Shown here: piece by piece, positions 1 to 64,000 of the stretch | Position numbering within the stretch: the stretch's first letter is position 1 | Layout of the letters: each line of letters begins with the position of its first letter | Source of the DNA: Candidatus Poribacteria bacterium | GTDB taxonomy: Bacteria; Poribacteria; WGA-4E; WGA-3G | NCBI GenBank assembly: GCA_022824265.1 | Contig: JAJEAG010000051.1 | Location: 12,818 to 76,817 of the forward strand | Reading direction: 5' to 3' | DNA length: 64,000 nucleotides | Made by a program: the position numbers and the translations under genes | Notes under the pieces: generated by a model | What the model was told of the DNA's origin: nothing | Database searches by the model: none | Seen by the model: the letters and a program-made list of their open reading frames with translations, nothing else

Positions 1-1081
1 TCCAATGTTGCTGTTCACTATAAGGGAGGTCACGCCCAAGATCACCTAACCACATACAAACTATGTCTTCGTGATGATTATCAATATAGGTACCCCATAA
101 ACTGCCGCACCGTAAATAGGAATCCTCTACACTGTATTTTCTTGGTTCTTGGTAGTATTTGTCTAAGACTTTCTTACTGAAATGAATAGGAGTTAGATAA
201 CTCGGGGTATCATTATCCACACAGCGAATATTCTCTGGATCGGCAGGGGTTCTCAGTTCATCTGGATTAGAAGTGTAAGTGATTTCATCTCCGTTTTCAT
301 CAATATCAATAATGAATTCTTCATATTTTTCTTCAGTTTCCTCAGCGAAGGGCCAGAAACCACTTTTTGATTTTGGCAAGGGTTCAACCAACCGTTTTCC
401 AACCAAATAACTAAAAGTCTGACAGTTATCTAAGCCATCATGGTCACCGTAACGGTGCAGCCAACACACAAGTCCGTCTTGTTTGTTTTCGTCACCAGCT
501 TGCAAGTCCAGTTCTTCCAATGAATATATTGAATTTTCATGAAAAACGAATTGAATCGCAAGATGCATCTCTTTGATTGCCAAAAATTGCCGAATCTGTT
601 TAAGCCGAATCTGGATGTGATCTAGTTTGACAATTGCTACAACTTCTTCATTTCCAACATCATCTATCTTGAGGTATTGATCCATTTTTTTGTCGTGATA
701 GAGTTCGTGGAATAGACGGAATTCTTCAGATATTTCACTATATTCTTCCCGCAATCTATAAAAGTATCTATTGATAATCAAGGGTTCAATGCCATTATCA
801 ACACCATAGCGCAAGTATTCGTGCTGCAACTTACCTTGTTTGTGGTAGGTTATACCACCGGGCATGCCACGATATAATCTTAGATCCCAATCTGAGTTTG
901 CAAGTGCTTCTTGAATCTTATCTGACGGTATTAGAGCACAATAGATGTAACGTTTACTATGATTTTCTTTGTCGTCAGACACCTGATAGACAGTAATCAT
1001 CTCGTTTAACTTATAATCGTGCTGCAGTCCTTTTAATGTATGCATTTGTGAAAGTCGTTGCTTATCTTTTTCAATACTCAT
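1..1081 (-). CDS. Hypothetical protein, partial: N-terminus inside the window, C-terminus beyond the left edge. No family recognised.
   Basis: Reverse-strand reading from the ATG at 1079-1081 (MSIEKDKQRLSQMHTLKGL...) gave no stop down to position 1 when translated by hand. The ORF track lists no ORF on either strand across 1..1182, which fits a long ORF running off the edge. Confidence 0.5.
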   Translation of the reverse strand, partial: MSIEKDKQRLSQMHTLKGLQHDYKLNEMITVYQVSDDKENHSKRYIYCALIPSDKIQEALANSDWDLRLYRGMPGGITYHKQGKLQHEYLRYGVDNGIEPLIINRYFYRLREEYSEISEEFRLFHELYHDKKMDQYLKIDDVGNEEVVAIVKLDHIQIRLKQIRQFLAIKEMHLAIQFVFHENSIYSLEELDLQAGDENKQDGLVCWLHRYGDHDGLDNCQTFSYLVGKRLVEPLPKSKSGFWPFAEETEEKYEEFIIDIDENGDEITYTSNPDELRTPADPENIRCVDNDTPSYLTPIHFSKKVLDKYYQEPRKYSVEDSYLRCGSLWGTYIDNHHEDIVCMWLGDLGRDLPYSEQQHW

Positions 1082-1154
1082 AGTGCCCTCCTGTCTACCA
1101 TCGGAATAAATATACAGATTGATTATAACACATTTTTCCCTTGCAATCCAACCC

Positions 1155-1182
1155 AATATCCTCTAAACTAACACGTCAAATC
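1155..1182 (+). promoter_or_regulatory. Conserved upstream motif AATATCCTCTAAACTAACACGTCAAAT, copy 1, about 25 nt before the start codon
   Basis: A near-identical 27-nt motif recurs upstream of the tandem paralog at 2361..2387. Confidence 0.3.
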
Positions 1183-1207
1183 TTATGAAATAGAGAAAGG
1201 AATCAAT

Positions 1208-2293
1208 ATGCTAATACGCGTGGGTATTGTGGGTACAGGTGGTATATCGCGGGCACACCACAGAACATACAACAAAGTAGATGGTTTTGAGATCGTTGCT
1301 GTATGCGACATCATACGTGAAAAGGCAATAGAAGCCGCAGAAAACTGGAGTGTGCCGAAAAAGAATGTATTCACAAGCTACAACAAAATGCTCGAAATGG
1401 ATGAGATTGACACGGTGAGCGTCTGCACATATAACCAAGCACATCGCAGACCTACTGTCGCGGCGTTGAACGCGGGTAAGCACGTCTTCTGTGAAAAACC
1501 GATGGCAGCAACACTCGCGGATGCAACCGCTATGGTGCGTGCAGCAAAAGCGTCTGGTAAAATACTACAGATTGGCGTTAAAAGTGCATTTACACCACAA
1601 CTTCAATTTGCCAAGAAAGTTATTGATGAAGGTTTCCTCGGAGATATTTACTATTCAGAGTCAGCGAGATGTCGTAGGCGTGGGAATCCGGGACGAACAT
1701 TTATCTACAAAAGGACCGCAGGTGCTGGGGCAATCGTTGACATCGGTATCTATAACCTGCACAACTCGCTTTATGCTATGGGATATCCGAAACCGGTGCG
1801 TGTCTCTGCTATCACCGAAGACTATATCTCAATGCAAGATCCAAGGTTCAAAGATAAAATGGATGTAGAAGAATTTGGCGCAGCGTGGATTCGGTTTGAA
1901 AACGGAGGCGTAATGGTATTCAAGATTTCGTGGGCTGTTCACGCCAACTCACTCGGTGGTCTCTTCTGCCTCGGTAAGGATGCTGGAATATCTATAGACG
2001 GACCGGTTATCTTTGCGGATTCATATAGCAAAGATCTGCAGAAACTTGTTGAATCGGAAGGATTAACTGCCAAAGCGGATCCACCAGAGGGTATGACAAC
2101 AATCAGCGTCTCAGGTTTTCCGCAGGTAGATGTATGGGAAGCACAGATGACAGCATTCCGTGATGCGGTCAATACCGATGGTGTGTCCCCACTTCCACCA
2201 GAAGGCGTTTTGCTTACCAATGTCATCATGGACGGTATTTTTCGCTCACACGAAAGCAGGAAAGAGGTAGCAGTCAAAGTTCCAGAAATATAG
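1208..2293 (+). CDS. Gfo/Idh/MocA family NAD(P)-dependent oxidoreductase
   Basis: N-terminal Rossmann motif VGIVGTGGISRAHH and the EKP motif (CEKPMA); about 360 aa, typical for the family. Confidence 0.85.
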   Translation: MLIRVGIVGTGGISRAHHRTYNKVDGFEIVAVCDIIREKAIEAAENWSVPKKNVFTSYNKMLEMDEIDTVSVCTYNQAHRRPTVAALNAGKHVFCEKPMAATLADATAMVRAAKASGKILQIGVKSAFTPQLQFAKKVIDEGFLGDIYYSESARCRRRGNPGRTFIYKRTAGAGAIVDIGIYNLHNSLYAMGYPKPVRVSAITEDYISMQDPRFKDKMDVEEFGAAWIRFENGGVMVFKISWAVHANSLGGLFCLGKDAGISIDGPVIFADSYSKDLQKLVESEGLTAKADPPEGMTTISVSGFPQVDVWEAQMTAFRDAVNTDGVSPLPPEGVLLTNVIMDGIFRSHESRKEVAVKVPEI

Positions 2294-2360
2294 CATTAAT
2301 GTCGTGGCGTTACATCACTATACGATACTATACGATCAAATATTGCTTGCATTTCAATAT

Positions 2361-2387
2361 AATATCATCTAAACTAACACATCAAAT
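2361..2387 (+). promoter_or_regulatory. Conserved upstream motif AATATCATCTAAACTAACACATCAAAT, copy 2
   Basis: Matches 1155..1182 at about 25 of 27 positions, about 30 nt before the ATG at 2418. An AAGGAG ribosome-binding site follows. Confidence 0.3.
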
Positions 2388-2417
2388 TAATAGTATTTCT
2401 CATAAGGAGATAACAGT

Positions 2418-3506
2418 ATGGCTGTTAAAGTAGGTATTATTGGTACAGGTGGCATTTCCCGTGCACATAGGGGTACCTATGAGAAAGTAGGCGGATTTGA
2501 GATCATTGCAGTGTGCGACATCATAAAAAGTAAGGCAAACCAAGCCGCTGAAGAGTGGGGAGTTCCAAAAAAGAACGCTTTCTCAAGTTACAACAAGATG
2601 CTTGAAATGGATGAACTTGATGCTGTGAGTGTCACTACTTACAATCAAGGACATCGTCGACCAACCGTTGCTGCATTGAAAGCGGGTAAACACGTACTCT
2701 GTGAGAAACCGATGGCTGCGACACTTCCTGATGCGACCGCAATGGTACGGGCAGCTAAGGAAACAGGCAAAATCCTACAAATTGGTCTTAATCCGACGTT
2801 TGATCCGAGACTCCAATTTGCGAGGAAGGTATATGACGAAGGATTACTCGGTGATATCTATTACTCTGAATCGGCAGGGTGCAGACGCCGCGGGAATCCC
2901 GGACATACCTTCATTTACAAAAAGACTGCGGGTGCGGGTGCCACCGTTGATATCGGTGTCTACAATATGCATAGGTCGCTATTTGCAATGGGGTATCCGA
3001 AACCTGTGCGGGTCTCTGCTATCACTGAAGACTACATATCAATGCAGGATCCGAGGTTCCAAGGAAAAATGGATGTTGAAGAGTTCGGTGTGGCATGGAT
3101 CCGATTTGAAAATGGTGGTGTCATGGTGTTTAAAATCTCTTGGGCAGTGCACGCCAACTCACTCGGTGGGAACTTTCATCTTGGTACAAAAGCAGGGATT
3201 TCTTTGGATGGACCAGTTATTTACGCTGATGCATACGAAGGTGATCTCAAGAAACTCGTCGAATCGGAGGGATTAACAGCAGAACCGGACCCACCGGAAG
3301 GCATGACGACTATTCAGTTCTCAGGATTCCCGGCGTCTGATAACTGGGCGGCACAGATGATCGCATTTCGTGAAGCGATCAAAGCAGACGCGCCATCACC
3401 AATTTCACCAGAGGGTGTTCTCCTCACAAATGTAATTATGGATGGTATTTTCCGTTCGCATGCAGCGGGTAAAGAGGTTGCAGTCAAGGTTCCAGAATTC
3501 GATTAG
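2418..3506 (+). CDS. Gfo/Idh/MocA family oxidoreductase, tandem paralog of 1208..2293
   Basis: VGIIGTGGISRAH and CEKPMA motifs; collinear with the upstream gene over its full length with high amino-acid identity. Confidence 0.85.
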   Translation: MAVKVGIIGTGGISRAHRGTYEKVGGFEIIAVCDIIKSKANQAAEEWGVPKKNAFSSYNKMLEMDELDAVSVTTYNQGHRRPTVAALKAGKHVLCEKPMAATLPDATAMVRAAKETGKILQIGLNPTFDPRLQFARKVYDEGLLGDIYYSESAGCRRRGNPGHTFIYKKTAGAGATVDIGVYNMHRSLFAMGYPKPVRVSAITEDYISMQDPRFQGKMDVEEFGVAWIRFENGGVMVFKISWAVHANSLGGNFHLGTKAGISLDGPVIYADAYEGDLKKLVESEGLTAEPDPPEGMTTIQFSGFPASDNWAAQMIAFREAIKADAPSPISPEGVLLTNVIMDGIFRSHAAGKEVAVKVPEFD

Positions 3507-3532
3507 TTATAGATTGTTTATAAGTAAATGTT

Positions 3533-3554
3533 GGTGAGGCATCCGTACCTCGCC
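3533..3554. terminator. Possible bidirectional stem-loop between convergent genes
   Basis: GGTGAGGcatccgtaCCTCGCC forms a 7-bp stem with one G-U pair. No clear T-run follows. Confidence 0.25.
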
Positions 3555-3557
3555 AAC

Positions 3558-4601
3558 TCAATAACAGTGGACAACAAATATCCTTCCCCGTTTTCCACCT
3601 ACATTGATTCCCACCTGCTGTCTCGTTTTCATTGTTTTCTGCTGTTTGAGTACCTTGTTTAAATGGGACGGCTGCATGGAAAGCAGGACGATTCTTCCAC
3701 CGGGCTTTGTAACTCTTTCAAATTCAGTGAGGACCTTTCTGTATAGTTGTGGTAGGTTAGACTTGTTTTCGTCTATAGGGAGGTTGCATGCGATTTTGTC
3801 TACAGAATTGGTTTGTATAGGTAAAGATTGTGCGTCCCAGTGAAAAAACTGACGTGGTTGGTGCTGCCTTCCGAAATTCTTCTTGGTTGCATCTACTGCT
3901 ATTTTAGATATGTCTCCACCGATAAGGTAGCGATAACGACCGGAAAAGGCACGTTCCAGCAGAATAGTTCCCGCACCACACATTGGATCTAAAAAAATGT
4001 CGTTGGGTTGCGGTTGTGATAGTCTCACCATACTGGACGCTATCGTTGGTTTAAGCGTATGAGGAACACTTGTTTGCTTGTAAGTACGTTGAGCCATGTC
4101 AGGTTTGGAAAGCCGAATGCTGATATATGCATCCTCACCATGCATCTCTGCCCACACATCTATTCCCGAACCTGACCGTGTCAATTGCCAACCGCGGTCA
4201 ATCAAACTTCTTTCAATGATCTGTTGAAAATCCCGTTTTTGAAAATTGCGGAAACCCGACATCCTTGTCATCACACGAAACTGAATTCGTTTCCGCATTT
4301 TGATACCTACTTGCCGACAACCTGCTAACATTTCCTTGAAGTTAAACCGACTGAGTGAATTCTTTATAGTAGTTAAAGAACTACGTGAACGCGTCATATT
4401 TGGAAAATGTTTTATCACAAGGAATATTTGTTCCGCTGTGCGTAGTGCTAATAAATCTTTCGGACTACCAGAATATTGGAAAACAATCCGTTGCGGTTTT
4501 CGCAGTATAATCTTGAATTGTTTAGTATCACCGAAACGAGAATTGATTTCTTGACGTGCAATGTTCTCCAATCCCGCAGTGACAGATATTGAATATATCA
4601 T
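3558..4601 (-). CDS. THUMP-domain class I SAM-dependent RNA methyltransferase (RlmL/Trm11-like N2-G or N6-A methyltransferase)
   Basis: SAM-binding motif I DPMCGAGTILLE, a downstream CNLPID motif-IV-like segment, and an N-terminal region typical of THUMP/UPF0020 proteins. Confidence 0.65.
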   Translation of the reverse strand: MIYSISVTAGLENIARQEINSRFGDTKQFKIILRKPQRIVFQYSGSPKDLLALRTAEQIFLVIKHFPNMTRSRSSLTTIKNSLSRFNFKEMLAGCRQVGIKMRKRIQFRVMTRMSGFRNFQKRDFQQIIERSLIDRGWQLTRSGSGIDVWAEMHGEDAYISIRLSKPDMAQRTYKQTSVPHTLKPTIASSMVRLSQPQPNDIFLDPMCGAGTILLERAFSGRYRYLIGGDISKIAVDATKKNFGRQHQPRQFFHWDAQSLPIQTNSVDKIACNLPIDENKSNLPQLYRKVLTEFERVTKPGGRIVLLSMQPSHLNKVLKQQKTMKTRQQVGINVGGKRGRIFVVHCY

Positions 4602-4611
4602 TTTTATCCTT

Positions 4612-6867
4612 TTAGGGTTGTTGCCAATTTAGGTGTCGATGCAGAAATTGGAATGTTTTATCTGAATTGATTTGATGTCCACCATCAAAGAATTCAATCT
4701 CAGTTTTATCTGCTATCCCCAGACGGACATAAAGACGACGAACTCTCGCGAATTCGTGTGCAACCCATTCATCTGGTGCCACTCCGTCATCATGACCGCG
4801 TTCAACCATGAATGGTCGCGGTGCGATTAACCCTGCCATTTCGGCATAGTTGAAAGTGTTTCCTAAATCAAACTCAGGCATCTCATATTCCCCTGTGAAC
4901 ATATAACTATACTGTGAATCAAAAGTTGCATTTTTCACAATCCACTCGTTGAAATCTGCTGAACAGATGGAACATGCGTATTGTTCAAGGACTGCTGGCA
5001 CTCTCATCGCTGTTTTTCCGCCATAAGATAATCCATAAAAGCCGAGACGATCTTCATCAACGAAAGGTAGTTCTGCTAACCAGTCAAGTGTGCGTTCATG
5101 CTGCCGGATAATCAACGAAAAGAGCGACCATTTTATAGGATTTGCTTTCCTTTGGATGACGCGAAAAGCATCTTGACCAATATACGGGTTCTGTGGTGCG
5201 TAGGTGATAAAACCCCTATCTGCCAACTGTGCAGCGTAGGAGTGATAAACAGAATTTATGTTAGGATCAGCAGTATCCTGCGGTCTACCCTCTAATCCAT
5301 GTTGACATACAACAACTGGTCGTTTCTCATCCGGTTCAATGTCATTTGGGAGTAGCAAAATCCCATAAGCAAAAACATCCTTCCACACATCAAGCGTGAC
5401 TTCATAGCCAGTCCATTTAGGTTCGTCATATATAAGACGGGTTTTCGGATTGGCAGGAACATCAGGTGCGGGACACCGACCTATTACCTCATCCCAAAAA
5501 TAGGATTTGGCATTTTCACATGTCTCTTCCCATTTCGCAAGCGAAGAGGTATCTGTCTTGTTCCAGAAGAACTCCTGCCTTCGCGTTTCCGCTTCCCTTA
5601 AAAACCGTTGTGTCAGATTGACGAGTTGCATAAACTGCCGCTGTTGACGTGCATCGTGGTCGTCCGTTTCAGTAGTTTGTATGGAAAGTGGCTGGTTATT
5701 ACCATTACGCGGATTATCAATACCGAGACTCGTCAGAAAGGTTGTTACTGTTTCTTCAGAACCGGGTAAACGATTTTCAGGGGTAATTAGATGGATATTA
5801 TCTTCGTAACCAAGTTCTTGGAATACAGAGCATGCCTGATTATATTCACTTTCTGCTGATTTAACGGGCGGTGAGACAAGTTGTCCAGGGGCAGCACCAC
5901 CTCGACCATCACGGGCATTGGGAGGTCCCATTACCTCAGGACCTCGACTTGTTTCAATGATTAACGGACGCGGGGCAATGAGACTCGCAATTTCTGCATC
6001 ACCGAATTCGTGAAGCAATCCCCATACATTACGATAAATTGGTTCACGCCATACCTCTTCACGCGCTTGAAAATATCCGCTGACCACCGTAGCCTGAATT
6101 CGTGTGTCTACAGCAGCACTGTAAAGGGCAATCAAACCCCCTTCACCATAGCCTATAACACCGATGGGTTTATTATCAGATGTCATCCAATCTACGAGTG
6201 ATAAGACCTTCTGAACCTCATACCCGATGATATGTCTTCCCAATTGATATGCCATACGGTAGATAAATTCACGATGTGGTTGATTGGTAAATCTTCCGAT
6301 TTTCGAGTTGCCAGAATATGTGTCGTCACGATTTATGGGTAGCGGCACGACAACACGCATTCCTGCCGCTGCTAAAGTGCGCGCAAACTGCGCGGAAGGT
6401 GGAAGTTCATCTGTCACACCAGCAATCATTTCTGGTGTCCAATCTGCATCTGGAAAAGCGACAACTTGTGCGACAATTTGTGATGTGTCATCAGGTTCTA
6501 ATAGCAGCCCTTCACCTTCTACCTCATCAAAAACCTGCCACCGAACACGCGATACTGTAAAATTCTGACCTGTTGCAATTTGTGCAGCGGATTTTGTTGT
6601 TCCATGATAGGAAAGTACGTCTATCGGTAGACGTTCATCGTAACACCCAATCTGCTTTATGAAACGTTGTCTGTTCGGTTCAACAGATTCGGTATATGCC
6701 ATATTTGAACTATAATCCCGATTCCACAATGTTTTGCGTTTTTCTGCTGCGATCTTTATGGCACGAGATACATAGTTATCAAGGTCTTCAACCATTTGTG
6801 CAGCGAGGTCACCTTCAAAGGTTAGGTTGTCGGTGCCCGTTAATACTTGATCGGGTTTTTTGGACAT
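4612..6867 (-). CDS. Two-domain alpha/beta-hydrolase protein (dienelactone hydrolase / acetyl-xylan-esterase-like), cytoplasmic
   Basis: Two GxSxG-type nucleophile elbows (VIGYGEGG and FYGLSYGG), each in a hydrolase-like segment. No signal peptide. Confidence 0.55.
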   Translation of the reverse strand: MSKKPDQVLTGTDNLTFEGDLAAQMVEDLDNYVSRAIKIAAEKRKTLWNRDYSSNMAYTESVEPNRQRFIKQIGCYDERLPIDVLSYHGTTKSAAQIATGQNFTVSRVRWQVFDEVEGEGLLLEPDDTSQIVAQVVAFPDADWTPEMIAGVTDELPPSAQFARTLAAAGMRVVVPLPINRDDTYSGNSKIGRFTNQPHREFIYRMAYQLGRHIIGYEVQKVLSLVDWMTSDNKPIGVIGYGEGGLIALYSAAVDTRIQATVVSGYFQAREEVWREPIYRNVWGLLHEFGDAEIASLIAPRPLIIETSRGPEVMGPPNARDGRGGAAPGQLVSPPVKSAESEYNQACSVFQELGYEDNIHLITPENRLPGSEETVTTFLTSLGIDNPRNGNNQPLSIQTTETDDHDARQQRQFMQLVNLTQRFLREAETRRQEFFWNKTDTSSLAKWEETCENAKSYFWDEVIGRCPAPDVPANPKTRLIYDEPKWTGYEVTLDVWKDVFAYGILLLPNDIEPDEKRPVVVCQHGLEGRPQDTADPNINSVYHSYAAQLADRGFITYAPQNPYIGQDAFRVIQRKANPIKWSLFSLIIRQHERTLDWLAELPFVDEDRLGFYGLSYGGKTAMRVPAVLEQYACSICSADFNEWIVKNATFDSQYSYMFTGEYEMPEFDLGNTFNYAEMAGLIAPRPFMVERGHDDGVAPDEWVAHEFARVRRLYVRLGIADKTEIEFFDGGHQINSDKTFQFLHRHLNWQQP

Positions 6868-6922
6868 AATTTTTCGTTGCTCCTGTGCAACCTTGCTCAG
6901 ACAAGAATGTGCTTCTACAAGG

Positions 6923-8110
6923 TTATATTATTCCTTTTTCTTTCAACTGTTTTACTTCATCAGGTGAAATGTCCAACAATTTTGTCAATACTTCATACGT
7001 ATGTTCTCCAAGACTTGGTGCGGGAGCATCCACATTTCCAGGAGAATCAGAGAGTTTAATCGGTAATCCGGGCACTTCAACCGCACCTGTTATTTCGTGC
7101 ATCACTTTAGTAATCATATCCCGTGCTTGAACCTGTGGGTGATTCACTACCTTATCAATTGTGTTAATCGGACCACACGGTACTCCAATCTTTTCAAGGG
7201 ATTCTATCCATTTTTCCGTTTTTCGTTGACGCATGATCTCTGAGAGTATAGGAAACAAATCGCTGTGATTTTCAGTTCGGTCTGCGTTAGTTTTGAACCG
7301 TTGATCGTAGATAAGATGTTTATGGTTTACGTGTTCACAAAATTTTGCCCACAATGTATCGTTACCAATCGCAATAATAATGTGTCCATCCGCGGATTCA
7401 TATATTTCAAAAGGTGTGATTGCTGGATGCCGACTCCCAAGGGGTTGTGGGATTTTATCTGTTGCAAAATAACGGACAATTGCATTCTCCAATACTGCCA
7501 CAAGACTATCCAACATTGCTACATCCACTAACTGTCCTTTTCCTGTATTGTTTCGGTGGTGTAGTGCCGACATGATACCTATAGTGGTGAAGAGTGCTGC
7601 TGTAATATCGCTAATAGATGTGCCGACACGTACAGGAGATGCATCAGGTTCACCTGTAATACTGATAATACCACCCATGCCTTGAATTATCATGTCGTAA
7701 GCACCTTTCGTAGCATAGGGACCTGTCTGTCCAAAACCAGAACAGGAGGCATAAATCAGAGATGGACATTCAACTTTTAATGTCTCGTAATCCAAGCCAA
7801 GTTTTTCCATCGTTCCTGGTCGAAAATTTTCTACCAATATGTCGCTCTGTTTGACAAGTTGTTTGAATATCTGGATACCACGTTCAGTTTTTAGATTAAG
7901 TGTCACGCTCTGTTTGCCACGATTCACGCTCATAAAGTAGAGACTAAATCCGTTCTTGAACGGACCAAATCGTCTGGATTCATCCCCGGATTCAGGTTGT
8001 TCAATTTTGATGACTTCTGCACCGAGGTCACTTAGTATCATCGTTGCATAAGGTCCTGCCAGTACTCTTGTTAAATCCAATACCTTTATTCCTGTCAATG
8101 GTCCTGGCAT
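6923..8110 (-). CDS. CoA transferase family III (CaiB/BaiF family)
   Basis: N-terminal signature PGPLTGIKVLDLTRVLAGPYATMILSDLGAEVIKIE. Confidence 0.85.
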   Translation of the reverse strand: MPGPLTGIKVLDLTRVLAGPYATMILSDLGAEVIKIEQPESGDESRRFGPFKNGFSLYFMSVNRGKQSVTLNLKTERGIQIFKQLVKQSDILVENFRPGTMEKLGLDYETLKVECPSLIYASCSGFGQTGPYATKGAYDMIIQGMGGIISITGEPDASPVRVGTSISDITAALFTTIGIMSALHHRNNTGKGQLVDVAMLDSLVAVLENAIVRYFATDKIPQPLGSRHPAITPFEIYESADGHIIIAIGNDTLWAKFCEHVNHKHLIYDQRFKTNADRTENHSDLFPILSEIMRQRKTEKWIESLEKIGVPCGPINTIDKVVNHPQVQARDMITKVMHEITGAVEVPGLPIKLSDSPGNVDAPAPSLGEHTYEVLTKLLDISPDEVKQLKEKGII

Positions 8111-8249
8111 GTTATTTCCTTGTATTCAAAAAAGTTGTTTTTCTAATACACACGTGCTAAAATGGTCTAATGTCCTATATTACCAATAAATAGTGTCAAT
8201 GTCCATAGATTTTAATTCTTGAAAGCGTAGTATTGGAAGGAGAATATAC

Positions 8250-9326
8250 ATGGATAAACTAAAAATCGCACATATCGGGACAGGTAACCGTGGAACCAAT
8301 ACATATCTACCACTTATCAGTAAATTGTCGGAGGATATGGAACTTGTTGCTGTATGTGATGTACACGAAGGAAGGGTTGCAGAGCAGGGAGAAAAGTATA
8401 GTGTCCCCGCTTTTACGGACACCGCTGAGATGTTAGAAAAGGCAAAACCGGATATATGTTCTATTGTCATTACACCCAGTAATAACCACATCCCAGGCAA
8501 CATTTGTTCTGAACATGGCGTTAGTTATTGCACGGAAACACCTATAAATACTGATCTTAGTCGCGCTGATACGATGATTGAGATAGCCAAAGAACACGGC
8601 ACAAAATTGGAAGTGAATGAGAACTATTACCGCCGTCCGTCTGAACGGATAAAACGCCAGATGATTCTTGAGGGGATATTCGGAAAGGTTAATGTTGCTC
8701 ACAATGATTTTCGTGGACACGGATATCACGGTATTGGTTTAATCCGAAGTTACGTTGGTTTTGATAATGAACCTGTCAAGATTTATGGGTTCAGTAATAG
8801 GTTTAAGGTTCAGGAACATGAGTGGAGAAAGGGACAACCGAGACGTAAGAATGAAGATTGGCAGCATGCAGTTATTGAGTTTGCTGATGGTGCAGTCGGG
8901 ATTTTCAACTTCTCCAGTCTGTCTTACGGATCACCGTTGCGCGGATTTAATGGAACGAAATTCTATGCGGAACGTGGTATGTGTTTCAGAGACGATGCGG
9001 TTATTCTAAATGATAACGCAGATGAACAACGTCCAGTGACGATTACACGCAAGACGAACAATGTAGATGGATATGAAACGCTTGCTGCACTTATTGCTGA
9101 TACTAACCCGCAAGTAGTTTGGGAAAATCCGTTGCACTATTATCCACTTAGTGATGGTGAAATCACCGTTGCATCTGAATTAATGAGTCTTGTAAATGCT
9201 GTGCGTAACGATACAGAACCAGAATACGGTGCATACAACGGACGAAAAGACCGAGAAATTGATGTTGCAATGGGACGTTCAATTAAAAATAACGGTGCCG
9301 CTGTTGACTTTCCATTGGAATACTAA
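8250..9326 (+). CDS. Gfo/Idh/MocA family oxidoreductase
   Basis: Rossmann motif IAHIGTGNRGTNTY and the family's length; GGAAGGAG ribosome-binding site. Confidence 0.8.
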   Translation: MDKLKIAHIGTGNRGTNTYLPLISKLSEDMELVAVCDVHEGRVAEQGEKYSVPAFTDTAEMLEKAKPDICSIVITPSNNHIPGNICSEHGVSYCTETPINTDLSRADTMIEIAKEHGTKLEVNENYYRRPSERIKRQMILEGIFGKVNVAHNDFRGHGYHGIGLIRSYVGFDNEPVKIYGFSNRFKVQEHEWRKGQPRRKNEDWQHAVIEFADGAVGIFNFSSLSYGSPLRGFNGTKFYAERGMCFRDDAVILNDNADEQRPVTITRKTNNVDGYETLAALIADTNPQVVWENPLHYYPLSDGEITVASELMSLVNAVRNDTEPEYGAYNGRKDREIDVAMGRSIKNNGAAVDFPLEY

Positions 9327-9339
9327 TCAATGGTTATAC

Positions 9340-9375
9340 CGTAGGTCGGTGTGAGCATAGCGACCTACCGATTTT
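9340..9375 (+). terminator. Rho-independent terminator candidate after the Gfo/Idh gene
   Basis: CGTAGGTCGgtgtgagcataCGACCTACCG stem-loop followed by ATTTTTCAG. Confidence 0.55.
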
Positions 9376-9484
9376 TCAGATGCTAATCAAAGTCAATATA
9401 ATGTCTTTCAGTATAGTTGTTCATAACAATTTCCTTGTTATCGGCAGAACGTTAGTGTATACTAAAAGTCATGTATAAACAATA

Positions 9485-10393
9485 ATGGAGGACAATAAAG
9501 TGTTTAAATTTAACCGAACAATTTTCACATTCCTGCTTGTATTTGGTTTGACTGCTACGTTGATGGGTAATGAATGGGCTGACTACTACTTTCCAGACAA
9601 AATCGGAAGTTCATGGGTTTATGTAAATGAAGATGGAGACGAAATAACCCGTACTGCTGTTGAGGGAGAAGAGGTCGACGGAACGACGTATCGCGCCTTT
9701 ACTTATGAACCTGCAATAGATGATTGGGAAAAATATCAGTATGTTATTCATCCTTATCTGTATCAAGTCGGTGAAGAATGGATTACATTTCTTGTTGGCG
9801 ATGAAATAGAACAAGCAACCAAGTCTATCCTTGAGAAAAAACTTAATGAAACAATTGCACTCATGCAGGAACAGATTGCTGGACAACTACCTCCAGGAAT
9901 TACAATTGATTTTGATTTTGATGTTGACCCGCAAGCCCAAGATTTATTCTATCTATTTCCACTTCCGATTACCTATAATGAAGAATGGGTCGCAATGCAT
10001 TTGGACATAACAGTAGATATGACAATGGATATTCAAGGAGCACCTGCTGAACTTCCTGCAGAACTTCAAACAATTACTTCTACTACGAGTATTGAGGAAA
10101 CAGGGGTTATTTTAGGAACAGAAACTGTTGAGACTGAAGCCGGAACCTTTGATGACTGTTTAATAATTGAATATAAAACTAAAACAACAACGGATACAGA
10201 TTTACCCCCAGAATATAAACAAATGATACCAGAAACGCCAACCAACGAGGCAACGACAACGTTATGGTTAGCTCCTAATGTCGGTATTGTCAAATTCAGA
10301 AGTGAAAATGAGAATAGCGATGATGTAGCTACCTTGGAATTAACAAGTTATGAGATCATATCTGATGAATCTGATGAGGAAGAAAAAGAATAA
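9485..10393 (+). CDS. Secreted acidic hypothetical protein, paralog A. The true start is probably the GTG at 9503.
   Basis: Signal-peptide-like FKFNRTIFTFLLVFGLTATLMG, a GGAGG box 11 nt before the GTG at 9503, and an acidic C-terminal tail SDESDEEEKE. Confidence 0.6.
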   Translation: MEDNKVFKFNRTIFTFLLVFGLTATLMGNEWADYYFPDKIGSSWVYVNEDGDEITRTAVEGEEVDGTTYRAFTYEPAIDDWEKYQYVIHPYLYQVGEEWITFLVGDEIEQATKSILEKKLNETIALMQEQIAGQLPPGITIDFDFDVDPQAQDLFYLFPLPITYNEEWVAMHLDITVDMTMDIQGAPAELPAELQTITSTTSIEETGVILGTETVETEAGTFDDCLIIEYKTKTTTDTDLPPEYKQMIPETPTNEATTTLWLAPNVGIVKFRSENENSDDVATLELTSYEIISDESDEEEKE

Positions 10394-10448
10394 TTACTTG
10401 GTTTGCTGAATCTTCTGGATATAAATACAATCTTTTAAGGATAACTAC

Positions 10449-11426
10449 ATGTATAAAAGAACTTGTTTTGTTACTACAATCTTTCTTGTCCTATTTTTGT
10501 GTACAGCACTACGAGGGAATGAAACTTTACAACTTTATTTTCCAAGCACTGTAGGAAGTTTTTGGGTCTATGCAGATCAAGATGGGAATGAGTTCGTGCG
10601 TCATGCAATCGAAGGTGAAGAAATAGACGGTACGGTTTATAACGCATTCAGTTATAACCCTGAATTGGAAGATTGGGTTGATTTTAACCGTCATACAGTG
10701 CCATATCTGTATAATGTAAATGATGAGTGGATTAGTTTATTAGTCGGTGAGGAAATAGAAAACGCTGTTCATGCACGTCTCACCAAAGAATTTGAAACTT
10801 TCTCTGCATTGGTAAAGAATTTATTTGCGAATCTGATTCCGCCTGAAGAGAATGTTACCGTTGACTTTCTATATGATATAGAGGTTGATGCAGATGAACA
10901 TTTCAATTTTTTGCCAGCAGATGCATCTATTGATGATGAATGGGAAACCGTTGAGATAACTGCTACAGTCACCATGTCGTTTGAATTTCATGGTTTACCT
11001 GAGGAATTAGCAGCAGCAGCACCTCCGATACCCCCTGTCACAGCGACTTTTTCTATTCTTGAAACAGGGATAATCCTTGATACAGAAACAGTTGAGACTG
11101 CTGCTGGCACATTTGAAGATTGTTTAAAAATAGAATATCGTACTGAGACCGAACTCACAGCTGACCAACAAGAGGACCCTGAACCTGATAACCCACCCGG
11201 TGAAACAGTTACAACATTATGGTTAGCACCTAATATCGGTATTGTGAAGTATCATCAAGAAGCACAAAAGATGTTTCTTAATGTAATGTCTGACAAAGAA
11301 TTTGCTGAGGCATCAGTACCTGCGGAAGAAGCAGCCGAGATAACTGCTACAACAATCAAGTCATTTGAATTATCAAATTACGAGATTGCCTCTGATCCCG
11401 CACAAGAAGAGGATAGGATCGAATAA
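10449..11426 (+). CDS. Secreted acidic hypothetical protein, paralog B
   Basis: Signal peptide MYKRTCFVTTIFLVLFLCTALRG. Shares motifs YFP..GS.WVY, EGEE.DGT.Y.AF.Y.P, ETG.IL.TETVET.AGTF.DCL.IEY and TTLWLAPN.GIVK with paralog A. Confidence 0.6.
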   Translation: MYKRTCFVTTIFLVLFLCTALRGNETLQLYFPSTVGSFWVYADQDGNEFVRHAIEGEEIDGTVYNAFSYNPELEDWVDFNRHTVPYLYNVNDEWISLLVGEEIENAVHARLTKEFETFSALVKNLFANLIPPEENVTVDFLYDIEVDADEHFNFLPADASIDDEWETVEITATVTMSFEFHGLPEELAAAAPPIPPVTATFSILETGIILDTETVETAAGTFEDCLKIEYRTETELTADQQEDPEPDNPPGETVTTLWLAPNIGIVKYHQEAQKMFLNVMSDKEFAEASVPAEEAAEITATTIKSFELSNYEIASDPAQEEDRIE

Positions 11427-11460
11427 ACTAAACAACCTAATCGAACGCATCGGAGATTGA

Positions 11461-12438
11461 ATGAGCGTTTTCCCTATATATCGTCCCAGACGATTACGTT
11501 CAAATGAAAACCTAAGACGACTCGTCCGAGAAACACATCTGTCTGTAGATGACCTTATATATCCGATGTTTGTTGTTCATGGACAGGACACTGCAAATGA
11601 GATTACTTCCATGCCGGGATGCTACCAATACTCGGTGGATAGACTCGTAGAGGCTGCGAAAGAACTTGTTTCGCTTGGTATTCCTGGAACTATCCTTTTC
11701 GGAATTCCTGAGAATAAAGACTCACACGGTTCTGAAGCATACGCGGATGATGGAATTATTCAACAAGCAGTTCGTGCCATAAAAGATACAGTGCCAGACC
11801 TACTTGTAATCACAGATGTTTGTCTATGTGAATACACCGATCATGGACATTGTGGTATCATTGAAGATGGAGAGGTGCAGAACGATCCAACGCTTGATCT
11901 GCTTGTTCAAGAGAGCGTGTCGCATGCACAGGCAGGGGCAGATGTTATCGCGCCATCAGACATGATGGATGGACGTGTCGGTGCAATTCGATATGCCTTA
12001 GACGAGGAAGGATATGAGAACATTCCAATAATGGCATACTCAGCGAAATATGCGTCTGCATTTTATGGACCCTTTCGTGATGCCGCAGAGTCCGCACCGC
12101 AATTTGGTGATCGTCGTTCGTATCAGATGGATCCAGCAAACTCAGAGGAGGCATTAAGAGAAGTAACGCTTGATATTGAGGAGGGTGCTGATATCGTAAT
12201 GGTGAAACCTGCACTCTCATATCTTGATGTTATAAGTCAAGTGAAAGCAGAATTTCAGATGCCTGTTGCAGCCTATAACGTCAGTGGTGAATATTCCATG
12301 ATAAAAGCAGCCTCACAAAATGGGTGGATTGATGAAAAACGTGTTGCTTTGGAGGTCCTAACGAGTATTAAACGTGCTGGTGCAGACATAATCTTGACTT
12401 ACTTTGCAAAGTCGGTTGTTGAATGGCTTGAGAATTAG
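11461..12438 (+). CDS. hemB: Porphobilinogen synthase (delta-aminolevulinic acid dehydratase)
   Basis: Characteristic N-terminus [20 protein letters not shown], active-site region, and about 325 aa length. Confidence 0.93.
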
Positions 12439-12504
12439 GGTGAGGAATACAGTTTACATCTTAGGTCGGGTTTGCTTTGTTCTGCGTATAAGTATCTACA
12501 AATG

Positions 12505-12575
12505 GAAGTGATGCGTTTGTAGTGGTGCAATTTATTACCAAGTCAACACCAAATGCGAGTATAGCGTTGATTCAC
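12505..12575. repeat. Divergent partial copy of the dispersed intergenic repeat core (see 21531..21790)
   Basis: GCGTTTGTAGTGGTGCAATTTATTACCAAGTCAACACCAAATGCG is roughly 75% identical to the core AACGCGTTTGTAGTCGCGCAATTCATTGCCAAATCAACGCCAAATGCGC. Confidence 0.45.
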
Positions 12576-12749
12576 TGGTCACGACCCGTGGAGTACCTAG
12601 CGCGTATTCGATGTTGATTAGGCTATAGTAAAGAATAAACCAAGCGAGTCGAAATATTTATTTTATAGTAAATTTCGTAATTACTTGGACACTTTGGTAG
12701 GTTCGGTTTCCTATCCTGAAACAGTGCGTCAGACACTAAAAAAAATGTC

Positions 12750-13124
12750 TTGAAACCGCATCTTCGTGAACAATGGGTGATCCCCCCTTCCGAAGATGCT
12801 GCATTTGTGAATGCGATGGAGCAAGTGCCTGATCTTTATCAGAAACCTTTAGATACGGATGTTCCTGTTGTGAACATGGATGAACAATCTGTAACGCTAA
12901 GGGATCACCTGCGTGCTCCACGACCTGCTAAACCGGGTCAAGTAGAACGCGTGGATTCTGAATACAGACGCAATGGCACAGCATCAGTTTTTCTTTTCAC
13001 AGAGACCCTTTTTGAATTTCGGTATGTGTCTGTTCGGGAGCGTCGGACTGCGGTGGATTGGACAGAGGAGGTAAAGGTGCTATTGGAGGATGTGTATCCG
13101 AAGGCAAAGCGTGTGATTTTATAG
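12750..13124 (+). pseudogene. IS630-family transposase fragment (DDE_3 / ISAzo13-like type), central part
   Basis: LKPHLREQWVIPP and DSEYRRNGTASVF motifs; ends ...AKRVIL. The upstream region contains frameshifted continuation. Confidence 0.7.
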
Positions 13125-13168
13125 TGACATTTAGAATTATTGATACATTTTTTATTTTTTGTTAGAAT

Positions 13169-13429
13169 ATGTTTCCCATGGCATATTCACCCGATGGACG
13201 AAAACGCATTTTAGATTATGTTGCAGCTGGCGGGAAAAAATCTGAAGCATCCCGTCTGTTTTCCGTCGCACGCTCAACTATTGATAGGTGGTTAGCAGCT
13301 GAGAACCCGTTTGCAATTAGAAAAACAGGACCCAAAAAAATGAGAGTGATTGATGAGGAGGCAATCAGAAAACATGTTGCTGATTTCCCCGACTTAACAC
13401 AAAAAGAACGTGCTGCACATTATCATTAG
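13169..13429 (+). pseudogene. IS630/Tc1-type transposase N-terminal HTH fragment (classical ISY100-like type)
   Basis: AYSPDGRKRILDYVAAGGKKSEASRLFSVARSTIDRWL resembles ISY100-type N-termini. Truncated after about 86 aa. Confidence 0.6.
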
Positions 13430-13975
13430 CTAATCCGTGGACAGGTAAGGAAATGTCCGCTGTCCAAATAGAATTGCTGTAAATCGCGGAGATCTACTAT
13501 GTGCTGGTTATGGATAATTCTCGTCATCATAGTGAACATAGTCATAAACTGGACTCTGATAATTACAACGCCGGAGGGCTGGCTTATAGGAGTGATTGCT
13601 ATAATTGTCATAATTCTCATCATATCTTATAGAATAAATAGAAACTATTGACTATCTATTTCCGTGTCCTCCCCTTATCCTGGGGCACCACGCATTCGTT
13701 TCAGCGATATGCAGCACACGTTCTAAAAATAATACGTCGCCTTATACAACTTGCCCGATCAGCTGAGTCAATCTCCCGCAGTGCATCAACGAAAATCCTG
13801 TTTACCGCATTAACCTGATTGAAATCCGTGATATTGCCATACCTCGTAAAATGAAATTGGTACTATAGTTGACATTGAAATTAAAGAGACACATTTCTAT
13901 AGGAGTGATCTCCGAATCGCGACAAAACTCACTGATAGTCAGGGATCGGAGTTTCCTCCTACAACTCAAAATGTC

Positions 13976-14314
13976 TTGTTAATTCTAAAGTTCACTATAG
14001 TATGTGATAACCTAAATACACACACCCTTTCATCCTTGTATAAAGCATTTCCTGAGGCAGAAGCACAAAGATTGTGTGCTCGTTTGGAAATCGTGTATAC
14101 GCCTAAACACGGCAGTTGGTTGAATATTGCGGAGATAGAACTGAGTGTGCTAACACGACAGTGTTTGTGTCGGCGTATTCCCGATATAGAAACATTACAA
14201 AGAGAGACGCAGGCGTGGCAAAAACGACGAAATGCAGAGCAAAAGCAAGTAGATTGGCAATGGACCATGGCAGATGCGCGCATCAGATTAAAACATTTAT
14301 ACCCAAAAGATTAG
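13976..14314 (+). pseudogene. IS630-family transposase C-terminal DDE fragment, continuation of 12750..13124
   Basis: VCDNLNTHT and TPKHGSWLNIAEIELSVL motifs. Reading ...KRVIL then VCDNLNTH gives a contiguous transposase, interrupted here by an 850-bp insert. Confidence 0.7.
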
Positions 14315-14393
14315 GATGGACAAAGCACTATTGTGGTATCCCAACCGCTCCTCGTTATGTTAATTAGTCGGGTTTCGTTCAAAGAATACCGAA

Positions 14394-16025
14394 CTACGAA
14401 TTATTATCTGTTTTGCCGTAGCCACCACCCCCAGGTGTTTCAATCTGAATAACGTCACCTTCGCGAGCAGAAAGAGTAACTTTCCCTTCAAGCAGTTGTT
14501 CCTCCTCGTCACGGATTAGCACATTCCGTCCTAACTGACCCGATTCCCCACCTTGCAATCCATAAGGATGAAACATTCTCCGTTCAGAAAGGATAGTAAC
14601 CTCTGCATCAGTAAGAAGCCTGAAAGAACGCACAATCCCGGACCCACCTTGAAATTCTCCTGCTCCACCAGTACCACGCCGAATCGAATAACTCTCAACC
14701 TGTAGCGGATAACTCGTTTCAATTGTCTCAATAGGTGTATTCATTGTATTCGTCATGTGTGTATGAATGGCATCAATTCCATCGCAAGTTGGACGTGCAC
14801 CCATACCACCAGCGATGGTCTCATAATAGGTAAAATCCCGTCCTCGTAATACATCATGTCCACCTATTGTAATGTTATTCATAGTACCGCTACTTGCAGC
14901 AGGAATTAGGTCAGGACACGCCTGCGCCAACGTACCAAAAAGCACATCAACGATACGTTGTGAGGTCTCAACATTTCCACCAGCTACTGCAGCTGGAAAT
15001 TTAGCATTGATAACACTACCTTCAGGAGCAATAATTTGGATCGGTTCCATACATCCAGCATTGGATGGCACATCAACGCCAGCAACACATCGGAACGTAT
15101 AAAAGACAGCTGAGACTGCAATTGCATATATCGCATTAACGGAGCCTCGCACCTGTTCTGATGTACCTGTAAAATCTACAACTGCTGTGTCATCCTTAAT
15201 TTCAATAGAAACCCGTATTTCTATCGGTTCATCAGTTATTCCATCGTTATCCATATAATCCGAAAATGTATAGATTCCATCATTAATTTCTCGTAAGAAT
15301 GATCGCACCATGCGGCTGGAATAGGAGCATAACGCTTGCATGTAAGACTCGATTTCTGGAACACCGTATTTGGACACCAATTCCTGTAATCTACGTTCAC
15401 CGATACGGTTGGCTGCGAGTTGTGCCTCCATGTCCCCATGCCGTTCTGTTGGTGTCCGTACATTGGCAAGAATGAATTCCCACATGTCAGAATCCAGTTC
15501 ACCACCTCTGACAAGTTTTACTGGTGGAATACGGATACCTTCCTGAATTACACTCGTCGCTAAAGGCATAGAACCGGGAGTCATACCACCCACATCTGCG
15601 TGATGTGCGCGGTTCGCTACATAGAACGTAGGACAAACCGCAGATTCTTCTCCAAAGACTGGGGCAACCAAAGTTATATCTGGAAGGTGTGTACCACCAC
15701 GATATGGATCATTAAGCACGATCATATCTCCAGGTTCCATTTCGGTATGTTCTATTGCTGCCAAAACCGAAAGCGGCATTGAACCCAGATGGACAGGTAT
15801 ATGTGCAGCCTGTGCTACCATCTGTCCTGAACCATCAAAAACTGCACAAGAGAAATCAAGACGTTCCTTGATGTTCGGTGAGAAAGCAGTCCGTTGCAGT
15901 GTAACACCCATCTCTTCTGATACTGAAGTAAGGAGATTTTTATAGAGTTCTAATTTTATTGGGTCAAAGTTCATGAGATGTTGGTTTAGGTAAATTGTGT
16001 TTAGAAGTATCTTGCATTTTAACAT
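14394..16025 (-). CDS. hyuB: Hydantoinase B / 5-oxoprolinase family protein (HyuB). The true start is possibly the internal Met (MNFDPIKLELYKN, ~nt 15972).
   Basis: FDPIKLELYKN...LQRTAFSPNIKERLDFSCAVFD and NDPYRGGTHLPDITLVAPVF signatures. Confidence 0.85.
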   Translation of the reverse strand: MLKCKILLNTIYLNQHLMNFDPIKLELYKNLLTSVSEEMGVTLQRTAFSPNIKERLDFSCAVFDGSGQMVAQAAHIPVHLGSMPLSVLAAIEHTEMEPGDMIVLNDPYRGGTHLPDITLVAPVFGEESAVCPTFYVANRAHHADVGGMTPGSMPLATSVIQEGIRIPPVKLVRGGELDSDMWEFILANVRTPTERHGDMEAQLAANRIGERRLQELVSKYGVPEIESYMQALCSYSSRMVRSFLREINDGIYTFSDYMDNDGITDEPIEIRVSIEIKDDTAVVDFTGTSEQVRGSVNAIYAIAVSAVFYTFRCVAGVDVPSNAGCMEPIQIIAPEGSVINAKFPAAVAGGNVETSQRIVDVLFGTLAQACPDLIPAASSGTMNNITIGGHDVLRGRDFTYYETIAGGMGARPTCDGIDAIHTHMTNTMNTPIETIETSYPLQVESYSIRRGTGGAGEFQGGSGIVRSFRLLTDAEVTILSERRMFHPYGLQGGESGQLGRNVLIRDEEEQLLEGKVTLSAREGDVIQIETPGGGGYGKTDNNS

Positions 16026-16069
16026 TTCCTTATGTAATATACAAGTAAAACAACAGGTTTGAGGTAAAA

Positions 16070-17029
16070 ATGAATAAAGTTAACATCGCTTTAATCGGTG
16101 CAGGCGGGATGGCAAACGGTGTGCATTATCCATCTCTATCAGAATTTGAAGACGTGAATCTTGTAGGACTATGTGATCTCGTAGAATCCAAACTCTATAC
16201 AACCGCAGAGAAATTCCAGATAGAACACACATTTACTGACTATCGGAAAATGCTTGAGCAAACAAATCCAGATGCTGTCTACATCTTGATGCCACCACAA
16301 CATCTGTTTCCGCTTGTTATCCACTGTTTATCACAGAAACACCATGTGTTCATTGAGAAACCACCTGGCATCACGCTGCATCAAACAAAGGAAATGACAT
16401 TAGCAGCAGAAAAAAATGGATGTAAAACAATGGTAGGTTTCAACCGTCGTTTTATTCCACTCATGCAAAAAGTCAAGCAGATTGTTGAAGAAAACGGACC
16501 AATAATCCAATGCATGTCAACCTTCCACAAAAACTCACCAAACGCTCTATATTATGATGGCGTTATTGATGTATTGACATGTGATGCTATACACGCTGTA
16601 GATACACTTCGTTGGCTCGGCGGTGGTGATGTCCAAGCAGTTGCGAGTGACATCAACCGTTTCTATTCCGAACGAGAAAATAGTTTCAACGCACTTGTTA
16701 AGTTCACAAGTGGAACGTCCGGATATTTATGCACCAATTGGGCAGTCGGTCGTCGAATCCATACCTTTGAGATGCACGCTCAAAGTATCTCCGCTTATAT
16801 TAATCCAGATGCAGGAGGTAGTGCTTTAATCCATACATCGGAAGGTATAAACGAAATAACGACTGAGGAAGCTGCCGATTCTGACGCAACCCACAAAACC
16901 TATGGTTTTTATGGAGAAAGTAGACATTTTATAGACTGTATTCAACAAGATAAACAACCATTAACCTGCTTCGCTGATGCTGTCAAAACAATGGAACTTG
17001 TTCAAGCTATTTATCAAAATCGCATCTAA
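16070..17029 (+). CDS. Gfo/Idh/MocA family oxidoreductase
   Basis: VNIALIGAGGMANGVHYP Rossmann motif and IEKPP motif. Confidence 0.8.
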   Translation: MNKVNIALIGAGGMANGVHYPSLSEFEDVNLVGLCDLVESKLYTTAEKFQIEHTFTDYRKMLEQTNPDAVYILMPPQHLFPLVIHCLSQKHHVFIEKPPGITLHQTKEMTLAAEKNGCKTMVGFNRRFIPLMQKVKQIVEENGPIIQCMSTFHKNSPNALYYDGVIDVLTCDAIHAVDTLRWLGGGDVQAVASDINRFYSERENSFNALVKFTSGTSGYLCTNWAVGRRIHTFEMHAQSISAYINPDAGGSALIHTSEGINEITTEEAADSDATHKTYGFYGESRHFIDCIQQDKQPLTCFADAVKTMELVQAIYQNRI

Positions 17030-17343
17030 ACGGAGTCATTGTTTTGACCAGAGACATTTAATTGTAACGTAGTAGTCTTGAGTGCCGTCCGTTCTTTTGT
17101 AGCACAAACTTTCCAGTTTGTGTCAATCAGCACCAGCGTTGTAAAATGTTATCAACATAGGCGACAGGAACTGATACCTCAAACTTAATAATCCGAGTCT
17201 TCCACGTAATCCGCGTATGGTGATTTGACAAATTGACATTGATATACTGCCTCCAGTATGATATAATGATACGATGATTCTGTTAAAAACCAATGTCCTG
17301 TATTATTAGAAAAATATAAAGAGTAATCAAGGGAAACAATTAA

Positions 17344-18279
17344 ATGAAGCGGATAAAAATTCCCGGAGTTGACCAAGAAATATCACAACTAATTCTGGGA
17401 ACTATGATGTATTCACCTGACAGTTATGATCACAGCACGAAAATGTTAGATACATTCTTTGAAGCAGGTGGGAATACACTTGATACAGCACACATTTATG
17501 GCGGTGGTAATAGCGAAAGATTAATTGGTCAATGGATGCAGGAACGCGGAAATAGAGATGAGGTATTTCTGATAGATAAAGGTGGACACCCTTATGGGGG
17601 TATGCCGAACCGTGTTTCTCCAGAATACATAAAACAAGACCTTGATGAAAACCTGAGCCGTCTTAACACCGATTACATTGATCTATATATGCTCCATAGA
17701 GATGATCCTGAGATGTCGGTGAGTACCATCATTGACTATCTGAACGAGGAGATAGACGCAGGACGTATACGAACCATCGCCGCTTCAAATTGGCAACCCA
17801 ACCGCATCGTTGAGGCAAATACTTATGCATCAGATAATAACCTTAGCGGTTTCGTTGCATGTAGCAACAACATAAGTCTTGCTGTTCCAATGGAACCGAT
17901 GTGGGGAGGTTGTGTCAACGTTGATGATGCTGCCCGACGTTGGCATGTTGAAAGTCAATTCCCGCTTATGCCTTGGTCATCGCAAGCACGCGGCTTCTTC
18001 AGCGGTGCATTTACACCTGAGAACCGAGATAATGGCGATATGGTGCGAGTGTATTACAATGATGACAACTTTGAAAGACTCAAGCGCGCAAAACAATTAG
18101 GTAAAAAATACGGATTTTCCGCAATTCAGGTCTCCCTTGCTTATTGCGTCCACCTACCTTTTCCAATCTTTCCAATTGTCGGTCCCGCTAACTTGGAAGA
18201 GATGGCATCTTCACTTGGGGCATTAGAACTTGCGCTCTCCGATGACGAAATGGCATGGTTAAACCTTGAAATAGACTAA
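17344..18279 (+). CDS. Aldo/keto reductase
   Basis: LGTMMY...FFEAGGNTLDTAHIYGGGNSERLIG signature. Confidence 0.85.
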   Translation: MKRIKIPGVDQEISQLILGTMMYSPDSYDHSTKMLDTFFEAGGNTLDTAHIYGGGNSERLIGQWMQERGNRDEVFLIDKGGHPYGGMPNRVSPEYIKQDLDENLSRLNTDYIDLYMLHRDDPEMSVSTIIDYLNEEIDAGRIRTIAASNWQPNRIVEANTYASDNNLSGFVACSNNISLAVPMEPMWGGCVNVDDAARRWHVESQFPLMPWSSQARGFFSGAFTPENRDNGDMVRVYYNDDNFERLKRAKQLGKKYGFSAIQVSLAYCVHLPFPIFPIVGPANLEEMASSLGALELALSDDEMAWLNLEID

Positions 18280-18427
18280 CCAATTTGACACACAGTCTCA
18301 CGAATACTAAACACACATTTACTTTTATTCAGTGTGTCAATAAACAAATCTAATAACAAAGTGGACACGCGTTGTCTGTACAAAACGATAAGGAAAAAGG
18401 CGAACACTGCCTACTTAAAACTACATA

Positions 18428-19537
18428 ATGAAAACTCAAATTTTACACATAATATTCATACTACAATTTCTATTACTCCCATTCGGTATCCTACACAGTG
18501 CATTTGGACAGGAAAGTTGAGGCGCATGAAGCAATCCCGCAATCCCGCGTGGTGGGTCGGGTGAAGTCAGTTTGACTTCAGAAGGAAAAAGATTTCAAGC
18601 TTCTGTTAGCATGATGCGTTGGTATGACGCTCAAGGTGGACACTTTGAAGATGAAGGTGTCTTCATCGACCAAAATGGAAACCGAAGTATAGATACGGTT
18701 CCAGAACATAGACATCATGTCAATTTAAACATATACCGTATTGACGTTGCATTAAAATATCTTCTTGGTTCACAATGGATAGTGGAAGCAAACCTCCCGT
18801 ATGAATCCAAAGTACAAGAGGCAAGTGTAGAGAAGATTGAAGACATTGAATATACCCAGGAACAGTGGGATGCGATTATAGAAAATGGACGTATCCATCA
18901 TCGCAATGAAACTTATGCTGGTCTAACAGACTCAGAAGTTTTTCTTGGACATTATCGAGTTGGTGTCCTTGCAGAGAAAGATTATTTTGTGGGTCGTATC
19001 GGAACATCTATTCCATTTGGTAAAACTGAGGAAGACCCGTGGAAACTTGGAGAAAAGGGAGAGGAACATCTCCATATCCAATTTGGAACTGGCACTTTTA
19101 ACCCTATTTTTGTCTTACACTATAGCATACCTGTCTATAAAGGATTGGCAACACATTCCAGCCTACGGACAAAATTGCCGTTCTACGAGAACAGCAAAAC
19201 ATATCGTGGTTCGAATGAACTAACATATTCTTCTGGGTTGAATTATCGTCTTAATAAATGGATTTCCTTCAGAGCGGGTTACCTTGGGATATATCAATCC
19301 TTTGCACATTGGGATGGTGAAATAGACAAAAATACAGGACTCCTTTTCGGTATGGCATCTATGGGAACATCTATCTCAACACCGTTCAATGTACCGTTAT
19401 CAATATCGTTGCTGTTGCCCTTGCATCAAAAAACGCTTTATGATGATACTGACGCACTTGATGTCGTAAAATTCGAAGAAAGCGATGCATTTGAATTCGG
19501 TCCATTGGTCTCTGTTACGGTATTATATTCATTTTAG
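18428..19537 (+). pseudogene. Outer-membrane beta-barrel-like protein gene. The signal-peptide segment is separated from the mature part by two in-frame TGA codons.
   Basis: ATG at 18428 encodes MKTQILHIIFILQFLLLPFGILHSAFGQES. TGA at 18518-20 and 18527-29 lie in the same frame as the ORF from the TTG at 18572 (321 aa). That ORF has alternating hydrophobic strands and a C-terminal ...VTVLYSF. Confidence 0.45.
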
Positions 19538-19556
19538 TTCACTTTAGAAAGGCAAA

Positions 19557-19991
19557 ATGATAGCACACAGCAGAGGAGTTCAAATATTTCAGGGCATTAT
19601 TAGCGTAATTTTGGGTGGAGTCAGTATACTACTGGCTATATTGTTACGACAATCCGCATATTCAACGATGACACTGATTACTTTTTTCGTTGTCGGCATT
19701 ACCCTAATTTTCTCAGGGGACTACCTAATAAATCCGTTCGGTCTACCAGTAAATTCATTGAAGCAACAACTTTTTGGTGAAATGTGTTTGATTGCTTATG
19801 GTGTGTTTTATGTTAATATTGGTGTATCCCGTTTGTTACAACCTCTCGTTGTATATAACATATCACAATATCTACATCCAGTTTGGATTCGCAGAGGCAT
19901 AAGCACCGTTGGAATATTATTAATCATTGGTGGAATTTACGGTATTTATCAATTACTGCAAGTAGGTTTGGCTGAACCCCCACAAGAATAG
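19557..19991 (+). CDS. Small integral membrane protein, hypothetical
   Basis: Four hydrophobic helix-length segments; no recognised family. Confidence 0.4.
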   Translation: MIAHSRGVQIFQGIISVILGGVSILLAILLRQSAYSTMTLITFFVVGITLIFSGDYLINPFGLPVNSLKQQLFGEMCLIAYGVFYVNIGVSRLLQPLVVYNISQYLHPVWIRRGISTVGILLIIGGIYGIYQLLQVGLAEPPQE

Positions 19992-20025
19992 AGGATGTAT
20001 TGAGTTCCTTACTTCTGGCAATAAA

Positions 20026-20331
20026 TCAACGAGCAATAATCACCGCATAACGTAAAGGAATCTTACCGATATTCTTGATTCCATGTAAGACTTGGCAATC
20101 CACGTGCACAGCTTCGTTATCGCTAATCTGGTGCGTCTGTTCCCCGAATAGCACTTCACCCTTACCAGAAAAAACATAGAATATTTCCTGTCCATCATGA
20201 GTGTGAGGTGGATGTGCGCGTTGTCCCGGCCCAACTTCCGATATATGTAGACTTAGCTGTCCTCTATCTGCTCCAGTTTCAAATACAAACCGATCAATGC
20301 CTTTAATATCTGTCCTTACTTTTTCTGCCAT
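20026..20331 (-). CDS. Cupin-domain protein
   Basis: HPPHTHDGQEIFYVFSGKGE cupin_2 metal-binding motif. Confidence 0.7.
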   Translation of the reverse strand: MAEKVRTDIKGIDRFVFETGADRGQLSLHISEVGPGQRAHPPHTHDGQEIFYVFSGKGEVLFGEQTHQISDNEAVHVDCQVLHGIKNIGKIPLRYAVIIAR

Positions 20332-20544
20332 TTCATACCTCCTAATCTATATACCCATCATTCTACCACACAACTATATGCCTTTCAAGTAGAATACAAG
20401 GGTATTCTAAGTAATATAAGTTAGTCAAGGTTCGCTTGCAACATACGACAGGACACACTTATGTCGGAGCGATTCACACAAGTTGTCTTCAGCAACTACG
20501 TATGGTATACTCTAAATAAATAGAACGTATCTCATAAACCACTT

Positions 20545-20567
20545 GTAGGGGCGGAGTCTCCCGCCCG
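20545..20567. repeat. Palindromic REP-like element GTAGGGGCGGAGTCTCCCGCCCG
   Basis: Member of the GTAGGGGCGAGG.TCTCC.CGCCCG family seen again at 21723, 22097, 26547 and 31209. Confidence 0.6.
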
Positions 20568-20609
20568 ACTAAAATAAATTTTATTATACATATCGCGCGG
20601 AAAGATACA

Positions 20610-21512
20610 ATGGCACGAAACAAGTTGAAAGACAGTATTGTATATCAAATCGTTATCTTCATTGCTTGGACTTGCCGCCTTATCCCCCAAAAAATGGCAA
20701 TGTTGCTTGCCACTATCATTGGCAAGTTACTATTTCTGATACTCAAAAAACGTCGACAGATCGCACTCAAAAACTTACAAATAGCATTTGGAAACAGTAT
20801 TGATGAAAGACAACGACGAAAAATATGTAAAGCAAGTTTTATCAACTTAAGTAAAACAACAGTTGAATTCATGCGTTTCACCAAATTGAATCCTGAGAAT
20901 ATATGGAATGACGTTACCGTAGACGGAGTAGAACATCTAAATATCGCACTGGAAAAAGGAAAAGGGGCAATTGTATTTCTGCCACACTTTGGGAATTGGG
21001 AACTTCTTTCACTTGTCTATGGAACGCTCATCCCAAACCGCGCGAAAGCGATTGCATTTCCACTCAAAAACACAAAACTCAATGACTATGTTTGGCGAAT
21101 TAGGGAACTTATGAGTTTAGAAATTATACCACGAAAAAATGCCATTCGTGCGACATTACGCGCACTTAAAAATAACGATGCGGTCGGTTTTTTTGCTGAT
21201 CAAAACGCAGGGGATCAAGGAGTGTTCATCGAATTTTTTGGTAAACCTGCTTCTACGGCAAGAGGTCCAGTTTCAATCGCACTGAAAACGAATGCACCGA
21301 TACTATTTTCATTGGATATTCGGCAACCCAATGACCATCATCAAGTCCATATTTTACCACCGATTTATTTGGAACCATCTGACAATTTTGAGTATGATGT
21401 CAAAAAATACACTACCATACTTTTGAAAGAATTGGAGAATTACATAGAACAATATCCAGATCAGTGGCTATGGCTACACAACCGATGGAAAACACAACCT
21501 AACCAGAATTGA
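20610..21512 (+). CDS. Lipid A biosynthesis acyltransferase, LpxL/HtrB (Kdo2-lipid IVA acyltransferase) family
   Basis: PHFGNWE catalytic motif (HX4E), N-terminal membrane anchor, about 300 aa. Confidence 0.75.
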   Translation: MARNKLKDSIVYQIVIFIAWTCRLIPQKMAMLLATIIGKLLFLILKKRRQIALKNLQIAFGNSIDERQRRKICKASFINLSKTTVEFMRFTKLNPENIWNDVTVDGVEHLNIALEKGKGAIVFLPHFGNWELLSLVYGTLIPNRAKAIAFPLKNTKLNDYVWRIRELMSLEIIPRKNAIRATLRALKNNDAVGFFADQNAGDQGVFIEFFGKPASTARGPVSIALKTNAPILFSLDIRQPNDHHQVHILPPIYLEPSDNFEYDVKKYTTILLKELENYIEQYPDQWLWLHNRWKTQPNQN

Positions 21513-21530
21513 CTGAGATAGGACTTAGAC

Positions 21531-21790
21531 ACAAGCAGTAGGCGCGCTTTGTAAGCGCGCTGGACTTCAATAGTAATACCATTTCTAAATAATAACTTCT
21601 CATTAACAAAAAACGCGTTTGTAGTCGCGCAATTCATTGCCAAATCAACGCCAAATGCGCCAAATCAACGGTATGAATGCCATTGGCATGCCCCGTATGG
21701 CATTTGTCGCCTCGGACATTCCGTAGGGGCGAGGTCTCCCCGCCCGTATTCTCACATACAGTCCCGTAGGTCGGGTAGAGCGAAGCGCAA
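21531..21790 (+). repeat. Composite dispersed intergenic repeat, copy R1: GC hairpin, ~85-bp core, and GTAGGGGCGAGG palindrome module
   Basis: GGCGCGCTTTGTAAGCGCGC + TGGACTTCAATAGTAA + ATTTCTAAATAATAACTT...GCCAAATGCGC + GTAGGGGCGAGGTCTCCCCGCCCGTATTCTCACATACAGTCCCGTAGGTCGGG. Nearly identical to 26384..26610 apart from two indels. Confidence 0.7.
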
Positions 21791-22096
21791 CCCATGTCTA
21801 TCTGAACCATAGAACGTCATGCACAAAAATCAGCGCAATCTATCAGAATCGCAGCATAATGCAATTAGGTTTCAGACGTTACAAAGAGACATTGATATAC
21901 CAAAATCTTTCAGTGTATTCACCGTCTTCAGTGCTTTCCGTGATTCAGACAATTAGCACTATCAAATACCTTTCACACGAAGGCATAATCCTTAAGTTGA
22001 GACCTATGGGTTTCGTCCCTCAACCCGACCTACAGGACATTATGACAATTTGTCAATTAGAAATGGTATAACTTGGGTACTTCTCACAAATCCCTT

Positions 22097-22119
22097 GTAG
22101 GGACGGGGTCTCTCCGCCC
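22097..22119. repeat. REP-like palindrome GTAGGGACGGGGTCTCTCCGCCC, preceded by the TTCTCACAAATCCC module
   Basis: Same family as 21723..21746. An inverted half-copy (CCCGACCTACAGGAC) sits at about 22024. Confidence 0.5.
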
Positions 22120-22350
22120 AAATAGAAGCACTTTTCTTTCTGGGACGAGTCAACTTATCTTCTATGATGAAGATGTGATTTTCTGCAAGACATCAGATAA
22201 ACGATTTATGAGATAGACCGTAATAACTGAATGGTTCCATAGCCAGTGTAACAAATTTGCATTGCACAATCCTTGATGTTATGGTATGATATAAAGACAC
22301 ATAACACAATACCAATTTATGAGTCAATTTTTCCGTAGTGGGGTGCTCTC

Positions 22351-23886
22351 ATGAAAAGATTTACTTTGTCCTTCATCGTTTTAGTAGTCGCAATAGGGCT
22401 TCCATTGCTTATTATCCATTCAAGCGAAAAGGTGGCAACGAGTGACGATGAACGGATTACACTCAGAATGTTGAATCAAGCACTCGCGACCGCAATAATG
22501 ACCACCGAAGAAAATTACTATAAACCGGTAGATAGAAATGCAATGTACCGTGGCGCAATCAAAGGTGCACTTGCTGCTATGGGTGACCCATACACCTATC
22601 TCCTATCAGAGCGAGACCATCAACGTTCTGTCGAAAATCTATATAACGCAAATTTCGGTGGGATTGGCGTTGGAATATACCCCGACCATCGCGGCTTCAT
22701 AAAAATATCTAAACCTATTCCGGGAACACCCGCAGACTCCGCACATTTACAAGCGGGAGATTACATCACCAAAGTCAATGGAAAGCAAATATACTTAGGG
22801 GACAGAACAGGTATGACGGTTGATGATGTTGTCGACCTACTTAGAGGGGCAGTCGATACTGATGTCACCATAACCGTACAACGAAAATTCCTTGAACCTT
22901 TTGATGTAAAACTAAAACGCGCTAAAATCTCAGTTCCGAGCGTTACAACTACAATGTTGGACGACAAAATCGGTTATATCCGAATCACAAAATTCATCGG
23001 TACGAACCGAGTTGGTGGAACAGAAGAGGAATTTAACAAAGCACTCGCAGCGCATCAGAAGGCAGGCATGCAGGCACTAATATTGGATTTGAGAAGTAAT
23101 CAAGGTGGTTTACTTGATGCTGCATACCATATCGCAGACGCTTTTATTGATAAAGGTATTATTGTGTCAACAAAAGGAAGGAAAAGCGAATTTGATGAAG
23201 AATATCCTGCACACACAGATATCTTATGTGACCCCGAAATACCGGTTGTTGTTCTCGTTGATGAATATAGCGCAAGTGCATCTGAAATCGTAGCTGGAGC
23301 AATAAAAGACACAGGTCGAGGCATTCTTGTTGGCACAAAAACCTACGGAAAAGGCGTTGTCCAAAAACGATATCCTCTGACAAGTCTCGGTGCAATTTCT
23401 CTTACCATCTCATCGTATTATACTCCTAACGGAACGTCAATTGACAAATCAGGTATTACCCCACATGTACCAGTCACCGAACAACAACCTGAGAGAATTG
23501 AACAGATGATGCATCGGCTTGTTGTAGAAAAGAAATCGGTTGAGAATTATGTGGCAAATTGGATTGAAGATGAAGTCAAACGGACAGGAGAAATTCCCAA
23601 AGATTTCGCACCACTTGAGGCAACACTGACAGAATTTAGAAATAAACTCGCAGATGATGGGTACCGCGTTAGTCTACGGTGGTTGATAATTCGTGCTGAA
23701 CAACTTTTTAATATCAATGCTGGTATTGAACGAATTGTAAATTTACGTCATGACACGCAGCTACAAGAAGCAATCCGAATTATAAAGGAAGATGAGGTAG
23801 GAAGCACAATTAAGTTGTACCAAACACTTGATAAGATACTGATATATATGGGACAAGAATTGCAGACTCTGGTGCGTGGTGTTTGA
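22351..23886 (+). CDS. ctpA: S41-family C-terminal processing peptidase (Prc/CtpA) with PDZ domain
   Basis: PDZ segment GGIGVGIY...PGTPADSAHLQAGDYITKVNG, LDLRSNQGGLL and TYGKGVVQ catalytic-region motifs, and an N-terminal signal anchor. Confidence 0.88.
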   Translation: MKRFTLSFIVLVVAIGLPLLIIHSSEKVATSDDERITLRMLNQALATAIMTTEENYYKPVDRNAMYRGAIKGALAAMGDPYTYLLSERDHQRSVENLYNANFGGIGVGIYPDHRGFIKISKPIPGTPADSAHLQAGDYITKVNGKQIYLGDRTGMTVDDVVDLLRGAVDTDVTITVQRKFLEPFDVKLKRAKISVPSVTTTMLDDKIGYIRITKFIGTNRVGGTEEEFNKALAAHQKAGMQALILDLRSNQGGLLDAAYHIADAFIDKGIIVSTKGRKSEFDEEYPAHTDILCDPEIPVVVLVDEYSASASEIVAGAIKDTGRGILVGTKTYGKGVVQKRYPLTSLGAISLTISSYYTPNGTSIDKSGITPHVPVTEQQPERIEQMMHRLVVEKKSVENYVANWIEDEVKRTGEIPKDFAPLEATLTEFRNKLADDGYRVSLRWLIIRAEQLFNINAGIERIVNLRHDTQLQEAIRIIKEDEVGSTIKLYQTLDKILIYMGQELQTLVRGV

Positions 23887-24086
23887 ACTTTTAGATTCCA
23901 TAGAACGAAGTAAAACCCAACATGGTAATAGGCACGCTCGCGTGTCGTAACCAATCCGGTTGGTGCAGTTACCTGAAGAATACCACACAGATTTGTATTT
24001 TACTTTACCCACTGAGACGTGCGTTTTTTCTATCCAACTCCTGCCGGTTAGGAGCTGCTGAGTATTTACTCTCCGACAAAAAATAA

Positions 24087-26018
24087 ATGAATCCACAACC
24101 CTCGCAAACTACCGAGGTCATCACAAAAAAAGCGATAATTGTTGGTTTAATCCTCGTTATCGTCAACGCATACTGGGTCGGAATAGCAAGTGAACTCTGG
24201 TATGCAGTCTACACACTTGTTTCCCCTTTTTCAAATGCAGTCTTCACGCTGGTAGTCCTACTCGCACTGAATGTTATCCTCCGCAAAATAACACCTCGTT
24301 TCGCTTTTACACCTGCCGAATTGCTACTCATCTACATCATGGTAACGATGGTCTCCACCATATCGGGGCATGCGATGATGGCAATCCTGATGGGTACTCT
24401 TGCCCACCCGTTCTGGTTCGCCACACCAGAAAATGAGTGGGCACAATTCTTTTTACACCACATCCCCGAATGGTTAACGGTACATGAATCCGAATGGTTA
24501 GCTGGTTATTATGAAGGTGAATCAAGTCTATATCTACCTGAGCATATACGTATATGGGTAAAACCTGTACTTATCTGGTCAACGTTTATTCTATTTCTAT
24601 ACGGATCGTTGCTGTGCTTAGGACTGCTGATACGAAAACAGTGGATGGAACGCGAAAAATTAAGCTTTCCATTAACACAGTTACCTTTGCAAATGACAAC
24701 CAACCGCAGTTTCTTCACTACGCGATCGCTTTGGATAGGGTTTGGTATAGCAGCATTGATACGTGTAATTGCAGGTTTGCACGACCTATTTCCAGTAATA
24801 CCCGCTTTGCCTTCAAGTTACCGACTTGATAGACATCTCACAGACAGACCTTGGAACGCTGTCGGTTATGTCTCAATGAACTTCAATCTCGCAATCGTTG
24901 GATTGACCTATTTCATGCCACTTGATCTTGCCTTCTCAACGTGGTTTTTCTTCTGGCTTACACGTGCTGAACGAGTGATTGCAAGTGCAGTCGGTATAAC
25001 AAATATCAGCAAACTACACCTCAATGATCGCGCATCGGGGGCTTGGATAGGAATTGCTGTGCTGACTTTATGGATGGGACGTAGACACATCATAAGGTTT
25101 TTTAGGCATGTTGTCGGACTTGAACGAGGTGATGATAGCAATGAACCTATATCCTACCGAACAACAGCGATTCTTACTATTCTCAGCATGGGTGCAGTAT
25201 TCGTCTTCTGTTACATCGCAGGGATGTCGTTATGGGTGATTGGAGTCTTTTACGGGTTGTTTATTGCATTTGCCTTAGCAATCGGACGAGTTCGCGCTGA
25301 ACTTGGACCACCCTACCATGAGGTAATTGGTATTAATCCACGTCAAATCATGGTCAATACATTCGGTTCGCGTAGCTTAGGAGCAGCAAACCTAACCGTA
25401 ATGACGTTTCTTTACGCATTTAACCGATGCAACCGTTCACATCCAATGCCAAACCAAATTGAATCGCTCAGAATCGGTGATCAAGCAAAGATTCCTGGTA
25501 AGACCCTACTACTATGTATGGCACTTGCAATCGGTGTTGGTGCATTTGCAACGTTCTGGACATATCTGCATGTAGGGTATCATTACGGTGTACTGGCGAG
25601 GTGTCAAGGTCACGTTGGACACTTCGGCTGGGAAAGTTTCAATCCGCTTCAGAGTTGGTTGCAGCATCCAAAAGAAGCGAATGTCAGCGCAATCGTATTT
25701 ATGGGTGCAGGTTTCGTTTTTGTGTTCCTACTTAATTTCTTAAGGACACGTCTGCTATGGTGGACACTACATCCATCTGGATACGTCCTTTCTGGTGCGT
25801 CATGGGGTGGTCTTATCTATTTTTGGTTTCCTGTGATGGTCAGTTGGTTCATAAAGTTTATGATTCTACGATTTTCTGGATGGCAAACCTACCGCAGAGC
25901 AATACCGTTTTTCCTCGGATTAGTTTTAGGTGATTTTGTACCGCGTAGTATACTCAGTATAATTAGTTTTGTGATGAATCTATATATGCCTTCTTCTGGT
26001 GCTGGACATACCCTATAA
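24087..26018 (+). CDS. Large polytopic integral membrane protein (at least 12 predicted TM helices), uncharacterised family
   Basis: 643 aa with many helix-length hydrophobic segments rich in W/F/Y. No catalytic motif recognised. Confidence 0.55.
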   Translation: MNPQPSQTTEVITKKAIIVGLILVIVNAYWVGIASELWYAVYTLVSPFSNAVFTLVVLLALNVILRKITPRFAFTPAELLLIYIMVTMVSTISGHAMMAILMGTLAHPFWFATPENEWAQFFLHHIPEWLTVHESEWLAGYYEGESSLYLPEHIRIWVKPVLIWSTFILFLYGSLLCLGLLIRKQWMEREKLSFPLTQLPLQMTTNRSFFTTRSLWIGFGIAALIRVIAGLHDLFPVIPALPSSYRLDRHLTDRPWNAVGYVSMNFNLAIVGLTYFMPLDLAFSTWFFFWLTRAERVIASAVGITNISKLHLNDRASGAWIGIAVLTLWMGRRHIIRFFRHVVGLERGDDSNEPISYRTTAILTILSMGAVFVFCYIAGMSLWVIGVFYGLFIAFALAIGRVRAELGPPYHEVIGINPRQIMVNTFGSRSLGAANLTVMTFLYAFNRCNRSHPMPNQIESLRIGDQAKIPGKTLLLCMALAIGVGAFATFWTYLHVGYHYGVLARCQGHVGHFGWESFNPLQSWLQHPKEANVSAIVFMGAGFVFVFLLNFLRTRLLWWTLHPSGYVLSGASWGGLIYFWFPVMVSWFIKFMILRFSGWQTYRRAIPFFLGLVLGDFVPRSILSIISFVMNLYMPSSGAGHTL

Positions 26019-26383
26019 CACTTGAAATATGATATAATAGAAGTTATACCAATTCTAATAATTATTATCCCATTACTGGATTCAACCATTGTTGATTGGC
26101 AATCTTTCTTCTGTAGGAGCAACCTACTATCCTGAAAATCTCGGTTTAGTCAATACTGAAAACTGAAAACTAAACCAAAAAACTGAAACAGACATCAAAC
26201 ATATTGGATATATATTGTTATCAAAATCAATAACACTACACGACCAAACGACCATCAAGTATAATATAACCCAACATCCAACACAGAACTTGCAAAATCG
26301 AGAAAACCAATGACAACATATCAAAACACAAAACCGAAAAAAAACAACTAAATGGAGATTATGGTAAAATTCATAATTATATC

Positions 26384-26610
26384 ATTTCTAAATAATAACT
26401 TTTCATCAACAAAAAACGCGTTCGTAGTCGCGCAATTCATTGCCAAATCAACGCCAAATGCGCTTATGGCATTTGTCGCCTCGGACATTTGGATTTATTA
26501 AGTCTCAAAATGTGGTTTTATTTATTAGAATTGGTATTACATTCTCGTAGGGGCGAGATTTCCTCGCCCGCATTCTCACATACAGTCCTGTAGGTCAGAA
26601 CGAGTGAAGT
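26384..26610 (+). repeat. Composite dispersed intergenic repeat, copy R2 (direct copy of R1)
   Basis: ATTTCTAAATAATAACTTTTCATCAACAAAAAACGCGTTCGTAGTCGCGCAATTCATTGCCAAATCAACGCCAAATGCGC ... GTAGGGGCGAGATTTCCTCGCCCGCATTCTCACATACAGTCCTGTAGGTC. Confidence 0.7.
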
Positions 26611-26904
26611 GACCTCAGACAACAAGCGATTCAGACAAGCAAGAATCATTAAATTGATGCCTATGGTGTGTTTTCAAATTGACACTTATATCTTAAATAA
26701 AACAGAACTAAAATGGAGCAAAATAAAAAACGAAAATCGCGTCACATTCCTTGTCCTGATTGGATTCATCACGTCATTGTGACGTAACAAAAGGTCACAA
26801 TTTCATTAGGCAAAGTTATAATTCATGCGGTAAGACATTCATACACGCCGAATACCTTAATGAAGATTGATTTATTCTTTCGGTAATATGAATGTCCCCA
26901 AAAC

Positions 26905-27065
26905 CTGTAAGCGTGCTGGACTTCAATAGTAAATTATCAAATTTATTTCTTAAGTTTCATAATGGTATTCATACCGTTGATTTGGGAAATGCCGTAAGCG
27001 CATTTGGCATTGATTCAAGGTAGATCCTATAACTATTCCACGAAAATGGCACTTTATTTGTTAGA
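26905..27065 (-). repeat. Inverted mosaic copy (R3) of the composite repeat
   Basis: Begins with the forward head GTAAGCGTGCTGGACTTCAATAGTAA, then continues as the reverse complement of the core (CCGTTGATTTGG = revcomp of CCAAATCAACGG; GCATTTGGCATTGATT = revcomp of AATCAATGCCAAATGC). Confidence 0.6.
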
Positions 27066-27079
27066 AATGGTATTATATT

Positions 27080-28123
27080 ATGACACCACTACTTTCTGTC
27101 AATTCCATAACAAAACAGTTCGCATCAACTCCCATTGTAACGGATGTCAGTTTTGATGTATATCCAGGAGAAATTTTCGCACTATTGGGAGCAAGCGGGT
27201 GTGGCAAAACAACTACTTTACGCTTGATTGCAGGCTTTGAAAAAGCAGACTCAGGCACTATTTTAATGGGAGATCGTGTTCTTGAAGACCAAAATATACA
27301 TATTCCATCCGAATTACGAGGAATTGGGTTTGTTTTTCAAGATTACGCACTTTTTCCTGACAAGAACGTGATACATAACGTTGCATTCGGACTTAGTCGC
27401 AAGTTGTCAAAAAATGTGCGGTACACGACTGCCATGGATTCCCTTGAGCGAGTCGGCATTGCACACTTGCATGAGCGAATGCCACATCATCTCTCTGGTG
27501 GAGAACAGCAACGAGTCGCATTAGCTCGTTCTCTGGCAACGCAACCGAAGCTGCTGCTATTAGATGAACCTTTTTCAAGCCTTGATGCGGGTCTTCGTCA
27601 AGAAACAAGAGAAGAGGTACGTGAATTATTAAAAGCAGCAGAAATCACTGTGGTACTTGTAACACATGACCAAGAAGAAGCATTGAGTTTTGCTGAACGT
27701 GTGGTAGTCATGAACAGCGGTACTATTGAACAGATCGGCACTCCGGAAGAGGTATACCAACACCCAAAAACTGTATATGTCGCCAGATTTCTTGGGACAA
27801 CGAATATCATTGAAACAGACATCAAAAACGGAGCTGCAGAAACACCATTTGGAACGTTGCCAGTAGATTCTCCAAACACAACACAAGCACTCCTTTCAAT
27901 TCGTCCAGAACATATTCGCATAGAAAAACATATCCCTGATACTGGTGATAATAAATTTGGTCGTATTACTGCCCGTGAATTCAAAGGACACGATTTAACA
28001 TACCGCGTTGAAGTTGAAGGAAAACCTTACTTTATCCAAACCGACTACCAACAGCACTTCAAAGTCGGTGATGCGGTAACTTTGAAACCAATTGAAGCGG
28101 TTGTTATTGAGGATAAATCGTGA
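27080..28123 (+). CDS. ABC transporter ATP-binding protein with C-terminal TOBE-type domain (PotA/FbpC/CysA/MalK-like importer ATPase)
   Basis: Walker [10 protein letters not shown], signature [13 protein letters not shown], Walker B LLLLDEP, and a ~110-aa C-terminal extension. Confidence 0.85.
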
Positions 28124-28258
28124 TGTAAATCTAAAACATTTGTTTTACGTTCTATTTTGATTCCATTTCTAATCTATAATGTGTTAAAATAATTGTGTGA
28201 AATTACGTGTCTTTATGAAATCTATTTTGAATATTCGAACAAATAGTAAGGAAATCTG

Positions 28259-28972
28259 ATGGAAGCCAAAATATTGATTGTAGAGGATGAACGTGATATC
28301 GTAGAGTTGCTAAGGTATAACCTACGACAGGAAGATTTTAAAGTTGATGCTGTCCGCAATGGTGCTGACGCGTTACAGCGCGCAGTTGATAATCCACCTG
28401 ACCTGATTCTATTAGACCTTATGCTACCTGAAGTTGATGGATTAATTGTTTGTCGCCTCCTCAAGAATGACCCTCGCACAAAAAACATTCCTATTGTGAT
28501 GCTCACCGCAAAAACGGAAGAGAGTGACCGCGTTACCGGTCTTGAGTTAGGCGCAGATGATTACATTACAAAACCTTTCAGTCCGCGCGAGGTAGTCCTA
28601 CGTATCAATGCTGTCCTACGGAGGCTCAAAGCAAGCAGTGAGACAGAGGATGAAAATCAAATTCAAACCCACGGTGTGACAATTGACATGGACAGACATC
28701 AAGTGTTGACTGAAAATGGAGCGATTGATCTCACTGCTACGGAGTTTAAACTGATAACCTTGTTTGCACGTTCACCGGGACGAGTTTTTTCTCGTGATAT
28801 TCTGATGGATGTCATCTGGGGACAGGAATATTACGGTATTGATAGGACTGTTGATACACACGTCAGTCGACTCAGGCGTAAACTTGGCGATTTAGGGAAA
28901 GATATTGAAACTGTGTACGGTGTTGGGTATCGACTTAAAGTAGAAAAAGATCTAAAAGAAAAAAAGAAGTGA
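28259..28972 (+). CDS. OmpR/PhoB-family two-component response regulator
   Basis: Receiver motifs ILIVEDE...LLDLMLP...KTEESD (phospho-Asp region) and a winged-helix C-terminus VIWGQEYYGIDRTVDTHVSRLRRKLG. Confidence 0.9.
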   Translation: MEAKILIVEDERDIVELLRYNLRQEDFKVDAVRNGADALQRAVDNPPDLILLDLMLPEVDGLIVCRLLKNDPRTKNIPIVMLTAKTEESDRVTGLELGADDYITKPFSPREVVLRINAVLRRLKASSETEDENQIQTHGVTIDMDRHQVLTENGAIDLTATEFKLITLFARSPGRVFSRDILMDVIWGQEYYGIDRTVDTHVSRLRRKLGDLGKDIETVYGVGYRLKVEKDLKEKKK

Positions 28973-29025
28973 TCAGAGAAAAACAGTAGACTATATTTCT
29001 ATTTCCAAAAGAATGGAGCCATTGA

Positions 29026-29796
29026 ATGAACTTAAGACTAAGAGATAAAGTTGTCGTTGTGACTGGAGCAAGCCGTGGAATAGGGAGAGCAATAGCAAAC
29101 GGCTTTGCTGAAGAGGGGGCAAGACTCAGTATCTGTGGGAGAGACCCAGATACATTACAATCCGCAACAGAGGGACTCACCGCACACGGTATAAAGGTCG
29201 TGTCAAAACCAACCGATGTAACTGATGCCGCACAAGTGGAAGCATTTATAGCAGAAACCTTGGATCGATTCACAAGAATTGATGTCGTCGTCAATAATGT
29301 TGGTGGGAGTCGGTGGACACCATTAAACGAGATTTCTGATGAGGAATGGCACGAAATTCTCGATCTTAATCTCGTTACCGCTACCCGTATCAATAGACTT
29401 GCTATCCCCGTAATGCAGAAGCAAGGTGAAGGTGTAATCCTTATGATTACCTCTATCTATGGTAGAGAAGGCGGAGGGCATATTACCTATAACGCTGCGA
29501 AAGCCGCTGAGATCAGTATGACGAAATCGTTGGCGAAGGAACTTGCACCTGACAATATCCGTGTCAATAGTATCGCACCAGGATCTATCCTATTTCCCGG
29601 TGGTGGTTGGGATCGTCGTATGAAAGCGGATCCAGAAAAGATGAAAGCATTTGTTGAAAGCGAAATGCCACTCGGTCGTTTCGGCAAGCCAGAAGAGATT
29701 GCTAATGTTGCTGTATTCCTTGCCTCCGAACGCGCAAGCCTTGTTACTGGTGCATGTATCAATGTTGACGGGTGTCAATCACGGTCTAATATCTGA
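29026..29796 (+). CDS. SDR-family oxidoreductase (FabG-like short-chain dehydrogenase)
   Basis: VVVTGASRGIGRAIA cofactor motif, YNAAK catalytic motif, PGSILFPG motif. Confidence 0.85.
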   Translation: MNLRLRDKVVVVTGASRGIGRAIANGFAEEGARLSICGRDPDTLQSATEGLTAHGIKVVSKPTDVTDAAQVEAFIAETLDRFTRIDVVVNNVGGSRWTPLNEISDEEWHEILDLNLVTATRINRLAIPVMQKQGEGVILMITSIYGREGGGHITYNAAKAAEISMTKSLAKELAPDNIRVNSIAPGSILFPGGGWDRRMKADPEKMKAFVESEMPLGRFGKPEEIANVAVFLASERASLVTGACINVDGCQSRSNI

Positions 29797-29809
29797 AGAT
29801 AGAAATAAC

Positions 29810-31015
29810 TTAGGTACGATAGTCAGCATTTATACGAATATAATCGTAGGAATAATCGCAGGTCCACATCGTCACTTCTGCATCACCAGCGCGTAGGTCA
29901 ATGGTAATTCGCACAGGATCATTATCAAATAGTTGTGTGGCTTTATCCTCGTCATATCCTGAATCCATTCCGTTTTTGACAAGTAGGTAATCGCCGAGTA
30001 ACACGTCAACTTGGTACGGGTCAAAATCGGCACCAGATTTACCGATTGCCATCATAATGCGTCCCCAGTTTGCATCGTTAGCAAAAACGGCTGTTTTGAC
30101 AAGGGGTGATTCTGCAACTGCGCGCGCAGCTTTTTCCGCATCAACCCTATTCTTCGCTCGCTTGACAACAACTTCAACGAGTTTGGTTGCACCTTCCCCA
30201 TCGCGTGCTAACATTTTTACCAATTCAGTGCAGACAAACTCCAATCCTCCACAAAATGACTCGTAATCCGCACCACTGGAATTGGTTATTTCATCGTTTC
30301 CTGTACCACCTGTTGCGAGAATGATAACAGTATCATTCGTGCTGCGATCTGTATCAACGGTAAGCAAATTATAGGTGTTATCTACTACACGGGTTAGGGC
30401 TGATTGAAGCATTTCACTACTGATACAAATATCCGTTGTTAAATAGGAGAGCATTGTCGCCATATTAGGAGCAATCATTCCAGAACCTTTGGCAATCCCA
30501 CCGATCCTCACAGTTTTGCCACCAATATCTATTTCTACAGCAGCAGACTTCGGATATGTATCCGTGGTCATAATTGCTTCTGCAGCATCGTCACCGCCAT
30601 TAGTGCTGAGTGCCTCGGTAGCAAGTTGAATTCCGTTCTCAATTTTATCCATTGGCAATTGCTGTCCAATAACACCAGTTGATGACACGAGAACATCTTC
30701 CTCTGCTATGCCGAGTTTTTCAGCGGTTACAGTCGCCATCAAATGTGCATTTGTCATACCACGTTCACCAGTGCAGGCGTTTGCGTTTCCACTATTTATT
30801 ACAATTGCTTGCGCAGTTGGATTGATGAGATGTTTGCGACAAACTATAACGGGGGCAGCAGTGACGCTATTTTTGGTGAAGACACCCGCCGCAGTCGCTG
30901 GCTCATCCGTAACAATGAGTGCTAAATCTTTTGCCTCTGCTTTTTTAATTCCTGCGCGGATACCTGCTGCTTGCACACCTGCAACAGCAGTTATTCCGCC
31001 ATCTATCTGTTTCAT
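29810..31015 (-). CDS. argJ: Bifunctional glutamate N-acetyltransferase / amino-acid acetyltransferase (ornithine acetyltransferase ArgJ)
   Basis: Autoproteolysis-site context PNMATMLSY and overall ArgJ-family collinearity; 401 aa. Confidence 0.88.
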   Translation of the reverse strand: MKQIDGGITAVAGVQAAGIRAGIKKAEAKDLALIVTDEPATAAGVFTKNSVTAAPVIVCRKHLINPTAQAIVINSGNANACTGERGMTNAHLMATVTAEKLGIAEEDVLVSSTGVIGQQLPMDKIENGIQLATEALSTNGGDDAAEAIMTTDTYPKSAAVEIDIGGKTVRIGGIAKGSGMIAPNMATMLSYLTTDICISSEMLQSALTRVVDNTYNLLTVDTDRSTNDTVIILATGGTGNDEITNSSGADYESFCGGLEFVCTELVKMLARDGEGATKLVEVVVKRAKNRVDAEKAARAVAESPLVKTAVFANDANWGRIMMAIGKSGADFDPYQVDVLLGDYLLVKNGMDSGYDEDKATQLFDNDPVRITIDLRAGDAEVTMWTCDYSYDYIRINADYRT

Positions 31016-31153
31016 AATTGCTCCTTACATCAATATAGCAGAAATTGTAATACATCATTGTGGAATTGTCAATTGGAAAACAGATCCAACATAGAGCAGA
31101 GCCATTCAGTTTTCCAAATCCTATTATCTTTAATATTAAGCCTTCCTTTGTAG

Positions 31154-31174
31154 AAGTACTCTCCGAATCGCGAC
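31154..31174. repeat. Short repeat ..CTCCGAATCGCGAC.., possibly a solo IS-end remnant
   Basis: The same 14-mer, with similar flanks (CTTATCCT nearby), occurs at 13903..13923 immediately upstream of the IS630 C-terminal fragment. Confidence 0.35.
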
Positions 31175-31208
31175 CTCTTATCCTATAAAACTTGGTTCAG
31201 ACTACATC

Positions 31209-31232
31209 GTAGGGGCGAGGTCTCCTCGCCCG
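31209..31232. repeat. REP-like palindrome GTAGGGGCGAGGTCTCCTCGCCCG
   Basis: Perfect inverted repeat GGGCGAGG-TCT-CCTCGCCC. Family member; followed by a TATTTACCCCACACC...CTGTAGGAGCGAC module. Confidence 0.6.
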
Positions 31233-31325
31233 TATTTACCCCACACCCTCTTCTGTAGGAGCGACTTTCAAGTCGCGACTTTACGACATATTTCTACGAT
31301 TTAACGAAAACTGAATGGCTCTGAA

Positions 31326-31359
31326 CATAGAGGCATAGAGGCATAGAGGACATAGAGGA
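31326..31359. repeat. Tandem direct repeat (CATAGAGG-like, about 4 units)
   Basis: CATAGAGGCATAGAGGCATAGAGGACATAGAGGA, about 70 nt upstream of the Gfo/Idh gene at 31430. Confidence 0.6.
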
Positions 31360-31429
31360 ACAAGACTTGACAATCGGTTAGAAATCTGTAAAATAGATAG
31401 ACAACAATTCACCGTCAGAGGAGGACAAT

Positions 31430-32431
31430 ATGGCAAAAATACGGATGGCACAATACGGCACGAAACACGGACACGCACGTGGAAAACTGCAGGCAATGCA
31501 TGCTAATCCTAATGTAGAGGTAGTGGGTGTATATGAACCAGATGAAGAACAACGTGCGAAACTTCAGGAAAATGGAAGTTGGTCTTACGATGTGCGTTGG
31601 TACAATGATGCCGCTGAAATGTTAGAGGACGAATCAATCATTGCTATTGCTTCTGAGGGAAACAATGCCGAAAGCTTAAATCAAACTCAAGAGATTGTGA
31701 ATGCTGGTAAGCATGTATGGTATGATAAACCCGCAGGAGAAAACTGGGAGCAGTGGCAACGCATCATCAAGACTGCACAAGAAAAGTCTTTATTGGTGCA
31801 AATGGGGTATATGTTAAGGTATCATTCCAGTTTTAAGAAAGTGACCGACTGGGCAAGATCAGGATTTTTGGGAAATGTATTCTCAGTTCGCGCGCACATG
31901 TCCACAAATATATCACTGGAAGCACGTACACGTATTAGTCAACATATCGGTGGTATTTTCTTTGATTTAGGTGGACATGTTCTTGACCAAATTGTCTGGA
32001 TGATGGGGAGACCTGAAAAGGTCACCAGTTTTCTACGCAATGATGGAGGGTCAGTTGAACCATTCAAAGATAATACTCTCACTGTCTATGAATTTGAGAA
32101 AGGGATGGCGTTTATCACAATTTCTGCTTTGGAACCACGTCCAATGGCACGAAGGTTTGAGGTATACGGCACTGAAGGTAGTGCTATCATTGTTGAACCG
32201 TTTGAACCCGGACACACGATTCGTCTCTGCTTACAAAGTGCAAAGGATGGATATTCACAAGGTGAACAAATTGTCAATATAGATGGAGAGAGTCGCCAAC
32301 GATTGTATGAGTTGGAGTTGGATGCGTTTTTGGCGACAATCGCAGGTACGCAAGAACCTGATAGACCAGTAGAGCATGAATTGTTAGTACAGGAAACACT
32401 TTTGCGCGCAACAAGTGTTATTCCAAACTAA
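31430..32431 (+). CDS. Gfo/Idh/MocA family oxidoreductase
   Basis: IRMAQYGTKHGHARG N-terminal nucleotide-binding motif and WYDKP (EKP-like) motif. Confidence 0.75.
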   Translation: MAKIRMAQYGTKHGHARGKLQAMHANPNVEVVGVYEPDEEQRAKLQENGSWSYDVRWYNDAAEMLEDESIIAIASEGNNAESLNQTQEIVNAGKHVWYDKPAGENWEQWQRIIKTAQEKSLLVQMGYMLRYHSSFKKVTDWARSGFLGNVFSVRAHMSTNISLEARTRISQHIGGIFFDLGGHVLDQIVWMMGRPEKVTSFLRNDGGSVEPFKDNTLTVYEFEKGMAFITISALEPRPMARRFEVYGTEGSAIIVEPFEPGHTIRLCLQSAKDGYSQGEQIVNIDGESRQRLYELELDAFLATIAGTQEPDRPVEHELLVQETLLRATSVIPN

Positions 32432-32541
32432 GTCCTTCTAAGTGTGATGTTGGGATATTATGCTATGTGTATTTTATGTGACAATAATGTGGCAGGTCCC
32501 AAGGACCTGCCCTTACAATGTATAGAAGATTATAACTAAGA

Positions 32542-33207
32542 TTATTCTTCTAATCCACCTGCCCATTTGAGACATCCAGTAATGTGTTCGTGGAACCACG
32601 GTTGACTCCAGAGGACATCAGGGTGACCAAGCGCAGTATACATAACACGACCCTTACCGTAGGTATGACACCAACCGAGAGCATAATCATTGTCATCTCG
32701 GTTACCGCGTGAGACATCAATGGAATCATTATCCAACCGCATTAACACATGCGTATTCTCTCGGGACCAATCCTTGAACGTGTATATTTCATCAACAACT
32801 TTGAAACTGTCTCCGAGCATACGAGTAGAGGGATGGTCAGTATCCTCTACGATAACATTGACTTCTTCGTGCCACGGATGTCCATTGAAATATCCACCGA
32901 TCATTTCACCAAATTCTGGCCAATCGTAGCAGGTATCAGTAGCATTATGGATCCCGAAGAATCCCTTACCATTACGGATAAAGTTGAGTAATGCATCTTT
33001 TTGTGAATCATCAAAAGGTAAATTACCAGTAGTTGCAAATGCAACAACATCGTGTTTTGCTAAATTATCTTCTGTGATTCTGTCACAGCGGTGGGTAGTC
33101 GTAACTCTCCAGCCATTTGCAGCACCGATCTCTTTGAGTGCCACTTCTGCATTTGGCAAATAACTATGCTCAAAACCTGCAGAATGACGTAACATCAATA
33201 TGTTCAT
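32542..33207 (-). CDS. ThuA-like protein (trehalose-utilisation family; class I glutamine-amidotransferase-like fold)
   Basis: MNILMLRHSAGFEHSY...GKGFFGIHNATDT...GWCHTYGKGRVMYTALGH pattern typical of ThuA. Confidence 0.75.
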   Translation of the reverse strand: MNILMLRHSAGFEHSYLPNAEVALKEIGAANGWRVTTTHRCDRITEDNLAKHDVVAFATTGNLPFDDSQKDALLNFIRNGKGFFGIHNATDTCYDWPEFGEMIGGYFNGHPWHEEVNVIVEDTDHPSTRMLGDSFKVVDEIYTFKDWSRENTHVLMRLDNDSIDVSRGNRDDNDYALGWCHTYGKGRVMYTALGHPDVLWSQPWFHEHITGCLKWAGGLEE

Positions 33208-33527
33208 TTTATTTCCTTTCGGTATAGCAATTTGACGCTAATTATACAAGATTTATATAAAAAAGGAAACATAAATGGATGCGACACAATGTATTACTAC
33301 AGTCTATACTGTGATCAAATATATTGAGGTTGTTTAAAAATTGATTAAGTATAGTAAAAGGTAGGTAGACGCGAAACTCCGTATACTACTGATGTACAAG
33401 TACGATTGAAGTGTTTCATCCTAATGAGAATCGTCTTCTGTACCTGCAATATTAGAAAATAGATTGGCAATTCTTTATTTTTTATGGCATTATTATGTAA
33501 AGAGATTATGGAGAAGGAGTAAAGGCA

Positions 33528-34472
33528 TTGAAGTTTTTTAAAAAAGGTGACAAAAACCCAGAAGAGACTAAACCCACTGCAAAACCGCACCCTGAACTAC
33601 AAGTAATCAGTGGTTCAGAGATTTCTGGAAAACGTCCGCAACAGCAAACCCCACAGCAACAAGCCCCGCAGCAAAATATTACACTACCAAATATAAAGTA
33701 CAAAATAGCCGTTGCAAGTGGAAAAGGGGGTGTCGGAAAGTCAACCGTTGCTACGAATTTAGCAATCTCGCTCGCGAAAAATGGTGCTGCAGTCGGATTA
33801 ATGGACGCTGACGCTTATGGACCCAGTATACCAACAATGATGGGTATTCAAGAGAAACCTGAAACCAGTCCAGAAAGAAAACTAATCCCTTTGGTGCGTC
33901 ACGACATAAAACTTATGTCAATTGGGTTTATGGTGCCTGAACAACAGGCTATGATCTGGCGAGGACCGATGCTACATAGTGCTATTCGTCAATTTCTTAC
34001 GGATGTAGCGTGGGGTGACCTGGATTACCTTATTATTGATCTCCCGCCAGGAACGGGAGATGTTGCCCTTACTTTGACGCAAGCAATTCCACTTACAGGC
34101 GCAGTGATTGTTACGACACCACAAGATGTCGCTTTAGCAGATGTGCGACGAGGTGTTGCTATGTTTGAACGTCTCGGTGTACCCATTTTGGGTATTATAG
34201 AAAATATGAGCTACTTCCTCTGTCCACATTGTAATGAGAAAACTGAGATTTTCAGAGCTGACGGTGGAAAAAACACGAGTGAACGGTTCGGGGTTGCATT
34301 TTTGGGAGAGATTCCACTTGATGCCGAAGTTTGTACTGCTGGAGATCTCGGTGTGCCTATCGTTGCTGGAAATCCAGACTCACCACAATCAGCGGCATTC
34401 GGTGCAGTGGCTACGGAATTAGAAAAAGTTGTTCTGGAAACTGGAGAAGATGATGAATTGACGATACTTTAA
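33528..34472 (+). CDS. apbC: Mrp/NBP35-family iron-sulfur cluster carrier ATPase (ApbC), TTG start, with a Q/P-rich N-terminal extension
   Basis: P-loop VASGKGGVGKST, ParA/MinD-like fold, and CPHC motif. The 60-aa N-terminal extension reads PQQQTPQQQAPQQ. Confidence 0.88.
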   Translation: MKFFKKGDKNPEETKPTAKPHPELQVISGSEISGKRPQQQTPQQQAPQQNITLPNIKYKIAVASGKGGVGKSTVATNLAISLAKNGAAVGLMDADAYGPSIPTMMGIQEKPETSPERKLIPLVRHDIKLMSIGFMVPEQQAMIWRGPMLHSAIRQFLTDVAWGDLDYLIIDLPPGTGDVALTLTQAIPLTGAVIVTTPQDVALADVRRGVAMFERLGVPILGIIENMSYFLCPHCNEKTEIFRADGGKNTSERFGVAFLGEIPLDAEVCTAGDLGVPIVAGNPDSPQSAAFGAVATELEKVVLETGEDDELTIL

Positions 34473-34529
34473 ATTAACATCCAACCACTAAATTTAGATG
34501 TAATAACAAAAAACAATCATATCATTGTT

Positions 34530-35051
34530 CTACAGTTCTATGTCCATCGCATCAGCAATCAAATGCATTGCGTGCTGGAGCAAATCACCTTCTCTGGCAA
34601 GGTCTTGAGTTGGCGAGTTTCCGAGATTCTTACTAAGATCCTCAAGTGGAGAGAAGCCAAAGTTTTCCATACCTTCAATCATCCCCTCAAGATAACCAAG
34701 GGCAGGCATTTCTAAGTCGTATGCATCCTCTCGCATACGATAAAACATGATGTCATCCTCGTAATATTTCCCATAAAGAGACGGATATCCTTCATATCTG
34801 TCCAGAGCATTTTCATCATCTTCAGAGATTTCCCACAAACCGCCCTTTACAGATTTTTCAGAGTCCGGAATTATATCCGCATAGATCCGAAAAACAAGTT
34901 TATACCCTTGCAATGTGAAAACGCCAAGGGGGACAGCGTTCGGACATCGCCATTGCATCTGTTTGATATTGAGATTCGATCCGTAGGCGAAGTATTTCAT
35001 GGCATGGATTAAAACTGAACATTTATCGTACATTATTTTATTAGCATCCAC
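34530..35051 (-). CDS. Gamma-glutamylcyclotransferase-like (AIG2/GGCT family) protein
   Basis: YFAYGSNL motif near the N-terminus; about 170 aa. Confidence 0.6.
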   Translation of the reverse strand: MDANKIMYDKCSVLIHAMKYFAYGSNLNIKQMQWRCPNAVPLGVFTLQGYKLVFRIYADIIPDSEKSVKGGLWEISEDDENALDRYEGYPSLYGKYYEDDIMFYRMREDAYDLEMPALGYLEGMIEGMENFGFSPLEDLSKNLGNSPTQDLAREGDLLQHAMHLIADAMDIEL

Positions 35052-35245
35052 TTTGGTAAGAACATATATATTATATACCTACCAATGTATGCATACTAAA
35101 ACAACAATAGTTCGCTTATTTCTTCATTTGGATCATCAATTGGGTCATCTTCTGTTAGTTTGGTAGTTTTGTATCCGTAGATTTCTATTTCACGGATTTT
35201 TGCGGATGCTCGGAGACGAACTGCCCCTCCAGATGTTGTAGAGCA

Positions 35246-35770
35246 TCACGTGCTTCCCGAACTGACCAACGTACTACCGATTCTACTCGCATTACTCTTA
35301 CGTGACAAAGCAGCATCGTCTGAGGTTTCTAAAACTGCGATGCGAATTTGATCTGTAGGAAAGGAGTAAAGGACAGGTATCACAATAGGATTGGTTCGGA
35401 CACTTTGTACTTCCTTAATCATAAACCAGTCAGTTTCCGAAATAGCACTTCCACCCTTGTCCGCGTATAGTCTAAATTTTTTTATGTTATCTGAATGGAT
35501 AATAACTTTCCGAACGACTTTTTTATCTGGTAAGCTAATGATCACTTCTGGAGCAGAACTTGAACCGACGCGAGTATTTGCCTTTTTTGATGAACTTATT
35601 TCACCTATGGTGTTGATATCACCATCAATCATTTGCATACTGGATGCCTGTACACCGTCAAGCAGTGCGTAGTTTTCGCTCCATTCTTGAGGTGAAAGTA
35701 GCGCACTACACCCAGCCATAATTACCACAAAACATATCAGTGAAAGGAATAGGGAAACTTTTTGTAACAT
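35246..35770 (-). CDS. Lipoprotein, hypothetical
   Basis: Signal peptide with lipobox (VIMAGC). Confidence 0.5.
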   Translation of the reverse strand: MLQKVSLFLSLICFVVIMAGCSALLSPQEWSENYALLDGVQASSMQMIDGDINTIGEISSSKKANTRVGSSSAPEVIISLPDKKVVRKVIIHSDNIKKFRLYADKGGSAISETDWFMIKEVQSVRTNPIVIPVLYSFPTDQIRIAVLETSDDAALSRKSNASRIGSTLVSSGST

Positions 35771-35965
35771 GATTTACTCCTTGAGATGTATAAAAGTGTG
35801 TATTTTATTAATCTAATTCAGTAACTAACGGTTTTAATTTCTTCTCCCCAATTCTAATTGATATATTAACAAAATCCTATTTGATTGTCAAGTAAAAGAC
35901 TATTTCAAAAAGGTTATTTAGTTTAAAGATTTCTGAGTAGATGAGTGTTACTAAAAGCTAAAAAT

Positions 35966-36000
35966 GTAGGTTGGGTAGACCGTAGTGCCCCTCGACCTAC
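35966..36000. repeat. Stem-loop repeat GTAGGTTGGG..CTCGACCTAC
   Basis: GTAGGT.G / C.ACCTAC arms as at 9341 and 49127. Confidence 0.45.
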
Positions 36001-36160
36001 AAAGTTTAATATTGAAGTATGAAAATATATTAGAAAAACCGATAACGAAATAACCCTGCATATTTTCAAGGTATATTGACTTTTAACCAATAGTCGTATA
36101 TACTGACAAGAATAATATATAAAACTAAATTAACATAGTATGTAGGTTGAGGGAGAAACA

Positions 36161-39100
36161 ATGAGAATACTGTGTAATTACATAATAATCAGTTGTTTGT
36201 TGATATTTATTTCTGTCGGTATTGTTGACGCACAACAGAATCTGGCACAACAAGCTTATGCAATCATGGAGCAATCCTGCCTTATATGCCACGGGGAGAA
36301 CGGCTCATATACAGAGGCACTTATCATTGAATACACAGCACTCATTGATGACGGAAAAGTCGTTCCTAGTGATCCAGACGGTTCTGTGTTCTATCAAAGA
36401 CTCATCGAAACGAATATTGCTAAACGTATGCCGCTCGGACAGCCTGCGCTTGATCCCGCTGCGATTGAAACGATACGTCAATGGATTGCAGCAGGCGCAC
36501 CCGATTGGGATGCCGTGTCAAGACCAGAGACTAACTTCATTACAACTGATACTATGTTTGAAACGATTGAGAACCACGTCAATTCTCTTGCTCCACGTGA
36601 TAAATTGTTTGCACGTTATTTTTCGTTGACACATCTCTATAACGCAGGTGAGACAACTGAAGCACTTCAAGCATATCGGCGTGCCCTTTCGAAACTGATC
36701 AATAGTCTCTCTTGGGGTCGTGAAGTTGTTAAACCAATTCCTATTGATACCGAAGAAACCATTTACTACATTGATCTCCGAGACTATGAATGGGATGTGA
36801 GAAACGACGCATGGACACAGGTTGAGCAGGCATATCCCTACAAAATGATGTACGATGCACCAACACAGATACATCTCCGCGAAAAACTAACGACTCTACA
36901 GCAGGAGATGAACTGTGAAGTTCCGTTTGTTCATGTGGATTGGTTCATCGCAAATGCTTCCTTACCACCCCTCTATCACGATATTTTGCAGCTGCCACTG
37001 ACAGACCGAGAACTGGAAGAAAAACTTGGGATATCAGTTAAAGAAAACATACAGAACGCACCAAGAAAACGTGTCTGGCGTGCAGGTTTCAGTGATTCTG
37101 GAGTCTCAAATCACAACAGAGTTGTAGAACGTCATAATTTTCAACACGGTGCATACTGGAAAAGTTATGACTTCGCGGGAAGTGCCGATTCACAGAATAT
37201 ATTTACCCATCCGCTTAATTTTACACATGACGGTGGCGAAATTATCTTCAACCTACCGAACGGATTACAAGCGTATCTTTTGGTAGATAGTAACGGTAAC
37301 CGGCTTGATGTAGCACCCACAGATATCGTTTCTAATCCTGCTGCAAGTGATCCTGCCGTCCGCAACGGTCTTTCGTGTATCGGTTGCCACACAGAAGGGA
37401 TGAAGACGTTTGAAGACGAGGTGCGTGCTGTAGTTGAACAGGCAAATAATCCGCTTTTTAACAAGGCACGAGCATTAGAACTCTATGTGGAACAAGAGAT
37501 AATGGATGAGTTTGTTGAAGAGGATACGCTACGTTATAGGAACGCTCTTGAGAAAGCGGGTGGTATATTTGGGGGTATTGAGCCGATTCAACGTTTCCAT
37601 GAGGTGTTTCAAGGTGCGCTTGATGCTGCACATGCTGCAGCTGCTGTTGGGTTAGAGACCGATACATTCCTTGAGAGAATAAGCAAAAGTCCAACTTTAC
37701 AAAACTTATTAGGGGCATTGGTGTTAGATAACGGTGCCATCAAACGAGACGCATGGACATCGGCTTTCCACGATGTGATTTCTGCGCTGAATTCTCCTGA
37801 TACCGTACTGCCACCCATAGAACAACCAGAACGTATACCAGGTGCTTCAGTGAATATACCCGATCTGAACCTTCGCGCTGTAATTGAAGAAGCACTCGGT
37901 AAAGCGATGGGTGAGGTTATTACTGTTGAGGATATGGAAAGTTTGACGAGATTTGTTGGGAATGACAAAGGCATTCAAGATTTGACAGGTGTTGAATTTG
38001 CAAAAAATTTAACCTACTTTGAAATTCGACGTAATATGGTCAACGATCTCACTCCAATTGCAAGTTTAACAAATCTGAGTGGATTACGTGTGCAAGGAAA
38101 CAATATATCAGATATATCTCCAATAATTGACCTTAAAAGAATAGGAACACTTGAAATATATGATAATCAAATTTCTGACATTTCCCCAATTGGGGAACTA
38201 ACGAACTTATTTTGGTTGTCTATGACTAATAATCCAATCAATGATATCTCACCACTTGCTAATTTGAAAAAGCTGAACGGAATTCGATTGAATTTCGAAG
38301 ATTCTACTGATTTTTCTCCTATAGCAGAATTAACAAACTTAGAAAGGTTTTTCTTATGGGGTGCTGGTAAACCTATACCTGATTTGACACCCTTAGCTAA
38401 CTTACAAAAATTAAAAATCTTAGACCTACGCGGCGAAGGAGTACCTGATTTGTCTCCTATTGCACAATTAGACAACTTGGGAAGATTTGAATTTTGGGGA
38501 TCGGGTGAAAACCTACCTGATCTGTTACCTTTAGCAGAATCAAATAATTTGAAGGAATTATGGGTCATAAATTGCGGAATCACAGATCTAACTTTTATAG
38601 AGAACTTCACAAGTTTGGAAAGGTTAAATCTTGAACGGAATAATATAACAGATGTGTCACCGTTAGCAAAATTGACAAACTTAAAATGGCTAAAACTTAC
38701 AAACAATCCAATATCTGACTTTTCACCTTTAGCAGAATTCGCACAAACTACTAACGTCCTCACAGGAGATGTTGCAATTAATGATCCCAACCTACGTGCG
38801 GCAATTGCAGTAGCACTTGGTAAAGGCTACAGTAGGATTGTTTCAATTACATTGGAAGAGTTGGCAACTTTGACTCACCTTGATGCTAAAAATGATAATG
38901 AGTCACAGAATGAAAATATCAGCAATTTAACGGGTTTGGAGTTTGCAATAAATCTAAGTTATTTGAATATTGCTGGCAATTCAGTATCAGATTTAACACC
39001 AATCGAAGGTTTAACAGAACTTAGTTTCTTAGATGCTCAAGATAACTTAATATCGGATACAATACCACTTAAAGGATTAACTAATCTACGAGGTTTAATT

Positions 39101-42100
39101 CTTAATCGTAACTTGATTAATGATTTATCACCTCTCATGGGATTAACACAACTTCAAGATTTACGCGTTGCTAATAACCTGATTTCTGATTTTTCTCCAC
39201 TTGCTAAACTCACTACATTGAAAAAGTTAACGATTTCAGGCAGCTCGTTTTCTGACTTATCCATACTAACGGGATTAATTAACCTTGAAGGGTTATGGAT
39301 ATCCCACAGTTCGCTAACCGACCTGTCACCGCTTGTGGAATTAATGAACCTGGAGGGTATGTCCGTTTGGGATTCACCTGTAGCAGATCTATCCCCATTG
39401 GTAGGACTACCAAAACTGAAATGGTTGGATTTTGGTCGCACTCCGATATCAGGTCTTTCACCATTAGCGAATATAGTAACCTTGCGAAAACTGACATTTT
39501 ACGACTGTGGAATAGAAGATCTTTCAGTTCTTAAAGGTTTAACAGAGTTGGTACATATTAAAATGCCACACAACGCGATTTCGGATGTTTCACCGTTAGC
39601 GGGGTTAATACATCTAACGTATTTGGAGTTAGGTGACAATGCAATATCGGATATATCTGCATTGGAACAATTAACCAATTTAGAAACTCTATGGATCAAT
39701 AATAACAACATATCAGACGTATCACCTTTGTCAGAATTGACTAACTTACAAGAACTAAAACTTCGTAATAACCCGATAACAGATTTTTCACCTTTAGTTA
39801 ATCTCTTTGACAATACATATATACTGTATGATCTTATTATTCCAGATGTGAACCTACGTGCAGCGATTGCAGAAGCACTCGGAAAAGAAGATGCTACTGC
39901 CTCAATTACATTTGTAGAAATGGCATCTTTGACAACCTTATCAGCGAGCAATAAGGATATTAAAGATTTAACAGGTATTGAACACGCGATAAATCTGGAA
40001 GAGATATGGGTCGGAAAAAACCCGTTGTTTGATCTTTCACCACTCGCAGGATTGACAAACCTTGTCGGTATAAGTGCTTGGGAAACCCCTATATCCGATT
40101 TGTCGTCCTTGAAAGATTTAACGAAATTGAGATGGTTAGATTTTGGTCGTACCGATGTACATGACTTGTCTTCTTTGAAAGATTTAACGAACTTGAAAAA
40201 ACTGAAGTTCTATGGTTGTGGTGTCATAGAAGATCTTTCACCACTGGAAGGCTTAACAGCGTTGACAGAAATGAACTTTGGAGGCAATCCTATATCCGAC
40301 TTATCTCCGCTGGCAGTGTTAGTCAACTTGGAACATTTAGATTTTCACGGGGATAACATTGCTGACCTCTCACCCTTGGCTGGGTTGAACAAACTGAGAC
40401 ATCTTGATCTTCGTGCTAATTCATTATCTGATGTATCAGCTTTGGCTGGATTAACCAGTTTAACAAACCTTTTACTTGGCGATAACAAAATCTCTGACGT
40501 ATCACCCTTAGCAGGATTATTCAACTTAGAGTATCTATTCCTTAGAGAGAATTTAATAACCGACATCTCTCCATTGAATAATTTGCACAAAGATATATAT
40601 ATTGATTGGCTAAGAAACCCTGGTGCCCCCAAAGAGGGACCGAAATTAGAAGGTCCTTGGTTATGTGTATTGATTCCAGGAAAACGACTCGATAGCGACA
40701 CTGATTTATTAGCAGATACGAGTGATGGGTCCGTAACAGAACATCAGATTGCGACAAAAGGCGCACTGGAAGGAAAAGCTGTAGGAGATAAAAAGTGGAC
40801 ATCACATAGAATATCTCCCACTGGTAGAAATAATTTTAAAGATGTCTTGAGAACTTTCGATGTCCCTCCAGATCAGGATACAAGCGATAATGTTGTTTAT
40901 GCTTGCATAATAATAGGTTCACAGCAAGAACAGAACACAAAATTGCTATTGGGCAGTGAAGGACATCACAAGATTTGGTTAAATGGTGATTTGATACATC
41001 AGGATGTTGGTCTCGATGCCCATGATTCGCGTGATTATGGTATGTTCCTCCCTGTTACCTTGAAACAAGGCGCGAATATTTTATTAGTTGCAATTGATAG
41101 TGGACATTGGATTACAGGACATTTCGGTTTTGAAGAAGGGACTGAGTACACGGTGGTTCCACCTGGTGTTGGTTTCTCATTCACTGCAACAGAGATCTCC
41201 CTCCTTGCAGGTGATACGTTCACACTTAACCTTAACGCTGAAAACATCACTGATTTGGCAGGATGGCAAACAGATATTGCGTTTGACCCGAATGTGCTTG
41301 AAGCAGTTGAAGTCACCGAAGGCGATTTTCTGAAGTCAGAAGGTGGAGATACCTTCTTCCAAGGCGGGACGATTGATAACGCTACAGGGAATATTTCAAC
41401 TATATTTTCGACACGGATATCTGAAAATGGTAGTAGCGGTACAGGTGCATTGCTGTCGGTAATATTCAAGGCAAAAGCAGCAGGTGAAACTCAGGTGACA
41501 TTAGAAAACTTTGAGTTTGTCTCTATCACCGATGACATTATTCCTACTGTCCATCCTAATATTACTATCACTGTGGGAGAATATCCTGCATGGGATGTGA
41601 ATCAGGATGGACGCGTGAGTATTCTGGATCTTATTCTCGTAGCAAGGGATTTCGGATCAGGTGCAACTGCTAACTTACGCACAGATGTAAATCGAGATGG
41701 CGTAATCAATATCCAAGACCTTATCATTGTCGCACAACACATGGGTGAAACGACAGATTCCGCAGCACCTAATGTATATGTAATGGATAGCAAAGAACTA
41801 ACCCCAGCAATAGTACAAGAATGGATTCAACTGGCACAAATAGAAGATGACGGATCGCTCGCTTTCCAACAAGGCATAGAGAACCTTCAACGTCTATTAG
41901 CATCACTGCTTCCTGAAAAGACTGCACTTCTCGCAAACTATCCGAATCCCTTCAATCCTGAGACATGGATACCGTACCAACTCGCGAAACCTGCAGAGGT
42001 TACTTTGACGATTTATACTATAAACGGATCGGTTATTCGGATATTGGCGTTAGGACATCAGGGTGCTGGAATCTATCAGAGTCGTAGTCGTGCTGCGTAT

Positions 42101-42208
42101 TGGGATGGCAGGAATGAGGTTGGAGAATTCGTAGCAAGTGGAGTGTATTTCTATACACTCACTGCAGGTGATTTTATAGCAACCCGACGGATGTTAATTC
42201 TGAAGTAA
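36161..42208 (+). CDS. Giant secreted multidomain protein (2015 aa). Domains: signal peptide; planctomycete-type cytochrome c (PSCyt1-like) heme module with 2 CxxCH; three duplicated blocks of internalin-like leucine-rich repeats; a beta-sandwich region; cohesin-like domain; dockerin; T9SS-type C-terminal sorting domain.
   Basis: Heme module: SCLICHGENG ... VVPSDPDGSVFYQRLIE ... MPLGQPALDPAAIETIRQWIAAGAP, and a second CIGCH. LRRs: about 45 repeats of 22 aa (LTNLxxLxLxxNxISDISPLAxL), each block opening with NLRAAIxxALGK. Cohesin-like: GDTFTLNLNAENITDLAGWQTDIAFDPNVLEAVEV...ALLSVIFKAKAAGETQVTL. Dockerin: DVNQDGRVSILDLILVAR ... DVNRDGVINIQDLIIVAQH. C-terminal: ANYPNPFNPETWIPYQL...VTLTIYTINGSVIR...WDGRNEVGEFVASGVYFYTL...RRMLILK. 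Confidence 0.85.
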   Translation: MRILCNYIIISCLLIFISVGIVDAQQNLAQQAYAIMEQSCLICHGENGSYTEALIIEYTALIDDGKVVPSDPDGSVFYQRLIETNIAKRMPLGQPALDPAAIETIRQWIAAGAPDWDAVSRPETNFITTDTMFETIENHVNSLAPRDKLFARYFSLTHLYNAGETTEALQAYRRALSKLINSLSWGREVVKPIPIDTEETIYYIDLRDYEWDVRNDAWTQVEQAYPYKMMYDAPTQIHLREKLTTLQQEMNCEVPFVHVDWFIANASLPPLYHDILQLPLTDRELEEKLGISVKENIQNAPRKRVWRAGFSDSGVSNHNRVVERHNFQHGAYWKSYDFAGSADSQNIFTHPLNFTHDGGEIIFNLPNGLQAYLLVDSNGNRLDVAPTDIVSNPAASDPAVRNGLSCIGCHTEGMKTFEDEVRAVVEQANNPLFNKARALELYVEQEIMDEFVEEDTLRYRNALEKAGGIFGGIEPIQRFHEVFQGALDAAHAAAAVGLETDTFLERISKSPTLQNLLGALVLDNGAIKRDAWTSAFHDVISALNSPDTVLPPIEQPERIPGASVNIPDLNLRAVIEEALGKAMGEVITVEDMESLTRFVGNDKGIQDLTGVEFAKNLTYFEIRRNMVNDLTPIASLTNLSGLRVQGNNISDISPIIDLKRIGTLEIYDNQISDISPIGELTNLFWLSMTNNPINDISPLANLKKLNGIRLNFEDSTDFSPIAELTNLERFFLWGAGKPIPDLTPLANLQKLKILDLRGEGVPDLSPIAQLDNLGRFEFWGSGENLPDLLPLAESNNLKELWVINCGITDLTFIENFTSLERLNLERNNITDVSPLAKLTNLKWLKLTNNPISDFSPLAEFAQTTNVLTGDVAINDPNLRAAIAVALGKGYSRIVSITLEELATLTHLDAKNDNESQNENISNLTGLEFAINLSYLNIAGNSVSDLTPIEGLTELSFLDAQDNLISDTIPLKGLTNLRGLILNRNLINDLSPLMGLTQLQDLRVANNLISDFSPLAKLTTLKKLTISGSSFSDLSILTGLINLEGLWISHSSLTDLSPLVELMNLEGMSVWDSPVADLSPLVGLPKLKWLDFGRTPISGLSPLANIVTLRKLTFYDCGIEDLSVLKGLTELVHIKMPHNAISDVSPLAGLIHLTYLELGDNAISDISALEQLTNLETLWINNNNISDVSPLSELTNLQELKLRNNPITDFSPLVNLFDNTYILYDLIIPDVNLRAAIAEALGKEDATASITFVEMASLTTLSASNKDIKDLTGIEHAINLEEIWVGKNPLFDLSPLAGLTNLVGISAWETPISDLSSLKDLTKLRWLDFGRTDVHDLSSLKDLTNLKKLKFYGCGVIEDLSPLEGLTALTEMNFGGNPISDLSPLAVLVNLEHLDFHGDNIADLSPLAGLNKLRHLDLRANSLSDVSALAGLTSLTNLLLGDNKISDVSPLAGLFNLEYLFLRENLITDISPLNNLHKDIYIDWLRNPGAPKEGPKLEGPWLCVLIPGKRLDSDTDLLADTSDGSVTEHQIATKGALEGKAVGDKKWTSHRISPTGRNNFKDVLRTFDVPPDQDTSDNVVYACIIIGSQQEQNTKLLLGSEGHHKIWLNGDLIHQDVGLDAHDSRDYGMFLPVTLKQGANILLVAIDSGHWITGHFGFEEGTEYTVVPPGVGFSFTATEISLLAGDTFTLNLNAENITDLAGWQTDIAFDPNVLEAVEVTEGDFLKSEGGDTFFQGGTIDNATGNISTIFSTRISENGSSGTGALLSVIFKAKAAGETQVTLENFEFVSITDDIIPTVHPNITITVGEYPAWDVNQDGRVSILDLILVARDFGSGATANLRTDVNRDGVINIQDLIIVAQHMGETTDSAAPNVYVMDSKELTPAIVQEWIQLAQIEDDGSLAFQQGIENLQRLLASLLPEKTALLANYPNPFNPETWIPYQLAKPAEVTLTIYTINGSVIRILALGHQGAGIYQSRSRAAYWDGRNEVGEFVASGVYFYTLTAGDFIATRRMLILK

Positions 42209-42279
42209 TCTTACAGAAAACGCAACAGACGATAATCACATGTTAATGTCAAGAGTTGATGCAAGCAACTTGGGTGACA

Positions 42280-42765
42280 TCAAGAATCAGTAGAGGTTGT
42301 AGCTTCTAACTCCGCTTGACATTCAGCACAATGACCAATAATCTCGTTACGGAAGCGAACTGGTTTAAATTGGTGTGCTTCACAAACTGCTTTTTGCAGC
42401 GCATCAATCTGCGGTTCTTTGAATTCAACGATCTGACCACACCGAAGGCAAATAAGGTGAGCATGCTCTTTGAGTGAGTGAATACTCTCGTAACGAGTGT
42501 TTTTCTGTGCATCAATGAATTCTGTTAGCAACCCACTTTGGACAAGTAAAGGTAGCGTCCTATAGATGGTTGGACGGGAAACGTTGAATCCGTTTTGACG
42601 CATATGAACCAAAAGATCCTCTGTCTGAAAATGTCCTGGATATGCGAATACTTGGCTCAACACATCCATTCGCTTTTGAGTCAAACGAAGTCCTGAACTT
42701 TTCAGAAAATCTTCAAACTGTTGTGTAAAATCGTCAACTGTTGTATGTTCTTCATTGGTATCCAT
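42280..42765 (-). CDS. Fur-family metalloregulator (Fur/Zur/PerR)
   Basis: DNA-binding helix SRPTIYRTLPLLVQSGLL and C-terminal CxxC ... CxxC zinc site (ICLRCG ... HCAEC). Confidence 0.85.
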   Translation of the reverse strand: MDTNEEHTTVDDFTQQFEDFLKSSGLRLTQKRMDVLSQVFAYPGHFQTEDLLVHMRQNGFNVSRPTIYRTLPLLVQSGLLTEFIDAQKNTRYESIHSLKEHAHLICLRCGQIVEFKEPQIDALQKAVCEAHQFKPVRFRNEIIGHCAECQAELEATTSTDS

Positions 42766-42837
42766 TTTCTTACCTAATTGATGTATTTTATTGTTGGCGA
42801 CGATTCTTCCTGATGGAATAGAATTAATTTAAAGCTG

Positions 42838-43668
42838 TTATATTAGTTGTGTATTGGCAAAGGATAAAGTCTGTCCGGGTTCGACAAGATTATTCTTCTC
42901 AGCAAGTTTGTAAAAATATTTTAGTCCTTCAATAGATGATTCATCCAAATCGTAATGAATGTGGTGTTGCAAGTATCTTCTACAGAGGTCTTCGGTAAAA
43001 CCGTGCTTAGGTCCTTCAATTCGAGCAATCTCAGGTATTTGCTCAATCCCAAGTGTTTTTGCTTCTAACAACAGATTTGGCACATTCCCAAGTTTCACTT
43101 CTCCTCTGGTGACCCAACAAGCGTATACGAATGGTAAACCTGTTAGTTCATGCCATTCAGTACCAAGGTCAGTACAATATTTTGTAGCACCGAGATTTTT
43201 GAGTGCTGCATCCCCAATAAGTAACACTGCGTCAGTTTTTGCTGATGCTGGATCAATTGAAGGATCACAATTTATGAACGTTGGATACAGTTGATATTTT
43301 TCAGCGAGTATGATTTTTAGCAGGGTAACTGACGAACGCGAACTTGTGTCTAATGCAATTTGCTGAATTTCTTGAATAGGAACACGACTGAATAACTGGA
43401 TACTCAAGACGCTACCGTGTGATCCAATAGCCATGTTAGGAAGGATACGGTAGCCTGCTCCTTTAGCATTTGCTCGAAAGTATTCAATAATCGGGATTAA
43501 ACCAATATCCAATTCACCATCGCTTAATTGGGTTGCAAGACGACTTGGAACCTTGACACTGAGGGAAATCTCTTCTGTTTGAAGTTGTCCGTTCAAAAAG
43601 GGGTAAATAAGCGGCTTAGTATTTAAAAATGACACTGCACCTACTCTCAAGCAGCTTTTCTGATCCAC
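42838..43668 (-). CDS. Futalosine-pathway menaquinone biosynthesis protein, MqnA/MqnD family (probably chorismate dehydratase MqnA)
   Basis: N-terminal LRVGAVSFLNTKPL and periplasmic-binding-protein-like fold typical of the VitK2_biosynth family. Overlaps the upstream radical SAM gene by 22 nt. Confidence 0.7.
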   Translation of the reverse strand: MDQKSCLRVGAVSFLNTKPLIYPFLNGQLQTEEISLSVKVPSRLATQLSDGELDIGLIPIIEYFRANAKGAGYRILPNMAIGSHGSVLSIQLFSRVPIQEIQQIALDTSSRSSVTLLKIILAEKYQLYPTFINCDPSIDPASAKTDAVLLIGDAALKNLGATKYCTDLGTEWHELTGLPFVYACWVTRGEVKLGNVPNLLLEAKTLGIEQIPEIARIEGPKHGFTEDLCRRYLQHHIHYDLDESSIEGLKYFYKLAEKNNLVEPGQTLSFANTQLI

Positions 43669-44783
43669 CTTTTTCCCTCTCGGATGATTTCATTGTAAAG
43701 TGTATCGCGTTCTACTGGAATATAACCTGCCTCTTCAATGAGACGTGTGAGGGCATCAACTGAAACAGCCTCCGGTGTATCTGCACCTGCCATGTGTGTA
43801 ATCTTTTCCTCAGTCACAGTGCCATCTATGTCATCTGAACCGAAACTTAGAGCAATTTGTGCAGTTTTCAATCCTGTCATAATCCAATAAACTTTGATAT
43901 GCGGTATATTGTCCAGCATCAGACGTGATACAGCTATGTTACGTAAATCTGTTAAACCTGTCGTTGAAGGCAGATATGCCATACGCGTGTTAGCAGGATG
44001 AAATGCCAGCGGGATAAACGTTACAAAGCCACCCGATTTATCTTGTTGTTCTCGTAATCTGATGAGGTGGTCAACCCTATCCTCATTAGTTTCAAGGTGT
44101 CCATACAGCATCGTCGCGTTAGTCGGAATATTCAGTTTATGCGCAATACCATGAATTTCAAGCCAACCTTCAGCACTTAGTTTACCGGGACATATTTTTT
44201 CCCGTGTCTCTTCAGCAAATATCTCTGCACCACCACCGGGAAGTGAATCCAAACCTGCATCACGGAGTTGTGTCAACACCTCCTCTATGGACATTTTGAA
44301 TATACGTGAAAAATGATGAATTTCAACGGCAGTAAAGAATTTTAGGTGGACATCGGGCATCCGTTCTTTGAGTCCATGGATAATCTGTAGGTAATAATCA
44401 AATGGTAATTTTGGATGTAGACCACCAACGCTATGAATTTCGGTACAGCCATGTTCAATAGAATACATCGCTTTATCTAAGAATTCATCAACGCTCATCT
44501 CCCACGCGCCTTCTGTTTGCATGTTTTTTCGGGCAAAGGCACAAAAATGACATCTGGCATGAAGTATACATACATTTGAATAATCTATATGTTGATTAAT
44601 GTTGAAATACGCAACATTGCCATTCATGCGTTGGCGTACATAGTTTGCGATAAAACCGACCCCGGTAATATCCGAACTTTCGTAAAGCGTTACTCCCTCC
44701 TCAAAAGAGAGCCGCTCCTCTGCTTTAACTTTTTCATAGATAGCAGGTAACTTAGGATCGGTAAGTGGGTTATAGTTCTCCAT
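43647..44783 (-). CDS. Radical SAM enzyme of the MqnE/MqnC (CofH-like) family
   Basis: N-terminal architecture RLSFEEGVTL...NQHIDYSNVC....C..CAF and a TIM-barrel radical SAM core. The cysteine spacing reads CX5CX2C (CILHARCHFC). Confidence 0.75.
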   Translation of the reverse strand: MENYNPLTDPKLPAIYEKVKAEERLSFEEGVTLYESSDITGVGFIANYVRQRMNGNVAYFNINQHIDYSNVCILHARCHFCAFARKNMQTEGAWEMSVDEFLDKAMYSIEHGCTEIHSVGGLHPKLPFDYYLQIIHGLKERMPDVHLKFFTAVEIHHFSRIFKMSIEEVLTQLRDAGLDSLPGGGAEIFAEETREKICPGKLSAEGWLEIHGIAHKLNIPTNATMLYGHLETNEDRVDHLIRLREQQDKSGGFVTFIPLAFHPANTRMAYLPSTTGLTDLRNIAVSRLMLDNIPHIKVYWIMTGLKTAQIALSFGSDDIDGTVTEEKITHMAGADTPEAVSVDALTRLIEEAGYIPVERDTLYNEIIREGKRWIRKAA

Positions 44784-44909
44784 TATTTTTCCCTATTGTC
44801 TTTTAGGCATTCACAAAAACTGCTTGACAGTAATCTATTATTATAGGTATTATAGCATAATAACTTATTGAAATTCAAGAGATTCTTTTGAAAGGGAAAT
44901 AACTAAATT

Positions 44910-45710
44910 ATGTCAAAACTCGGACTAATTCATTACAACTATGCAGGTAAAACACTTGATGACTTTCTAAAATTCACAAGTGAAACTGGATTCGGATATG
45001 TTGAACTCTCAATCGGAACTGTTTGGAATTCGGATACTGCTGATCCCAATGAAAATGCAGAGAATGTAAGAAAACAGGTTGAATCTTACGGTTTGCAGGT
45101 TTCAGCACTCGGAGCAGGTAACGATTTTGTTGTATTAGAGGAAGATGCAATCCAAGCACAGGTTGAACGGATGGAACGTATTGCGGGAATTGCAAAACGT
45201 CTTGGCACATCAGTCCTTCGCACCGAAGGCGGATCAATGAAAAATTCCGTACCAGAAAGCCGTTGGGTTGAGGCAATGGCAGGATGTTTAACACGATGTC
45301 TTGAGTTTGCTGAACGGGATGATGTCTATCTTGCCGTGGATAACCACGGATTGGTTACCAATGATGGGGATCTGCAAGTAGAACTGTTTGAACGTGTGGG
45401 TTCAAAACATGTCGGTGCTAATATGGATACCATGAATTATCGTTGGGCAGGTCATGATTTAGAGACAGTTGGTAGATATTATGAGATAATTGCCCCTTGG
45501 ACATTACATACGCATCTGAAAGACGGAACAGGTTCTCGCGGAAATTATCGCGGTGAAGCACTCGGTGAAGGTGAAATTGATCTCGCGAAGGCGATACAAT
45601 GTTTGCGAGATGCAGGTTATGATGGCGTTTGGTGTTGTGAGTATGAAGGCAGAGAAAATGACGGTACTGGTCAACGAAAAAGCTTCGCTTGGATGCAAGA
45701 CAATATATAG
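44910..45710 (+). CDS. Sugar phosphate isomerase/epimerase (xylose-isomerase-like TIM barrel)
   Basis: Motifs GFGYVELS..., VDNHG, HTHLKD and CEYEG, typical of AP-endonuclease family 2 / XylA-like TIM barrels. Confidence 0.7.
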   Translation: MSKLGLIHYNYAGKTLDDFLKFTSETGFGYVELSIGTVWNSDTADPNENAENVRKQVESYGLQVSALGAGNDFVVLEEDAIQAQVERMERIAGIAKRLGTSVLRTEGGSMKNSVPESRWVEAMAGCLTRCLEFAERDDVYLAVDNHGLVTNDGDLQVELFERVGSKHVGANMDTMNYRWAGHDLETVGRYYEIIAPWTLHTHLKDGTGSRGNYRGEALGEGEIDLAKAIQCLRDAGYDGVWCCEYEGRENDGTGQRKSFAWMQDNI

Positions 45711-45744
45711 TCTACTGCAATACAGTATTATAATTACTAATATC

Positions 45745-45773
45745 GGCGCGCTATTTAAGCGCGCTGTTTCATT
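45745..45773 (+). terminator. Terminator-like hairpin GGCGCGCTatttaAGCGCGC plus T-rich tail (member of the GCGCGC hairpin repeat family)
   Basis: 7-8 bp GC stem followed by TGTTTCATT, 35 nt after the stop at 45710. Confidence 0.45.
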
Positions 45774-45817
45774 CCTAACATCAGGTCGCTAAACGTCTAT
45801 CTACGAACATTTGTATA

Positions 45818-46687
45818 ATGGAAAATACCCCTCACATTATCACCTTAACCACTGATTTCGGGACAAGCGATGTATATGTCGGTGTGATGAAAGGTGTGAT
45901 CCTAAACATAAATCCCAATGTCAAAGTCGTTGATATTACACATGATGTTGCCCAGCAAAATATCCACGAAGCTGCTTTTACTATCAACGCAGCATACCGT
46001 TACTTTCCAAAAGGAACTATTCATGTTATCGTCGTTGACCCGGGTGTTGGTAGTAATCGGCAAGCGATAGTTTGTGAAACTGAAAACGCGTTCTTTGTCT
46101 GTCCAAACAATGGTGTTTTGACCTATCTACTACAGAATATCGAAACCGATGTAAACTATCATAAACCCAATGCCGTGATCATTGAAAATCCTGCCTATCA
46201 TTTGCCACAAGTAAGTAATACTTTTCACGGTAGGGATATATTTGCACCTGTAGCTGCGCACTTGTCACTTGGAGTGCCGACTGCACAAATTGGATCTCCA
46301 ATCCAGAATATTGAACAACTTCCAATTCCTACGGTTCAATATCTAAATGATACATTGACAGGTGAAATAATCAAAATAGACAGTTTCGGTAATTTGACAA
46401 CAAATATATCTGAAGATGTCCTTTCCTCATTCTTGTTTTCTTCTCCACATAATAAAACTATGGTAGGTGCACTTACCAAGCATGCAGACAATCTCAAATT
46501 TGAAATCAGAATTGATAACACGTGTCTTAAGAAGCTGAACAGTTCTTATGCCGAATCTGTGGTCGGGGAAGTACTTGCAATAATCAATAGTTTTGGATTG
46601 TTAGAAATTGCCATTAACACAGGAAATGCCGAAGCATCTTTAGGAGTAAAAATAGGGAATAATGTTGTCATACATAGGTCAAGTTGA
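45818..46687 (+). CDS. SAM hydroxide adenosyltransferase / SAM hydrolase family protein (DUF62)
   Basis: ITLTTDFGTSDVYVGVMKGVI N-terminal signature; about 290 aa. Confidence 0.8.
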   Translation: MENTPHIITLTTDFGTSDVYVGVMKGVILNINPNVKVVDITHDVAQQNIHEAAFTINAAYRYFPKGTIHVIVVDPGVGSNRQAIVCETENAFFVCPNNGVLTYLLQNIETDVNYHKPNAVIIENPAYHLPQVSNTFHGRDIFAPVAAHLSLGVPTAQIGSPIQNIEQLPIPTVQYLNDTLTGEIIKIDSFGNLTTNISEDVLSSFLFSSPHNKTMVGALTKHADNLKFEIRIDNTCLKKLNSSYAESVVGEVLAIINSFGLLEIAINTGNAEASLGVKIGNNVVIHRSS

Positions 46688-46741
46688 CATCACAGACTCT
46701 GCAGAGTATAATTAAAATAGAACAAACTAAGGAGAACGGAA

Positions 46742-47743
46742 TTGAAACAGATCGCTTTAACAGGAATCAAACCGACAGGACAGCCGCATATCGGTAACTA
46801 TCTCGGTATGATCAAACCTGCTCTTGAACTTGCACAAGATTACCAAGCACTCTATTTTATCGCAGATTACCACGCGTTAACTACTGTGAAGAACAAAAAG
46901 GAATTGGAGGATTTAACATATCAGGCAACCGCAACGTGGTTGGCTTTAGGTCTGAATCCAGATGATGTTATCTTCTACCGTCAATCTGATATTCCAGAGG
47001 TTTTTGAGTTGGCGTGGGTATTAGCATGTTTTACTGCGAAAGGGTTGCTCAACCGCGCACATGCCTATAAAACAATAGTGGATGACAACGTTTCCGCAGG
47101 GCGCGAAGAGGATAAAGGTATCAATACGGGGTTGTATACATATCCTGTTTTAATGGCAGCAGATATACTGTTATATGGATCGCATGTTGTTCCTGTTGGA
47201 CTTGACCAACAGCAACACCTCGAAATTACGCGTGATGTTGCTATATTGTTTAATAAGACCTATCGTGAGGTGTTGGTCGTTCCAGAAGCAGTTATCCGGA
47301 AAGAGGTGATGACGATCACAGGACTTGATGGCAGAAAAATGAGCAAAAGTTATAACAATGTCATTCCAATCTTTGCGCCGTCAAGCCAAGTTCGCAAACA
47401 AGTCATGCGTATCGTGACAGATTCTAAACGTCCTGAAGAACCAAAAGATCCTGATGAATGTAATGTTTTTGCGATCTATCGGCATTTTGCTGACGACGAT
47501 GCAGTTGCGGCTAAACAACAACTCTATCTTGGTGGTGGTCTCGCCTATGGTGATATAAAAAAGGAATTGTTCGAGTTGTTGGAAACAACATTTTCTGCAC
47601 AACGTGAAGAGTATAATGTGTTGATGAAAAGTCGTGATGAACTGGACAAAGTGCTTGAAAAAGGTGCGGAGAAAGCGCGTGATATAGCTATACCTATTAT
47701 GACAAAAGTTCGAAAGGCTGTTGGTGTGACTGGTGCGCGGTAA
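46742..47743 (+). CDS. trpS: Tryptophan--tRNA ligase (TTG start)
   Basis: HIGN (HIGH-class) motif GQPHIGNYLG and KMSKS motif; 333 aa. Confidence 0.93.
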   Translation: MKQIALTGIKPTGQPHIGNYLGMIKPALELAQDYQALYFIADYHALTTVKNKKELEDLTYQATATWLALGLNPDDVIFYRQSDIPEVFELAWVLACFTAKGLLNRAHAYKTIVDDNVSAGREEDKGINTGLYTYPVLMAADILLYGSHVVPVGLDQQQHLEITRDVAILFNKTYREVLVVPEAVIRKEVMTITGLDGRKMSKSYNNVIPIFAPSSQVRKQVMRIVTDSKRPEEPKDPDECNVFAIYRHFADDDAVAAKQQLYLGGGLAYGDIKKELFELLETTFSAQREEYNVLMKSRDELDKVLEKGAEKARDIAIPIMTKVRKAVGVTGAR

Positions 47744-47846
47744 AATCATTTATCCTAATGTGATTATCCTATAGAAGAATCCACCATATTGCAAGTTTAC
47801 CACACTCCTGAACCAAATTTACAACTTTAATGACAAATGGGTTTCG

Positions 47847-49109
47847 TTATAATATCACAAACTCCATGAGTTGATGCGCTTCACGCAAGGATGCCTCTAC
47901 TGCCTCTGGTGTCTCGGCACGAACAAAGATGAAACCGAGATATTTGTCTCCTTCTGGTAAAGGTACGACCTCTCCACCTATAGGAATCGTGATGTTAACT
48001 TCCTCAATACCAGTGACAGCGCGTGCTTCCTTTTTCCCTCGGACATCACCCAATATACCAGCCTTTGGTACAGGAATCATCATAACACCCGCTGCCTGAT
48101 TCTCTCTGTTGAAAGTATCAACGGATTGTCCAATTGCATGTCGGATAACAAGTTCTTCCAATGACATTCCAGTACCAAATCGCAACGTGCGTGAACAGAG
48201 TCCACCAATCGTTCGCGCAGCAATTTCAATCAGATGTGCCCCTTTTTCGTTATAACGCAATTCTGCATGCACGGGTCCGTGTCGTAATCCAAGAGCAGCA
48301 GAAGTCTGTGCTGCAGCGCAGTACAACTCGTCTTGAATTTCTGTTGACAAACGCGAAGGCGTGATGTACAAAGTTTCCTCAAAATAAGGTCCTTCAAGCG
48401 GATCAGGTTTATCAAAGAGGGTAAGCGTTTTGAGTTCTCCATTTATGAGGATACCCTCTAACGCTACCTCTATACCCGGTATATAATCCTCAACGATAAG
48501 ATGTTGGAATCTCTCACTGTTATCGTCCATACCTCTGGTTTCCCTTACGGAATGGAGAAGTTTAGTAATCCGTTCAAATGCCTGAATAAATTGCCTTGGA
48601 TTATCTGCTCTGATTACCCCACGGCTTGCAGATAGGGACAATGGTTTGATCACACATGGAAAGTCTATTTGTGTGCTTATTTCGGTAATGTCATCGTGGA
48701 TAGAAAAGCGTTTATATTTTGGAACGGACACACCTTGTTCCGACAAAGTTTTCCGTAAAAGGTACTTATCGCGTGTCGCTTCTGCTGAGGATATTGGGTT
48801 ATGCGGAAGTCCAAGTGCTTCAGATGCAGTTGTTGCGAGAATAGTGGTGTCATCATCCACTCCGACAATTGCGGCTATCGGTTTTGTAGTAGCAAATTCT
48901 GTGATGATTTGTGTTGCTGTGGTGGGATCGCGGAAGTCAAGTACCAACGTGTCTGTAGGTGAGAGGTCAGCAGTTGTTGCAGGTTCCTCTGAGGCAATAA
49001 CGACTTCTACATCAAGTTTTCGTGCAGCATCAAGAAAGTCTGTTGCGCGGTAGGTTCGCGTAGGTAGGAGAAGAAGGACTCGCGGTTTTTCAGAGGATTG
49101 TACCGACAT
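47847..49109 (-). CDS. ATP-grasp domain protein (carboxylate-amine ligase-like)
   Basis: Pre-ATP-grasp N-domain PRVLLLLPTRTYRATDFL, central ATP-binding region (KPLSLSASRGV, EDYIPGIEVALEG), and C-terminal HGPVHAEL...IEIAAR. Confidence 0.7.
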   Translation of the reverse strand: MSVQSSEKPRVLLLLPTRTYRATDFLDAARKLDVEVVIASEEPATTADLSPTDTLVLDFRDPTTATQIITEFATTKPIAAIVGVDDDTTILATTASEALGLPHNPISSAEATRDKYLLRKTLSEQGVSVPKYKRFSIHDDITEISTQIDFPCVIKPLSLSASRGVIRADNPRQFIQAFERITKLLHSVRETRGMDDNSERFQHLIVEDYIPGIEVALEGILINGELKTLTLFDKPDPLEGPYFEETLYITPSRLSTEIQDELYCAAAQTSAALGLRHGPVHAELRYNEKGAHLIEIAARTIGGLCSRTLRFGTGMSLEELVIRHAIGQSVDTFNRENQAAGVMMIPVPKAGILGDVRGKKEARAVTGIEEVNITIPIGGEVVPLPEGDKYLGFIFVRAETPEAVEASLREAHQLMEFVIL

Positions 49110-49126
49110 GTTGAGACCGATAAATT

Positions 49127-49162
49127 GTAGGTTGGATTAAACATTAACAAAACCCAACCTAC
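49127..49162. repeat. Stem-loop GTAGGTTGG(18-nt loop)CCAACCTAC between two minus-strand genes
   Basis: 9-bp perfect stem; same arm sequence as the hairpins at 9341 and 35966. Confidence 0.5.
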
Positions 49163-49175
49163 AAAATGAGAAGCA

Positions 49176-50129
49176 TTAACTTTGTGTTCGGATTTTTTTC
49201 TGATAATCTGCATGTGCAGTTTGCGGATCAGACTCACCATCCAGCACACGACGAAGACATTGAACAAAACTGATCGGGTCATCTTCACCAAAAATTGTGC
49301 GTCCGAATAGAATTGCACGTCCACCATTCTGTACTACGTTATGGGCAAGGGCAAACGTGCTTCGTGCATTTTGTCTTGGACCACCCAATGCCCCGATAAC
49401 GAGCGTCGTATCAAATTGGCATAATTCTGTCCAGACTTCCGAGGTTGTGTATGCCGTCTTGATAAAACGAGGACGTTGGTGTTTACGGAGATAACTCATC
49501 GTACGAACAATGGAATCAGCAACGTACATACCACGTTTTTCTTCATCCATTCCCGGTAATTTTACATTTGGCAAAAACACCTCTAATAGATGGTCAAAAC
49601 CCTCGATTTCACCTACAACATGAGCAAACTGCACATAAGCCTGCAGCATCCGTTCATCAACAATAGGGTCGTTATTGAGGGTAATAGAATATAAACCAAG
49701 GTTGACTTTACATTCAAGTGCAGGACCGATCAGTGCTTCACAATACCTTTGCATGTCTTCTGGAAACACTGTTTGAAAAGGCATTGAAGGTCGCGAGGTA
49801 TAAACACCGAAACGTGGGTTCCAAATAGCGGTTTCCGAGTTCATACGTACAATAGGTGTGATAGGTGTGTTTTCAAACAGGTTCTCTTCAAGTGCAAGTG
49901 TCTCTGAATCTGCAGGTGTCATTAATAGTCCATCAAGCAGTCCGTCTGCGACGAGGTCACGTTGCAGTTGTAAAAACTCCGCATGTGTGCGATAGTGCGG
50001 TTTTGGATGTTGGACTTGTCCAAGTCCCTTTATTCCTGCTGATGCCAATGGATCTGCAGCGAATACAAGTATAGGACTCTGTGCAATCAGGTCTTCATCA
50101 GCAAGTTTCTCATATATCCGGTTGCCCAT
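49176..50129 (-). CDS. TIM-barrel protein resembling class I aldolases of the DeoC/LacD/DhnA family (tentative)
   Basis: C-terminal GGRAILFGRTIFGEDDP resembles the GRN.FQ region of DhnA-type aldolases. Weak elsewhere. Confidence 0.4.
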   Translation of the reverse strand: MGNRIYEKLADEDLIAQSPILVFAADPLASAGIKGLGQVQHPKPHYRTHAEFLQLQRDLVADGLLDGLLMTPADSETLALEENLFENTPITPIVRMNSETAIWNPRFGVYTSRPSMPFQTVFPEDMQRYCEALIGPALECKVNLGLYSITLNNDPIVDERMLQAYVQFAHVVGEIEGFDHLLEVFLPNVKLPGMDEEKRGMYVADSIVRTMSYLRKHQRPRFIKTAYTTSEVWTELCQFDTTLVIGALGGPRQNARSTFALAHNVVQNGGRAILFGRTIFGEDDPISFVQCLRRVLDGESDPQTAHADYQKKIRTQS

Positions 50130-50211
50130 AAATTATAAATTCCTTTAAGTATAGCGCGGAGAATACGCAGAATAATGCTTATGTCTACCCGCACATTAGA
50201 TTATATTCGTA

Positions 50212-52746
50212 TTATAAAGTATTTGTAGGATCAATATCTATAATAAATTCAATAACGTTTGATTTAATTTCCTTCGGCATCTCATCGTTAAAAAGTTGAA
50301 AGAGTTCACAGATTTTTTTTACATTCTGACATCGGAATAGAAAACGCCATCGATACTTACTATCAATTTTTGAAAGTGGCGCGGGTGCTGGACCTAAGAT
50401 TTTTACCTCTGGAAACCGATCAGTTTGTAGAGTTTCAAGATAATCACGAACAGCATTTGAAGTATCAATTACCTCTTTTTCATTTTCACCACGGAGCAGA
50501 AGGGTTGCTACATGACTGTATGGAGGGTATTGTAAAGCATTTCGTTCTTCTACCTCTTTTTCATAGAAACCGATGTAATCATGCTGTTTTACAGCAGTGA
50601 TACAGTAGTGGTCTGGTAAATATGTTTGAATGATTACCTCTCCTGCAGTTTCTGCGCGTCCTGAACGACCGGCAACTTGTGTGAGGAGACTAAAAGTTTG
50701 TTCACCCGCGCGGAAATCGGGTAAATTCAAGGCAGTATCCGCAACAACAACCCCAACAAGGCTTACATTTGGGAAATCTAATCCTTTTGACACCATTTGG
50801 GTACCGATTAGTATATCAATTTCCTGTCGTTCAAATGCTTCCAAAATATGTTGGTGTGCGTTTTTTCGGGTAGTCGTATCTGCGTCAAATCTTTGTACTT
50901 TCGCCATAGGATAGGATTTAATTACCTCCTGTTCTACGGTTTCAGTGCCGAATCCTTTACGTCCAAAATAGTCTATTACAGTACCGTTACAGTCAGGGCA
51001 TGAAGGATGCGTATCGCGCTTATGACCACAATGATGGCAAACCAATTGCTTAGTTTCAAAATGAAAGGTCAAGGAAATTGAGCAATTCAAACATCTCTCT
51101 ACATACCCACAAGTGCGACAGAATACATACTTTGAATGCCCACGCCTATTTAAAAACAATATAGTTTGTTCCTGCTTTTCTAACCTTTCTGCGATTGCGT
51201 TTCTGAGATATTCGGAGAAGATAGTGCGGTTACCTTTTTTTAGTTCATTTCTCATATCAACAATATGAACTTCAGGCATTTTTCTATCCATCACACGATT
51301 TGGTAATTTTAGTAGTTTATATGTGCCATTTTTTGCGTGAAAAAAACTTTCAAGTGATGGCGTTGCACTACCAAGTACTAATGGACAGTTGGAAAGTTCG
51401 GAACGCTTTTGAGCTACCTCCCGCGCATGATAACGAGGCGCGGTATCTGATTTATACGAATCGGAATGTTCCTCATCAATAACCAGTAAACCGAGTTGCT
51501 TAACCGGTGCGAAGATGGCAGAACGAGGTCCTATGACAATATCTGCTTCACCTTTCTGGATACGATGCCATTGGTCAAAACGTTCACCATCACTGAGTCG
51601 ACTGTGAAGCAAGGCAACCCGTTCACCAAAACGTCCAATAAACCTTGATGTGGTTTGCGGAGTCAGTGAAATCTCAGGCACAAGAACGATAGCCGATTTA
51701 CCATTCTCAAGTATATGTGCTATTGCTTGCATATATACTTCAGTTTTTCCGCTTCCAGTTACACCGTGTAGTAGAAAGCTTTGTTTTGACTCATCTTCGG
51801 ACTGAAGTGCATTTAGAATTTCTCTGAATGCATCGGATTGAGAAGGATTTAATGTATAAGGCTGTGTAGGAGCGACAGGTTGTTGACTTAAGGGATTTCG
51901 CACCGCTGCTGCGCGTGAAATCTTAATGAATCCGCGTCTTTCAAGAGTACGGAGAAGTGAAGGACTTGCTTTTACCTGCTTTGCGAGCTCTGCAATGGTT
52001 AATGGTATACCTTCGTCAAGCAGAATTTGAAGAATCTCAGCATGTTTTAGCGCAGCTGCGTGAGGAACTCGTTTTTTAGGTTTATTCGTAGACTGTTCAT
52101 ATCCGTCACTGCCGGTCGTCAGTTCGGCAATTTCATTCTCTATATCGGCATGCGGCAATGCTAATTCAGCGACATTGGTAAACTGCGATGTAGCTTTAGG
52201 TTTATGGCTGACGATTTCTTCAACGACACCTTTTTGTTTGAGTGTAGTAATTTTAGGACGGAGATTGGCGTAAGTTATACCAAGCCGACGTGCAAGTTGA
52301 TTCAGTGTTAACTCTTCCGCTGATTCCAATACTGCAACGATCTTTTTTTGAATTTTCCCTATTGGGGGAGTGTATTCAGGACATAATCTGACCAGTTTCT
52401 GCTTCTGATTGCGAACTGCTGAAGGCACTGCACAATAGAGAGCATTACCCCACGAAGTTAGGTAGTAATCTGACATCCATTTGGTGAGTGACAGTAATTC
52501 CTCAGAATATGTTGGGGTATCATCAAGACATTCAGATATGTTCTTAATCTTGTTTGCGGATAAATCGGTTTCATCAATACGTTCTACGACAACACCTTCC
52601 TGAGCACTTCCGTGAAATGAAGCAAGAACACGCATACCGGGTTGTATAATTGTATCCAAGTGTTGTGGGACAGCGTAAGTAAACAGTCGGTTGACTGCGA
52701 TTGGGAAAGCAACATTGGCGTAACTCATATCTCTTACTCTTTCCAA
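50212..52746 (-). CDS. priA: Primosomal protein N' (PriA helicase)
   Basis: Walker A HGVTGSGKTEVY, DEEH box, and a zinc-binding cysteine cluster CRTCGYVERCLNCSISLTFH...CHHCGH...CPDCNG. Confidence 0.9.
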   Translation of the reverse strand: MERVRDMSYANVAFPIAVNRLFTYAVPQHLDTIIQPGMRVLASFHGSAQEGVVVERIDETDLSANKIKNISECLDDTPTYSEELLSLTKWMSDYYLTSWGNALYCAVPSAVRNQKQKLVRLCPEYTPPIGKIQKKIVAVLESAEELTLNQLARRLGITYANLRPKITTLKQKGVVEEIVSHKPKATSQFTNVAELALPHADIENEIAELTTGSDGYEQSTNKPKKRVPHAAALKHAEILQILLDEGIPLTIAELAKQVKASPSLLRTLERRGFIKISRAAAVRNPLSQQPVAPTQPYTLNPSQSDAFREILNALQSEDESKQSFLLHGVTGSGKTEVYMQAIAHILENGKSAIVLVPEISLTPQTTSRFIGRFGERVALLHSRLSDGERFDQWHRIQKGEADIVIGPRSAIFAPVKQLGLLVIDEEHSDSYKSDTAPRYHAREVAQKRSELSNCPLVLGSATPSLESFFHAKNGTYKLLKLPNRVMDRKMPEVHIVDMRNELKKGNRTIFSEYLRNAIAERLEKQEQTILFLNRRGHSKYVFCRTCGYVERCLNCSISLTFHFETKQLVCHHCGHKRDTHPSCPDCNGTVIDYFGRKGFGTETVEQEVIKSYPMAKVQRFDADTTTRKNAHQHILEAFERQEIDILIGTQMVSKGLDFPNVSLVGVVVADTALNLPDFRAGEQTFSLLTQVAGRSGRAETAGEVIIQTYLPDHYCITAVKQHDYIGFYEKEVEERNALQYPPYSHVATLLLRGENEKEVIDTSNAVRDYLETLQTDRFPEVKILGPAPAPLSKIDSKYRWRFLFRCQNVKKICELFQLFNDEMPKEIKSNVIEFIIDIDPTNTL

Positions 52747-52784
52747 ATCACCGGAATGTGGAATCCGACTCCTGATGTTGTAAC

Positions 52785-53495
52785 TTAAGACTTATGATTT
52801 TCTAAATATTCCATTACCTGTTGCATATCTTTCCAGACTTCGCGCTTAGCACTTTGGTTTCTAAGCAGATACGCAGGATGAAATGTCGGCATAACAACTG
52901 GGGGATTCTCACTCTGTTTTGTCAGGGCATATTCATGAAACTTACCACGAAGTGCCGAAATACTTGTATTAGTATCAAGTAACATCTTCGCTGCAAAACT
53001 CCCAAGTGCTACAATGATTTTTGGTTGAATTAACGTAATTTGCCGAATCAGGTATGGGCTGCATGTCTCTACCTCATCTGGAGCAGGATTTCTGTTGCCG
53101 GGAGGACGGCATTTTAGCACGTTTGCGATGTAGACATCCTCGCGTGTAAATTTCATCGCCTTAATAATATCTGTGAGTAATTTTCCTGCTCTACCGACAA
53201 AAGGTTCCCCTTGCCTATCTTCATCTGCCCCTGGGGCTTCTCCAACAAACATAAGGTCAGCATTTGGGTTACCTACACCAAAAACAACAGAATTTCTATC
53301 TTCATGTAATCCACATTTAACACAACTTTGCGCATCATCATTTAGTGCTGATAGGTCTAAGTCAGCGTATTTCTGTTCAGGTTCTGATTCGTTTATTTCT
53401 GCTTCAAACAAACCGAATTCCAGTTGTTCAGACACGTATTCCCTCACAGTCGCAACTAAATTTAGATATTCTTCTTTAGGATCGTTGCTTTCCAT
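52785..53495 (-). CDS. Uracil-DNA glycosylase, family 4
   Basis: [23 protein letters not shown] motif and N-terminal CVKCGLHE iron-sulfur cysteines. Confidence 0.85.
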
Positions 53496-53515
53496 GTGTA
53501 TCTCTTACAATTATA

Positions 53516-55222
53516 TTAGTTTCGCAATTTATCAAATAACGTTAGACTGTCAAACCAAGTTATATATAAGAATAGTGCAATGATAAGGACAACGCTAACC
53601 TGCTGTATAATTGCTTGAGCTTTAAGGGGTACTGGACGTCCCCATAGTTTTTCCACAGCGAAAAATAGAAGGTGTCCGCCATCCGCAATTGGAATAGGTA
53701 ATAGATTAACTATCGCCAAATTTATGCTGATAAAACCGATGAAAAAGAGAATAGTGGATAAACCAACACTTGCGAACATACGGCTTGTCACATCTGCAAT
53801 ACCTATGGGACCTGTAAGATATTTTGGTGACACTTCTCCACCAATTAATTGTTTTAATGTTCTGGTAATAGATGTGAAAGTAAGCCAAGTGGTTTCACAT
53901 CCCTTCCAGAATGCAGAAAAGAAATTAAATTCAGGTAACGGAGGTCCCTCTAATTTCATTCCACTTAGATAGGTCGCCCATCTAATGCCATAAAAAGTGT
54001 TTTCTTCATCCTTATCAGATCTTTCTGTGGGAGAAATTGTAAACGTCTTTTCAACGCCATTTCGAAGAACACCAAGTGATATGGGGACATCTCCTGCCTT
54101 TTCCAACTGTGTGTAGAGCGAGGTGCTATCAACAGAAGATCCGTTGATACTTAGCAGAACATCTCTGTCTTTAATCCCTGCCTTTGCAGCAGTACTCTTG
54201 TTTTGAACAAGAGTTTTTATCTGCCAAGTGACAGGTAGATCAATTGTAAGTTTTTCAAAGGTGTCTTTCTCAACATTCCTGCGTATACCAAGTTCAAGTG
54301 CCCCTTGTTTCTGATTAATTTGATTGTAATATGCTTGATACGATCGACCACGCCAGTCAATATCAGAACGCCAAATCATCGGATTAAATACCGGAACGGT
54401 ATACAATTTTTGCATATCTATGGTTTCTATTTGATCTCCAACCATTATACCCGCTTGTTCTGCCAAACTACCTTCAACAACATCAGAAACGAAAACATCA
54501 CTGGCGGTACTAACCTCTATGATACCGTATTCTCCTCTTGAAATAGATTCTACCTTTGGTACTACAGCAAGTGTTTTCAATTCATTATCACGCTGCACAA
54601 CAAGTTCTAATTCCTTATTAGGATTAGTAAAAATTTTGGTTTGAAAAGCAGCAAAATTTGTTATTGGGTCGTTATTTATAGATACAATTGTATCACCCCG
54701 CATCACCCCGCCGACACCAGCAGGTCCATCCTCAGAAAGCATTCCTATCTGTACAGATTCCTGTTGTTCGTGAAATGATTGTCCTGTCAAACGACTGATA
54801 AGTCCCGCTGAATCATTGTTGAGTCCAATGCCAAAAACGAACCAGTATGCTAAAATTCCGAATAATAGGTTGACAGCAGGACCTGCAATGACAACAAAGG
54901 CGCGTTTGCCAAGGGATGCACTCGCAAATTCACCTTCAGTCCCTGTTTGTTCGCTTGGATTCTCACCCTCCATTTGTACGTATCCACCAAATGGTAAGAG
55001 AGATAATTTGTATAGTGTTTCTCCATGTGTAAATCCAACAATTTTTGGACCAAAGCCGAGTGAAAATGTATTTACTTTAATCCCTGATCGTTTTGCAGCG
55101 AGAAAATGTCCGAGTTCATGAATAAAAATTAAAAAACCAAGTGGTATTATAGCAAGCAATATTGCTTTGATAGCGGGTAATATAGAGAGTACTATATTGA
55201 TTATAGGTTGTAAGAATTCCAT
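53516..55222 (-). CDS. rseP: RIP metalloprotease RseP (site-2 protease, M50 family) with multiple PDZ domains
   Basis: [10 protein letters not shown] HExxH motif in TM1, PDZ segments, and a C-terminal LDG-type motif region. Confidence 0.88.
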
Positions 55223-55285
55223 TTTTATCTCCTATTTATGACTGCAGAGTATGTTAGTGTTCTAATGTATTATGTTAAATGTTCA

Positions 55286-56452
55286 CTATTTTTTAGCATT
55301 TATGATTGAAAGAGTAGTTGATTTTGCCCATTTATCTACTTCAAGGATATCCTCAAGTGAGGGTTTTGATATTACATCATGTCTGTCCATTATGCACTGT
55401 AATATATAAGGAATATCCATAAATCCAATCCGTTCATTAAGAAAGGCATTGACGACGATTTCGTCAGCACTGCTCAGAACAACAGGAAGTGTGCCTCCAA
55501 CCTCTGCAGCAGAATACGCAAGTGATATACAAGGGAACTTATCTTTATCAACCGGTTCGAAATGCAACGTACGTGATTCACGTAAATCTAATCGTGCAAC
55601 TGGTGTTGGTAGTCTATCGGGATATGTCAAAGCATACTGTATCATAATCCGCATATCCGTAGGACCAAGCTGTGCAAGTGTTGAACCGTCTGTCCATTCG
55701 ACCATTGAGTGGACGATGCTTTCCCTGTGCACAACAATGTCTATTTTATCAAGTTCAATATCAAACAACCATTTTGCCTCAATTACTTCCAATCCTTTGT
55801 TCATCATGGTTGCTGAATCAATCGTTATTTTTGATCCCATATCCCAATTGGGATGATTTAGAGCTTGTTGTGGTGTTACATTGTAGAGTTCATCTTTTGG
55901 AACATCACGAAAAGGACCGCCAGAAGCAGTTAATAATAACTGATGTATATCGGATTGTTTGTCGCGCGCACCCTCTAAACATTGGAAAATTGCACTCATT
56001 TCACCATCAATAGGGATTAAGTTAACACCGTTCCTTTGGACTGCCTCCATGACAATAGGTCCACACATCACCATTACCTCTTTATTGACAAAGGCGATGT
56101 CTTTTCCTGCGTTGATAGCAGCAAGCGTTGGTAATAATCCTGCACTACCGCCCATCCCATCTAATACCTGTTCGGCTTCAGTAATAGTGGCTACTGCCAG
56201 AATTCCCTCATTTCCAGATAGGACTTCGGTGTCTTTGATATCCCGTAATCTATCACGAAGACAATTGGCTGCGTCAGAGTCATTTAGAGCGGCTAACCTT
56301 GGACGATATTGTCTAATCTGTTGTTCAAGGGTATCAACATCTTTGTTTGCAGCAAGAGCAACAACCTTGAATTCATCACGGTGCTTTTCAACAACGTCAA
56401 GTGTGTTTTTTCCAATAGAACCAGTACTACCTAAAATAGCTATGTGCTTCAT
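55286..56452 (-). CDS. dxr: 1-deoxy-D-xylulose 5-phosphate reductoisomerase
   Basis: N-terminal ILGSTGSIGKNTLDV NADPH motif and Dxr-family collinearity. Confidence 0.93.
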   Translation of the reverse strand: MKHIAILGSTGSIGKNTLDVVEKHRDEFKVVALAANKDVDTLEQQIRQYRPRLAALNDSDAANCLRDRLRDIKDTEVLSGNEGILAVATITEAEQVLDGMGGSAGLLPTLAAINAGKDIAFVNKEVMVMCGPIVMEAVQRNGVNLIPIDGEMSAIFQCLEGARDKQSDIHQLLLTASGGPFRDVPKDELYNVTPQQALNHPNWDMGSKITIDSATMMNKGLEVIEAKWLFDIELDKIDIVVHRESIVHSMVEWTDGSTLAQLGPTDMRIMIQYALTYPDRLPTPVARLDLRESRTLHFEPVDKDKFPCISLAYSAAEVGGTLPVVLSSADEIVVNAFLNERIGFMDIPYILQCIMDRHDVISKPSLEDILEVDKWAKSTTLSIINAKK

Positions 56453-56576
56453 GTGAATTGATTATGGTGGCAGTGCAAAAGCAATGCGTTTGTAAGTAGA
56501 TAAGTTCTATAGATAGTGTTTGACAACGCTAAAATATTGGGATAAATGAAAATCAACCAGTATCTACTCGTTTGAA

Positions 56577-57416
56577 CTATAATAAATTGAAAAAACCTGC
56601 GAACTCAATATAGTAATATAGAACAGGAGAACTAAAAATCAAACTATCACATCTATCAAGGAAACCACCGTGCCCAGGGATAACATCCCCAGAATCCTTG
56701 ACACCAATAGTCCGTTTCATAAGCGATACACTCAAATCACCAAGTGGTCCCAGAACACTCAATAGTAAACCTATGACGGCAGCGTTTAATAGCGAAAGTG
56801 TTTCATTTAGAAAAATAAGACTGAACACTATACTGGTTATGGTTCCAACGACTACACCAGCAATAGTACCTTCAACCGTTTTACGCGGACTAATCTGTGA
56901 ACTGAGTTTATGTTTGCCGACCGCTCTACCAATGAGATAAGCTCCAGTATCACTACACCAAACCGTTCCAATAAGTAAAAAGATAAGGTGCATACCGATG
57001 TCATCAATTTTACGTAGCAGAATACAGTGATAACCAAATACCCAACCGATAGTCAGAATACCTGTAAGTTTTAGAGTGACTGTAAGTAACTCACCTGCTA
57101 CTTCTCCCCGGTAAATGCTTGATGCGAAAGCATATATAAACACAATGAGGATGTAACTGAACATCACCATTGATATTTTGTCAGGTTCAATCGGTGAATC
57201 TAAGAAAAACGCGCATAAGCAGAATCCTACCGTAAGGATGGATGGGATAACCGGATTTATTTTTTCGCTGAGGTGTTGTGAGAGTCTGCAGTATTCAACC
57301 TGCATCATCAGGACAGCGGCGGAAACAAGAAGCAAGTATAACCATTGTCCCAAGTAGATTAACAAAAGGACAAGCGGAACCAGCACAACAACGCTCAAAG
57401 TTCGCCGCCAAAACAT
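56577..57416 (-). CDS. cdsA: Phosphatidate cytidylyltransferase
   Basis: Polytopic membrane protein with the C-terminal signature PGHGGFLDRCDSLIF. Confidence 0.85.
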   Translation of the reverse strand: MFWRRTLSVVVLVPLVLLLIYLGQWLYLLLVSAAVLMMQVEYCRLSQHLSEKINPVIPSILTVGFCLCAFFLDSPIEPDKISMVMFSYILIVFIYAFASSIYRGEVAGELLTVTLKLTGILTIGWVFGYHCILLRKIDDIGMHLIFLLIGTVWCSDTGAYLIGRAVGKHKLSSQISPRKTVEGTIAGVVVGTITSIVFSLIFLNETLSLLNAAVIGLLLSVLGPLGDLSVSLMKRTIGVKDSGDVIPGHGGFLDRCDSLIFSSPVLYYYIEFAGFFNLL

Positions 57417-57418
57417 AA

Positions 57419-58006
57419 TTAGTTCTCTAAGAGTTCAGCTTCTTTGGCATCGGCTAAATCATTAATTTGGTTAATATAGGTATCAGTTAAATTCTGGACC
57501 GGGTCAGAATCACTCCGACTACTCTTTTTATCGCCCCCCCGACCTTTGCTTCTCCTACTTCCAGAACCAGCATCACTACCTTCTAATTTACGGATTGCAT
57601 CGTTCGCATCACGACGAATGTTGCGAATAGCAACTCTGCCTTCCTCAGCTAACTTTTTGACAAGCTTGGTAAGTTCAACACGTCGTTCGGTGGTTAATTC
57701 TGGAACTTGAATCCGAATAAGGCTTCCATCGTTGCTCGTGGCTAACCCCAAATCAGATTGGGCAATTGCTTTTTCTATTTCAGTAATTAATGTCTTATCC
57801 CAAGGTTGTATAACGAGTTGACGCGGTTCGGGTGCGGTAATTGTGCCAACTTGGTTTAATGGAGTCTTACTACCATAATAGTTGATTGTAACTTGGTCTA
57901 ACAGTGCTGTGGTAGCACGACCCGTTTGAATGTGTGACAATTTTGTTGTAGTGGACTCAACTGTTTTTTTCATGCGTGATTCAGCATTTTGTAGTGCTTC
58001 TTGCAT
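57419..58006 (-). CDS. frr: Ribosome recycling factor, with a Ser/Gly/Arg-rich insertion near the C-terminus
   Basis: Frr family collinearity (VAIRNIRRDANDAIRKLE ... LTDTYINQINDLADAKEAELL). The insert reads GSDAGSGSRRSKGRGGDKKSSRSDSD. Confidence 0.88.
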   Translation of the reverse strand: MQEALQNAESRMKKTVESTTTKLSHIQTGRATTALLDQVTINYYGSKTPLNQVGTITAPEPRQLVIQPWDKTLITEIEKAIAQSDLGLATSNDGSLIRIQVPELTTERRVELTKLVKKLAEEGRVAIRNIRRDANDAIRKLEGSDAGSGSRRSKGRGGDKKSSRSDSDPVQNLTDTYINQINDLADAKEAELLEN

Positions 58007-58070
58007 CTGAATATCCTATTCCTTTCTGTTTCATAGATTCCGAAGTCTGCTATGCTGTCTGTAATGAAAT

Positions 58071-58703
58071 TTACTGACCGAGGACAAAGAGTACAAAGCG
58101 TTTTACAACGATGTTTTCTCCGAGTTGTGCTATAGCATCCTTGACAAGGTCCTCAATTGTTTTATCGGCATCGCGAATATAAGGTTGTTTTAATAGACAT
58201 GCTTCCGAGTAATATTTAGAAACCCGTCCATCAACAATTTTATCAACAATATGGTCAGGTTTACCTTCTTGTAGAGCCTGCGTTTTCAGTATAGCTTTTT
58301 CAGCATCAAGTTCCTCAGCAGGCACTTCGTCTTCGGTGACATATTTCGGTTTCGCTGCAGCGACTTGCATAGCGATCTCTGTAGCTAATTTCTGAAATTG
58401 TTCTGTTCGTGCAACAAAGTCGGTTTCGCAGTTCAACTCAACTAATGTGCCAACACGGTTGCCGGGATGGATGTATGAGATTATTAATCCCTCTTCTGTT
58501 GCCCGTCCGCCCTTTACTTCAGAAGCGCGCAAGCCTTGCTCGCGCAATTTCTTAATTGCGGCGTCAATATCACCATCCGTTTCTGTTAGTGCTTTTTTGC
58601 AGTCCATAATTCCGGCACCAGTGCGCGTACGCAACTCACTGACCATTTTTGCTGTAATTGCCATGTTTCCTCCAATTTTAATCCGTATATAAGTGCCAGA
58701 CAT
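58071..58703 (-). CDS. tsf: Elongation factor Ts (short form)
   Basis: AITAKMVSELRTRTGAGIMDCKKAL N-terminal UBA-like motif. Confidence 0.9.
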   Translation of the reverse strand: MSGTYIRIKIGGNMAITAKMVSELRTRTGAGIMDCKKALTETDGDIDAAIKKLREQGLRASEVKGGRATEEGLIISYIHPGNRVGTLVELNCETDFVARTEQFQKLATEIAMQVAAAKPKYVTEDEVPAEELDAEKAILKTQALQEGKPDHIVDKIVDGRVSKYYSEACLLKQPYIRDADKTIEDLVKDAIAQLGENIVVKRFVLFVLGQ

Positions 58704-58895
58704 TCACCCACATATCATTAGGCCGTTATACTGGCACCGTCATTTTTGACTTTTAAAATTATAGACTATATGAACTATATGATATATGATTCGTATATGT
58801 GAGTTTTTGAGTACTAATAAGACTTACGCAATTCTCACGATTTCTCAAAATATTATGACTCAAACGTCGTAATTTTCAAGAGAATTGTGAGTTTC

Positions 58896-58918
58896 AGGCG
58901 CGCTTTGTAAGCGCGCCT
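58896..58918. repeat. GC hairpin repeat AGGCGCGCTTTGTAAGCGCGCCT between rpsB and tsf
   Basis: 10-bp perfect stem with a TGT loop. Same core as 21531 and 45745. Confidence 0.6.
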
Positions 58919-58984
58919 ACCGTTTTGTGCGTAAGTCCTGATACTAATTTGAAAATAGTCCACTCCGTTAAACTACTGTATGAC

Positions 58985-59872
58985 TTAACGTTGTCGTCGT
59001 GATCTTCTTTTTGGACGAGGTTGACGTGCTTGACGTTGTTCACTATCACCGATTGCTTCGGGTTCAGCTGAAAGCTGTTCTTCATCAACCATCTGTGCTG
59101 TCTGTTCTTCATGACGTTCCGTTTCAGCTACTTTATCAATCTGGTTTTCTTCAGCTTGAACTTTTTCTTCTTCAACCTGTTCACCTTCCAATGCATCCCC
59201 ACGTCCTTGAATAACTGCTTCAGCTAAAACCGAGCAGACTAACCGGATTGACCGGATTGCATCATCGTTACCAGGGATAGGAAGGTCGATAGGATCAGGA
59301 TCACAGTTTGTATCTACTAATGCGATGATTGGAATACCAAGTTTGTTTGCTTCAGCAATAGCGGTATGTTCTTTGCGCGTATCTGTGACAATAACGACTT
59401 CAGGAAGGATAGACATCTCTTTGATTCCTGTGAGGTTATTAGACAATTTCCCCATTTCGCGTCTGAGACGAATGATCTCTTTTTTTGGACGTTTATCAAG
59501 TTCACCACTCGTTTCTTCTGCTTCAAGTGTTTCTAACCTACTGATACTTTGTCGGATAGTCTGGAAATTAGTTAACATCCCTCCGAGCCAACGGTGGTTG
59601 ACATAGTACATGCTACACCGCATAGCTTCTTCAAGAACTGCTTCCTGAGATTGTCGTTTAGTACCTACAAAAAGAACCGAACCACCTTGTGTTGCGACGC
59701 TCTTTACATATTCAACTGCAGTTTCAAGCATCGAAAGTGTCTGTTGTAGATCAATAATATAAATACCATTCCGCTCAGCGAAGATGTACTCTGCCATCTT
59801 CGGATTCCAGCGCCGTGTTTGGTGACCAAAGTGTACTCCACATTCAAGGAGTTCCTTCATTGTTACTGACAA
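58985..59872 (-). CDS. rpsB: 30S ribosomal protein S2 with an acidic/basic C-terminal extension
   Basis: [23 protein letters not shown]-terminus. The ~60-aa tail is rich in E/Q and ends [13 protein letters not shown]. Confidence 0.93.
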
Positions 59873-60079
59873 AAATAACCTCCTGGGTTAGTAGGAGTCC
59901 AAAGACTCCAATTGGGTTTGTACGTCCACCTCCTTCATATTTGCATCAGACTCCCAAAAAGAGAGAACCCGCCGTGCAAATCTGGAGGTGTGTATCTCTG
60001 TTAAATCTATTATTCTTGTATGGTCAAATTGTGTTAATTATACCACGTTTCTATAGGGCATGCAACTATTTTTTCTATC

Positions 60080-61225
60080 GTGAATAGGGATGTGAAATCA
60101 TTTCTCAACCTCATTTCTGTCTATACGTCTACGATTAAAATGGAGGCAAAAATGCAGAAATTATTTGAACAAGTAGCAGCACATCTCAACATAAATATTG
60201 CTGAGATTAAAGTTGAGTCGATTCATCACGGTTCCTTACAGAAACATAATGTGTGTCGTCTTAGAATCGGGACCGACAGTTATCTACTCAAACAGCACGA
60301 TATTACTGCCCAGGTGCCCCAAACAAGTTTTACACCATTTCAAATAGAGAGGCACACAATATCAATATTACACAATGGTGGTTTATGTGTGCCAAGAATG
60401 ATATGGAACTCTGAACAACAAAGTGCGTTATTATTGGAATGGTGCGGGAACAAAACACTTGATTTCTTAGCACAGAGAAGTTCAAAGGTAGACCTTATTC
60501 CTCTCCTTAACACTATCCTATCTGAAATGTGCAGGTTTGAAGCCTTTTTTGCTAAATACAGTACACAATTCCAGCCTTATATATTCCACTATGATCATAA
60601 GAAGAATCTCAAATATCTACTTGAACAGGGTAGAAAAACAATCGGTTATTTGGAACATCTAAGAAAGACTCCGCATATAGAGTTACAAACAAAGCAAATT
60701 GACGCAGCTTGGATATCTATTTCCAATCGGTTGCTTGAAGCAACACCTACCTTAGACAGTCTTGACTACCAAGCACACAATATTGTAATAGATGGTGAAC
60801 TACCAACTTTTATTGACTTTGGAAGTATTGGGTGGGATTGGCAAGAAAGAAGGTTAGTGCAGTACTTTAACAGCATTGGAGCACATCAGGAAGGGACAAA
60901 CTTCGTTTCATTGTTGAACCGTGAATTGGTTGAAACTTATGCAGAATGGGTTACCCAGCATCGGGACAAAGTGAAAGTTGCCGATGTATCTGCACGTGTA
61001 GATGCACATCACCTGCTTTTTTATTTGACTGTTGTCCATAAGATTTTGGAGGCGGTTGCACGATCAGAAACAGTTGAGAACCAAACTTTTATCCATGCAT
61101 GGGGTGATATACGATCAAGATTTCAATGCGCGATTTCAATAATTATTGAGACTAATTTGAGTGATGATGAGGATACAAACCTAATTCGTGAGATGATTAG
61201 AGAATTACATACAACCATTTCATAG
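60080..61225 (+). CDS. Hypothetical protein with a protein-kinase-like / aminoglycoside-phosphotransferase-like fold signature (possibly non-catalytic)
   Basis: YQAHNIVIDGELPTFIDFGSIGWD resembles the catalytic-loop plus DFG region of PKL-fold enzymes, but the catalytic Asp position reads H-N rather than H-x-D. Confidence 0.35.
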   Translation: MNRDVKSFLNLISVYTSTIKMEAKMQKLFEQVAAHLNINIAEIKVESIHHGSLQKHNVCRLRIGTDSYLLKQHDITAQVPQTSFTPFQIERHTISILHNGGLCVPRMIWNSEQQSALLLEWCGNKTLDFLAQRSSKVDLIPLLNTILSEMCRFEAFFAKYSTQFQPYIFHYDHKKNLKYLLEQGRKTIGYLEHLRKTPHIELQTKQIDAAWISISNRLLEATPTLDSLDYQAHNIVIDGELPTFIDFGSIGWDWQERRLVQYFNSIGAHQEGTNFVSLLNRELVETYAEWVTQHRDKVKVADVSARVDAHHLLFYLTVVHKILEAVARSETVENQTFIHAWGDIRSRFQCAISIIIETNLSDDEDTNLIREMIRELHTTIS

Positions 61226-61234
61226 ATTAGAGAC

Positions 61235-61648
61235 CTACTGTTCAGGTATAATTATTACCTGCTGAAGATTTGTTAGAAACTCCTGTACTTCTGGCGTTGA
61301 TGGCTTTACAGTTTCTGTTGATAAACCGGGATTATGAAATTTATCTTGGTATGAATTTAACACATCATACAACAATTTCAGTTCAATCTGTCTATTACGA
61401 ATAGCCTCGCGAACTGTCTCAAATTGTGCTTCTACATTTTCCTGGGGAATTCCATCAGGACGGTTTTTTAAAAGGATCCTTTCAGTACCATTTAGAGCAC
61501 GTCCTGCTGTCCAGTACCGCAACCCTTCGGTTCCGCCAACTTGGTAATAAAGTATTACACCGATCCCGAAAAGTACAATCAGAGTCAACAACAGAAACAC
61601 AAGAACTCTACGGTAACAACCACTAATCTTTTGTGCTATGAGAGACAT
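61235..61648 (-). CDS. Small membrane-anchored hypothetical protein
   Basis: Single N-terminal TM segment VLVFLLLTLIVLFGIGVILYY. Abuts the upstream gene with no gap. Confidence 0.4.
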   Translation of the reverse strand: MSLIAQKISGCYRRVLVFLLLTLIVLFGIGVILYYQVGGTEGLRYWTAGRALNGTERILLKNRPDGIPQENVEAQFETVREAIRNRQIELKLLYDVLNSYQDKFHNPGLSTETVKPSTPEVQEFLTNLQQVIIIPEQ

Positions 61649-62767
61649 CTATATTTTTACCCCTTCACGAATTGTAATAGCAGCATTGATCTTCTGAGAA
61701 CCAATAAACTTTATATCGTGTGCATCAAAATATTCAAATTCCCCATCAAGTAATTCCAATACTGCAACATCTGCGGTAGTTCCTATTTTTAGGTTACCAA
61801 GTTGGTTTTCGCGTTTGATTGCTTTAGCAGCATTCACAGTTGCTTTTTCAATAACCTCCTCTAACGAGAGTCCAAGATGCATCAATTTTGATAACGTTGT
61901 CGGCAGGTCGTATACGGGACCGTCAATATTACCTGTGTGTAGGTCAGTGCTGATGACATCAGAAATAAAACCTTGTTCCATTGCACGTTGTGCGACTTCA
62001 TAGTGAAAACTTCCTGCCCCGTGTCCAACATCAAATATCACACCATTTCGCTGTGCATTCCAAGCTTCAGGAATAATTTTACCTTTATCGTCAATGATGT
62101 TGTCACCATTTCCTTGAAAGCAGTGTGTAATCACATCACCCGGTCTCATCAATTCCAAAACTTCTGGAAGTGGCACACCTGCACCGATATGACACATCAC
62201 AGGTGTTCCCGCCTGTTCGGCTGCTCTGATAGCGAGTTTCAACGGTTCTACACCGTTATCACCTACTTGCGATTTACCTTGTCGCACTTTCACACCAACA
62301 GTGATGTCACGATTAGTTTTCAATGTATCAGCAACACGATCTGGATCAGCATAGGCAAGATCATACATCTCTCCGACAGGACCGTAGACAAGTCCAATAC
62401 CGGAAATATGGACATAGTTTAAGATGTTCGTTTGTGCTGGCTCTGCGATGAATTCTCGGAAACCTGGGAAAGTTGCCCAACTTGCACTGCCAGCATCAAC
62501 AACAGTTGTTGTTCCTGAAGTAGGACATACATTATCTGCCTTAATTCCCCATGTCGTAACTCCATAGTAGACGTGCGTATGTATGTCTATCAGTCCAGGT
62601 GTGACATATCGGTTTTTAGCAGAAATAGTCTCTTTAGCAGCTGTTTTTGGAATGTCGTTATCAACCGCAGCGATGACTCCATCCGCAATAGCGACATCAC
62701 GAATTGCATTCAATCCTTGGGCAGGATCTAAGACAGTCCCACCTTTGAGTAGTATATCGTATTTCAC
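61649..62767 (-). CDS. Amidohydrolase-superfamily metallohydrolase (dihydroorotase-like; EF_0837-type deacylase family)
   Basis: LIDIHTHV metal-binding motif, CHIGAG, and DVGHG motifs. Confidence 0.7.
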   Translation of the reverse strand: MKYDILLKGGTVLDPAQGLNAIRDVAIADGVIAAVDNDIPKTAAKETISAKNRYVTPGLIDIHTHVYYGVTTWGIKADNVCPTSGTTTVVDAGSASWATFPGFREFIAEPAQTNILNYVHISGIGLVYGPVGEMYDLAYADPDRVADTLKTNRDITVGVKVRQGKSQVGDNGVEPLKLAIRAAEQAGTPVMCHIGAGVPLPEVLELMRPGDVITHCFQGNGDNIIDDKGKIIPEAWNAQRNGVIFDVGHGAGSFHYEVAQRAMEQGFISDVISTDLHTGNIDGPVYDLPTTLSKLMHLGLSLEEVIEKATVNAAKAIKRENQLGNLKIGTTADVAVLELLDGEFEYFDAHDIKFIGSQKINAAITIREGVKI

Positions 62768-62770
62768 TTG

Positions 62771-63463
62771 CTATACACCACGTTTTTCACCCCAGATATC
62801 AACATGGACACGCGGTGAGAAACGATATCCATTTTCTTTACAGAGTTCAACTAACCATTCCTGTTTCTCATGTAATACATGGGAGGTTTTACCTTGGGGC
62901 ATCAACATGATCATTTCAGATGAAATGTCAATGTCTTGCTGTAACGTCTTTATTTCTGCAAGATCTTCCGGTGTGTCTACCACAAATTTTACTTGGCATG
63001 GATACGTGTCTAAAAACTTCCGTATAACTTCAGGTCGGATACGTTCACGTTCGTGACGTGCAAAGAATCTATCGTCTTCTGAAGGATTGGAATTCCGCAA
63101 TTTAGGACTCATCGAAATTAAATGTGCTGCAACATTCGCATAGACCGTTGCATTCGTTTCAATCGTGATATGATGTCCTTGTTTGTCCAACTCATGACAA
63201 AGTGTCATCAATTCCTTTGTTTGGATAAATGGTTCACCACCGGTGATAACGACGTGCTTACATCCAAATTGTGCAATAGCTGCCACGGATTCAGCAACGG
63301 TAATATCCTTATTTTCTGGTGTCCAAGATGTATAAGGAGTGTCGCACCAAACACATCTCAGATTGCAATAACTTGTTCGGAAGAAAACAGAAGGAACTCC
63401 TATCAGCGTCCCTTCTCCCTGAATTGTATGGAACAGTTCGCTATATTTCATAGGATACCTCAC
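62771..63463 (-). CDS. queE: 7-carboxy-7-deazaguanine synthase (radical SAM)
   Basis: CNLRCVWCDTPYTSW radical SAM cluster motif characteristic of QueE; 230 aa. Confidence 0.88.
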   Translation of the reverse strand: MRYPMKYSELFHTIQGEGTLIGVPSVFFRTSYCNLRCVWCDTPYTSWTPENKDITVAESVAAIAQFGCKHVVITGGEPFIQTKELMTLCHELDKQGHHITIETNATVYANVAAHLISMSPKLRNSNPSEDDRFFARHERERIRPEVIRKFLDTYPCQVKFVVDTPEDLAEIKTLQQDIDISSEMIMLMPQGKTSHVLHEKQEWLVELCKENGYRFSPRVHVDIWGEKRGV

Positions 63464-63502
63464 TGTTCAGGATTCGGAACAAGATTTACTTTCTAAAATG
63501 CC

Positions 63503-63874
63503 CTATGCTTCAATGAGTTCTATCTGAACATTATCTGGTCCCTTGAAAAATGCCATCATCAGACCAGAGGGTTTCAGGTCTTCAAGTTCTGCCCCTTTTT
63601 CCTGTAGGTCAGCAACAGCAGCATCAAGGTCTTCTACTGTAAATGCAAGTTGATAAACACCCCAACGTGGATTACCACTTGTGGGTTCAACGTCCATGTC
63701 TCCAAATTTGGGTGAAAGGAAGATGTTTTCACCACCAATTTCCATACGTACAATTTTTAATCCTCGCACCTCAACGGTGTCGGTAACCTTTCCGTCAAAC
63801 ATCTTTTCATAATATTCGACTGCGCCGTCAAGGTCTTCACATCTGAGATGTATATGATGAAATGTATATGCCAT
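63503..63874 (-). CDS. VOC-family protein (glyoxalase/bleomycin-resistance/dioxygenase fold)
   Basis: HIHLRCEDLDGAVEYYEKMFDG N-terminal VOC motif; 123 aa. Confidence 0.65.
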   Translation of the reverse strand: MAYTFHHIHLRCEDLDGAVEYYEKMFDGKVTDTVEVRGLKIVRMEIGGENIFLSPKFGDMDVEPTSGNPRWGVYQLAFTVEDLDAAVADLQEKGAELEDLKPSGLMMAFFKGPDNVQIELIEA

Positions 63875-64000
63875 TAAATGACTCCTATTAATAAATTGTT
63901 AATGTATTTCCTGAAACCATTTCTGTTATCAACATTTAATTCGCAATTCTTTTTGAACAATTTAGTCTCTGCAAAGACGTATCATGTATTTGCAAATTTA

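Follow-up and report, generated by a model that had tools for sequence, protein, structure and literature searches.

The window analysed here, a 64,000-nucleotide stretch of a Candidatus Poribacteria contig (GenBank JAJEAG010000051.1), carries immediately before hemB two adjacent genes for acidic proteins with signal-like N-termini. The question raised by this locus is to what family such a pair belongs, and what it might do beside a housekeeping haem gene. To the first part the answer is plain, as the two genes represent a lineage-specific form of a family already catalogued, one without known function. New here are the assignment of family and fold, the definition of a module by natural fusions, the fusion contexts found in the wider superfamily, arrays of 1 to 8 copies that occupy a fixed genomic slot, and a conserved overlap with hemB; taken as a finding, this is a refined annotation and a gene-family expansion, and no new mechanism is revealed.

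Two paralogs of a catalogued beta-barrel family

Both genes lie on the forward strand, gene A at 9485..10393 (302 aa from ATG 9485) and gene B at 10449..11426 (325 aa), and each encodes a DUF3108-like putative exported protein, A of the A-type (first-in-array) and B of the B-type (second-in-array). The tandem same-strand pair of 302 and 325 aa described in the original prediction is borne out, the products being 41% identical over their full length (BLASTP, E 2e-79), and A and B alike contain its four shared motifs, YFPxxxGSxWVY, EGEExDGTxYxAFxYxP, ETGxILxTETVETxAGTFxDCLxIEY and TTLWLAPNxGIVK. Also confirmed are the Asp/Glu-rich C-terminal tails (SDESDEEEKE in A, SDPAQEEDRIE in B) and the position before hemB, the next gene (delta-aminolevulinate dehydratase; 11461..12438, forward strand; PF00490 ALAD, E 6e-160), which begins 34 nt 3' of B. 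The same prediction noted conserved Cys and Trp positions; the tryptophans W44, W168 and W261 are indeed kept (at least 98%), but just one mature-domain cysteine is conserved, C225, whose codon lies at 10157..10159 in A (forward strand; motif AGTFxDCL, at least 98% of 223 domains) and at 11121..11123 in B (forward strand; an invariant alignment column).

Judged by its sequence context, GTG 9500 is a more likely start for gene A than ATG 9485, because a GGAGG at 9487-9491 stands before it with a spacer of 8 nt and because most homologs of A are 297 aa long, the length that this start gives; SD-like sequences precede the start codons of A and B. The composition of the two proteins is extreme, with net charges of -47 (A) and -50 (B), 20-21% D+E and ~5% K+R. 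Of the 42 ORFs in the window that reach 200 aa they are the two most acidic, and the median pI across the family is 4.16.

The family had not been recognised in the original prediction, a view that no longer holds, since both proteins pass the curated gathering score of PF21347 (DUF3108_like; 27 bits), A at 33.5 bits (E 4.9e-8) and B at 28.5 bits (E 1.7e-6), with the profile aligned over positions 137-190 of 199 only and the middle region divergent or containing an insertion. A precomputed PF21347 match is present in nearly all of the 120 homologs listed. The related profile PF11306 (DUF3108) gives A a weak C-terminal match of 15 bits (E 0.023), below its gathering score of 26 bits, and B no match, and members of that family, proteobacterial envelope proteins, are described as having the same general fold (PMC4364669). 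In a profile search of the PDB the matches were 3fzx (E 0.0012) and 4fvs (E 0.0059), both solved members of PF21347, with which the N-terminal motif aligns weakly in phmmer/hmmsearch (YFPSTVGSFWVY vs FFPQTEGTVWV); a single-sequence search of the PDB returned nothing significant for A and for B a weak match to 4fvs (E 0.067). Scans of A and B against NCBIfam, PADLOC and PHROGs gave no matches, and the idea that they derive from a defence system or a phage was given up on that account.

AlphaFold2 models built from a 46-sequence alignment (A: pLDDT 82.3, pTM 0.77; B: pLDDT 84.9, pTM 0.79) have the fold of 4fvs and 3fzx, and share a topology consisting of an N-terminal helix, which corresponds to the hydrophobic segment, ~14 beta strands, one long helix (residues 105-132 in A, 100-129 in B) and a disordered tail, to which B adds a helical insertion at ~aa 274-300. 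A and B thus belong to the catalogued DUF3108-like family and their fold is a beta barrel. The profile and structure comparison that the original prediction had proposed as a check therefore yields a match to a catalogued family, albeit one whose function is not known. As a separate matter, the idea that the long helix forms an amphipathic lid was abandoned, its hydrophobic moment relative to shuffled sequences being unsupportive (p 0.40 for A, p 0.05 for B).

The two solved structures, BDI_3050 of Parabacteroides distasonis (4fvs) and BF2203 of Bacteroides fragilis (3fzx), share with A and B the AGTFxDCL motif and its conserved cysteine. They differ in being ~215 aa long, one of them annotated as a lipoprotein, whereas the modules of A and B are ~270 aa, have no lipobox, and hold ~45-60 additional residues, including a 28-aa helix, between the shared N- and C-terminal motifs. 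Further differences from the Bacteroidales members are the extreme negative charge, the acidic tails, and the occurrence of 1-8 tandem or fused modules beside hemB. Lipocalins resemble A and B as small exported beta-barrel binders (export of A and B being predicted), but A and B do not have the eight-stranded closed antiparallel barrel of ~160-180 aa that defines a lipocalin.

A modular architecture with a predicted signal peptide

The sole strongly hydrophobic stretch in A and in B, by hydropathy, is the first ~28 residues. In A this signal-peptide-like N-terminus (aa 1-28; 9485..9568, forward strand) consists of a K/R n-region followed by ~17 hydrophobic residues, ending in TATLMG before NEW, with a maximum KD15 of 2.23 against at most 0.91 in the rest of the protein; in B (aa 1-23; 10449..10517, forward strand) it ends in CTALRG before NET, and the maximum KD15 of 2.58 falls at residue 7. 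Family N-termini follow the pattern M-x-K-K/R, then ~17-20 hydrophobic residues ending L-x-[GA], then [ND]E, and by inspection and hydropathy have the features of a type I signal peptide (basic n-region, h-region, small residues at -1/-3). No conserved Cys was found at the end of the h-region among the family N-termini, and so the segment looks like a type I signal peptide and not a lipobox; lipoprotein status of A and B was ruled out on the same ground. The signal peptides claimed in the original prediction are in this sense upheld, as signal-like segments that internal fused domains lack, and A and B are probably exported via a cleavable Sec-type signal peptide.

The limits of the module are drawn by relatives in which it has been fused to itself. 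Other Poribacteria have two, three or four domain copies in single ORFs of 581-1139 aa, a four-domain example being found at 8935-12354 of locus L015, and such fusions are included among the top matches in a 1.84-billion-protein library. In these relatives the hydrophobic segment is present on the first copy only, internal copies start at HMM positions 21-29 (NExxxYFP), HMM positions 21/28-296 recur as a unit, and acidic, Pro-rich linkers, the counterparts of the acidic tails in A and B, connect the domains. This architecture defines an autonomous ~270-aa module, with the tail as its linker. On AlphaFold2 secondary structure and pLDDT, the beta-barrel module of A, with its one long helix, extends over aa 29-292 (9569..10360, forward strand), and is followed by the acidic disordered tail (10361..10390, forward strand; pLDDT <50 over residues 295-302) that occupies the linker position in the L015 ORF; the acidic tail of B is ASDPAQEEDRIE (11388..11423, forward strand; pLDDT <50 over residues 319-325).

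Conservation across 223 domains is concentrated at A residues 39-58, 209-228 and 259-268, the parts common to the Bacteroidales structures. Conserved in at least 98% of these domains are P37, W44, Y46, E53, R56, F72, Y74, P76, W168, E213, G220, F222, C225, T259, W261, A263, G267 and L286, and Y35, Y46, Y74 and C225 are each found in 90-100%. Variation is greatest in the second half of the helix and in segments 169-198 and 239-258, and indels are concentrated after residues 138, 191, 247, 276 and 281.

A variable array in a fixed slot before hemB

Upstream of A is a gene for a GFO/IDH/MocA-type oxidoreductase (8250..9326, forward strand; PF01408, E 2e-16), 3' of which a hairpin followed by a U-run (9341..9376, forward strand; fold -16.6 kcal/mol, z -1.9) suggests that A opens a transcription unit. 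The hairpin, which was not called by a consensus terminator scan, may be a terminator, in which case gene A would start a new unit. In the 34-nt gap between B and hemB the terminator scan called none, and A and B are probably co-transcribed with hemB. A promoter scan found 14 candidates vs 15.2 expected, which is chance level, so that no promoter is claimed, and an Rfam scan of 9200-11600 found no riboswitch upstream, a sub-threshold snoRNA match alone being treated as chance.

A search of 5.8 billion proteins returned 429 homologs at E <= 1e-3, of which all the named ones come from Candidatus Poribacteria, and a GTDB genome scan gave 79 loci, 77 titled Poribacteria and 2 'uncultured bacterium'; the named genomes are MAGs from sponge and coral metagenomes. 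The original suggestion of a binding-protein, lipocalin-like or inhibitor family specific to this lineage is therefore supported in part, in that every named member of the subfamily comes from Poribacteria but the proteins are not lipocalins. Order within the slot, as determined by tblastn of the window proteins against the 79 loci, is oxidoreductase (71/79), family, hemB (70/79), which substantiates the co-occurrence with hemB that had been proposed as a check. The exceptions are loci cut by ends, one clade without the oxidoreductase gene within 6 kb, and two solo copies (L041 and L059), which lie elsewhere in genomes that carry the array too and are not near hem genes.

In relatives the association with hemB is closer than in the window. 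Measurement was possible at 68 loci, and at 63 of these the last family copy and hemB overlap at stop and start codon, the overlap being 4 nt at 53 loci and 1 nt at 10. Downstream of hemB, 63 loci continue with a hemL-like aminotransferase, a polyprenyl synthase, a NAD_binding_7/sirohaem-synthase-like gene and Cytochrom_C_asm, and the family thus heads a hem-type cluster. The window is without these post-hemB genes and has IS630-family fragments in their place (12442..14314; DDE_3 and HTH_Tnp_IS630), collinearity with locus L001, which is 94-96% identical, ending at 12441, 3 nt past the hemB stop.

The number of domains in the slot varies widely. Across 80 loci including the window there is 1 in 28, 2 in 18, 3 in 11, 4 in 9, 5 in 3, 6 in 3, 7 in 7 and 8 in 1, some of these counts being lower bounds where loci run off the fetched DNA. 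Domains are present as separate genes or as fusions of 2-4 domains with a single signal-like segment, and their order follows a pattern, with the A-type first, the B-type usually second, then a middle type that has expanded and is often fused, and, beside hemB, a final type. The window, L001, L022 and L080 have the A-type and B-type only.

All Poribacteria loci are close kin, hemB being at least 81% and the oxidoreductase at least 76% identical. Median identity to the window proteins is 80% for the oxidoreductase and 85% for hemB, as compared to 50% for the best A-like copy and 41% for the best B-like copy, and the family therefore diverges much faster than the genes that flank it. Against close relatives, A and B are under purifying selection. 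Relative to L080, dN/dS is 0.20 for A and 0.15 for B, vs 0.04 for hemB, 0.05 for the oxidoreductase and 0.10-0.11 for CoA-transferase and S9 hydrolase genes; relative to L001 the corresponding values are 0.10, 0.07, 0.07, 0.04 and 0.10-0.14. Whole-gene positive selection was rejected, dN/dS being at most 0.22, and values of 0.07-0.20 show that A and B are not chance ORFs.

Possible functions and the wider superfamily

The explanation that we prefer, with confidence that is about even, is that A and B are Sec-exported, soluble, polyanionic and non-enzymatic binding modules of the DUF3108-like fold, co-expressed with hemB and amplified and fused in this lineage. As paralogous members of a subfamily confined to Poribacteria within the DUF3108-like beta-barrel superfamily (PF21347, YmcC-like fold), they would be freed of a cleaved Sec-type signal peptide and released to the periplasm or cell surface, each there forming a soluble, strongly polyanionic ~270-aa module with a short disordered acidic tail. 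The module would serve as a non-enzymatic binding unit, its invariant barrel core made up of an N-terminal hairpin (YFPxxxGSxWxY) and C-terminal hairpins (ETVETxAGTFxDCLxIEY and WLAPNxGIVK), and its variable helix and indel-rich loops might tune which ligand is bound. A hydrophobic or amphipathic small molecule would be the most plausible ligand, by analogy with LolA, RseB, LppX and lipovitellin, the nearest functionally known folds and the sole source of this ligand class. The unit that A and B appear to open would run into hemB, so that both are probably expressed constitutively with the haem pathway, and tandem duplication, loss and in-frame fusion, yielding 1 to 8 modules, would vary dosage and specificity in the lineage. 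LolA, LolB, RseB, MucB, LppX, LprG and the lipovitellin/ApoB barrel are hydrophobic-ligand carriers that have no sequence-profile match to A and B, searches of Pfam and NCBIfam at E <= 1 giving no LolA-clan family for either protein, and porins and autotransporter barrels score as well as LolA-type folds.

Proteins of the DUF3108 family are envelope beta-barrel proteins of the YmcC fold with no known function (PMC4364669; PMC6424457), and one relative, GfcB/YmcC, is a lipoprotein of the outer membrane that has GfcC and GfcD as binding partners (PMC8592465). A and B might accordingly be read as GfcB/YmcC-like scaffolds, that is, envelope adaptors whose targets would be partner proteins or the machinery of polysaccharide export instead of a small ligand, but we consider this unlikely. 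YmcC/GfcB (PDB 2in5), encoded in the E. coli group 4 capsule operon, is acylated and acts in a GfcB-GfcC-GfcD complex, whereas A and B have only 11-12% identity to it, no lipobox Cys at +1, and, as neighbours, an oxidoreductase and hemB in place of gfc, yjb or capsule genes. Moreover, up to eight fast-diverging modules have no obvious stoichiometric partner. The literature on DUF3108 and YmcC/GfcB yielded no functional study of the family to which A and B belong.

A role for the proteins in carrying or chaperoning haem, porphyrin or corrinoid in the periplasm, whether hemophore-like or as a supply to cytochrome c maturation, is a proposal we regard as distinctly unlikely; it would account for the translational coupling between the ancestral copy and hemB in a hem/cytochrome-assembly cluster. 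It draws on the hemB overlap and on the genes that continue the cluster, both described above, as well as on the tyrosines Y35, Y46 and Y74 and on C225, which could be axial ligands; the linkage of DUF3108 genes to the B12-dependent metH in some Burkholderiales genera (PMC4364669) is a lead only, and the PF11306 context there, which includes DUF3567 and metH, differs from that of A and B. Against it, the loci are closely related, and the oxidoreductase, CoA-transferase and S9 hydrolase genes are equally syntenic, which makes conserved adjacency to hemB weak evidence. ALAD is cytoplasmic, while the family is predicted to be exported, and the solo copies, like the more distant full-length paralogs P0148 and P0166, which have no adjoining hem genes, lie away from any such cluster. 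Nor does the family contain a conserved His or a CXXCH motif, haem-related Foldseek matches are non-significant (E > 0.09), and, as noted, no riboswitch was found upstream. The fuller version, in which sponge-symbiont Poribacteria amplified a hemB-coupled ancestral gene for a periplasmic tetrapyrrole binder into arrays and polyproteins with as many as 8 modules, is very unlikely, but if true it would assign a function to the DUF3108-like superfamily for the first time and would mean that an uncultured symbiont phylum has a hemophore or haem-buffer system of a new kind.

Alternatively, charge itself (net -47 to -53) could be the main property of an envelope or host-interface protein, a reading that seems very doubtful to us; the proteins would then buffer cations (Ca2+/Mg2+) or form a coat that repels or masks in the sponge mesohyl, in an amount set by copy number. 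The composition and low pI reported above fit this reading, as do the acidic disordered linkers, the variable copy number, the divergence that is fast relative to the flanks, and the sponge and coral origin of the named genomes. However, specific aromatic and polar core residues and a defined fold are conserved beyond what a charge carrier needs, the dN/dS values give no sign of whole-gene diversifying selection, and no Ca-binding motif family was matched by A or B in Pfam. Finally, the view that A and B are non-functional, whether chance ORFs, pseudogenes or untranslated, is effectively refuted by the 429 homologs, conservation across 79 loci, purifying selection, confident AlphaFold2 models and SD-like sequences before both starts.

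DUF3108 and DUF3108-like proteins are widespread envelope proteins for which two structures have been solved and no function is known. For their study the Poribacteria subfamily provides an unusual handle, namely a fixed locus coupled to a housekeeping haem gene, and this translational coupling implies that the family is probably strongly and constitutively expressed. Further handles are natural variation from 1 to 8 modules, fusions that mark module boundaries, and relatives in BlaR1-like transducers and ECF sigma factors. A ligand, if found, would annotate hundreds of hypothetical proteins, and might shed light on what is carried or sensed in the envelope of uncultivated sponge symbionts.

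In the wider superfamily, a profile search recovered 405 cluster representatives at E <= 1e-3, 46 of them at E <= 1e-30, the more distant ones matching chiefly through the N-terminal motif and the last third. Several of these representatives place the module in larger proteins. In P0197, P0210, P0217 and P0226 it follows ECF sigma-factor domains, with or without TPR and with no TM segment, and in P0233, P0255 and P0188 it is associated with Peptidase_M61 or CarboxypepD_reg domains behind signal-like N-termini. The ECF-sigma fusions were considered as proof of an extracytoplasmic sensor role, a notion rejected because those proteins lack a TM segment. Thus, the multidomain contexts sampled point to a portable, non-catalytic module of regulatory and envelope proteins that is not intrinsically extracytoplasmic. 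P0146 is a BlaR1-like Peptidase_M56 protein with LRR and ExbD regions in which the module makes up the C-terminal part, after the transmembrane region, and its gene adjoins that of a Penicillinase_R repressor.

The hemB-proximal array and its flanks in the window

The annotated ATG of gene A at position 9485 is probably not the true start of the gene. A GTG at position 9500 lies 8 nt downstream of a GGAGG sequence (9487-9491), and initiation at this codon would give a protein of 297 amino acids, the usual length of its homologs. Farther upstream, a GC-rich hairpin followed by a U-run (9341-9376; -16.6 kcal/mol, z -1.9) lies 3' of the GFO/IDH/MocA-type oxidoreductase gene and may act as a divider between that gene and the A-B-hemB unit; the hairpin was not called by the consensus terminator scan because of its loop size. 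Beyond the oxidoreductase gene, on the strand opposite to the array, is a block (3558-8110) consisting of genes for a UPF0020/RMKL-like methyltransferase (3558-4601), a 751-amino-acid double alpha/beta-hydrolase with DLH and Peptidase_S9 domains (4612-6867), and a family III CoA-transferase (6923-8110), all on the minus strand. This block and the array are syntenic in one Poribacteria clade only, represented by loci L001-L015, L022, L036 and L056.

The window departs from L001, a related locus that is 94-96% identical, between A and B and after hemB. The 55-nt spacer between A and B (10394-10448) is about 105 nt shorter than its counterpart in this near-identical locus (L001 6943-7048), and the blastn alignment of the two is interrupted at this point. 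Collinearity then stops 3 nt beyond the hemB stop codon, marking a synteny breakpoint immediately 3' of hemB (12442-14314). In 63 relatives, hemB is followed by hemL-like, polyprenyl synthase, sirohaem-synthase-like and Cytochrom_C_asm genes, none of which is found anywhere in the window. Their place is occupied by scrambled fragments of the IS630 family, namely the N-terminal part of DDE_3 (12750-13124), HTH_Tnp_IS630 (13169-13429) and the C-terminal part of DDE_3 (13976-14314).

Fused and solo copies in other Poribacteria

Polyproteins of 872-1139 amino acids, each with a single signal segment, are encoded in other Poribacteria by in-frame fusions of three or four domain copies (L015 8935-12354, L008 8922-11615, L004 8940-11567, L014 9742-12384, L023 6887-9616, L036 8949-11567 and L056 8898-11531). 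The internal repeats are near-identical and are joined by acidic, proline-rich linkers, which suggests that the polyproteins arose by recent intragenic duplication. Solo A-type copies also occur (L041 6001-6927 and L059 6001-6915), with 50-51% identity to A and neither the oxidoreductase gene nor hemB as a neighbour; both genomes (OZ244616.1 and CBDANF010000003.1) possess the main array as well, at another site.

DUF3108-like modules in larger proteins

A full-length, Poribacteria-type module forms the C-terminus of P0146 (L084 3929-8675), a 1450-amino-acid BlaR1-like Peptidase_M56 membrane protein that also carries LRR repeats and ExbD-like regions. Its gene is directly 3' of a gene for a Penicillinase_R (BlaI-type) repressor, and adjoins two C-type-lectin-domain genes. 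A different arrangement is found in five proteins of the representative library (P0197, P0200, P0210, P0217 and P0226; 825-963 amino acids), where N-terminal ECF sigma-factor domains are followed by TPR-like regions and at least two DUF3108-like modules. They look like cytoplasmic sigma factors that carry a DUF3108-like extension at the C-terminus. In four of the five, no hydrophobic stretch reaches the TM cut-off; the sole stretch that does so in P0200 (KD19 1.64) lies within a DUF3108-like module near the C-terminus.

Follow-up and report, generated by a model that had tools for sequence, protein, structure and literature searches.

ISY100 (ISTcSa), an IS630/Tc1-mariner element of Synechocystis sp. 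PCC6803, is 947 bp long and codes for a transposase of 282 aa; its insertion duplicates a TA, and 30 bp from each of its ends suffice for transposition (Feng & Colloms 2007, PMC2170065). Because such short ISY100-type ends are sufficient in cis, MITEs and derivatives lacking orfB can move. IS630 itself, from Shigella sonnei, is reported to target CTAG/TA (Tenzen et al., as cited in PMC2170065). Frameshift decoding is known within the IS630 family (PMC5009743, PMC1978527), and its two-ORF member ISFtu1 is annotated as needing a frameshift for expression (PMC1978527).

Here we describe a patch of dead mobile-element DNA in the genome of a Candidatus Poribacteria sponge symbiont, lying between hemB (11461-12438) and a minus-strand hydantoinase-B gene (14394-16025); coordinates refer to the window, the whole 64-kb stretch of DNA (64,000 nucleotides) that was analysed. 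We hold with high confidence that what remains at this locus comes from two, and probably three, mobile units of the IS630/Tc1-mariner type, in the nested anatomy that an earlier, sequence-only reading had proposed. The insertion inside an insertion, involving two different IS630-family lineages, is borne out by an outer element whose halves can be rejoined and by an insert with defined bounds. That no functional transposase survives also stands, the outer element being both 5′-truncated and split and the insert lacking a DDE domain; neither element is able to transpose by itself.

Comparison with described elements

The intact parent of the inner element resembles ISY100, by published figures, in size (904 bp versus 947 bp; PMC2170065), in its imperfect terminal repeats of ~24-26 nt and strict TA duplication, and in a 282-aa transposase that combines an N-terminal PF01710-type HTH with a DDE domain; judging from its motifs, it would share the DD34E spacing as well. 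Whereas ISY100 uses one ORF, however, fusion of OrfA (126 aa) with OrfB in the parent requires a predicted -1 shift on an A8 run, and the copy in the window lacks orfB altogether, carrying filler and a MITE-like unit in its stead.

The outer element is akin to IS630 in matching the NCBIfam IS630 equivalog model and in its DDE_3 domain, and the C|TA…TA|G flanks of its intact relatives equal the CTAG/TA target as cited for IS630. With ISFtu1 it shares a predicted frameshift for expression. It departs from both in a longer N-terminal region with HTH_23/HTH_29/HTH_32 rather than PF01710, in an apparently longer second Asp-Glu spacing (~41 residues) and, in the window copy, in being 5′-truncated and split.

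The insert and the 132-nt unit within it look like IS630-derived MITEs and deleted Tc1/mariner elements, having IS-type repeats, TA flanks, a hairpin and no transposase. Unlike IS630-derived MITEs, they yielded no second copy in the searches described below, and the interior of the insert is unrelated filler rather than the product of a simple deletion. Deletion derivatives of the same inner IS do exist elsewhere, as do bona fide 103-bp MITEs of it in a related genome (L025, L026), compared with which the left end of the 132-nt unit is far more diverged from the IS.

An outer transposase gene in two halves

The two halves of the outer element, at 12714-13121 and 14000-14328, belong to a 1.25-kb, two-ORF class of the IS630 family. 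On the plus strand, the first part of orfB (12750-13121), which encodes the DDE_3 transposase domain and ends ...KRVIL, is 96.6% identical in DNA to L001, a locus from another sample, and the second part (14000-14314, plus strand), from VCDNLNTH... to the stop codon, is 94.9% identical to it. The ORFs at 12750-13124 and 13976-14314 exist as the sequence-only reading described them, and its seamless join (...KRVIL/VCDNLNTH) is confirmed by the joined 228-aa peptide, which gives one continuous match to Pfam DDE_3 (PF13358; profile 2-146/146, E 6e-22, 78 bits, cutoff 28.6) and matches NCBIfam transpos_IS630 (NF033545) at profile positions 110-299/299 with 131 bits (cutoff 100). Over 100% of its length the peptide is 95% identical to P0001, an uninterrupted 228-aa protein whose DNA in L001 reads GTGATTTTAGTATGTGAT through the join site; a further homologue, P0002 (91% identity), lies on a 204-kb NCBI contig. 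The outer element thus belongs to the IS630 family. The label “ISAzo13-like”, which it had been given, has to be dropped: NF033545 is the best match in NCBIfam scans of the remnant and of an intact relative, beside a weak IS481 match, and no ISAzo13 model matches the remnant (E<=0.01) or the intact relative (E<=1).

Intact relatives of the outer element, flanked in the pattern C|TA…TA|G, measure 1253 bp and encode an OrfAB of 374-386 aa; the conceptual OrfAB of L002 scores NF033545 at 214 bits. Right ends in L002-L006 read …GTGGAC(T/A)GTC(C/T)AC|TA|G, and the left ends match them (CTAGTGGA…); L002 and three intact copies in one genome (L004-L006) combine such matching ends with the flanks. The window copy retains the right inverted repeat (…TAGGATGGACAAAGCAC; 14308-14330, plus strand, including the flanking TA at 14329-30), and homology to L001 stops at 14330. 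Its left end is deleted, and its own TA duplication is not visible.

What is left of the 5′ side begins with the last 36 nt of outer orfA (12714-12749, plus strand; ...PETVRQTLKKMS and stop), where BLASTN homology to L001-L006 sets in at 12714-12716. The ~510 bp that should precede it, with the left inverted repeat and most of orfA, are missing, and therefore no outer transposase can be made here. Intact copies have their left end ~550 bp upstream of the A-run, whereas here hemB already ends at 12438; no outer left end was found between hemB and 12714. On the host side, the breakpoint abuts the first arm of a REP-like palindrome, GGTTCGGTTTCCTA (12700-12713). The surrounding 12664-12723 matches positions 876-818 of L032 at 78%, and L032 carries the full palindrome, GGTTCGGTTTCCTAACCGAACC. 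An independent Logan contig of the locus stops at 12703. Two sets of motifs upstream were considered as IS ends and rejected: TAGTGG… at 12520 falls in a dispersed repeat of 45-85 bp that is intergenic and recurs at 21615 and 26418, and the occurrences of TATAGTAAA… at 12622 and 12664 are part of a repeat unit, likewise intergenic, that L032 shares.

A frame change, probably by design

The reading frame does change just 5′ of 12750, as had been noticed, but its interpretation as frameshift decay fails, the same overlap being kept in intact copies. An A8 run (A_AAA_AAA; 12738-12745, plus strand) marks the orfA/orfB overlap as a putative -1 recoding site, and in all intact relatives (L001-L006, 78-96% identity) the -1 overlap lies on an A7-A8 run in the same place. 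Among the best 120 homologues of outer orfB, most are orfB-only products of 219-230 aa. Two relatives with a single ORF, P0057 (...VLKNNELQPH...) and P0066 (...TPKKNALRPH...), are collinear with the conceptual -1 product (...TLKKNVLKPH...), and the inner IS family has an A7-A10 run at its own orfA/orfB junction. The A8 run is probably a site of programmed -1 frameshifting or of transcriptional slippage, and two-ORF recoding is the predicted normal design of the outer family. For IS630-type elements, such a frame change between orfA and orfB would be read as a design feature and no sign of decay.

The insert and its ISY100-like left part

The outer orfB is split by an insert of 876 bp (13122-13997); the separation of the fragments had been recognized correctly, but its length underestimated at about 850 bp. 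The insert is flanked by a TA on each side (13120-13121 and 13998-13999), where the empty site in L001 has a single TA (GATTT-TA-GTATG), and its terminal inverted repeats of 26-32 nt are complementary at 26/32 positions (81%). Both hallmarks, which the sequence-only reading had suggested looking for, are therefore present. In the window the terminal motif is confined to the insert, with one occurrence at each end, and among the fetched Poribacteria loci all other inner-family copies with both ends are likewise flanked TA|…|TA. The TA that was hit lies within the outer orfB codons TTA|GTA, two codons before a conserved CDN motif that presumably supplies the second catalytic Asp; a cross-subgroup protein alignment for the DDE residues, at 20% identity, was too divergent to trust.

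The left 304 bp of the insert (13122-13425, plus strand) derive from a 904-bp ISY100-like IS630 element, being 95% identical to positions 1-305 of the intact copies L007, L009 and L010, and homology to inner-IS relatives ends at 13425 in every one. This part comprises the IRL (13122-13147), a family-conserved, promoter-like TTGATA-17-TAGAAT (13140-13168) and, behind it, most of a truncated orfA (13169-13429, plus strand) that encodes only the HTH DNA-binding domain, 86 aa as opposed to 126 aa in intact copies. The ISY100-type IS630 HTH N-terminus reported in the insert is indeed there: the 86-aa product matches HTH_Tnp_IS630 (PF01710) over positions 1-80/119 (E 1e-14, 55 bits, cutoff 21.3) and is 92% identical to P0121 (126 aa). 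While the HTH is its recognizable coding content, however, the insert is more than a stray N-terminus, namely a bounded element with two ends, a TA duplication and, in a MITE-like unit, a third set of IS630-type ends.

Intact copies of the inner IS (904 bp) are common in Poribacteria MAGs and encode an HTH OrfA of 126 aa and, in the -1 frame, an OrfB with the DDE domain; their conceptual OrfAB of 282 aa scores NF033545 at 136 bits. The window copy retains only positions 1-305 and roughly the last 35 nt, and neither tblastn with family OrfB nor Pfam finds any orfB remnant in 13426-13997. Without a DDE domain of its own, it is therefore a non-autonomous derivative and not an IS in the strict sense. 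Other members of the family are damaged too: an ISKra4 element interrupts the L031 copy, and L008/L012 diverge at position 589.

Filler, MITE-like unit and the recurring 14-mer

Between 13426 and 13842, inner orfB is replaced by ~420 bp of filler without recognisable relatives. No match was obtained with Pfam (ten reading-frame pieces), Rfam, family OrfB by tblastn, BLASTN against all other fetched loci, an exact 23-mer in JGI metagenomes, or a word-indexed search of a minus-strand frame in a set of 5.8 billion proteins. The filler contains a hydrophobic 50-aa ORF (13499-13651) with GGAG 7 nt upstream of its start, for which HMMER against 1.84 billion protein representatives returned just two low-complexity matches (E ~1e-4). 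At 13843-13865 (plus strand), a stretch ending …GGTACTA agrees weakly, at 15/23 positions, with the family IRR variant ATCATAAAATCTAAAGTTTACTA; the position-specific P is ~1e-3 before correcting for 8 variants, and an unrestricted search of the whole filler gives no significant right-end-like sequence. We regard a degenerate right inverted repeat of an orfB-less derivative at this place as suggestive only.

The remainder is a palindromic, MITE-like unit of 132 nt (13866-13997, plus strand), flanked by TA at 13864-65 and 13998-99. It has a left-type end of its own (13866-13891), identical at 19/26 positions to the right end in reverse complement, a score equalled by 2/2000 random fillers, while its right part (~13963-13997) also serves the whole 876-bp insert as right inverted repeat; the last 35 nt align with the right end of the inner family. 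The notion that 13866-13891 is an internal left-type repeat inherited from the intact IS was rejected, as the intact IS has none. The unit folds as one end-to-end hairpin (-15.9 kcal/mol, z = -2.0). It is MITE-like in being short and non-coding, with IS-related repeats, TA flanks and a hairpin, but not in copy number: no second copy turned up elsewhere in the 64 kb, among the other fetched loci or when JGI metagenomes were scanned for an exact 21-mer.

Within this unit, 75-88 nt inside the insert rather than at its terminus, lies the first copy of the 14-mer CTCCGAATCGCGAC, whose recurrence had been pointed out. The repeat is genuine but sits at 13910-13923 and 31161-31174, 7 nt off the positions given before, and it does not exceed chance: 58% of 876-bp window segments hold at least one recurring 14-mer, and the composition-aware expectation is 0.64 per 876-bp segment. 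The suspected solo IS end at 31154 is accordingly a chance-level match, the second copy belonging to an unrelated element, 227 bp long, with 18-nt terminal repeats and 9-bp direct repeats of its own.

Possible histories of the locus

How might such a nest have arisen? A 1.25-kb IS630-family element would have landed at a TA, of which the right-flank TA (14329-30) is left, and its transposase would normally arise when a -1 shift on the A7-8 run fuses OrfA to OrfB. An 876-bp non-autonomous element may then have integrated by cut-and-paste into the TA in orfB, duplicating it; this element would derive from the 904-bp ISY100-like IS, with orfB replaced by ~420 bp of foreign filler and the 132-nt MITE-like unit. 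The ~510 bp missing from the outer element would have gone in another, independent deletion that broke at 12713/12714 in the REP-like palindrome. Lacking a DDE domain, the insert would have depended on intact copies to move it in trans, unless its decay came only once it was in place. We favour a trans-mobilised composite, whose ends would be the left repeat of the IS and the right repeat of the MITE, because this model reproduces the TA count at every junction. Intact donor copies were presumably present in the same cell, judging from sister samples (L009-L012) and the SNP cluster described below. The fuller version of the composite, in which all 876 bp moved as one piece by an IS630/Tc1-mariner transposase and the ~420 bp are captured DNA with a small membrane-protein ORF and its RBS, seems unlikely to us. 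No second copy of the 876-bp derivative was found in the window, the other fetched loci or JGI metagenomes (exact 21-23-mers), or by its exact 86-aa product, and its mobility is therefore hypothetical.

That same want of a second copy in any search is what one would expect if a complete 904-bp IS had inserted and its interior and right part had been replaced later, so that the 876-bp unit was never mobile, a history to which we give a sizeable, though less than even, chance. The near-equality of 876 bp and 904 bp agrees with it, as does in-place damage elsewhere in the family (the ISKra4 split of L031, the divergence of L008/L012 at 589). A MITE landing at either right-boundary TA of a resident element, however, would put three TAs in a row on one side, whereas only two are present at 13862-13867 and at 13996-14001, which calls for an extra 2-bp loss; nor can deletion alone make ~420 bp of unrelated filler, and the left filler junction (13425/13426) is not at a TA. 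It is very unlikely that the site is, as the sequence-only reading had it, an old integration hotspot of piled-up decayed elements, with the frame change as decay and the 14-mer near 31160 as a solo end of the same IS. Within 1.6 kb there are indeed two or three mobile units, and the 14-mer is an exact repeat, yet intact copies conserve the frame change, the recurrence of the 14-mer is at the chance level of same-size segments, its second copy belongs to an element that differs in its ends and has a 9-bp duplication, and the 64 kb hold no IS630-type terminal motif or IS630 coding remnant elsewhere. No test supported a hotspot, IS-in-IS nesting is also seen in related genomes (L031), and none needs to be invoked because nesting requires only a TA in neutral or dispensable DNA.

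Nor do we give appreciable weight to a metagenome assembly chimera, in which repeated IS copies were mis-joined into a nest absent from any single genome. The same structure is present in an independent assembly (ENA scaffold_247, 99.95% identical), and at least two assemblies agree on it. Window and scaffold_247 differ in five places, all of them at 14055-14173 within the IS, and three of these differences match L001 alleles, which suggests some read mixing among IS copies, and the Logan contig breaks at 12703; both insert junctions are nevertheless exact, with inverted repeats and a TA duplication set against a single TA in the empty copy, and target duplications do not arise from mis-joins. 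Equally improbable is that the 86-aa HTH protein has been kept as a domesticated regulator, for example a repressor binding the ends of the active IS family. Its ORF is open, retains the first HTH (PF01710 1-80) and stands behind the family-conserved promoter-like site, and OrfA-type products of two-ORF ISs can be regulators (PMC5009743). Its stop codon, however, was created at the junction, the last 40 OrfA residues are missing, the 6 nonsynonymous against 8 synonymous codon differences from an intact copy point to no strong constraint, and the exact product is on record at the present locus only.

Implications

Beyond annotation, the significance of this locus is small. It indicates that two IS630 lineages have been active in sponge-associated Poribacteria, both of them predicted to be expressed through an A-run recoding site. 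IS630 debris of this kind, comprising truncated copies, orfB-less derivatives and MITEs, calls for masking as pseudogenes and not for annotation as three short “genes”. The composite, if true, would be a bacterial counterpart of cargo-capturing, “Pack-MITE”-type elements and of wider interest.

A nest of dead IS630-family elements

Between hemB/ALAD (11461-12438, + strand) on its left and a hydantoinase-B gene (14394-16025, - strand) on its right, the locus holds a genuine though unremarkable nest of dead IS630-family elements: a two-ORF IS, truncated at its 5′ end, is interrupted by an ISY100-like derivative that is non-autonomous and includes a MITE-like unit. The two ORFs that the sequence-only reading had joined seamlessly (KRVIL/VCDN) across an insertion of a second IS630 lineage, 12750-13124 and 13976-14314, are both present, and the joined peptide is a single continuous match to Pfam DDE_3 (2-146/146) that spans positions 110-299/299 of the NCBIfam IS630 model at 131 bits (cutoff 100). 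The decisive test of the join is an uninterrupted relative, the protein P0001 (228 aa, 95% protein identity), encoded on Logan contig L001, whose DNA crosses the join without an insert as …GTGATTTTAGTATGTGATAAC…; at the same site the window reads GTGATTT-TA-[876 bp]-TA-GTATGTGAT. The insert (13122-13997) ends in inverted repeats TAGTGACATTTAGAATTA… / …TAATTCTAAAGTTCACTA (32 nt, 81% complementarity), whose motif has no further occurrence in the window, and an ORF within it (13169-13429) is a PF01710 HTH_Tnp_IS630 domain. The joined-profile matches, the empty site in L001 and the insert's ends and HTH domain thus confirm that one element is inserted in the other, that two lineages are involved and that the join is seamless. 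The core of the sequence-only reading stands, and several embellishments fall away, among them the label “ISAzo13-like” for the outer element, which is unsupported since NCBIfam gives IS630 without any ISAzo13 match.

The outer element

Intact relatives of the outer element are 1253 bp long, with three identical-length copies within one 5.3-Mb genome (L004-L006), and encode OrfA (146-158 aa; HTH_23/29/32) and OrfB (223-228 aa). Their ends, CTAGTGGAGTGTCTACAC… / …GTGTGGACAGTCTACTAG, imply C-TA…TA-G flanks, which resemble the CTAG/TA target of IS630 as Tenzen et al. are cited in PMC2170065. The window copy keeps the right repeat and flanking TA (14308-14330), and of orfA only the last 36 nt are recognisable, homology starting at 12714. 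The left end of intact copies is ~550 bp further upstream; as the corresponding window position would fall inside intact hemB, ~510 bp of the element has been deleted. The bases next to the breakpoint on its left, GGTTCGGTTTCCTA, form the first arm of a REP-like palindrome, which a related genome has in full; an independently assembled Logan contig covering this locus ends at 12703.

At 12738-12745, orfA (…ETVRQTLKKMS, then stop) and orfB (…LKPHL…) overlap on CTA AAA AAA ATG, and a predicted -1 slip on A_AAA_AAA would give …TLKKNVLKPHL…, collinear with the single-ORF homologues P0057 (…VLKNNELQPHL…) and P0066. This frame change had been taken for decay, a view that does not survive comparison: the A7-A8 run and frame arrangement are common to L001-L006 (78-96% DNA identity), and orfB-only products of 219-230 aa make up most of the top 120 homologues. 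For elements of the IS630 family, both frameshift decoding and transcriptional realignment have been described (PMC5009743, PMC1978527). Judged by its conservation, the A-run is a predicted recoding site (ribosomal or transcriptional slippage), not decay.

The inner family

In the closest relatives of the insert, orfA encodes 126 aa and is overlapped, in the -1 frame, by a downstream orfB with a DDE_3 product. One such element, 904 bp long, makes up the whole of contig L010 (908 bp) together with its flanking TAs, and the conceptual -1 fusion (282 aa) scores 136 bits against the IS630 model; by published figures these dimensions and flanks match ISY100 (947 bp, 24-bp repeats, 282-aa transposase, TA duplication; PMC2170065). 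The other copies with both ends among the fetched Poribacteria loci are all flanked TA-…-TA, at unrelated sites. An A7-A10 run likewise marks the orfA/orfB junction of this family, and across L014-L037 its length differs between copies, with 8, 9 and 10 found within one genome (L020-L026), so that some copies are in frame and others would need a shift. Such variation would fit a recoding site that is prone to slippage and possibly phase-variable.

The family also yields non-autonomous forms: an internal-deletion copy (L037) and identical, TA-flanked 103-bp MITEs that consist of the ISY100-like IS's two ends (L025 3511-3613 and L026 3617-3719, Poribacteria OZ240244.1), each with a full-length copy ~100 bp upstream of it. 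Other elements have broken copies in L008/L012 and in a further IS-in-IS nest (L031 2716-4178, Poribacteria CAXXTN010000001.1), in which an ISY100-like copy is split at ~position 265 by a 1.46-kb element with a 439-aa ISKra4-family transposase (NF033572, 247 bits).

Two stretches of the intact IS are all that the window copy retains, positions 1-305 (13120-13425, 95%) and about the last 35 nt (13963-13997); between them, tblastn with the family OrfB found no OrfB likeness. Its OrfA is interrupted at residue 85 by the junction 13425/13426, which is not at a TA. The filler (13426-13842) has no match in Pfam, Rfam, large protein sets or JGI metagenomes, the last scanned with exact patterns that included the MITE-like unit. 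It contains a 50-aa ORF (13499-13651) that has two hydrophobic stretches and a GGAG placed 7 nt before its ATG, and for which 1.84 billion representative proteins hold no credible homologue; it may be a spurious product of AT-rich DNA.

Genomic surroundings

Relatives of both mobile elements all come from Candidatus Poribacteria MAGs, which points to a sponge-symbiont-type genome. In a comparison of 10 kb, ENA metagenome scaffold KELL22-1_SAMN22237344 scaffold_247 (125 kb) is 99.95% identical to the window. All five differences found lie at 14055-14173, within the outer IS, and at three of them the allele is that of the uninterrupted copy L001, a pattern suggesting that reads were mixed, or that gene conversion took place, among the population's IS copies.

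The 64 kb hold no further IS630 ends or coding remnants, and the proposed integration hotspot has no support; IS-in-IS nesting is an expected outcome for TA-targeting elements in dispensable DNA, and it recurs in L031. Nor is the recurring 14-mer (13910 and 31161) a solo IS end at its second position. At 13910 it lies within the stem of the MITE-like hairpin at the insert's right end, not at a terminus; the match extends to only 24 nt (87.5%), and 58% of 876-bp window segments hold a 14-mer recurring elsewhere. The second occurrence sits in a different kind of element, a 227-bp MITE-like unit (31097-31323, in region 31088-31358) whose terminal inverted repeats, CAGAGCCATTCAGTTTTC, are perfect over 18 nt. 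A 9-bp direct repeat, AACATAGAG, flanks this 227-bp unit, and tandem GCATAGAG units follow. It includes a small palindrome, TAGGGGCGAGG…CCTCGCCCGTA, recurring at ~21722 and 26545. A dispersed 45-nt intergenic repeat lies at 12513-12557, 21615-21659 and 26418-26462 (84-87% identity), the latter two remaining similar over ~85 nt (…TTTCTAAATAATAACTT…AACGCGTTTGTAGTCGCGCAATTCATTGCCAAATCAACGCCAAATGCG).

Origin of the insert

Within the insert, a second left-type end (13866-13891) agrees with the reverse-complemented right end at 19/26 positions, a score that only 2/2000 random fillers reach. TA directly precedes 13866, and the 132 nt from there to 13997 fold from end to end into one hairpin (z = -2.0). 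Since the intact IS lacks any internal repeat of this kind, 13866-13997 looks like a separate MITE-like unit (M) whose right repeat also serves the whole insert as its right end. Directly before M, 23 nt (13843-13865) match the family right repeat at 15/23 positions, with a position-specific P of ~1e-3 before correction for the 8 variants tested; an unrestricted search of the filler for right-repeat-like sequence was not significant. Should both features be genuine, the insert would consist of a derivative without orfB (X, 13122-13865) and, adjoining it, M.

In that case M would first have entered the terminal TA of X elsewhere, at a donor site, and X and M would then have transposed together as a composite, via X's left repeat and M's right repeat. 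This route predicts …GGTAC-TA-[M]-TA-GTATG…, exactly what the window shows. Had M instead inserted after X was already resident at the present site, one side should carry one more TA than is observed, and this order of events is less favoured. The exact fit of the TA counts at the junctions therefore favours composite trans-mobilisation, though only moderately. No second copy of the 876-bp derivative was found in the window, in the fetched loci, by its exact 86-aa product or in an exact-pattern JGI metagenome scan. Composite mobilisation of captured DNA would be the sole mildly novel possibility at this locus.

Follow-up and report, generated by a model that had tools for sequence, protein, structure and literature searches.

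Two in-frame UGA codons that probably encode selenocysteine in an outer-membrane barrel protein of Poribacteria

How can an outer-membrane protein be made from a gene in which two TGA codons, lying in the same frame, separate the signal peptide from the barrel? This question is raised by a locus in a 64,000-nucleotide stretch of Candidatus Poribacteria DNA, the whole of which we refer to as the window and whose relevant features are collected in Table 1. An initial annotation, made from the sequence itself, had described an ATG start followed by a signal peptide, a pair of in-frame TGAs only two codons apart, and a 321-residue open reading frame with no signal peptide of its own that ends in ...VTVLYSF, as expected for an outer-membrane beta-barrel; each of these points was borne out. 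The ATG at 18428 opens a stretch of 27 signal peptide-like residues followed by Q-E-S, the two TGAs (at 18518 and 18527) enclose the codons GGC GCA, and the second is followed by 335 open codons up to the TAG, while the mechanically called reading frame downstream of the TGAs starts at a TTG and covers 18572-19537. If both TGAs are read as selenocysteine (Sec), U31 and U34 form a U-G-A-U (UxxU) motif and, with signal peptidase I cleavage predicted before Q28, would occupy residues 4 and 7 of a mature N-terminus reading Q-E-S-U-G-A-U-S-N-P-A-I-P-R-G-G.

The domain that follows carries invariant His-rich motifs (HRHH, IHHR and HLHIQFGTGTFNP) and a C-terminal F. Its signal peptide, 12-stranded barrel fold and C-terminal aromatic residue are those of a COG4313/PF13557/FapF-like channel, and this kinship is at the level of the fold only. 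At E <= 0.01 no Pfam family, PF13557 included, matched the window protein or its relatives P0134 and P0126, and weak precomputed matches to PF13557 or PF13505 were found in only a few homologues. A profile search of PDB sequences returned no relative.

Table 1. Coordinates of the candidate selenoprotein gene, its predicted elements and its neighbours in the window.
Feature	Position	Strand	Remarks
Aldo/keto reductase gene, conserved upstream neighbour	17344..18279	+	Pfam PF00248, E = 2e-55
Complete candidate selenoprotein gene	18428..19537	+	369 codons including 2 putative Sec codons; stop is TAG 19535-19537
Signal peptide, 27 aa (MKTQILHIIFILQFLLLPFGILHSAFG)	18428..18508	+	Read directly from the sequence
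First UGA, probably read as Sec (U31)	18518..18520	+	TGA in 81/81 sequences; aligned with the first Cys of CPAC in homologues
Second UGA, probably read as Sec (U34)	18527..18529	+	TGA in 81/81 sequences; aligned with the second Cys of CPAC
Conserved SNPAIPRGG linker, then 12-stranded outer-membrane beta-barrel domain	18530..19534	+	
Hairpin 1, candidate SECIS	18536..18561	+	Conserved stem CCCGC (18536-18540) with GUGGG (18552-18556)
Hairpin 2	18562..18580	+	U-GAAGUCA-GUU-UGACUUC-A, 8 bp, GUU loop
144-aa multi-pass membrane protein gene, 20 nt downstream	19557..19991	+	No Pfam or NCBIfam match

Conservation of the TGA codons and their cysteine counterparts

We searched with the read-through product, placing X at both TGA positions, and 476 homologues were returned. 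The best 120 of these cover only 83-90% of the query and have ragged starts and no signal peptide; they are unnamed or "hypothetical", and where an organism name is present it is Candidatus Poribacteria. One homologue (P0045) starts with MIPRGG, directly after the position of the second TGA. We then scanned genomes, taking one per species, which yielded 80 loci, all from Poribacteria. The comparison of orthologues that the initial annotation had proposed gave a uniform answer: upstream and in frame, all 80 encode a signal peptide followed by Q-E-S-stop-G-A-stop-S-N-P-A-I-P-R-G-G, and neither stop is TAA or TAG in any of the 81 sequences. The signal peptides themselves diverge widely in sequence (for example MKTQILHIIFIL... 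and MIIRILSLLFCLQFIFLPLGFA), keeping their signal-peptide character and their frame, and those of the orthologues end in A/G-x-A/G before the Q. A double TGA between signal peptide and barrel was also found in six distant relatives (31-41% identity). In five of the truncated database entries (L084-L087 and L089; 31-39% identity), from organisms that range from low GC to about 70-85% GC, the signal peptide leads in every case into TGA-(G/P)-A-TGA-S-N-P-x-x-P. The UGAs are thus kept as UGA across orthologues, with coding conservation on both sides, and the remainder of the gene is under purifying selection.

When 1.84 billion cluster representatives were searched exhaustively with HMMER, 380 relatives were identified, among which those with a complete N-terminus reveal what stands at the UGA positions elsewhere in the family. 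In P0134, P0136, P0126, P0152 and P0260 the signal peptide is followed by C-P-A-C-S-N-P, in P0187, P0241 and P0254 by C-A-G-C-(R/S)-N-P, and these CPAC and CAGC cysteines align exactly with the two TGAs of the window's TGA-G-A-TGA-S-N-P. Among 150 representatives, 11 have such a Cys N-terminus, 136 have no N-terminus, and two have TGA read as W. In the latter two entries (P0199 and P0228, with WGAW and CSLW) the W residues correspond to TGA in their DNA, the motif being TGA-GGC-GCT-TGA at locus L081 and TGT-AGT-CTC-TGA (C-S-L-TGA) at L082; overall, an in-frame TGA was present in all seven truncated or W-type members checked at the DNA level. Homologues with Cys aligned to the UGA positions are therefore at hand, and the correspondence of U-P-A-U to C-P-A-C in these alignments is what classically marks a selenoprotein that has Cys homologues. 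As a separate observation, the L082 gene (87-710) contains a further in-frame TGA inside the barrel, at a non-conserved position, and its C-terminal third diverges from its relatives as if frameshifted; this short contig could be of low quality, a pseudogene or from a TGA-recoded organism.

RNA hairpins downstream of the UGA codons

The coding sequence immediately after the UGAs can form two hairpins (Table 1), both of which RNAalifold predicts independently. In an alignment of 78 distinct sequences, 95% of the cells of hairpin 1 are paired, and its variable pair 28-42 is kept in 72 of the 78 (GC 47, GU 23, AU 2). The family stem is lengthened to AUCCCGC/GCGGGAU in most Poribacteria, and the minimum-energy fold in the window is a two-tier alternative, CCCG/CGGG plus CCCGC-GUG-GUGGG. 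For hairpin 2, 97% of cells are paired, with U-A replaced by C-G in 3 sequences and by U-G in 28. A further candidate, stem B (columns 32-37 with 41-46 around a GUG loop, using a second CCCNC copy), is part of the minimum-energy fold in the window and in L086, L055, L062 and L071; it was rejected as the conserved hairpin, and stem A preferred for the family, because stem B has an internal mismatch in 47 of the 78 sequences.

Within Poribacteria the covariation is statistically weak by shuffle controls, since the hairpin region hardly varies. Greater weight as evidence for the putative hairpins is carried by synonymous constraint and by recurrence in distant Sec forms. Synonymous-codon entropy, expressed as a ratio to the gene-wide expectation, is 0.72 for the whole gene and 0.37 over the 17 informative codons that follow the UGAs, the third lowest of 182 contiguous windows of codons; in hairpin 2, where the ratio is 0.13, synonymous constraint is stronger than anywhere else in the gene. 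Equivalents of hairpin 1 occur at the same position with other sequences in L081 (CCCGUCU/AGACGGG), L082 (CCCCGUU/AACGGGG) and L084 (CCCCGU/GCGGGG), and equivalents of hairpin 2 in L081 (GAGGUC/GGCCUC), L087 (GAGGUCG-GUG-CGGCCUC), L084 (CUGGCA/UGCCAG) and L089 (GGAGGCUG-GUG-CAGCCUCC).

No Rfam family, SECIS families included, was matched, either at the gathering threshold on the whole window or at E <= 10 on 18480-18640. In addition, three of four Cys forms have a hairpin after CxxC (L083, at about 2290-2375, with a 10-bp stem and z = -3.8; L091; and L092), and because Cys forms fold hairpins too, with fold-energy z-scores that overlap those of Sec forms, structure alone is no proof of a SECIS. 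The hairpins of the Cys forms may be fossil SECIS elements left after Sec-to-Cys conversion, or structures with another role.

The spacing bears on how two Sec codons might be served. In E. coli fdhF the UGA is followed about 11 nt later by the minimal SECIS, and the apical loops of bacterial SECIS elements are usually found 16-37 nt from the UGA. Hairpin 1 starts 15 nt after the first UGA and 6 nt after the second, while hairpin 2 starts 32 nt after the second UGA and has its loop 40 nt from it, which falls outside the usual range. Since hairpin 1 would be at least partly unwound when the second UGA, 6 nt away, is in the A site, we infer that hairpin 1 serves the first UGA and that hairpin 2, or a refolded hairpin 1, serves the second.

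Selenocysteine recoding and its alternatives

Taken on the sequence evidence, both TGAs are very probably recoded to Sec, giving a single exported outer-membrane protein. The bacterial machinery (SelA, SelB, tRNA-Sec and SelD) would recode both UGAs under the direction of the mRNA hairpins that lie just downstream within the coding region; the signal peptide would then lead to export and to insertion in the outer membrane as a 12-stranded COG4313/FapF-like barrel, leaving as mature N-terminus a flexible tail whose UxxU pair would be the selenium version of the CxxC of homologues.

Pfam annotation of about 50 ORFs of the window showed housekeeping and metabolic genes and identified no selA, selB or selD and no other recognisable selenoprotein gene, a tRNA scan of the 64 kb found no tRNA, tRNA-Sec included, and a mechanical scan of the window for further TGA-split frames gave only chance-like pairs. 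In Ca. Poribacteria WGA-3G, however, whose genome carries a TGA-GA-TGA gene of this family (L075), two copies of COG1921 SelA and one of COG3276 SelB have been recorded (Slaby et al. 2017, Table S4, PMC5649159). SelA and SelB co-occur in most sponge-symbiont bins (PMC5649159), and Sec-containing group 4 hydrogenases from Poribacteria were listed in a 2026 study (PMC13582414).

The alternative that survives best, unlikely as we judge it to be, is programmed readthrough without Sec, in which a near-cognate or suppressor tRNA (Trp, Cys or Arg) would decode the UGAs with stimulation by the hairpins. Conservation of the double UGA, of the frame and of the downstream hairpins is what any recoding mechanism needs, this one included. 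However, both UGAs align with the cysteines of CxxC, as would be expected for Sec; a Poribacteria genome that has the gene also has annotated SelA and SelB; and if two UGAs only three codons apart had to be passed by leaky decoding, very little product would result, even though every Poribacteria genome sampled retains the gene. Local stop-codon readthrough was among the options listed in the initial annotation, and its premise, that the TGAs are passed within one protein, holds up; with Cys aligned at both positions, the passage itself is best explained as Sec recoding.

Somewhat less probable still, and in our view very unlikely, is that the TGAs are real stops, so that a separate 30-codon leader peptide and a set of regulatory hairpins would precede a barrel translated from an internal start (TTG 18572 or ATG 18611). 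This is how gene callers annotate the family, and the hairpins do sit between the two ORFs. Export of the barrel nevertheless needs a signal peptide, and the sole one lies upstream of the TGAs, where the leader evolves like a signal peptide and not like a conserved regulatory peptide and is always in the frame of the barrel. Furthermore, conservation of SNPAIPRGG begins right after the second TGA, upstream of any possible internal start, and the Cys forms are continuous proteins.

The other options of the initial annotation, a recent pseudogene and a sequencing or assembly error, have nothing in their favour beyond the stops in an otherwise intact gene, and both are excluded for practical purposes because the same two TGAs, in one frame, recur in 80 independent assemblies from many projects and different studies, short-read and long-read, as well as in distant lineages, with purifying selection on the rest of the gene. 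Reassignment of TGA throughout the genome (code 4 or 25), for which the P0199 and P0228 entries, translated with W at these codons, might be cited, is just as negligible, since homologues have Cys, not Trp or Gly, at the UGA positions, the well-conserved genes of the window (41% GC) are intact under code 11, and TGA terminates 7 of its 36 stop-to-stop frames of at least 250 codons, as an ordinary stop does and in keeping with the earlier view that global recoding is unlikely.

Possible function, relation to known families and genomic context

With Sec recoding as the preferred reading, the surroundings of the gene offer some indications of what the protein may do. The aldo/keto reductase gene lies upstream on the same strand in all 80 Poribacteria loci, and the gene for the 144-aa membrane protein lies downstream on the same strand in 73; the latter is a possible operon partner of the barrel gene. 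In 38 loci (within L030-L080) about 3 kb separate these two genes; in L031 (5035-8294), the only one of the 38 to be annotated, the interval contains genes for an ABC permease and for a 732-aa solute-binding protein of family 5 (Dpp/Opp/Nik type), a combination suggestive of an uptake route. Neither of these two genes is present in the window's clade.

The Cys forms, in turn, are associated with proteins of thiophilic-metal handling and of thiol redox. An HMA domain lies at the C-terminus of P0136 (E = 5e-11), thioredoxin and cupredoxin domains are found in P0242 and P0211, and P0267 has a thioredoxin domain; a thioredoxin-HMA gene lies immediately upstream of the Cys form in L083 and L090, and the gene adjoining the Cys form in L092 encodes HMA-DUF4396. 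At L090 (712-6004), on a probable Bacteroidota contig with a Por_Secre_tail gene nearby, the Cys-form barrel P0126 ends a mer-like cluster that comprises an HTH regulator, a MerT-HMA fusion, a DsrE-like gene, an HMA protein, an HMA plus pyridine-nucleotide-disulfide oxidoreductase (the MerA architecture) and a CsoR-like repressor; there the barrel would be the outer-membrane component of a mercury or copper resistance-type locus.

On the strength of the metal genes around and fused to the Cys forms, we propose a role in handling thiophilic metals: by analogy, the chances are about even that a thiophilic metal or metalloid (Hg, Cu or similar), while passing through or docking at the outer-membrane channel, is bound with high affinity or undergoes redox chemistry at the UxxU pair, which would act in dithiol-like fashion. 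For Poribacteria this is an extrapolation from distant Cys forms, since their loci contain no metal-resistance genes; no mer genes (merR, merT, merP, merA) flank the window gene or its Poribacteria orthologues, and a location within such a cluster was found only for the distant Cys form P0126. More tentatively, and with the odds in our estimation clearly against the combination, each Sec codon might have its own hairpin, as tandem SECIS elements for codons 9 nt apart, or one hairpin might be used twice, with a diselenol/diselenide pair on the flexible tail capturing or gating a thiophilic metal or metalloid (Hg, Cu, possibly selenium), in what might be a universal selenium-dependent envelope component of the sponge-symbiont phylum Poribacteria that is also present in other marine lineages.

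Several known proteins share parts of this arrangement. Selenoprotein L has a UxxU motif thought to form a diselenide redox pair, in a soluble thioredoxin-fold enzyme. The channels closest in fold, COG4313 (PDB 4rl8; PF13557 Phenol_MetA_deg) and FapF (PDB 5o65), have no significant sequence match to the window protein, and neither is known for a CxxC/UxxU N-terminus or for His-rich motifs; unlike in these channels, the N-terminal tail of the window protein is modelled as disordered, not as a plug, and is placed confidently in neither structure model. Inner-membrane helical or periplasmic CxxC/Sec metal-passing proteins likewise move thiophilic metal across a membrane, whereas the window protein is an outer-membrane barrel without flanking mer genes.

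A 2026 review of the prokaryotic selenoproteome counts 119 families (PMC13188914). Its Table 1 includes two outer-membrane selenoproteins, the GSU2204 MtrB/PioB-type barrel (NF041027) and the FCYXU-type TonB-dependent receptor (NF049945), and three UxxU families, a Prx-like oxidoreductase, the HMA-type NF041115 and an FmdB-family protein; no COG4313/FapF-like barrel is among them. The two outer-membrane proteins are likewise exported barrels with predicted Sec, but they are larger and unrelated, with one Sec each and no N-terminal UxxU. In NF041115 (UxxU_metal_bind; PMC13188914), which is linked to heavy-metal handling, a UxxU with two Sec likewise stands in place of a metal-binding CxxC, yet the protein is a small soluble ferredoxin-like HMA domain and not a membrane barrel; the HMA domain fused to the Cys form P0136 gives a sub-threshold match to this model. 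The Prx-like UxxU oxidoreductase (PMC13188914, Table 1), whose UxxU is thought to be a diselenide redox pair, is a soluble thioredoxin-fold protein, as opposed to the disordered tail of a channel. At E <= 0.01 the window protein matched no NCBIfam model, NF041115, NF041027 and NF049945 included, and neither it nor its Cys homologues matched any NCBIfam selenoprotein model. There is precedent for UGA being decoded as Sec in families with Cys homologues, for the UxxU motif and for Sec in the handling of metals. What appears to be undescribed is the family itself, together with the placement of its motif in the N-terminal tail of a channel of the outer membrane and the combination of two UGAs with two hairpins.

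The database entries examined for this family are either Cys forms or N-terminally truncated "hypothetical proteins" without a signal peptide. Recognising the two probable Sec codons would restore an exported protein in all 80 species-level Poribacteria genomes retrieved and in other marine bacteria, and would add to the prokaryotic selenoproteome a family that joins a very small number of outer-membrane selenoproteins and of double-Sec proteins. With its two UGAs spaced three codons apart and followed by two conserved hairpins, the gene would also allow the handling of closely spaced Sec codons by bacterial SECIS and SelB to be examined in a natural setting, and the protein would connect the use of selenium with the cell envelope of dominant sponge symbionts and, via the contexts of the Cys forms, with the handling of mercury- or copper-type metals.

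Elsewhere in the window, pieces of an IS630-family transposase (HTH_Tnp_IS630 at 13169-13426 and DDE_3 at 13976-14311), spread over several short ORFs, lie in an ORF-poor stretch (13169-14314, + strand) that looks like a decayed insertion sequence; it adjoins a hydantoinase B gene (14394-16025, minus strand) at the place where a hydantoinase A partner might be expected. A 2,015-aa protein (36161-42208, +) with many leucine-rich repeats, cohesin and dockerin domains and a FlgD-Ig/CHU_C-like C-terminal domain (type IX secretion-like) is one that we take to be eukaryote-like, belonging to a type of repeat protein known from sponge symbionts. Five genes for GFO/IDH/MocA-type oxidoreductases within the 64 kb (1208-3506, 8250-9326, 16070-17029, 31430-32431) fit the expansion of COG0673 to 93 copies in Poribacteria WGA-3G (Table S4, PMC5649159). 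Two tandem paralogous genes (9485-11426, +; 302 and 325 aa) each encode a C-terminal DUF3108-like domain, and a 643-aa protein with DUF6785 and DUF6784 (24087-26018, +; E = 1e-163) is encoded upstream of an ABC ATPase gene (27080-28123).

Follow-up and report, generated by a model that had tools for sequence, protein, structure and literature searches.

A composite repeat in Candidatus Poribacteria is probably built of nested, non-autonomous mobile elements

A composite repeat occurs in both spacers flanking the ctpA and DUF6785 genes in a stretch of 64,000 nucleotides of Candidatus Poribacteria DNA (the window). With a probability that we put at roughly 85%, this repeat has been built up from non-autonomous mobile DNA of a sort typical of that phylum. 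Its two direct copies, R1 and R2, go back to separate insertions of a small transposon without coding capacity, here called MITE-A, within which hairpin repeats are nested. MITE-A has terminal repeats and a target duplication, orthologous sites are empty in relatives, and filled and empty paralogous copies are found at each level of nesting. The repeats are ordinary selfish DNA of sponge symbionts, neither a recombining composite nor an RNA gene; MITE-A and its hairpins are of kinds already known (MITE, GTAG-REP), and the repeats do not point to a new biological system.

Results

Self-BLAST aligned R1 and R2 in three blocks, 21576-21660 with 26379-26463 (95.3% over 85 nt, E = 1e-33), 21696-21720 with 26465-26489 (25 nt, 100%) and 21716-21772 with 26539-26596 (89.7% over 58 nt). 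The near-identity of the two copies given in the preliminary description holds, as do its two indels: an extra block of 34 nt in R1 at 21661-21694 (there counted as 35 nt) and one of about 55 nt in R2 (about 26490-26544). The repeat had been taken for a single unit of ~220 bp, but it consists instead of several nested units (Table 1), and the nesting is not the same in R1 as in R2. The GC hairpin at 21538-21560 and TGGACTTCAATAGTAA are present in R1 and not in R2, and a 27-nt stretch at 21550-21576 is found again at 26906-26932 (96%).

Table 1. Positions of the repeat units in the window, in order of their first nucleotide
Feature	Position	Strand	Remarks
Degenerate REP-core and N' fragment	12513..12557	+	adjoins IS630-type terminal repeats (TATAGTAAA...)
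REP-GC, GTAG-headed G+C hairpin GTAGGCGCGCTTTGTAAGCGCGC	21538..21560	+	singlet outside MITE
Left target-site duplication TAA of MITE-A#1	21574..21576	.	right copy 22069-22071; TAA/TAA pair
MITE-A#1, 492 bp	21577..22068	+	ends TACCATTTCTAA 21577-21588, TTAGAAATGGTA 22057-22068; depth profile vs Poribacteria loci
REP-core, 5' part GTTTGTAGTCGCGCAATTCATTGC	21617..21640	+	GTAG 21621-21624; 3' part GCCTCGGACATT at 21709-21720
N' unit (34 nt, CAAATCAAC tail and 9-7-9 hairpin)	21641..21708	+	halves 21641-21660 and 21695-21708 around N
N unit, 34 nt, CAAATCAACGGTATGAATGCCATTGGCATGCCCC	21661..21694	+	sits in N' loop
REP-G, GTAG-headed hairpin GTAGGGGCGAGGTCTCCCCGCCC	21723..21745	+	
REP-T GTAGGTCGGGTAGAGCGAAGCGCAACCC, 3' arm degenerate	21767..21793	+	REP-T class common in loci
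REP-T, inverted (GTAGGTCGGGTTGAGGGACGAAACC), inside MITE-A#1	22009..22033	-	
Diverged REP-G GTAGGGACGGGGTCTCTCCGCCC, outside MITE-A#1	22097..22119	+	
Left TTA target duplication of MITE-A#2	26044..26046	.	right copy 27073-27075; empty sites in L064, L065
MITE-A#2, 1026 bp, outer and older	26047..27072	-	enlarged by later insertions; contains R3
MITE-A#3, 157 bp, complete, nested in MITE-A#2	26380..26536	+	TTA at 26377-26379 and 26537-26539; carries R2
REP-core (26420-26443 and 26478-26489)	26420..26489	+	split by intact N' (26444-26477)
REP-G hairpin GTAGGGGCGAGATTTCCTCGCCC, then TTCTCACATACAGTCC tail and GTAGGTC	26547..26569	+	
R3: degenerate N'-like unit (TGAATCAAT tail and GCCAAATGC hairpin) and truncated N unit	26961..27017	-	interior of MITE-A#2
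REP-G copy beyond R1-R3 region	31209..31231	+	
REP-GC copy away from R1/R2 region	58898..58920	-	

The outermost unit, MITE-A, is a miniature inverted-repeat element with an intact length of 112-260 bp, terminal inverted repeats TACCATTTCTAA and TTAGAAATGGTA, and arms that are alike over about 30 nt. With at most one mismatch, TACCATTTCTAA occurs seven times in the window (0.57 expected); six of these matches lie inside the two spacers flanking ctpA-DUF6785 and the remaining one is at 28161. Identical triplets flank 23 of 31 inverted terminal-repeat pairs (TTA in 12, TAA in 10 and TGA in one). Because the choice between TTA and TAA is independent of the orientation of MITE-A, and because the empty site in the relative L065 (see below; L numbers denote loci in Poribacteria MAGs) fits a duplication of 3 bp, a 2-bp TA duplication of the IS630 type is ruled out.

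All MITE-A copies in about 84 kb of scaffold, three in number, fall in one stretch of 5.5 kb, and each has its own 3-bp target-site duplication, TTA or TAA. MITE-A#1 contains R1 plus additional nested repeats. The ends of MITE-A#2, which is old and degenerate, match those of an intact 260-bp MITE at L133 (8150-8409; 91% and 93%); its right TTA stops 4 nt before the ATG of the ABC gene at 27080, and the only ORF of at least 60 aa wholly contained in it has 65 aa and lies on the opposite strand. The 55-nt indel is for the most part accounted for by the right arm of MITE-A#3 (26490-26536), its TTA copy and several neighbouring nucleotides. The preliminary description had also recognised a third, inverted copy, R3, and its inverted pieces are real (26961-26985, 96% to 21660-21684; 26987-27015, 93% to 26446-26474; 27054-27075, 91% to 21574-21595), but a recombined mosaic is not supported; they form the degenerate interior of the older MITE in opposite orientation, MITE-A#2. 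A diverged fragment reported near 12505, beside the IS630 scars, was located at 12513-12557 and is 87% identical to the core.

In a scan of 185,579 species genomes a 31-nt core pattern was found at 60 loci, every one of them in a Candidatus Poribacteria MAG (13 genomes, 1-15 loci apiece); as these loci were chosen by exact 31-mer, the conservation of that stretch and the ratio of filled to empty sites are biased. The repeats are thus a dispersed family and not a local duplication, and the MITE-like and REP/BIME-like characters first ascribed to them are both borne out. Neither the core nor the uninterrupted REP-core matched viral contigs, and a literature search found no paper on Poribacteria repeats.

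Comparison with relatives revealed presence/absence differences at orthologous sites. In the close relative L064/L113 (96% identity in amino acids and about 88% in nucleotides within genes, gene order shared) both repeat clusters are absent: the 1034-bp block at 26041-27074, which is also missing in L065, is lacking, and a spacer of 66 bp stands where the window has 732 bp. The downstream junction is clean, reading GAAG-TTA/TACC...GGTA/TTA-TATTATG in the window and GTAGTTATATGATG in L065, whose empty site lines up with the window if the element and one copy of TTA are removed; divergence of the flanks from L064 leaves the upstream spacer with no such clean junction. MITE-A therefore combines, as MITEs do, terminal repeats, a duplication of fixed length, small non-coding size and presence or absence at orthologous sites. 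The ctpA-DUF6785 context is unchanged in L064, L113, L067, L068 and L069, all without repeats, and the order lpxL-ctpA-DUF6785-ABC is kept in relatives that lack them, so that these genes do not come and go with the flanking repeats as the cargo of a composite transposon would. Deletion or amplification of the 4.6-kb segment through the repeats, as once envisaged, is accordingly a generic possibility only.

The copies had also been thought to be actively recombining. R1 is 95.2% identical to R2, 98.7% to L061 and 95.2% to L023 (the latter two in other MAGs), and since it is at least as similar to copies from other MAGs as to R2, there is no sign of local recombination; the nested insertions explain the differences between copies. 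The short-read contig L002 spans 22044-26075 of the window and ends inside MITE-A arms on both sides, as a dispersed repeat would lead one to expect.

At the centre of MITE-A lies REP-core, a GTAG-headed palindrome that reads GTAGTCGCGCAATTCATTGCGCC when uninterrupted; in the loci it is uninterrupted in 16 cases and interrupted in 57, across three different shells. REP-GC, REP-G, REP-T and REP-core are all palindromes of 20-40 nt with an unpaired GTAG at one end, and a hairpin follows 18 of the 406 GTAG sites in the window compared with 1.4-3.6% for control tetramers. The depth profile against Poribacteria loci indicates that they are repetitive, and of 48 core copies that could be classified, 46 are intergenic. 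In the window REP-GC is present as singlets only, and REPIN-like inverted doublets, whose two members are separated by about 28 nt, occur in loci of other MAGs (L009, L016, L020, L027, L040, L052, L053 and L056). The palindrome GTAGGGGCGAGG.TCTCC.CGCCC has a further copy at 31209 and a diverged one at 22097, and the scaffold flanks beyond the window hold one further REP-G composite only.

Filled and empty versions of the inner layers can be paired as well. The 34-nt N' unit consists of a 9-nt tail (CAAATCAAC) and, after it, a hairpin (9-bp stem, 7-nt loop), whose loop is uninterrupted in R2 and in many loci. Uninterrupted REP-core is found in the MITE-A copies of L042 and L053, and a different GTAG hairpin occupies the MITE-A centre in L059, L133, L039 and L040. 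L040 and L027 have an empty REP-GC doublet, and in L052 the doublet contains a clean N insertion of 34-36 nt (valid rows of this alignment being L040/L027 against L052, with the L053 row left out), and N units have at least seven different host contexts. The stem sequence of the N family varies freely while pairing is kept (GCCAAATGC, GCAGCATGC, GATGAATGC): in a covariation test confined to these stems, with sequences pre-selected for at most two stem mismatches, both sides changed in 7 of 9 pairs (26 cells versus 5.8 in shuffles), and compensation was almost purely Watson-Crick, with G-U in 2 of 315 cells.

Searches of 1.1 Mb of Poribacteria DNA and the scaffold flanks found no autonomous element with MITE-A terminal repeats and, the IS630 scars excepted, no DDE or Y1 transposase; where inverted terminal repeats stood 600-3000 bp from each other around ORFs, no pair combined matching TTA/TAA flanks with a transposase-like ORF. 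A candidate ORF in L053 turned out to be PhyH, and the large multi-copy ORF clusters across loci were all housekeeping (sulfatase, TPR, SDR, lectin and others). E. coli RayT (NC_000913.3) gave only chance tblastn matches (PhyH-type and other genes) in the window and 60 loci, which are too small a sample for RAYTs because these are single-copy.

Discussion

We propose that MITE-A inserted independently into both spacers flanking ctpA-DUF6785 and later into one of its own copies. The layers run from the MITE-A shell to the central REP-core, to N' interrupting REP-core and, in R1, to N in the N' loop. An IS5 / PIF-Harbinger-type DDE transposase acting in trans may have moved MITE-A by cut-and-paste, and an HUH/Y1 (RAYT-like) enzyme might spread the GTAG hairpins and N units in the form of single-stranded hairpins; given that no transposase or autonomous partner was found, these enzymes are guesses. 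The elements would be selfish and do nothing for the host, but the 1-kb insert probably uncouples the ABC gene, whose ATG lies 4 nt downstream of it, from the genes upstream.

A more far-reaching reading, which we put forward tentatively, is that the N units, with their fixed CAAATCAAC tail, covarying 9-bp stem and conserved GCGTWTG loop, are independent tiny elements in a phylum-specific 'Russian-doll' system. They may then be among the smallest mobile elements known, inserting site-specifically at C^G steps in stems or loops of GTAG hairpins; nesting may reach three deep, the central GTAG hairpin of MITE-A may be exchangeable, and the driver may be an HUH-type or other enzyme.

It is unlikely that the core is a domesticated cis-regulatory or protein-binding cassette, its GCCAAA(T) half-sites in REP-core and N' having been selected for a host DNA-binding protein. 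Such a cassette would be compatible with a mobile origin, IHF sites in BIMEs and Correia elements being a parallel for one kept by a host protein, and the core is far better conserved than the MITE arms, has four GCCAAA/TTTGGC half-sites and is present in three unrelated shells. Conservation of the 31-mer is nevertheless a product of the search design, neither distance nor orientation to genes is fixed, and the free change of N-family stems with pairing kept indicates that structure is constrained, not duplex sequence.

Less probable again is the structured small RNA family that the preliminary description offered as its alternative, or REP-type cis-acting RNA hairpins that stabilise or terminate mRNA, the flanks being incidental. 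The hairpins are maintained by compensatory changes, the copies are nearly all intergenic and, when they lie between co-directional genes, mildly favour the sense orientation (21 sense versus 10 antisense), and many GTAG REPs are transcribed, as argued by Di Nocera et al. 2013 (PMC3733652). Against an RNA, Rfam gave no match at the gathering threshold in the whole window (best E = 1.5 in 21400-27200, to snoRNA models), the core has weak folding z-scores (-0.8 on the plus and -2.3 on the minus strand), and all four orientations with respect to the adjacent genes occur among the copies. The near absence of G-U from the compensation, as far as the N-family stems go, and the position of the unit inside elements with terminal repeats, target duplications and presence/absence polymorphism also speak against it. 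Promoter-like and terminator-like sites are no commoner than in shuffles, by which a promoter or terminator role was rejected, and no tRNA or tmRNA was found as a possible origin.

Local segmental duplication, recombination or gene conversion, or a composite able to mobilise or delete the bracketed 4.6-kb segment, might be read from two direct copies 4.8 kb apart that share an 85-nt stretch at 95% and from the clustering of MITE-A in this scaffold, but is very improbable in view of the separate target duplications, a copy in another MAG closer to R1 than R2 is, the gene order of repeat-free relatives and the spread of the family over 13 MAGs.

Read as mobile DNA, MITE-A and REP elements account for long spacers in the annotation of Poribacteria genomes, fit the breakage of short-read contigs at the ctpA-DUF6785 locus and can split operons, the insert before the ABC ATPase start codon being an example. 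Since MITE-A insertions differ between close relatives, they are usable as strain markers in sponge metagenomes. The layered nesting also provides natural filled/empty pairs for working out how very small hairpin repeats spread, a question that extends to REPs and to the cyanobacterial small repeats.

Among known systems, MITE-A resembles Tourist-like MITEs of the PIF-Harbinger and IS5 families (IS1031/IS427-type) in its size without an ORF, its terminal inverted repeats with a 3-bp A/T-rich TTA/TAA duplication, its nested self-insertion and its presence/absence polymorphism between relatives. Harbinger-type target specificity is TWA. In canonical Harbinger elements, which are relatives of the IS5 family, the duplication is 3 bp long (PMC12730594). 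MITE-A differs in that no partner transposase was found and in the GTAG-headed hairpin that is always at its centre.

The Poribacteria hairpins are like GTAG REPs and REPINs (PMC3733652; PMC3116915, the latter, Bertels & Rainey 2011, being our REPIN reference) as extragenic palindromes with unpaired GTAG at one end, in several classes per genome, as singlets, inverted doublets and clusters, and with compensatory stem variants. Complex loops with inner hairpins have been described for GTAG-3 and GTAG-14, and the GTAG-15 dimers of Anabaena variabilis lie inside long palindromes (PMC3733652), much as REP-core lies within MITE-A; that survey covers 8 phyla, and Poribacteria has 0 occurrences in its text. 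The present case differs in that a RAYT gene was not found in the window and 60 loci, and REP-core differs in its 2-nt loop and conserved 3' tail (CTCTTACATT/CTCGGACATT).

With enterobacterial BIMEs the Poribacteria mosaic shares its organisation, the sequences being presumably unrelated, both being intergenic mosaics of several REP classes and short motifs that vary between strains. The enterobacterial BIME consists of alternating Y and Z REPs with L, S, l and r motifs; it has no shell, whereas the Poribacteria mosaic is largely explained by nesting in a MITE with target duplications. The SDR repeats of Nostoc and Anabaena (Elhai et al. 2008) (small dispersed repeats) are reportedly 21-27 nt long, lie within each other and within hairpins, and are not known to have an enzyme of their own. 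The N units, at 34 nt, are likewise very small and share the nesting and the want of a known enzyme, and are distinguished by their sequence, their phylum and their fixed 9-nt tail with a 9-7-9 hairpin.

Results

The window is a piece of a 125-kb metagenome scaffold (ENA ERZ23491076, scaffold_247) in which two long spacers house the repeats. Sequence reading and repeat detection confirmed the preliminary description of direct repeats, R1 (21531..21790) and R2 (26384..26610), bracketing the ctpA-like and DUF6785 genes: positions 21576-21660 and 26379-26463 share 95.3% identity along 85 nt (E about 1e-33 by repeat detection), 21696-21720 is identical to 26465-26489, and 21716-21772 matches 26539-26596 at 89.7%, with an extra block of 34 nt in R1 (21661-21694) and of about 55 nt in R2. 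A third copy comprises inverted pieces (26961-26985, 26987-27015 and 27054-27075) plus a direct 27-mer (26906-26932), and isolated modules recur at 22097, 31209, 45745 and 58898; no tRNAs were found in the window. We read these repeats as copies of a Poribacteria MITE with REP-type hairpins inside it, inserted independently and in part one within another, with a probability of about 0.85.

A scan of 185,579 species, each represented by a single genome, with a 31-nt pattern common to R1, R2 and the 12.5-kb fragment yielded 60 loci, 60/60 in Candidatus Poribacteria MAGs and spread over 13 genomes (1-15 loci per genome), against a chance expectation of about 4e-6 matches (58 bits, 1.2e12 positions). 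The repeats thus form a dispersed family, as had been proposed, and the loci in other MAGs remove the reading of the copies as a purely local duplication. No copy was found in IMG/VR viral contigs.

Lining up 63 copies delimited a conserved unit, some 72 nt long, that occurs in differing settings; in the commonest of these, also that of the window, it lies between TACCATTTCTAA and TTAGAAATGGTA. The terminal 12-mer of this outer miniature inverted-repeat element, MITE-A, occurs seven times in the window (at most one mismatch) versus 0.57 expected, six times in the two spacers flanking ctpA-DUF6785 and once at 28161. A check for target-site duplications across all loci revealed identical triplets beside 23 of the 31 inverted terminal pairs (TTA 12, TAA 10, TGA 1). 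Because triplet type is independent of interior orientation, a 2-bp TA duplication with an asymmetric end is ruled out. Intact copies measure 112-260 bp. With terminal repeats, 3-bp duplications, small size and no ORF, the shell is a MITE in all respects apart from a partner transposase, in keeping with the earlier suggestion of a MITE-like element. On insertion MITE-A duplicates 3 bp (TTA/TAA), and it can also insert into its own copies; the ends of MITE-A#2 match an intact 260-bp MITE at another locus (L133) at 91% and 93%. The third copy, previously taken for an inverted recombined mosaic, is the decayed interior of MITE-A#2 on the opposite strand.

All three MITE-A copies fall within 5.5 kb (21574-27075), and the remaining 80 kb or so of scaffold examined contained no other. 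Such clustering points to local hopping or to preferential insertion into existing copies.

Positions of the repeats, their spacers and other features in the window
Feature	Position	Size	Description
MITE-A#1	21577-22068		TAA at both flanks
MITE-A#2	26047-27072		TTA at both flanks
MITE-A#3	26380-26536		TTA at both flanks; nested in MITE-A#2
Spacer 1		838 bp	LpxL-type acyltransferase gene to S41 peptidase (ctpA-like) gene
Spacer 2		1061 bp	DUF6785/DUF6784 membrane protein gene to ABC ATPase gene
Repeat fragment	12513-12557		diverged
REPIN-like palindrome	49127-49162		perfect, GTAG head at each end: GTAGGTTGGATTAAACATTAACAAAACCCAACCTAC
Tandem paralogous genes	1208-2293, 2418-3506		GFO/IDH/MocA oxidoreductases, DNA identity 74% over 1067 nt
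ORF	36161-42208 (+)	2015 aa	many 66-nt (22-aa) leucine-rich-repeat-like units (repeat families D1, D3, D4, D6, D13)

The centre of MITE-A is a palindrome headed by GTAG, which in R1 and R2 is of the class REP-core. The loci contain 16 instances of uninterrupted REP-core (GTAGTCGCGCAATTCATTGCGCC), among them those in two MITE-A copies (L042, L053), and the MITE-A copies of L059, L133, L039 and L040 hold different GTAG hairpins in place of REP-core. A 34-nt unit, N', interrupts REP-core between ...ATTGC and GCC... in 55 copies besides R1 and R2; its tail (CAAATCAAC) is followed by a hairpin (stem 9 bp, loop 7 nt). The extra block of R1, initially described as a 35-nt indel, is a second 34-nt unit, N, within the N' loop, and the 55-nt indel of R2 is largely accounted for by the right arm of MITE-A#3, together with its TTA copy and a few neighbouring bases. 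N-type units are present in at least seven host contexts, usually flanked by C (5') and G (3'); a doublet of the hairpin class REP-GC has no insertion in L040 and L027 and bears a clean one of 34-36 nt in L052. The 34-nt N units may themselves be mobile. At L012 3743-3875, four N-like units of 33 nt each (AAATCAAC, a GCCAAA hairpin and ATCTGTCC) stand in tandem, which shows that such units are also able to amplify head to tail.

Among 35 distinct N-family sequences, both sides have changed in seven of the nine stem pairs (26 cells vs 5.8 in shuffles), with G-U in only 2/315 cells; the set was pre-selected for at most two mismatches, which inflates the percentage paired and leaves the double changes unaffected. 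Stem sequences vary freely while pairing is retained, so that structure, not duplex sequence, is constrained, and it is unlikely that the repeats are a protein-binding cassette. Less likely again is a structured RNA family, raised earlier as a small-RNA alternative: core copies are nearly all intergenic but in every orientation (between co-directional genes 21 sense and 10 antisense, 9 between divergent and 6 between convergent genes), their folding z-scores are weak, promoter-like and terminator-like sites do not exceed shuffles, and Rfam returned no match in the window (best E = 1.5 in a permissive scan).

Orthologous loci were collected by a metagenome scan with the DUF6785 protein as query. 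L064 and L113, in which gene order is unchanged (protein identity 96%, gene DNA about 88%), are entirely without window 26041-27074, and upstream of ctpA they have 66 bp versus 732 bp in the window. The window sequence across the downstream junction is GAAG-TTA, TACCAATTC...GAAATGGTA, TTA-TATTATGACACC, the corresponding sequence being GTAGTTATATGATGACACC in L065 and ATAGTCATATTATGGTACC in L064; the window minus the element and minus one TTA is colinear with L065. Both ends of a short-read contig from the same population (L002) fall within MITE arms, as expected of a dispersed repeat. Recombination between copies, as once proposed for R1 and R2, or local duplication is the least credible origin, as R1 is at least as close to L061 (98.7%) and L023 (95.2%) as to R2 (95.2%), each MITE-A copy of the window has its own target duplication, and ctpA-DUF6785 keeps its position in relatives that lack the repeats.

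Insertion of MITE-A may also affect the host: the 1-kb MITE-A#2 insert ends 4 nt upstream of the ABC gene ATG, where the spacer in relatives is about 30 nt, and probably separates this gene from the upstream transcription unit. In the relative L066 (protein identity 91%) a different insertion occupies the spacer downstream of DUF6785 (2330-2700), with a hairpin of the class REP-T and then an apparent reverse-strand gene, indicating that this spacer was hit independently in different lineages.

REP-core is also held, with or without N', by a second MITE type, whose terminal repeats (TATAGTAAAATCTAAAATTAC) resemble the IS630 scar ends at 12.6-14.0 kb of the window, and by a third context, which begins with GTCAATTTAAG. 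A broken IS630-type element at 12600-14330 (weak DDE_3 match) has terminal repeats, TATAGTGACATTTAGAATTA / TATAGTGAACTTTAGAATTAAC, that resemble the ends of this second MITE type from other MAGs. Another composite repeat, GGTTCAGACTACATC plus a REP-G hairpin plus CACCC...CTGTAGGAGCGAC...GTCGCGACTTTACGACATAT, occurs twice on the scaffold, at 31195-31285 and, outside the window, at L144 3517-3600. The 2015-aa ORF, which resembles ORFs in 8 other Poribacteria loci, may encode a eukaryote-like repeat protein, a type reported from sponge symbionts.

Discussion

Harbinger-type elements prefer TWA targets, and MITE-A would move with the help of a DDE transposase of IS5 / PIF-Harbinger type supplied in trans. 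In canonical Harbinger elements the duplications are 3 bp long, and these elements are kin to IS5-family groups (PMC12730594). The GTAG hairpins would spread like REPs, by means of a Y1 transposase of the RAYT type that acts on hairpins in single-stranded DNA (PMC3116915, PMC3733652), and the N units may use the same enzyme or another. Neither the recurrent ORFs of the loci nor the scaffold flanks included a transposase, and a RayT tblastn search of a 1.1-Mb sample gave chance matches only. Since RAYTs are single-copy, a sample of this size is too small to exclude one.

Judged by their sequence, the hairpins are members of the GTAG-tagged REP superfamily, which bears out the earlier REP/BIME-like assignment; the likeness to BIMEs is in organisation. 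The very small nested units recall cyanobacterial SDRs. A survey of GTAG REPs reported them from 8 phyla, Poribacteria being absent from its text (PMC3733652). Its GTAG-15 family of Anabaena variabilis, with dimers inside long palindromes, and its GTAG-3 and GTAG-14 families, with complex loops that contain inner hairpins, are close parallels to the repeats described here (PMC3733652).
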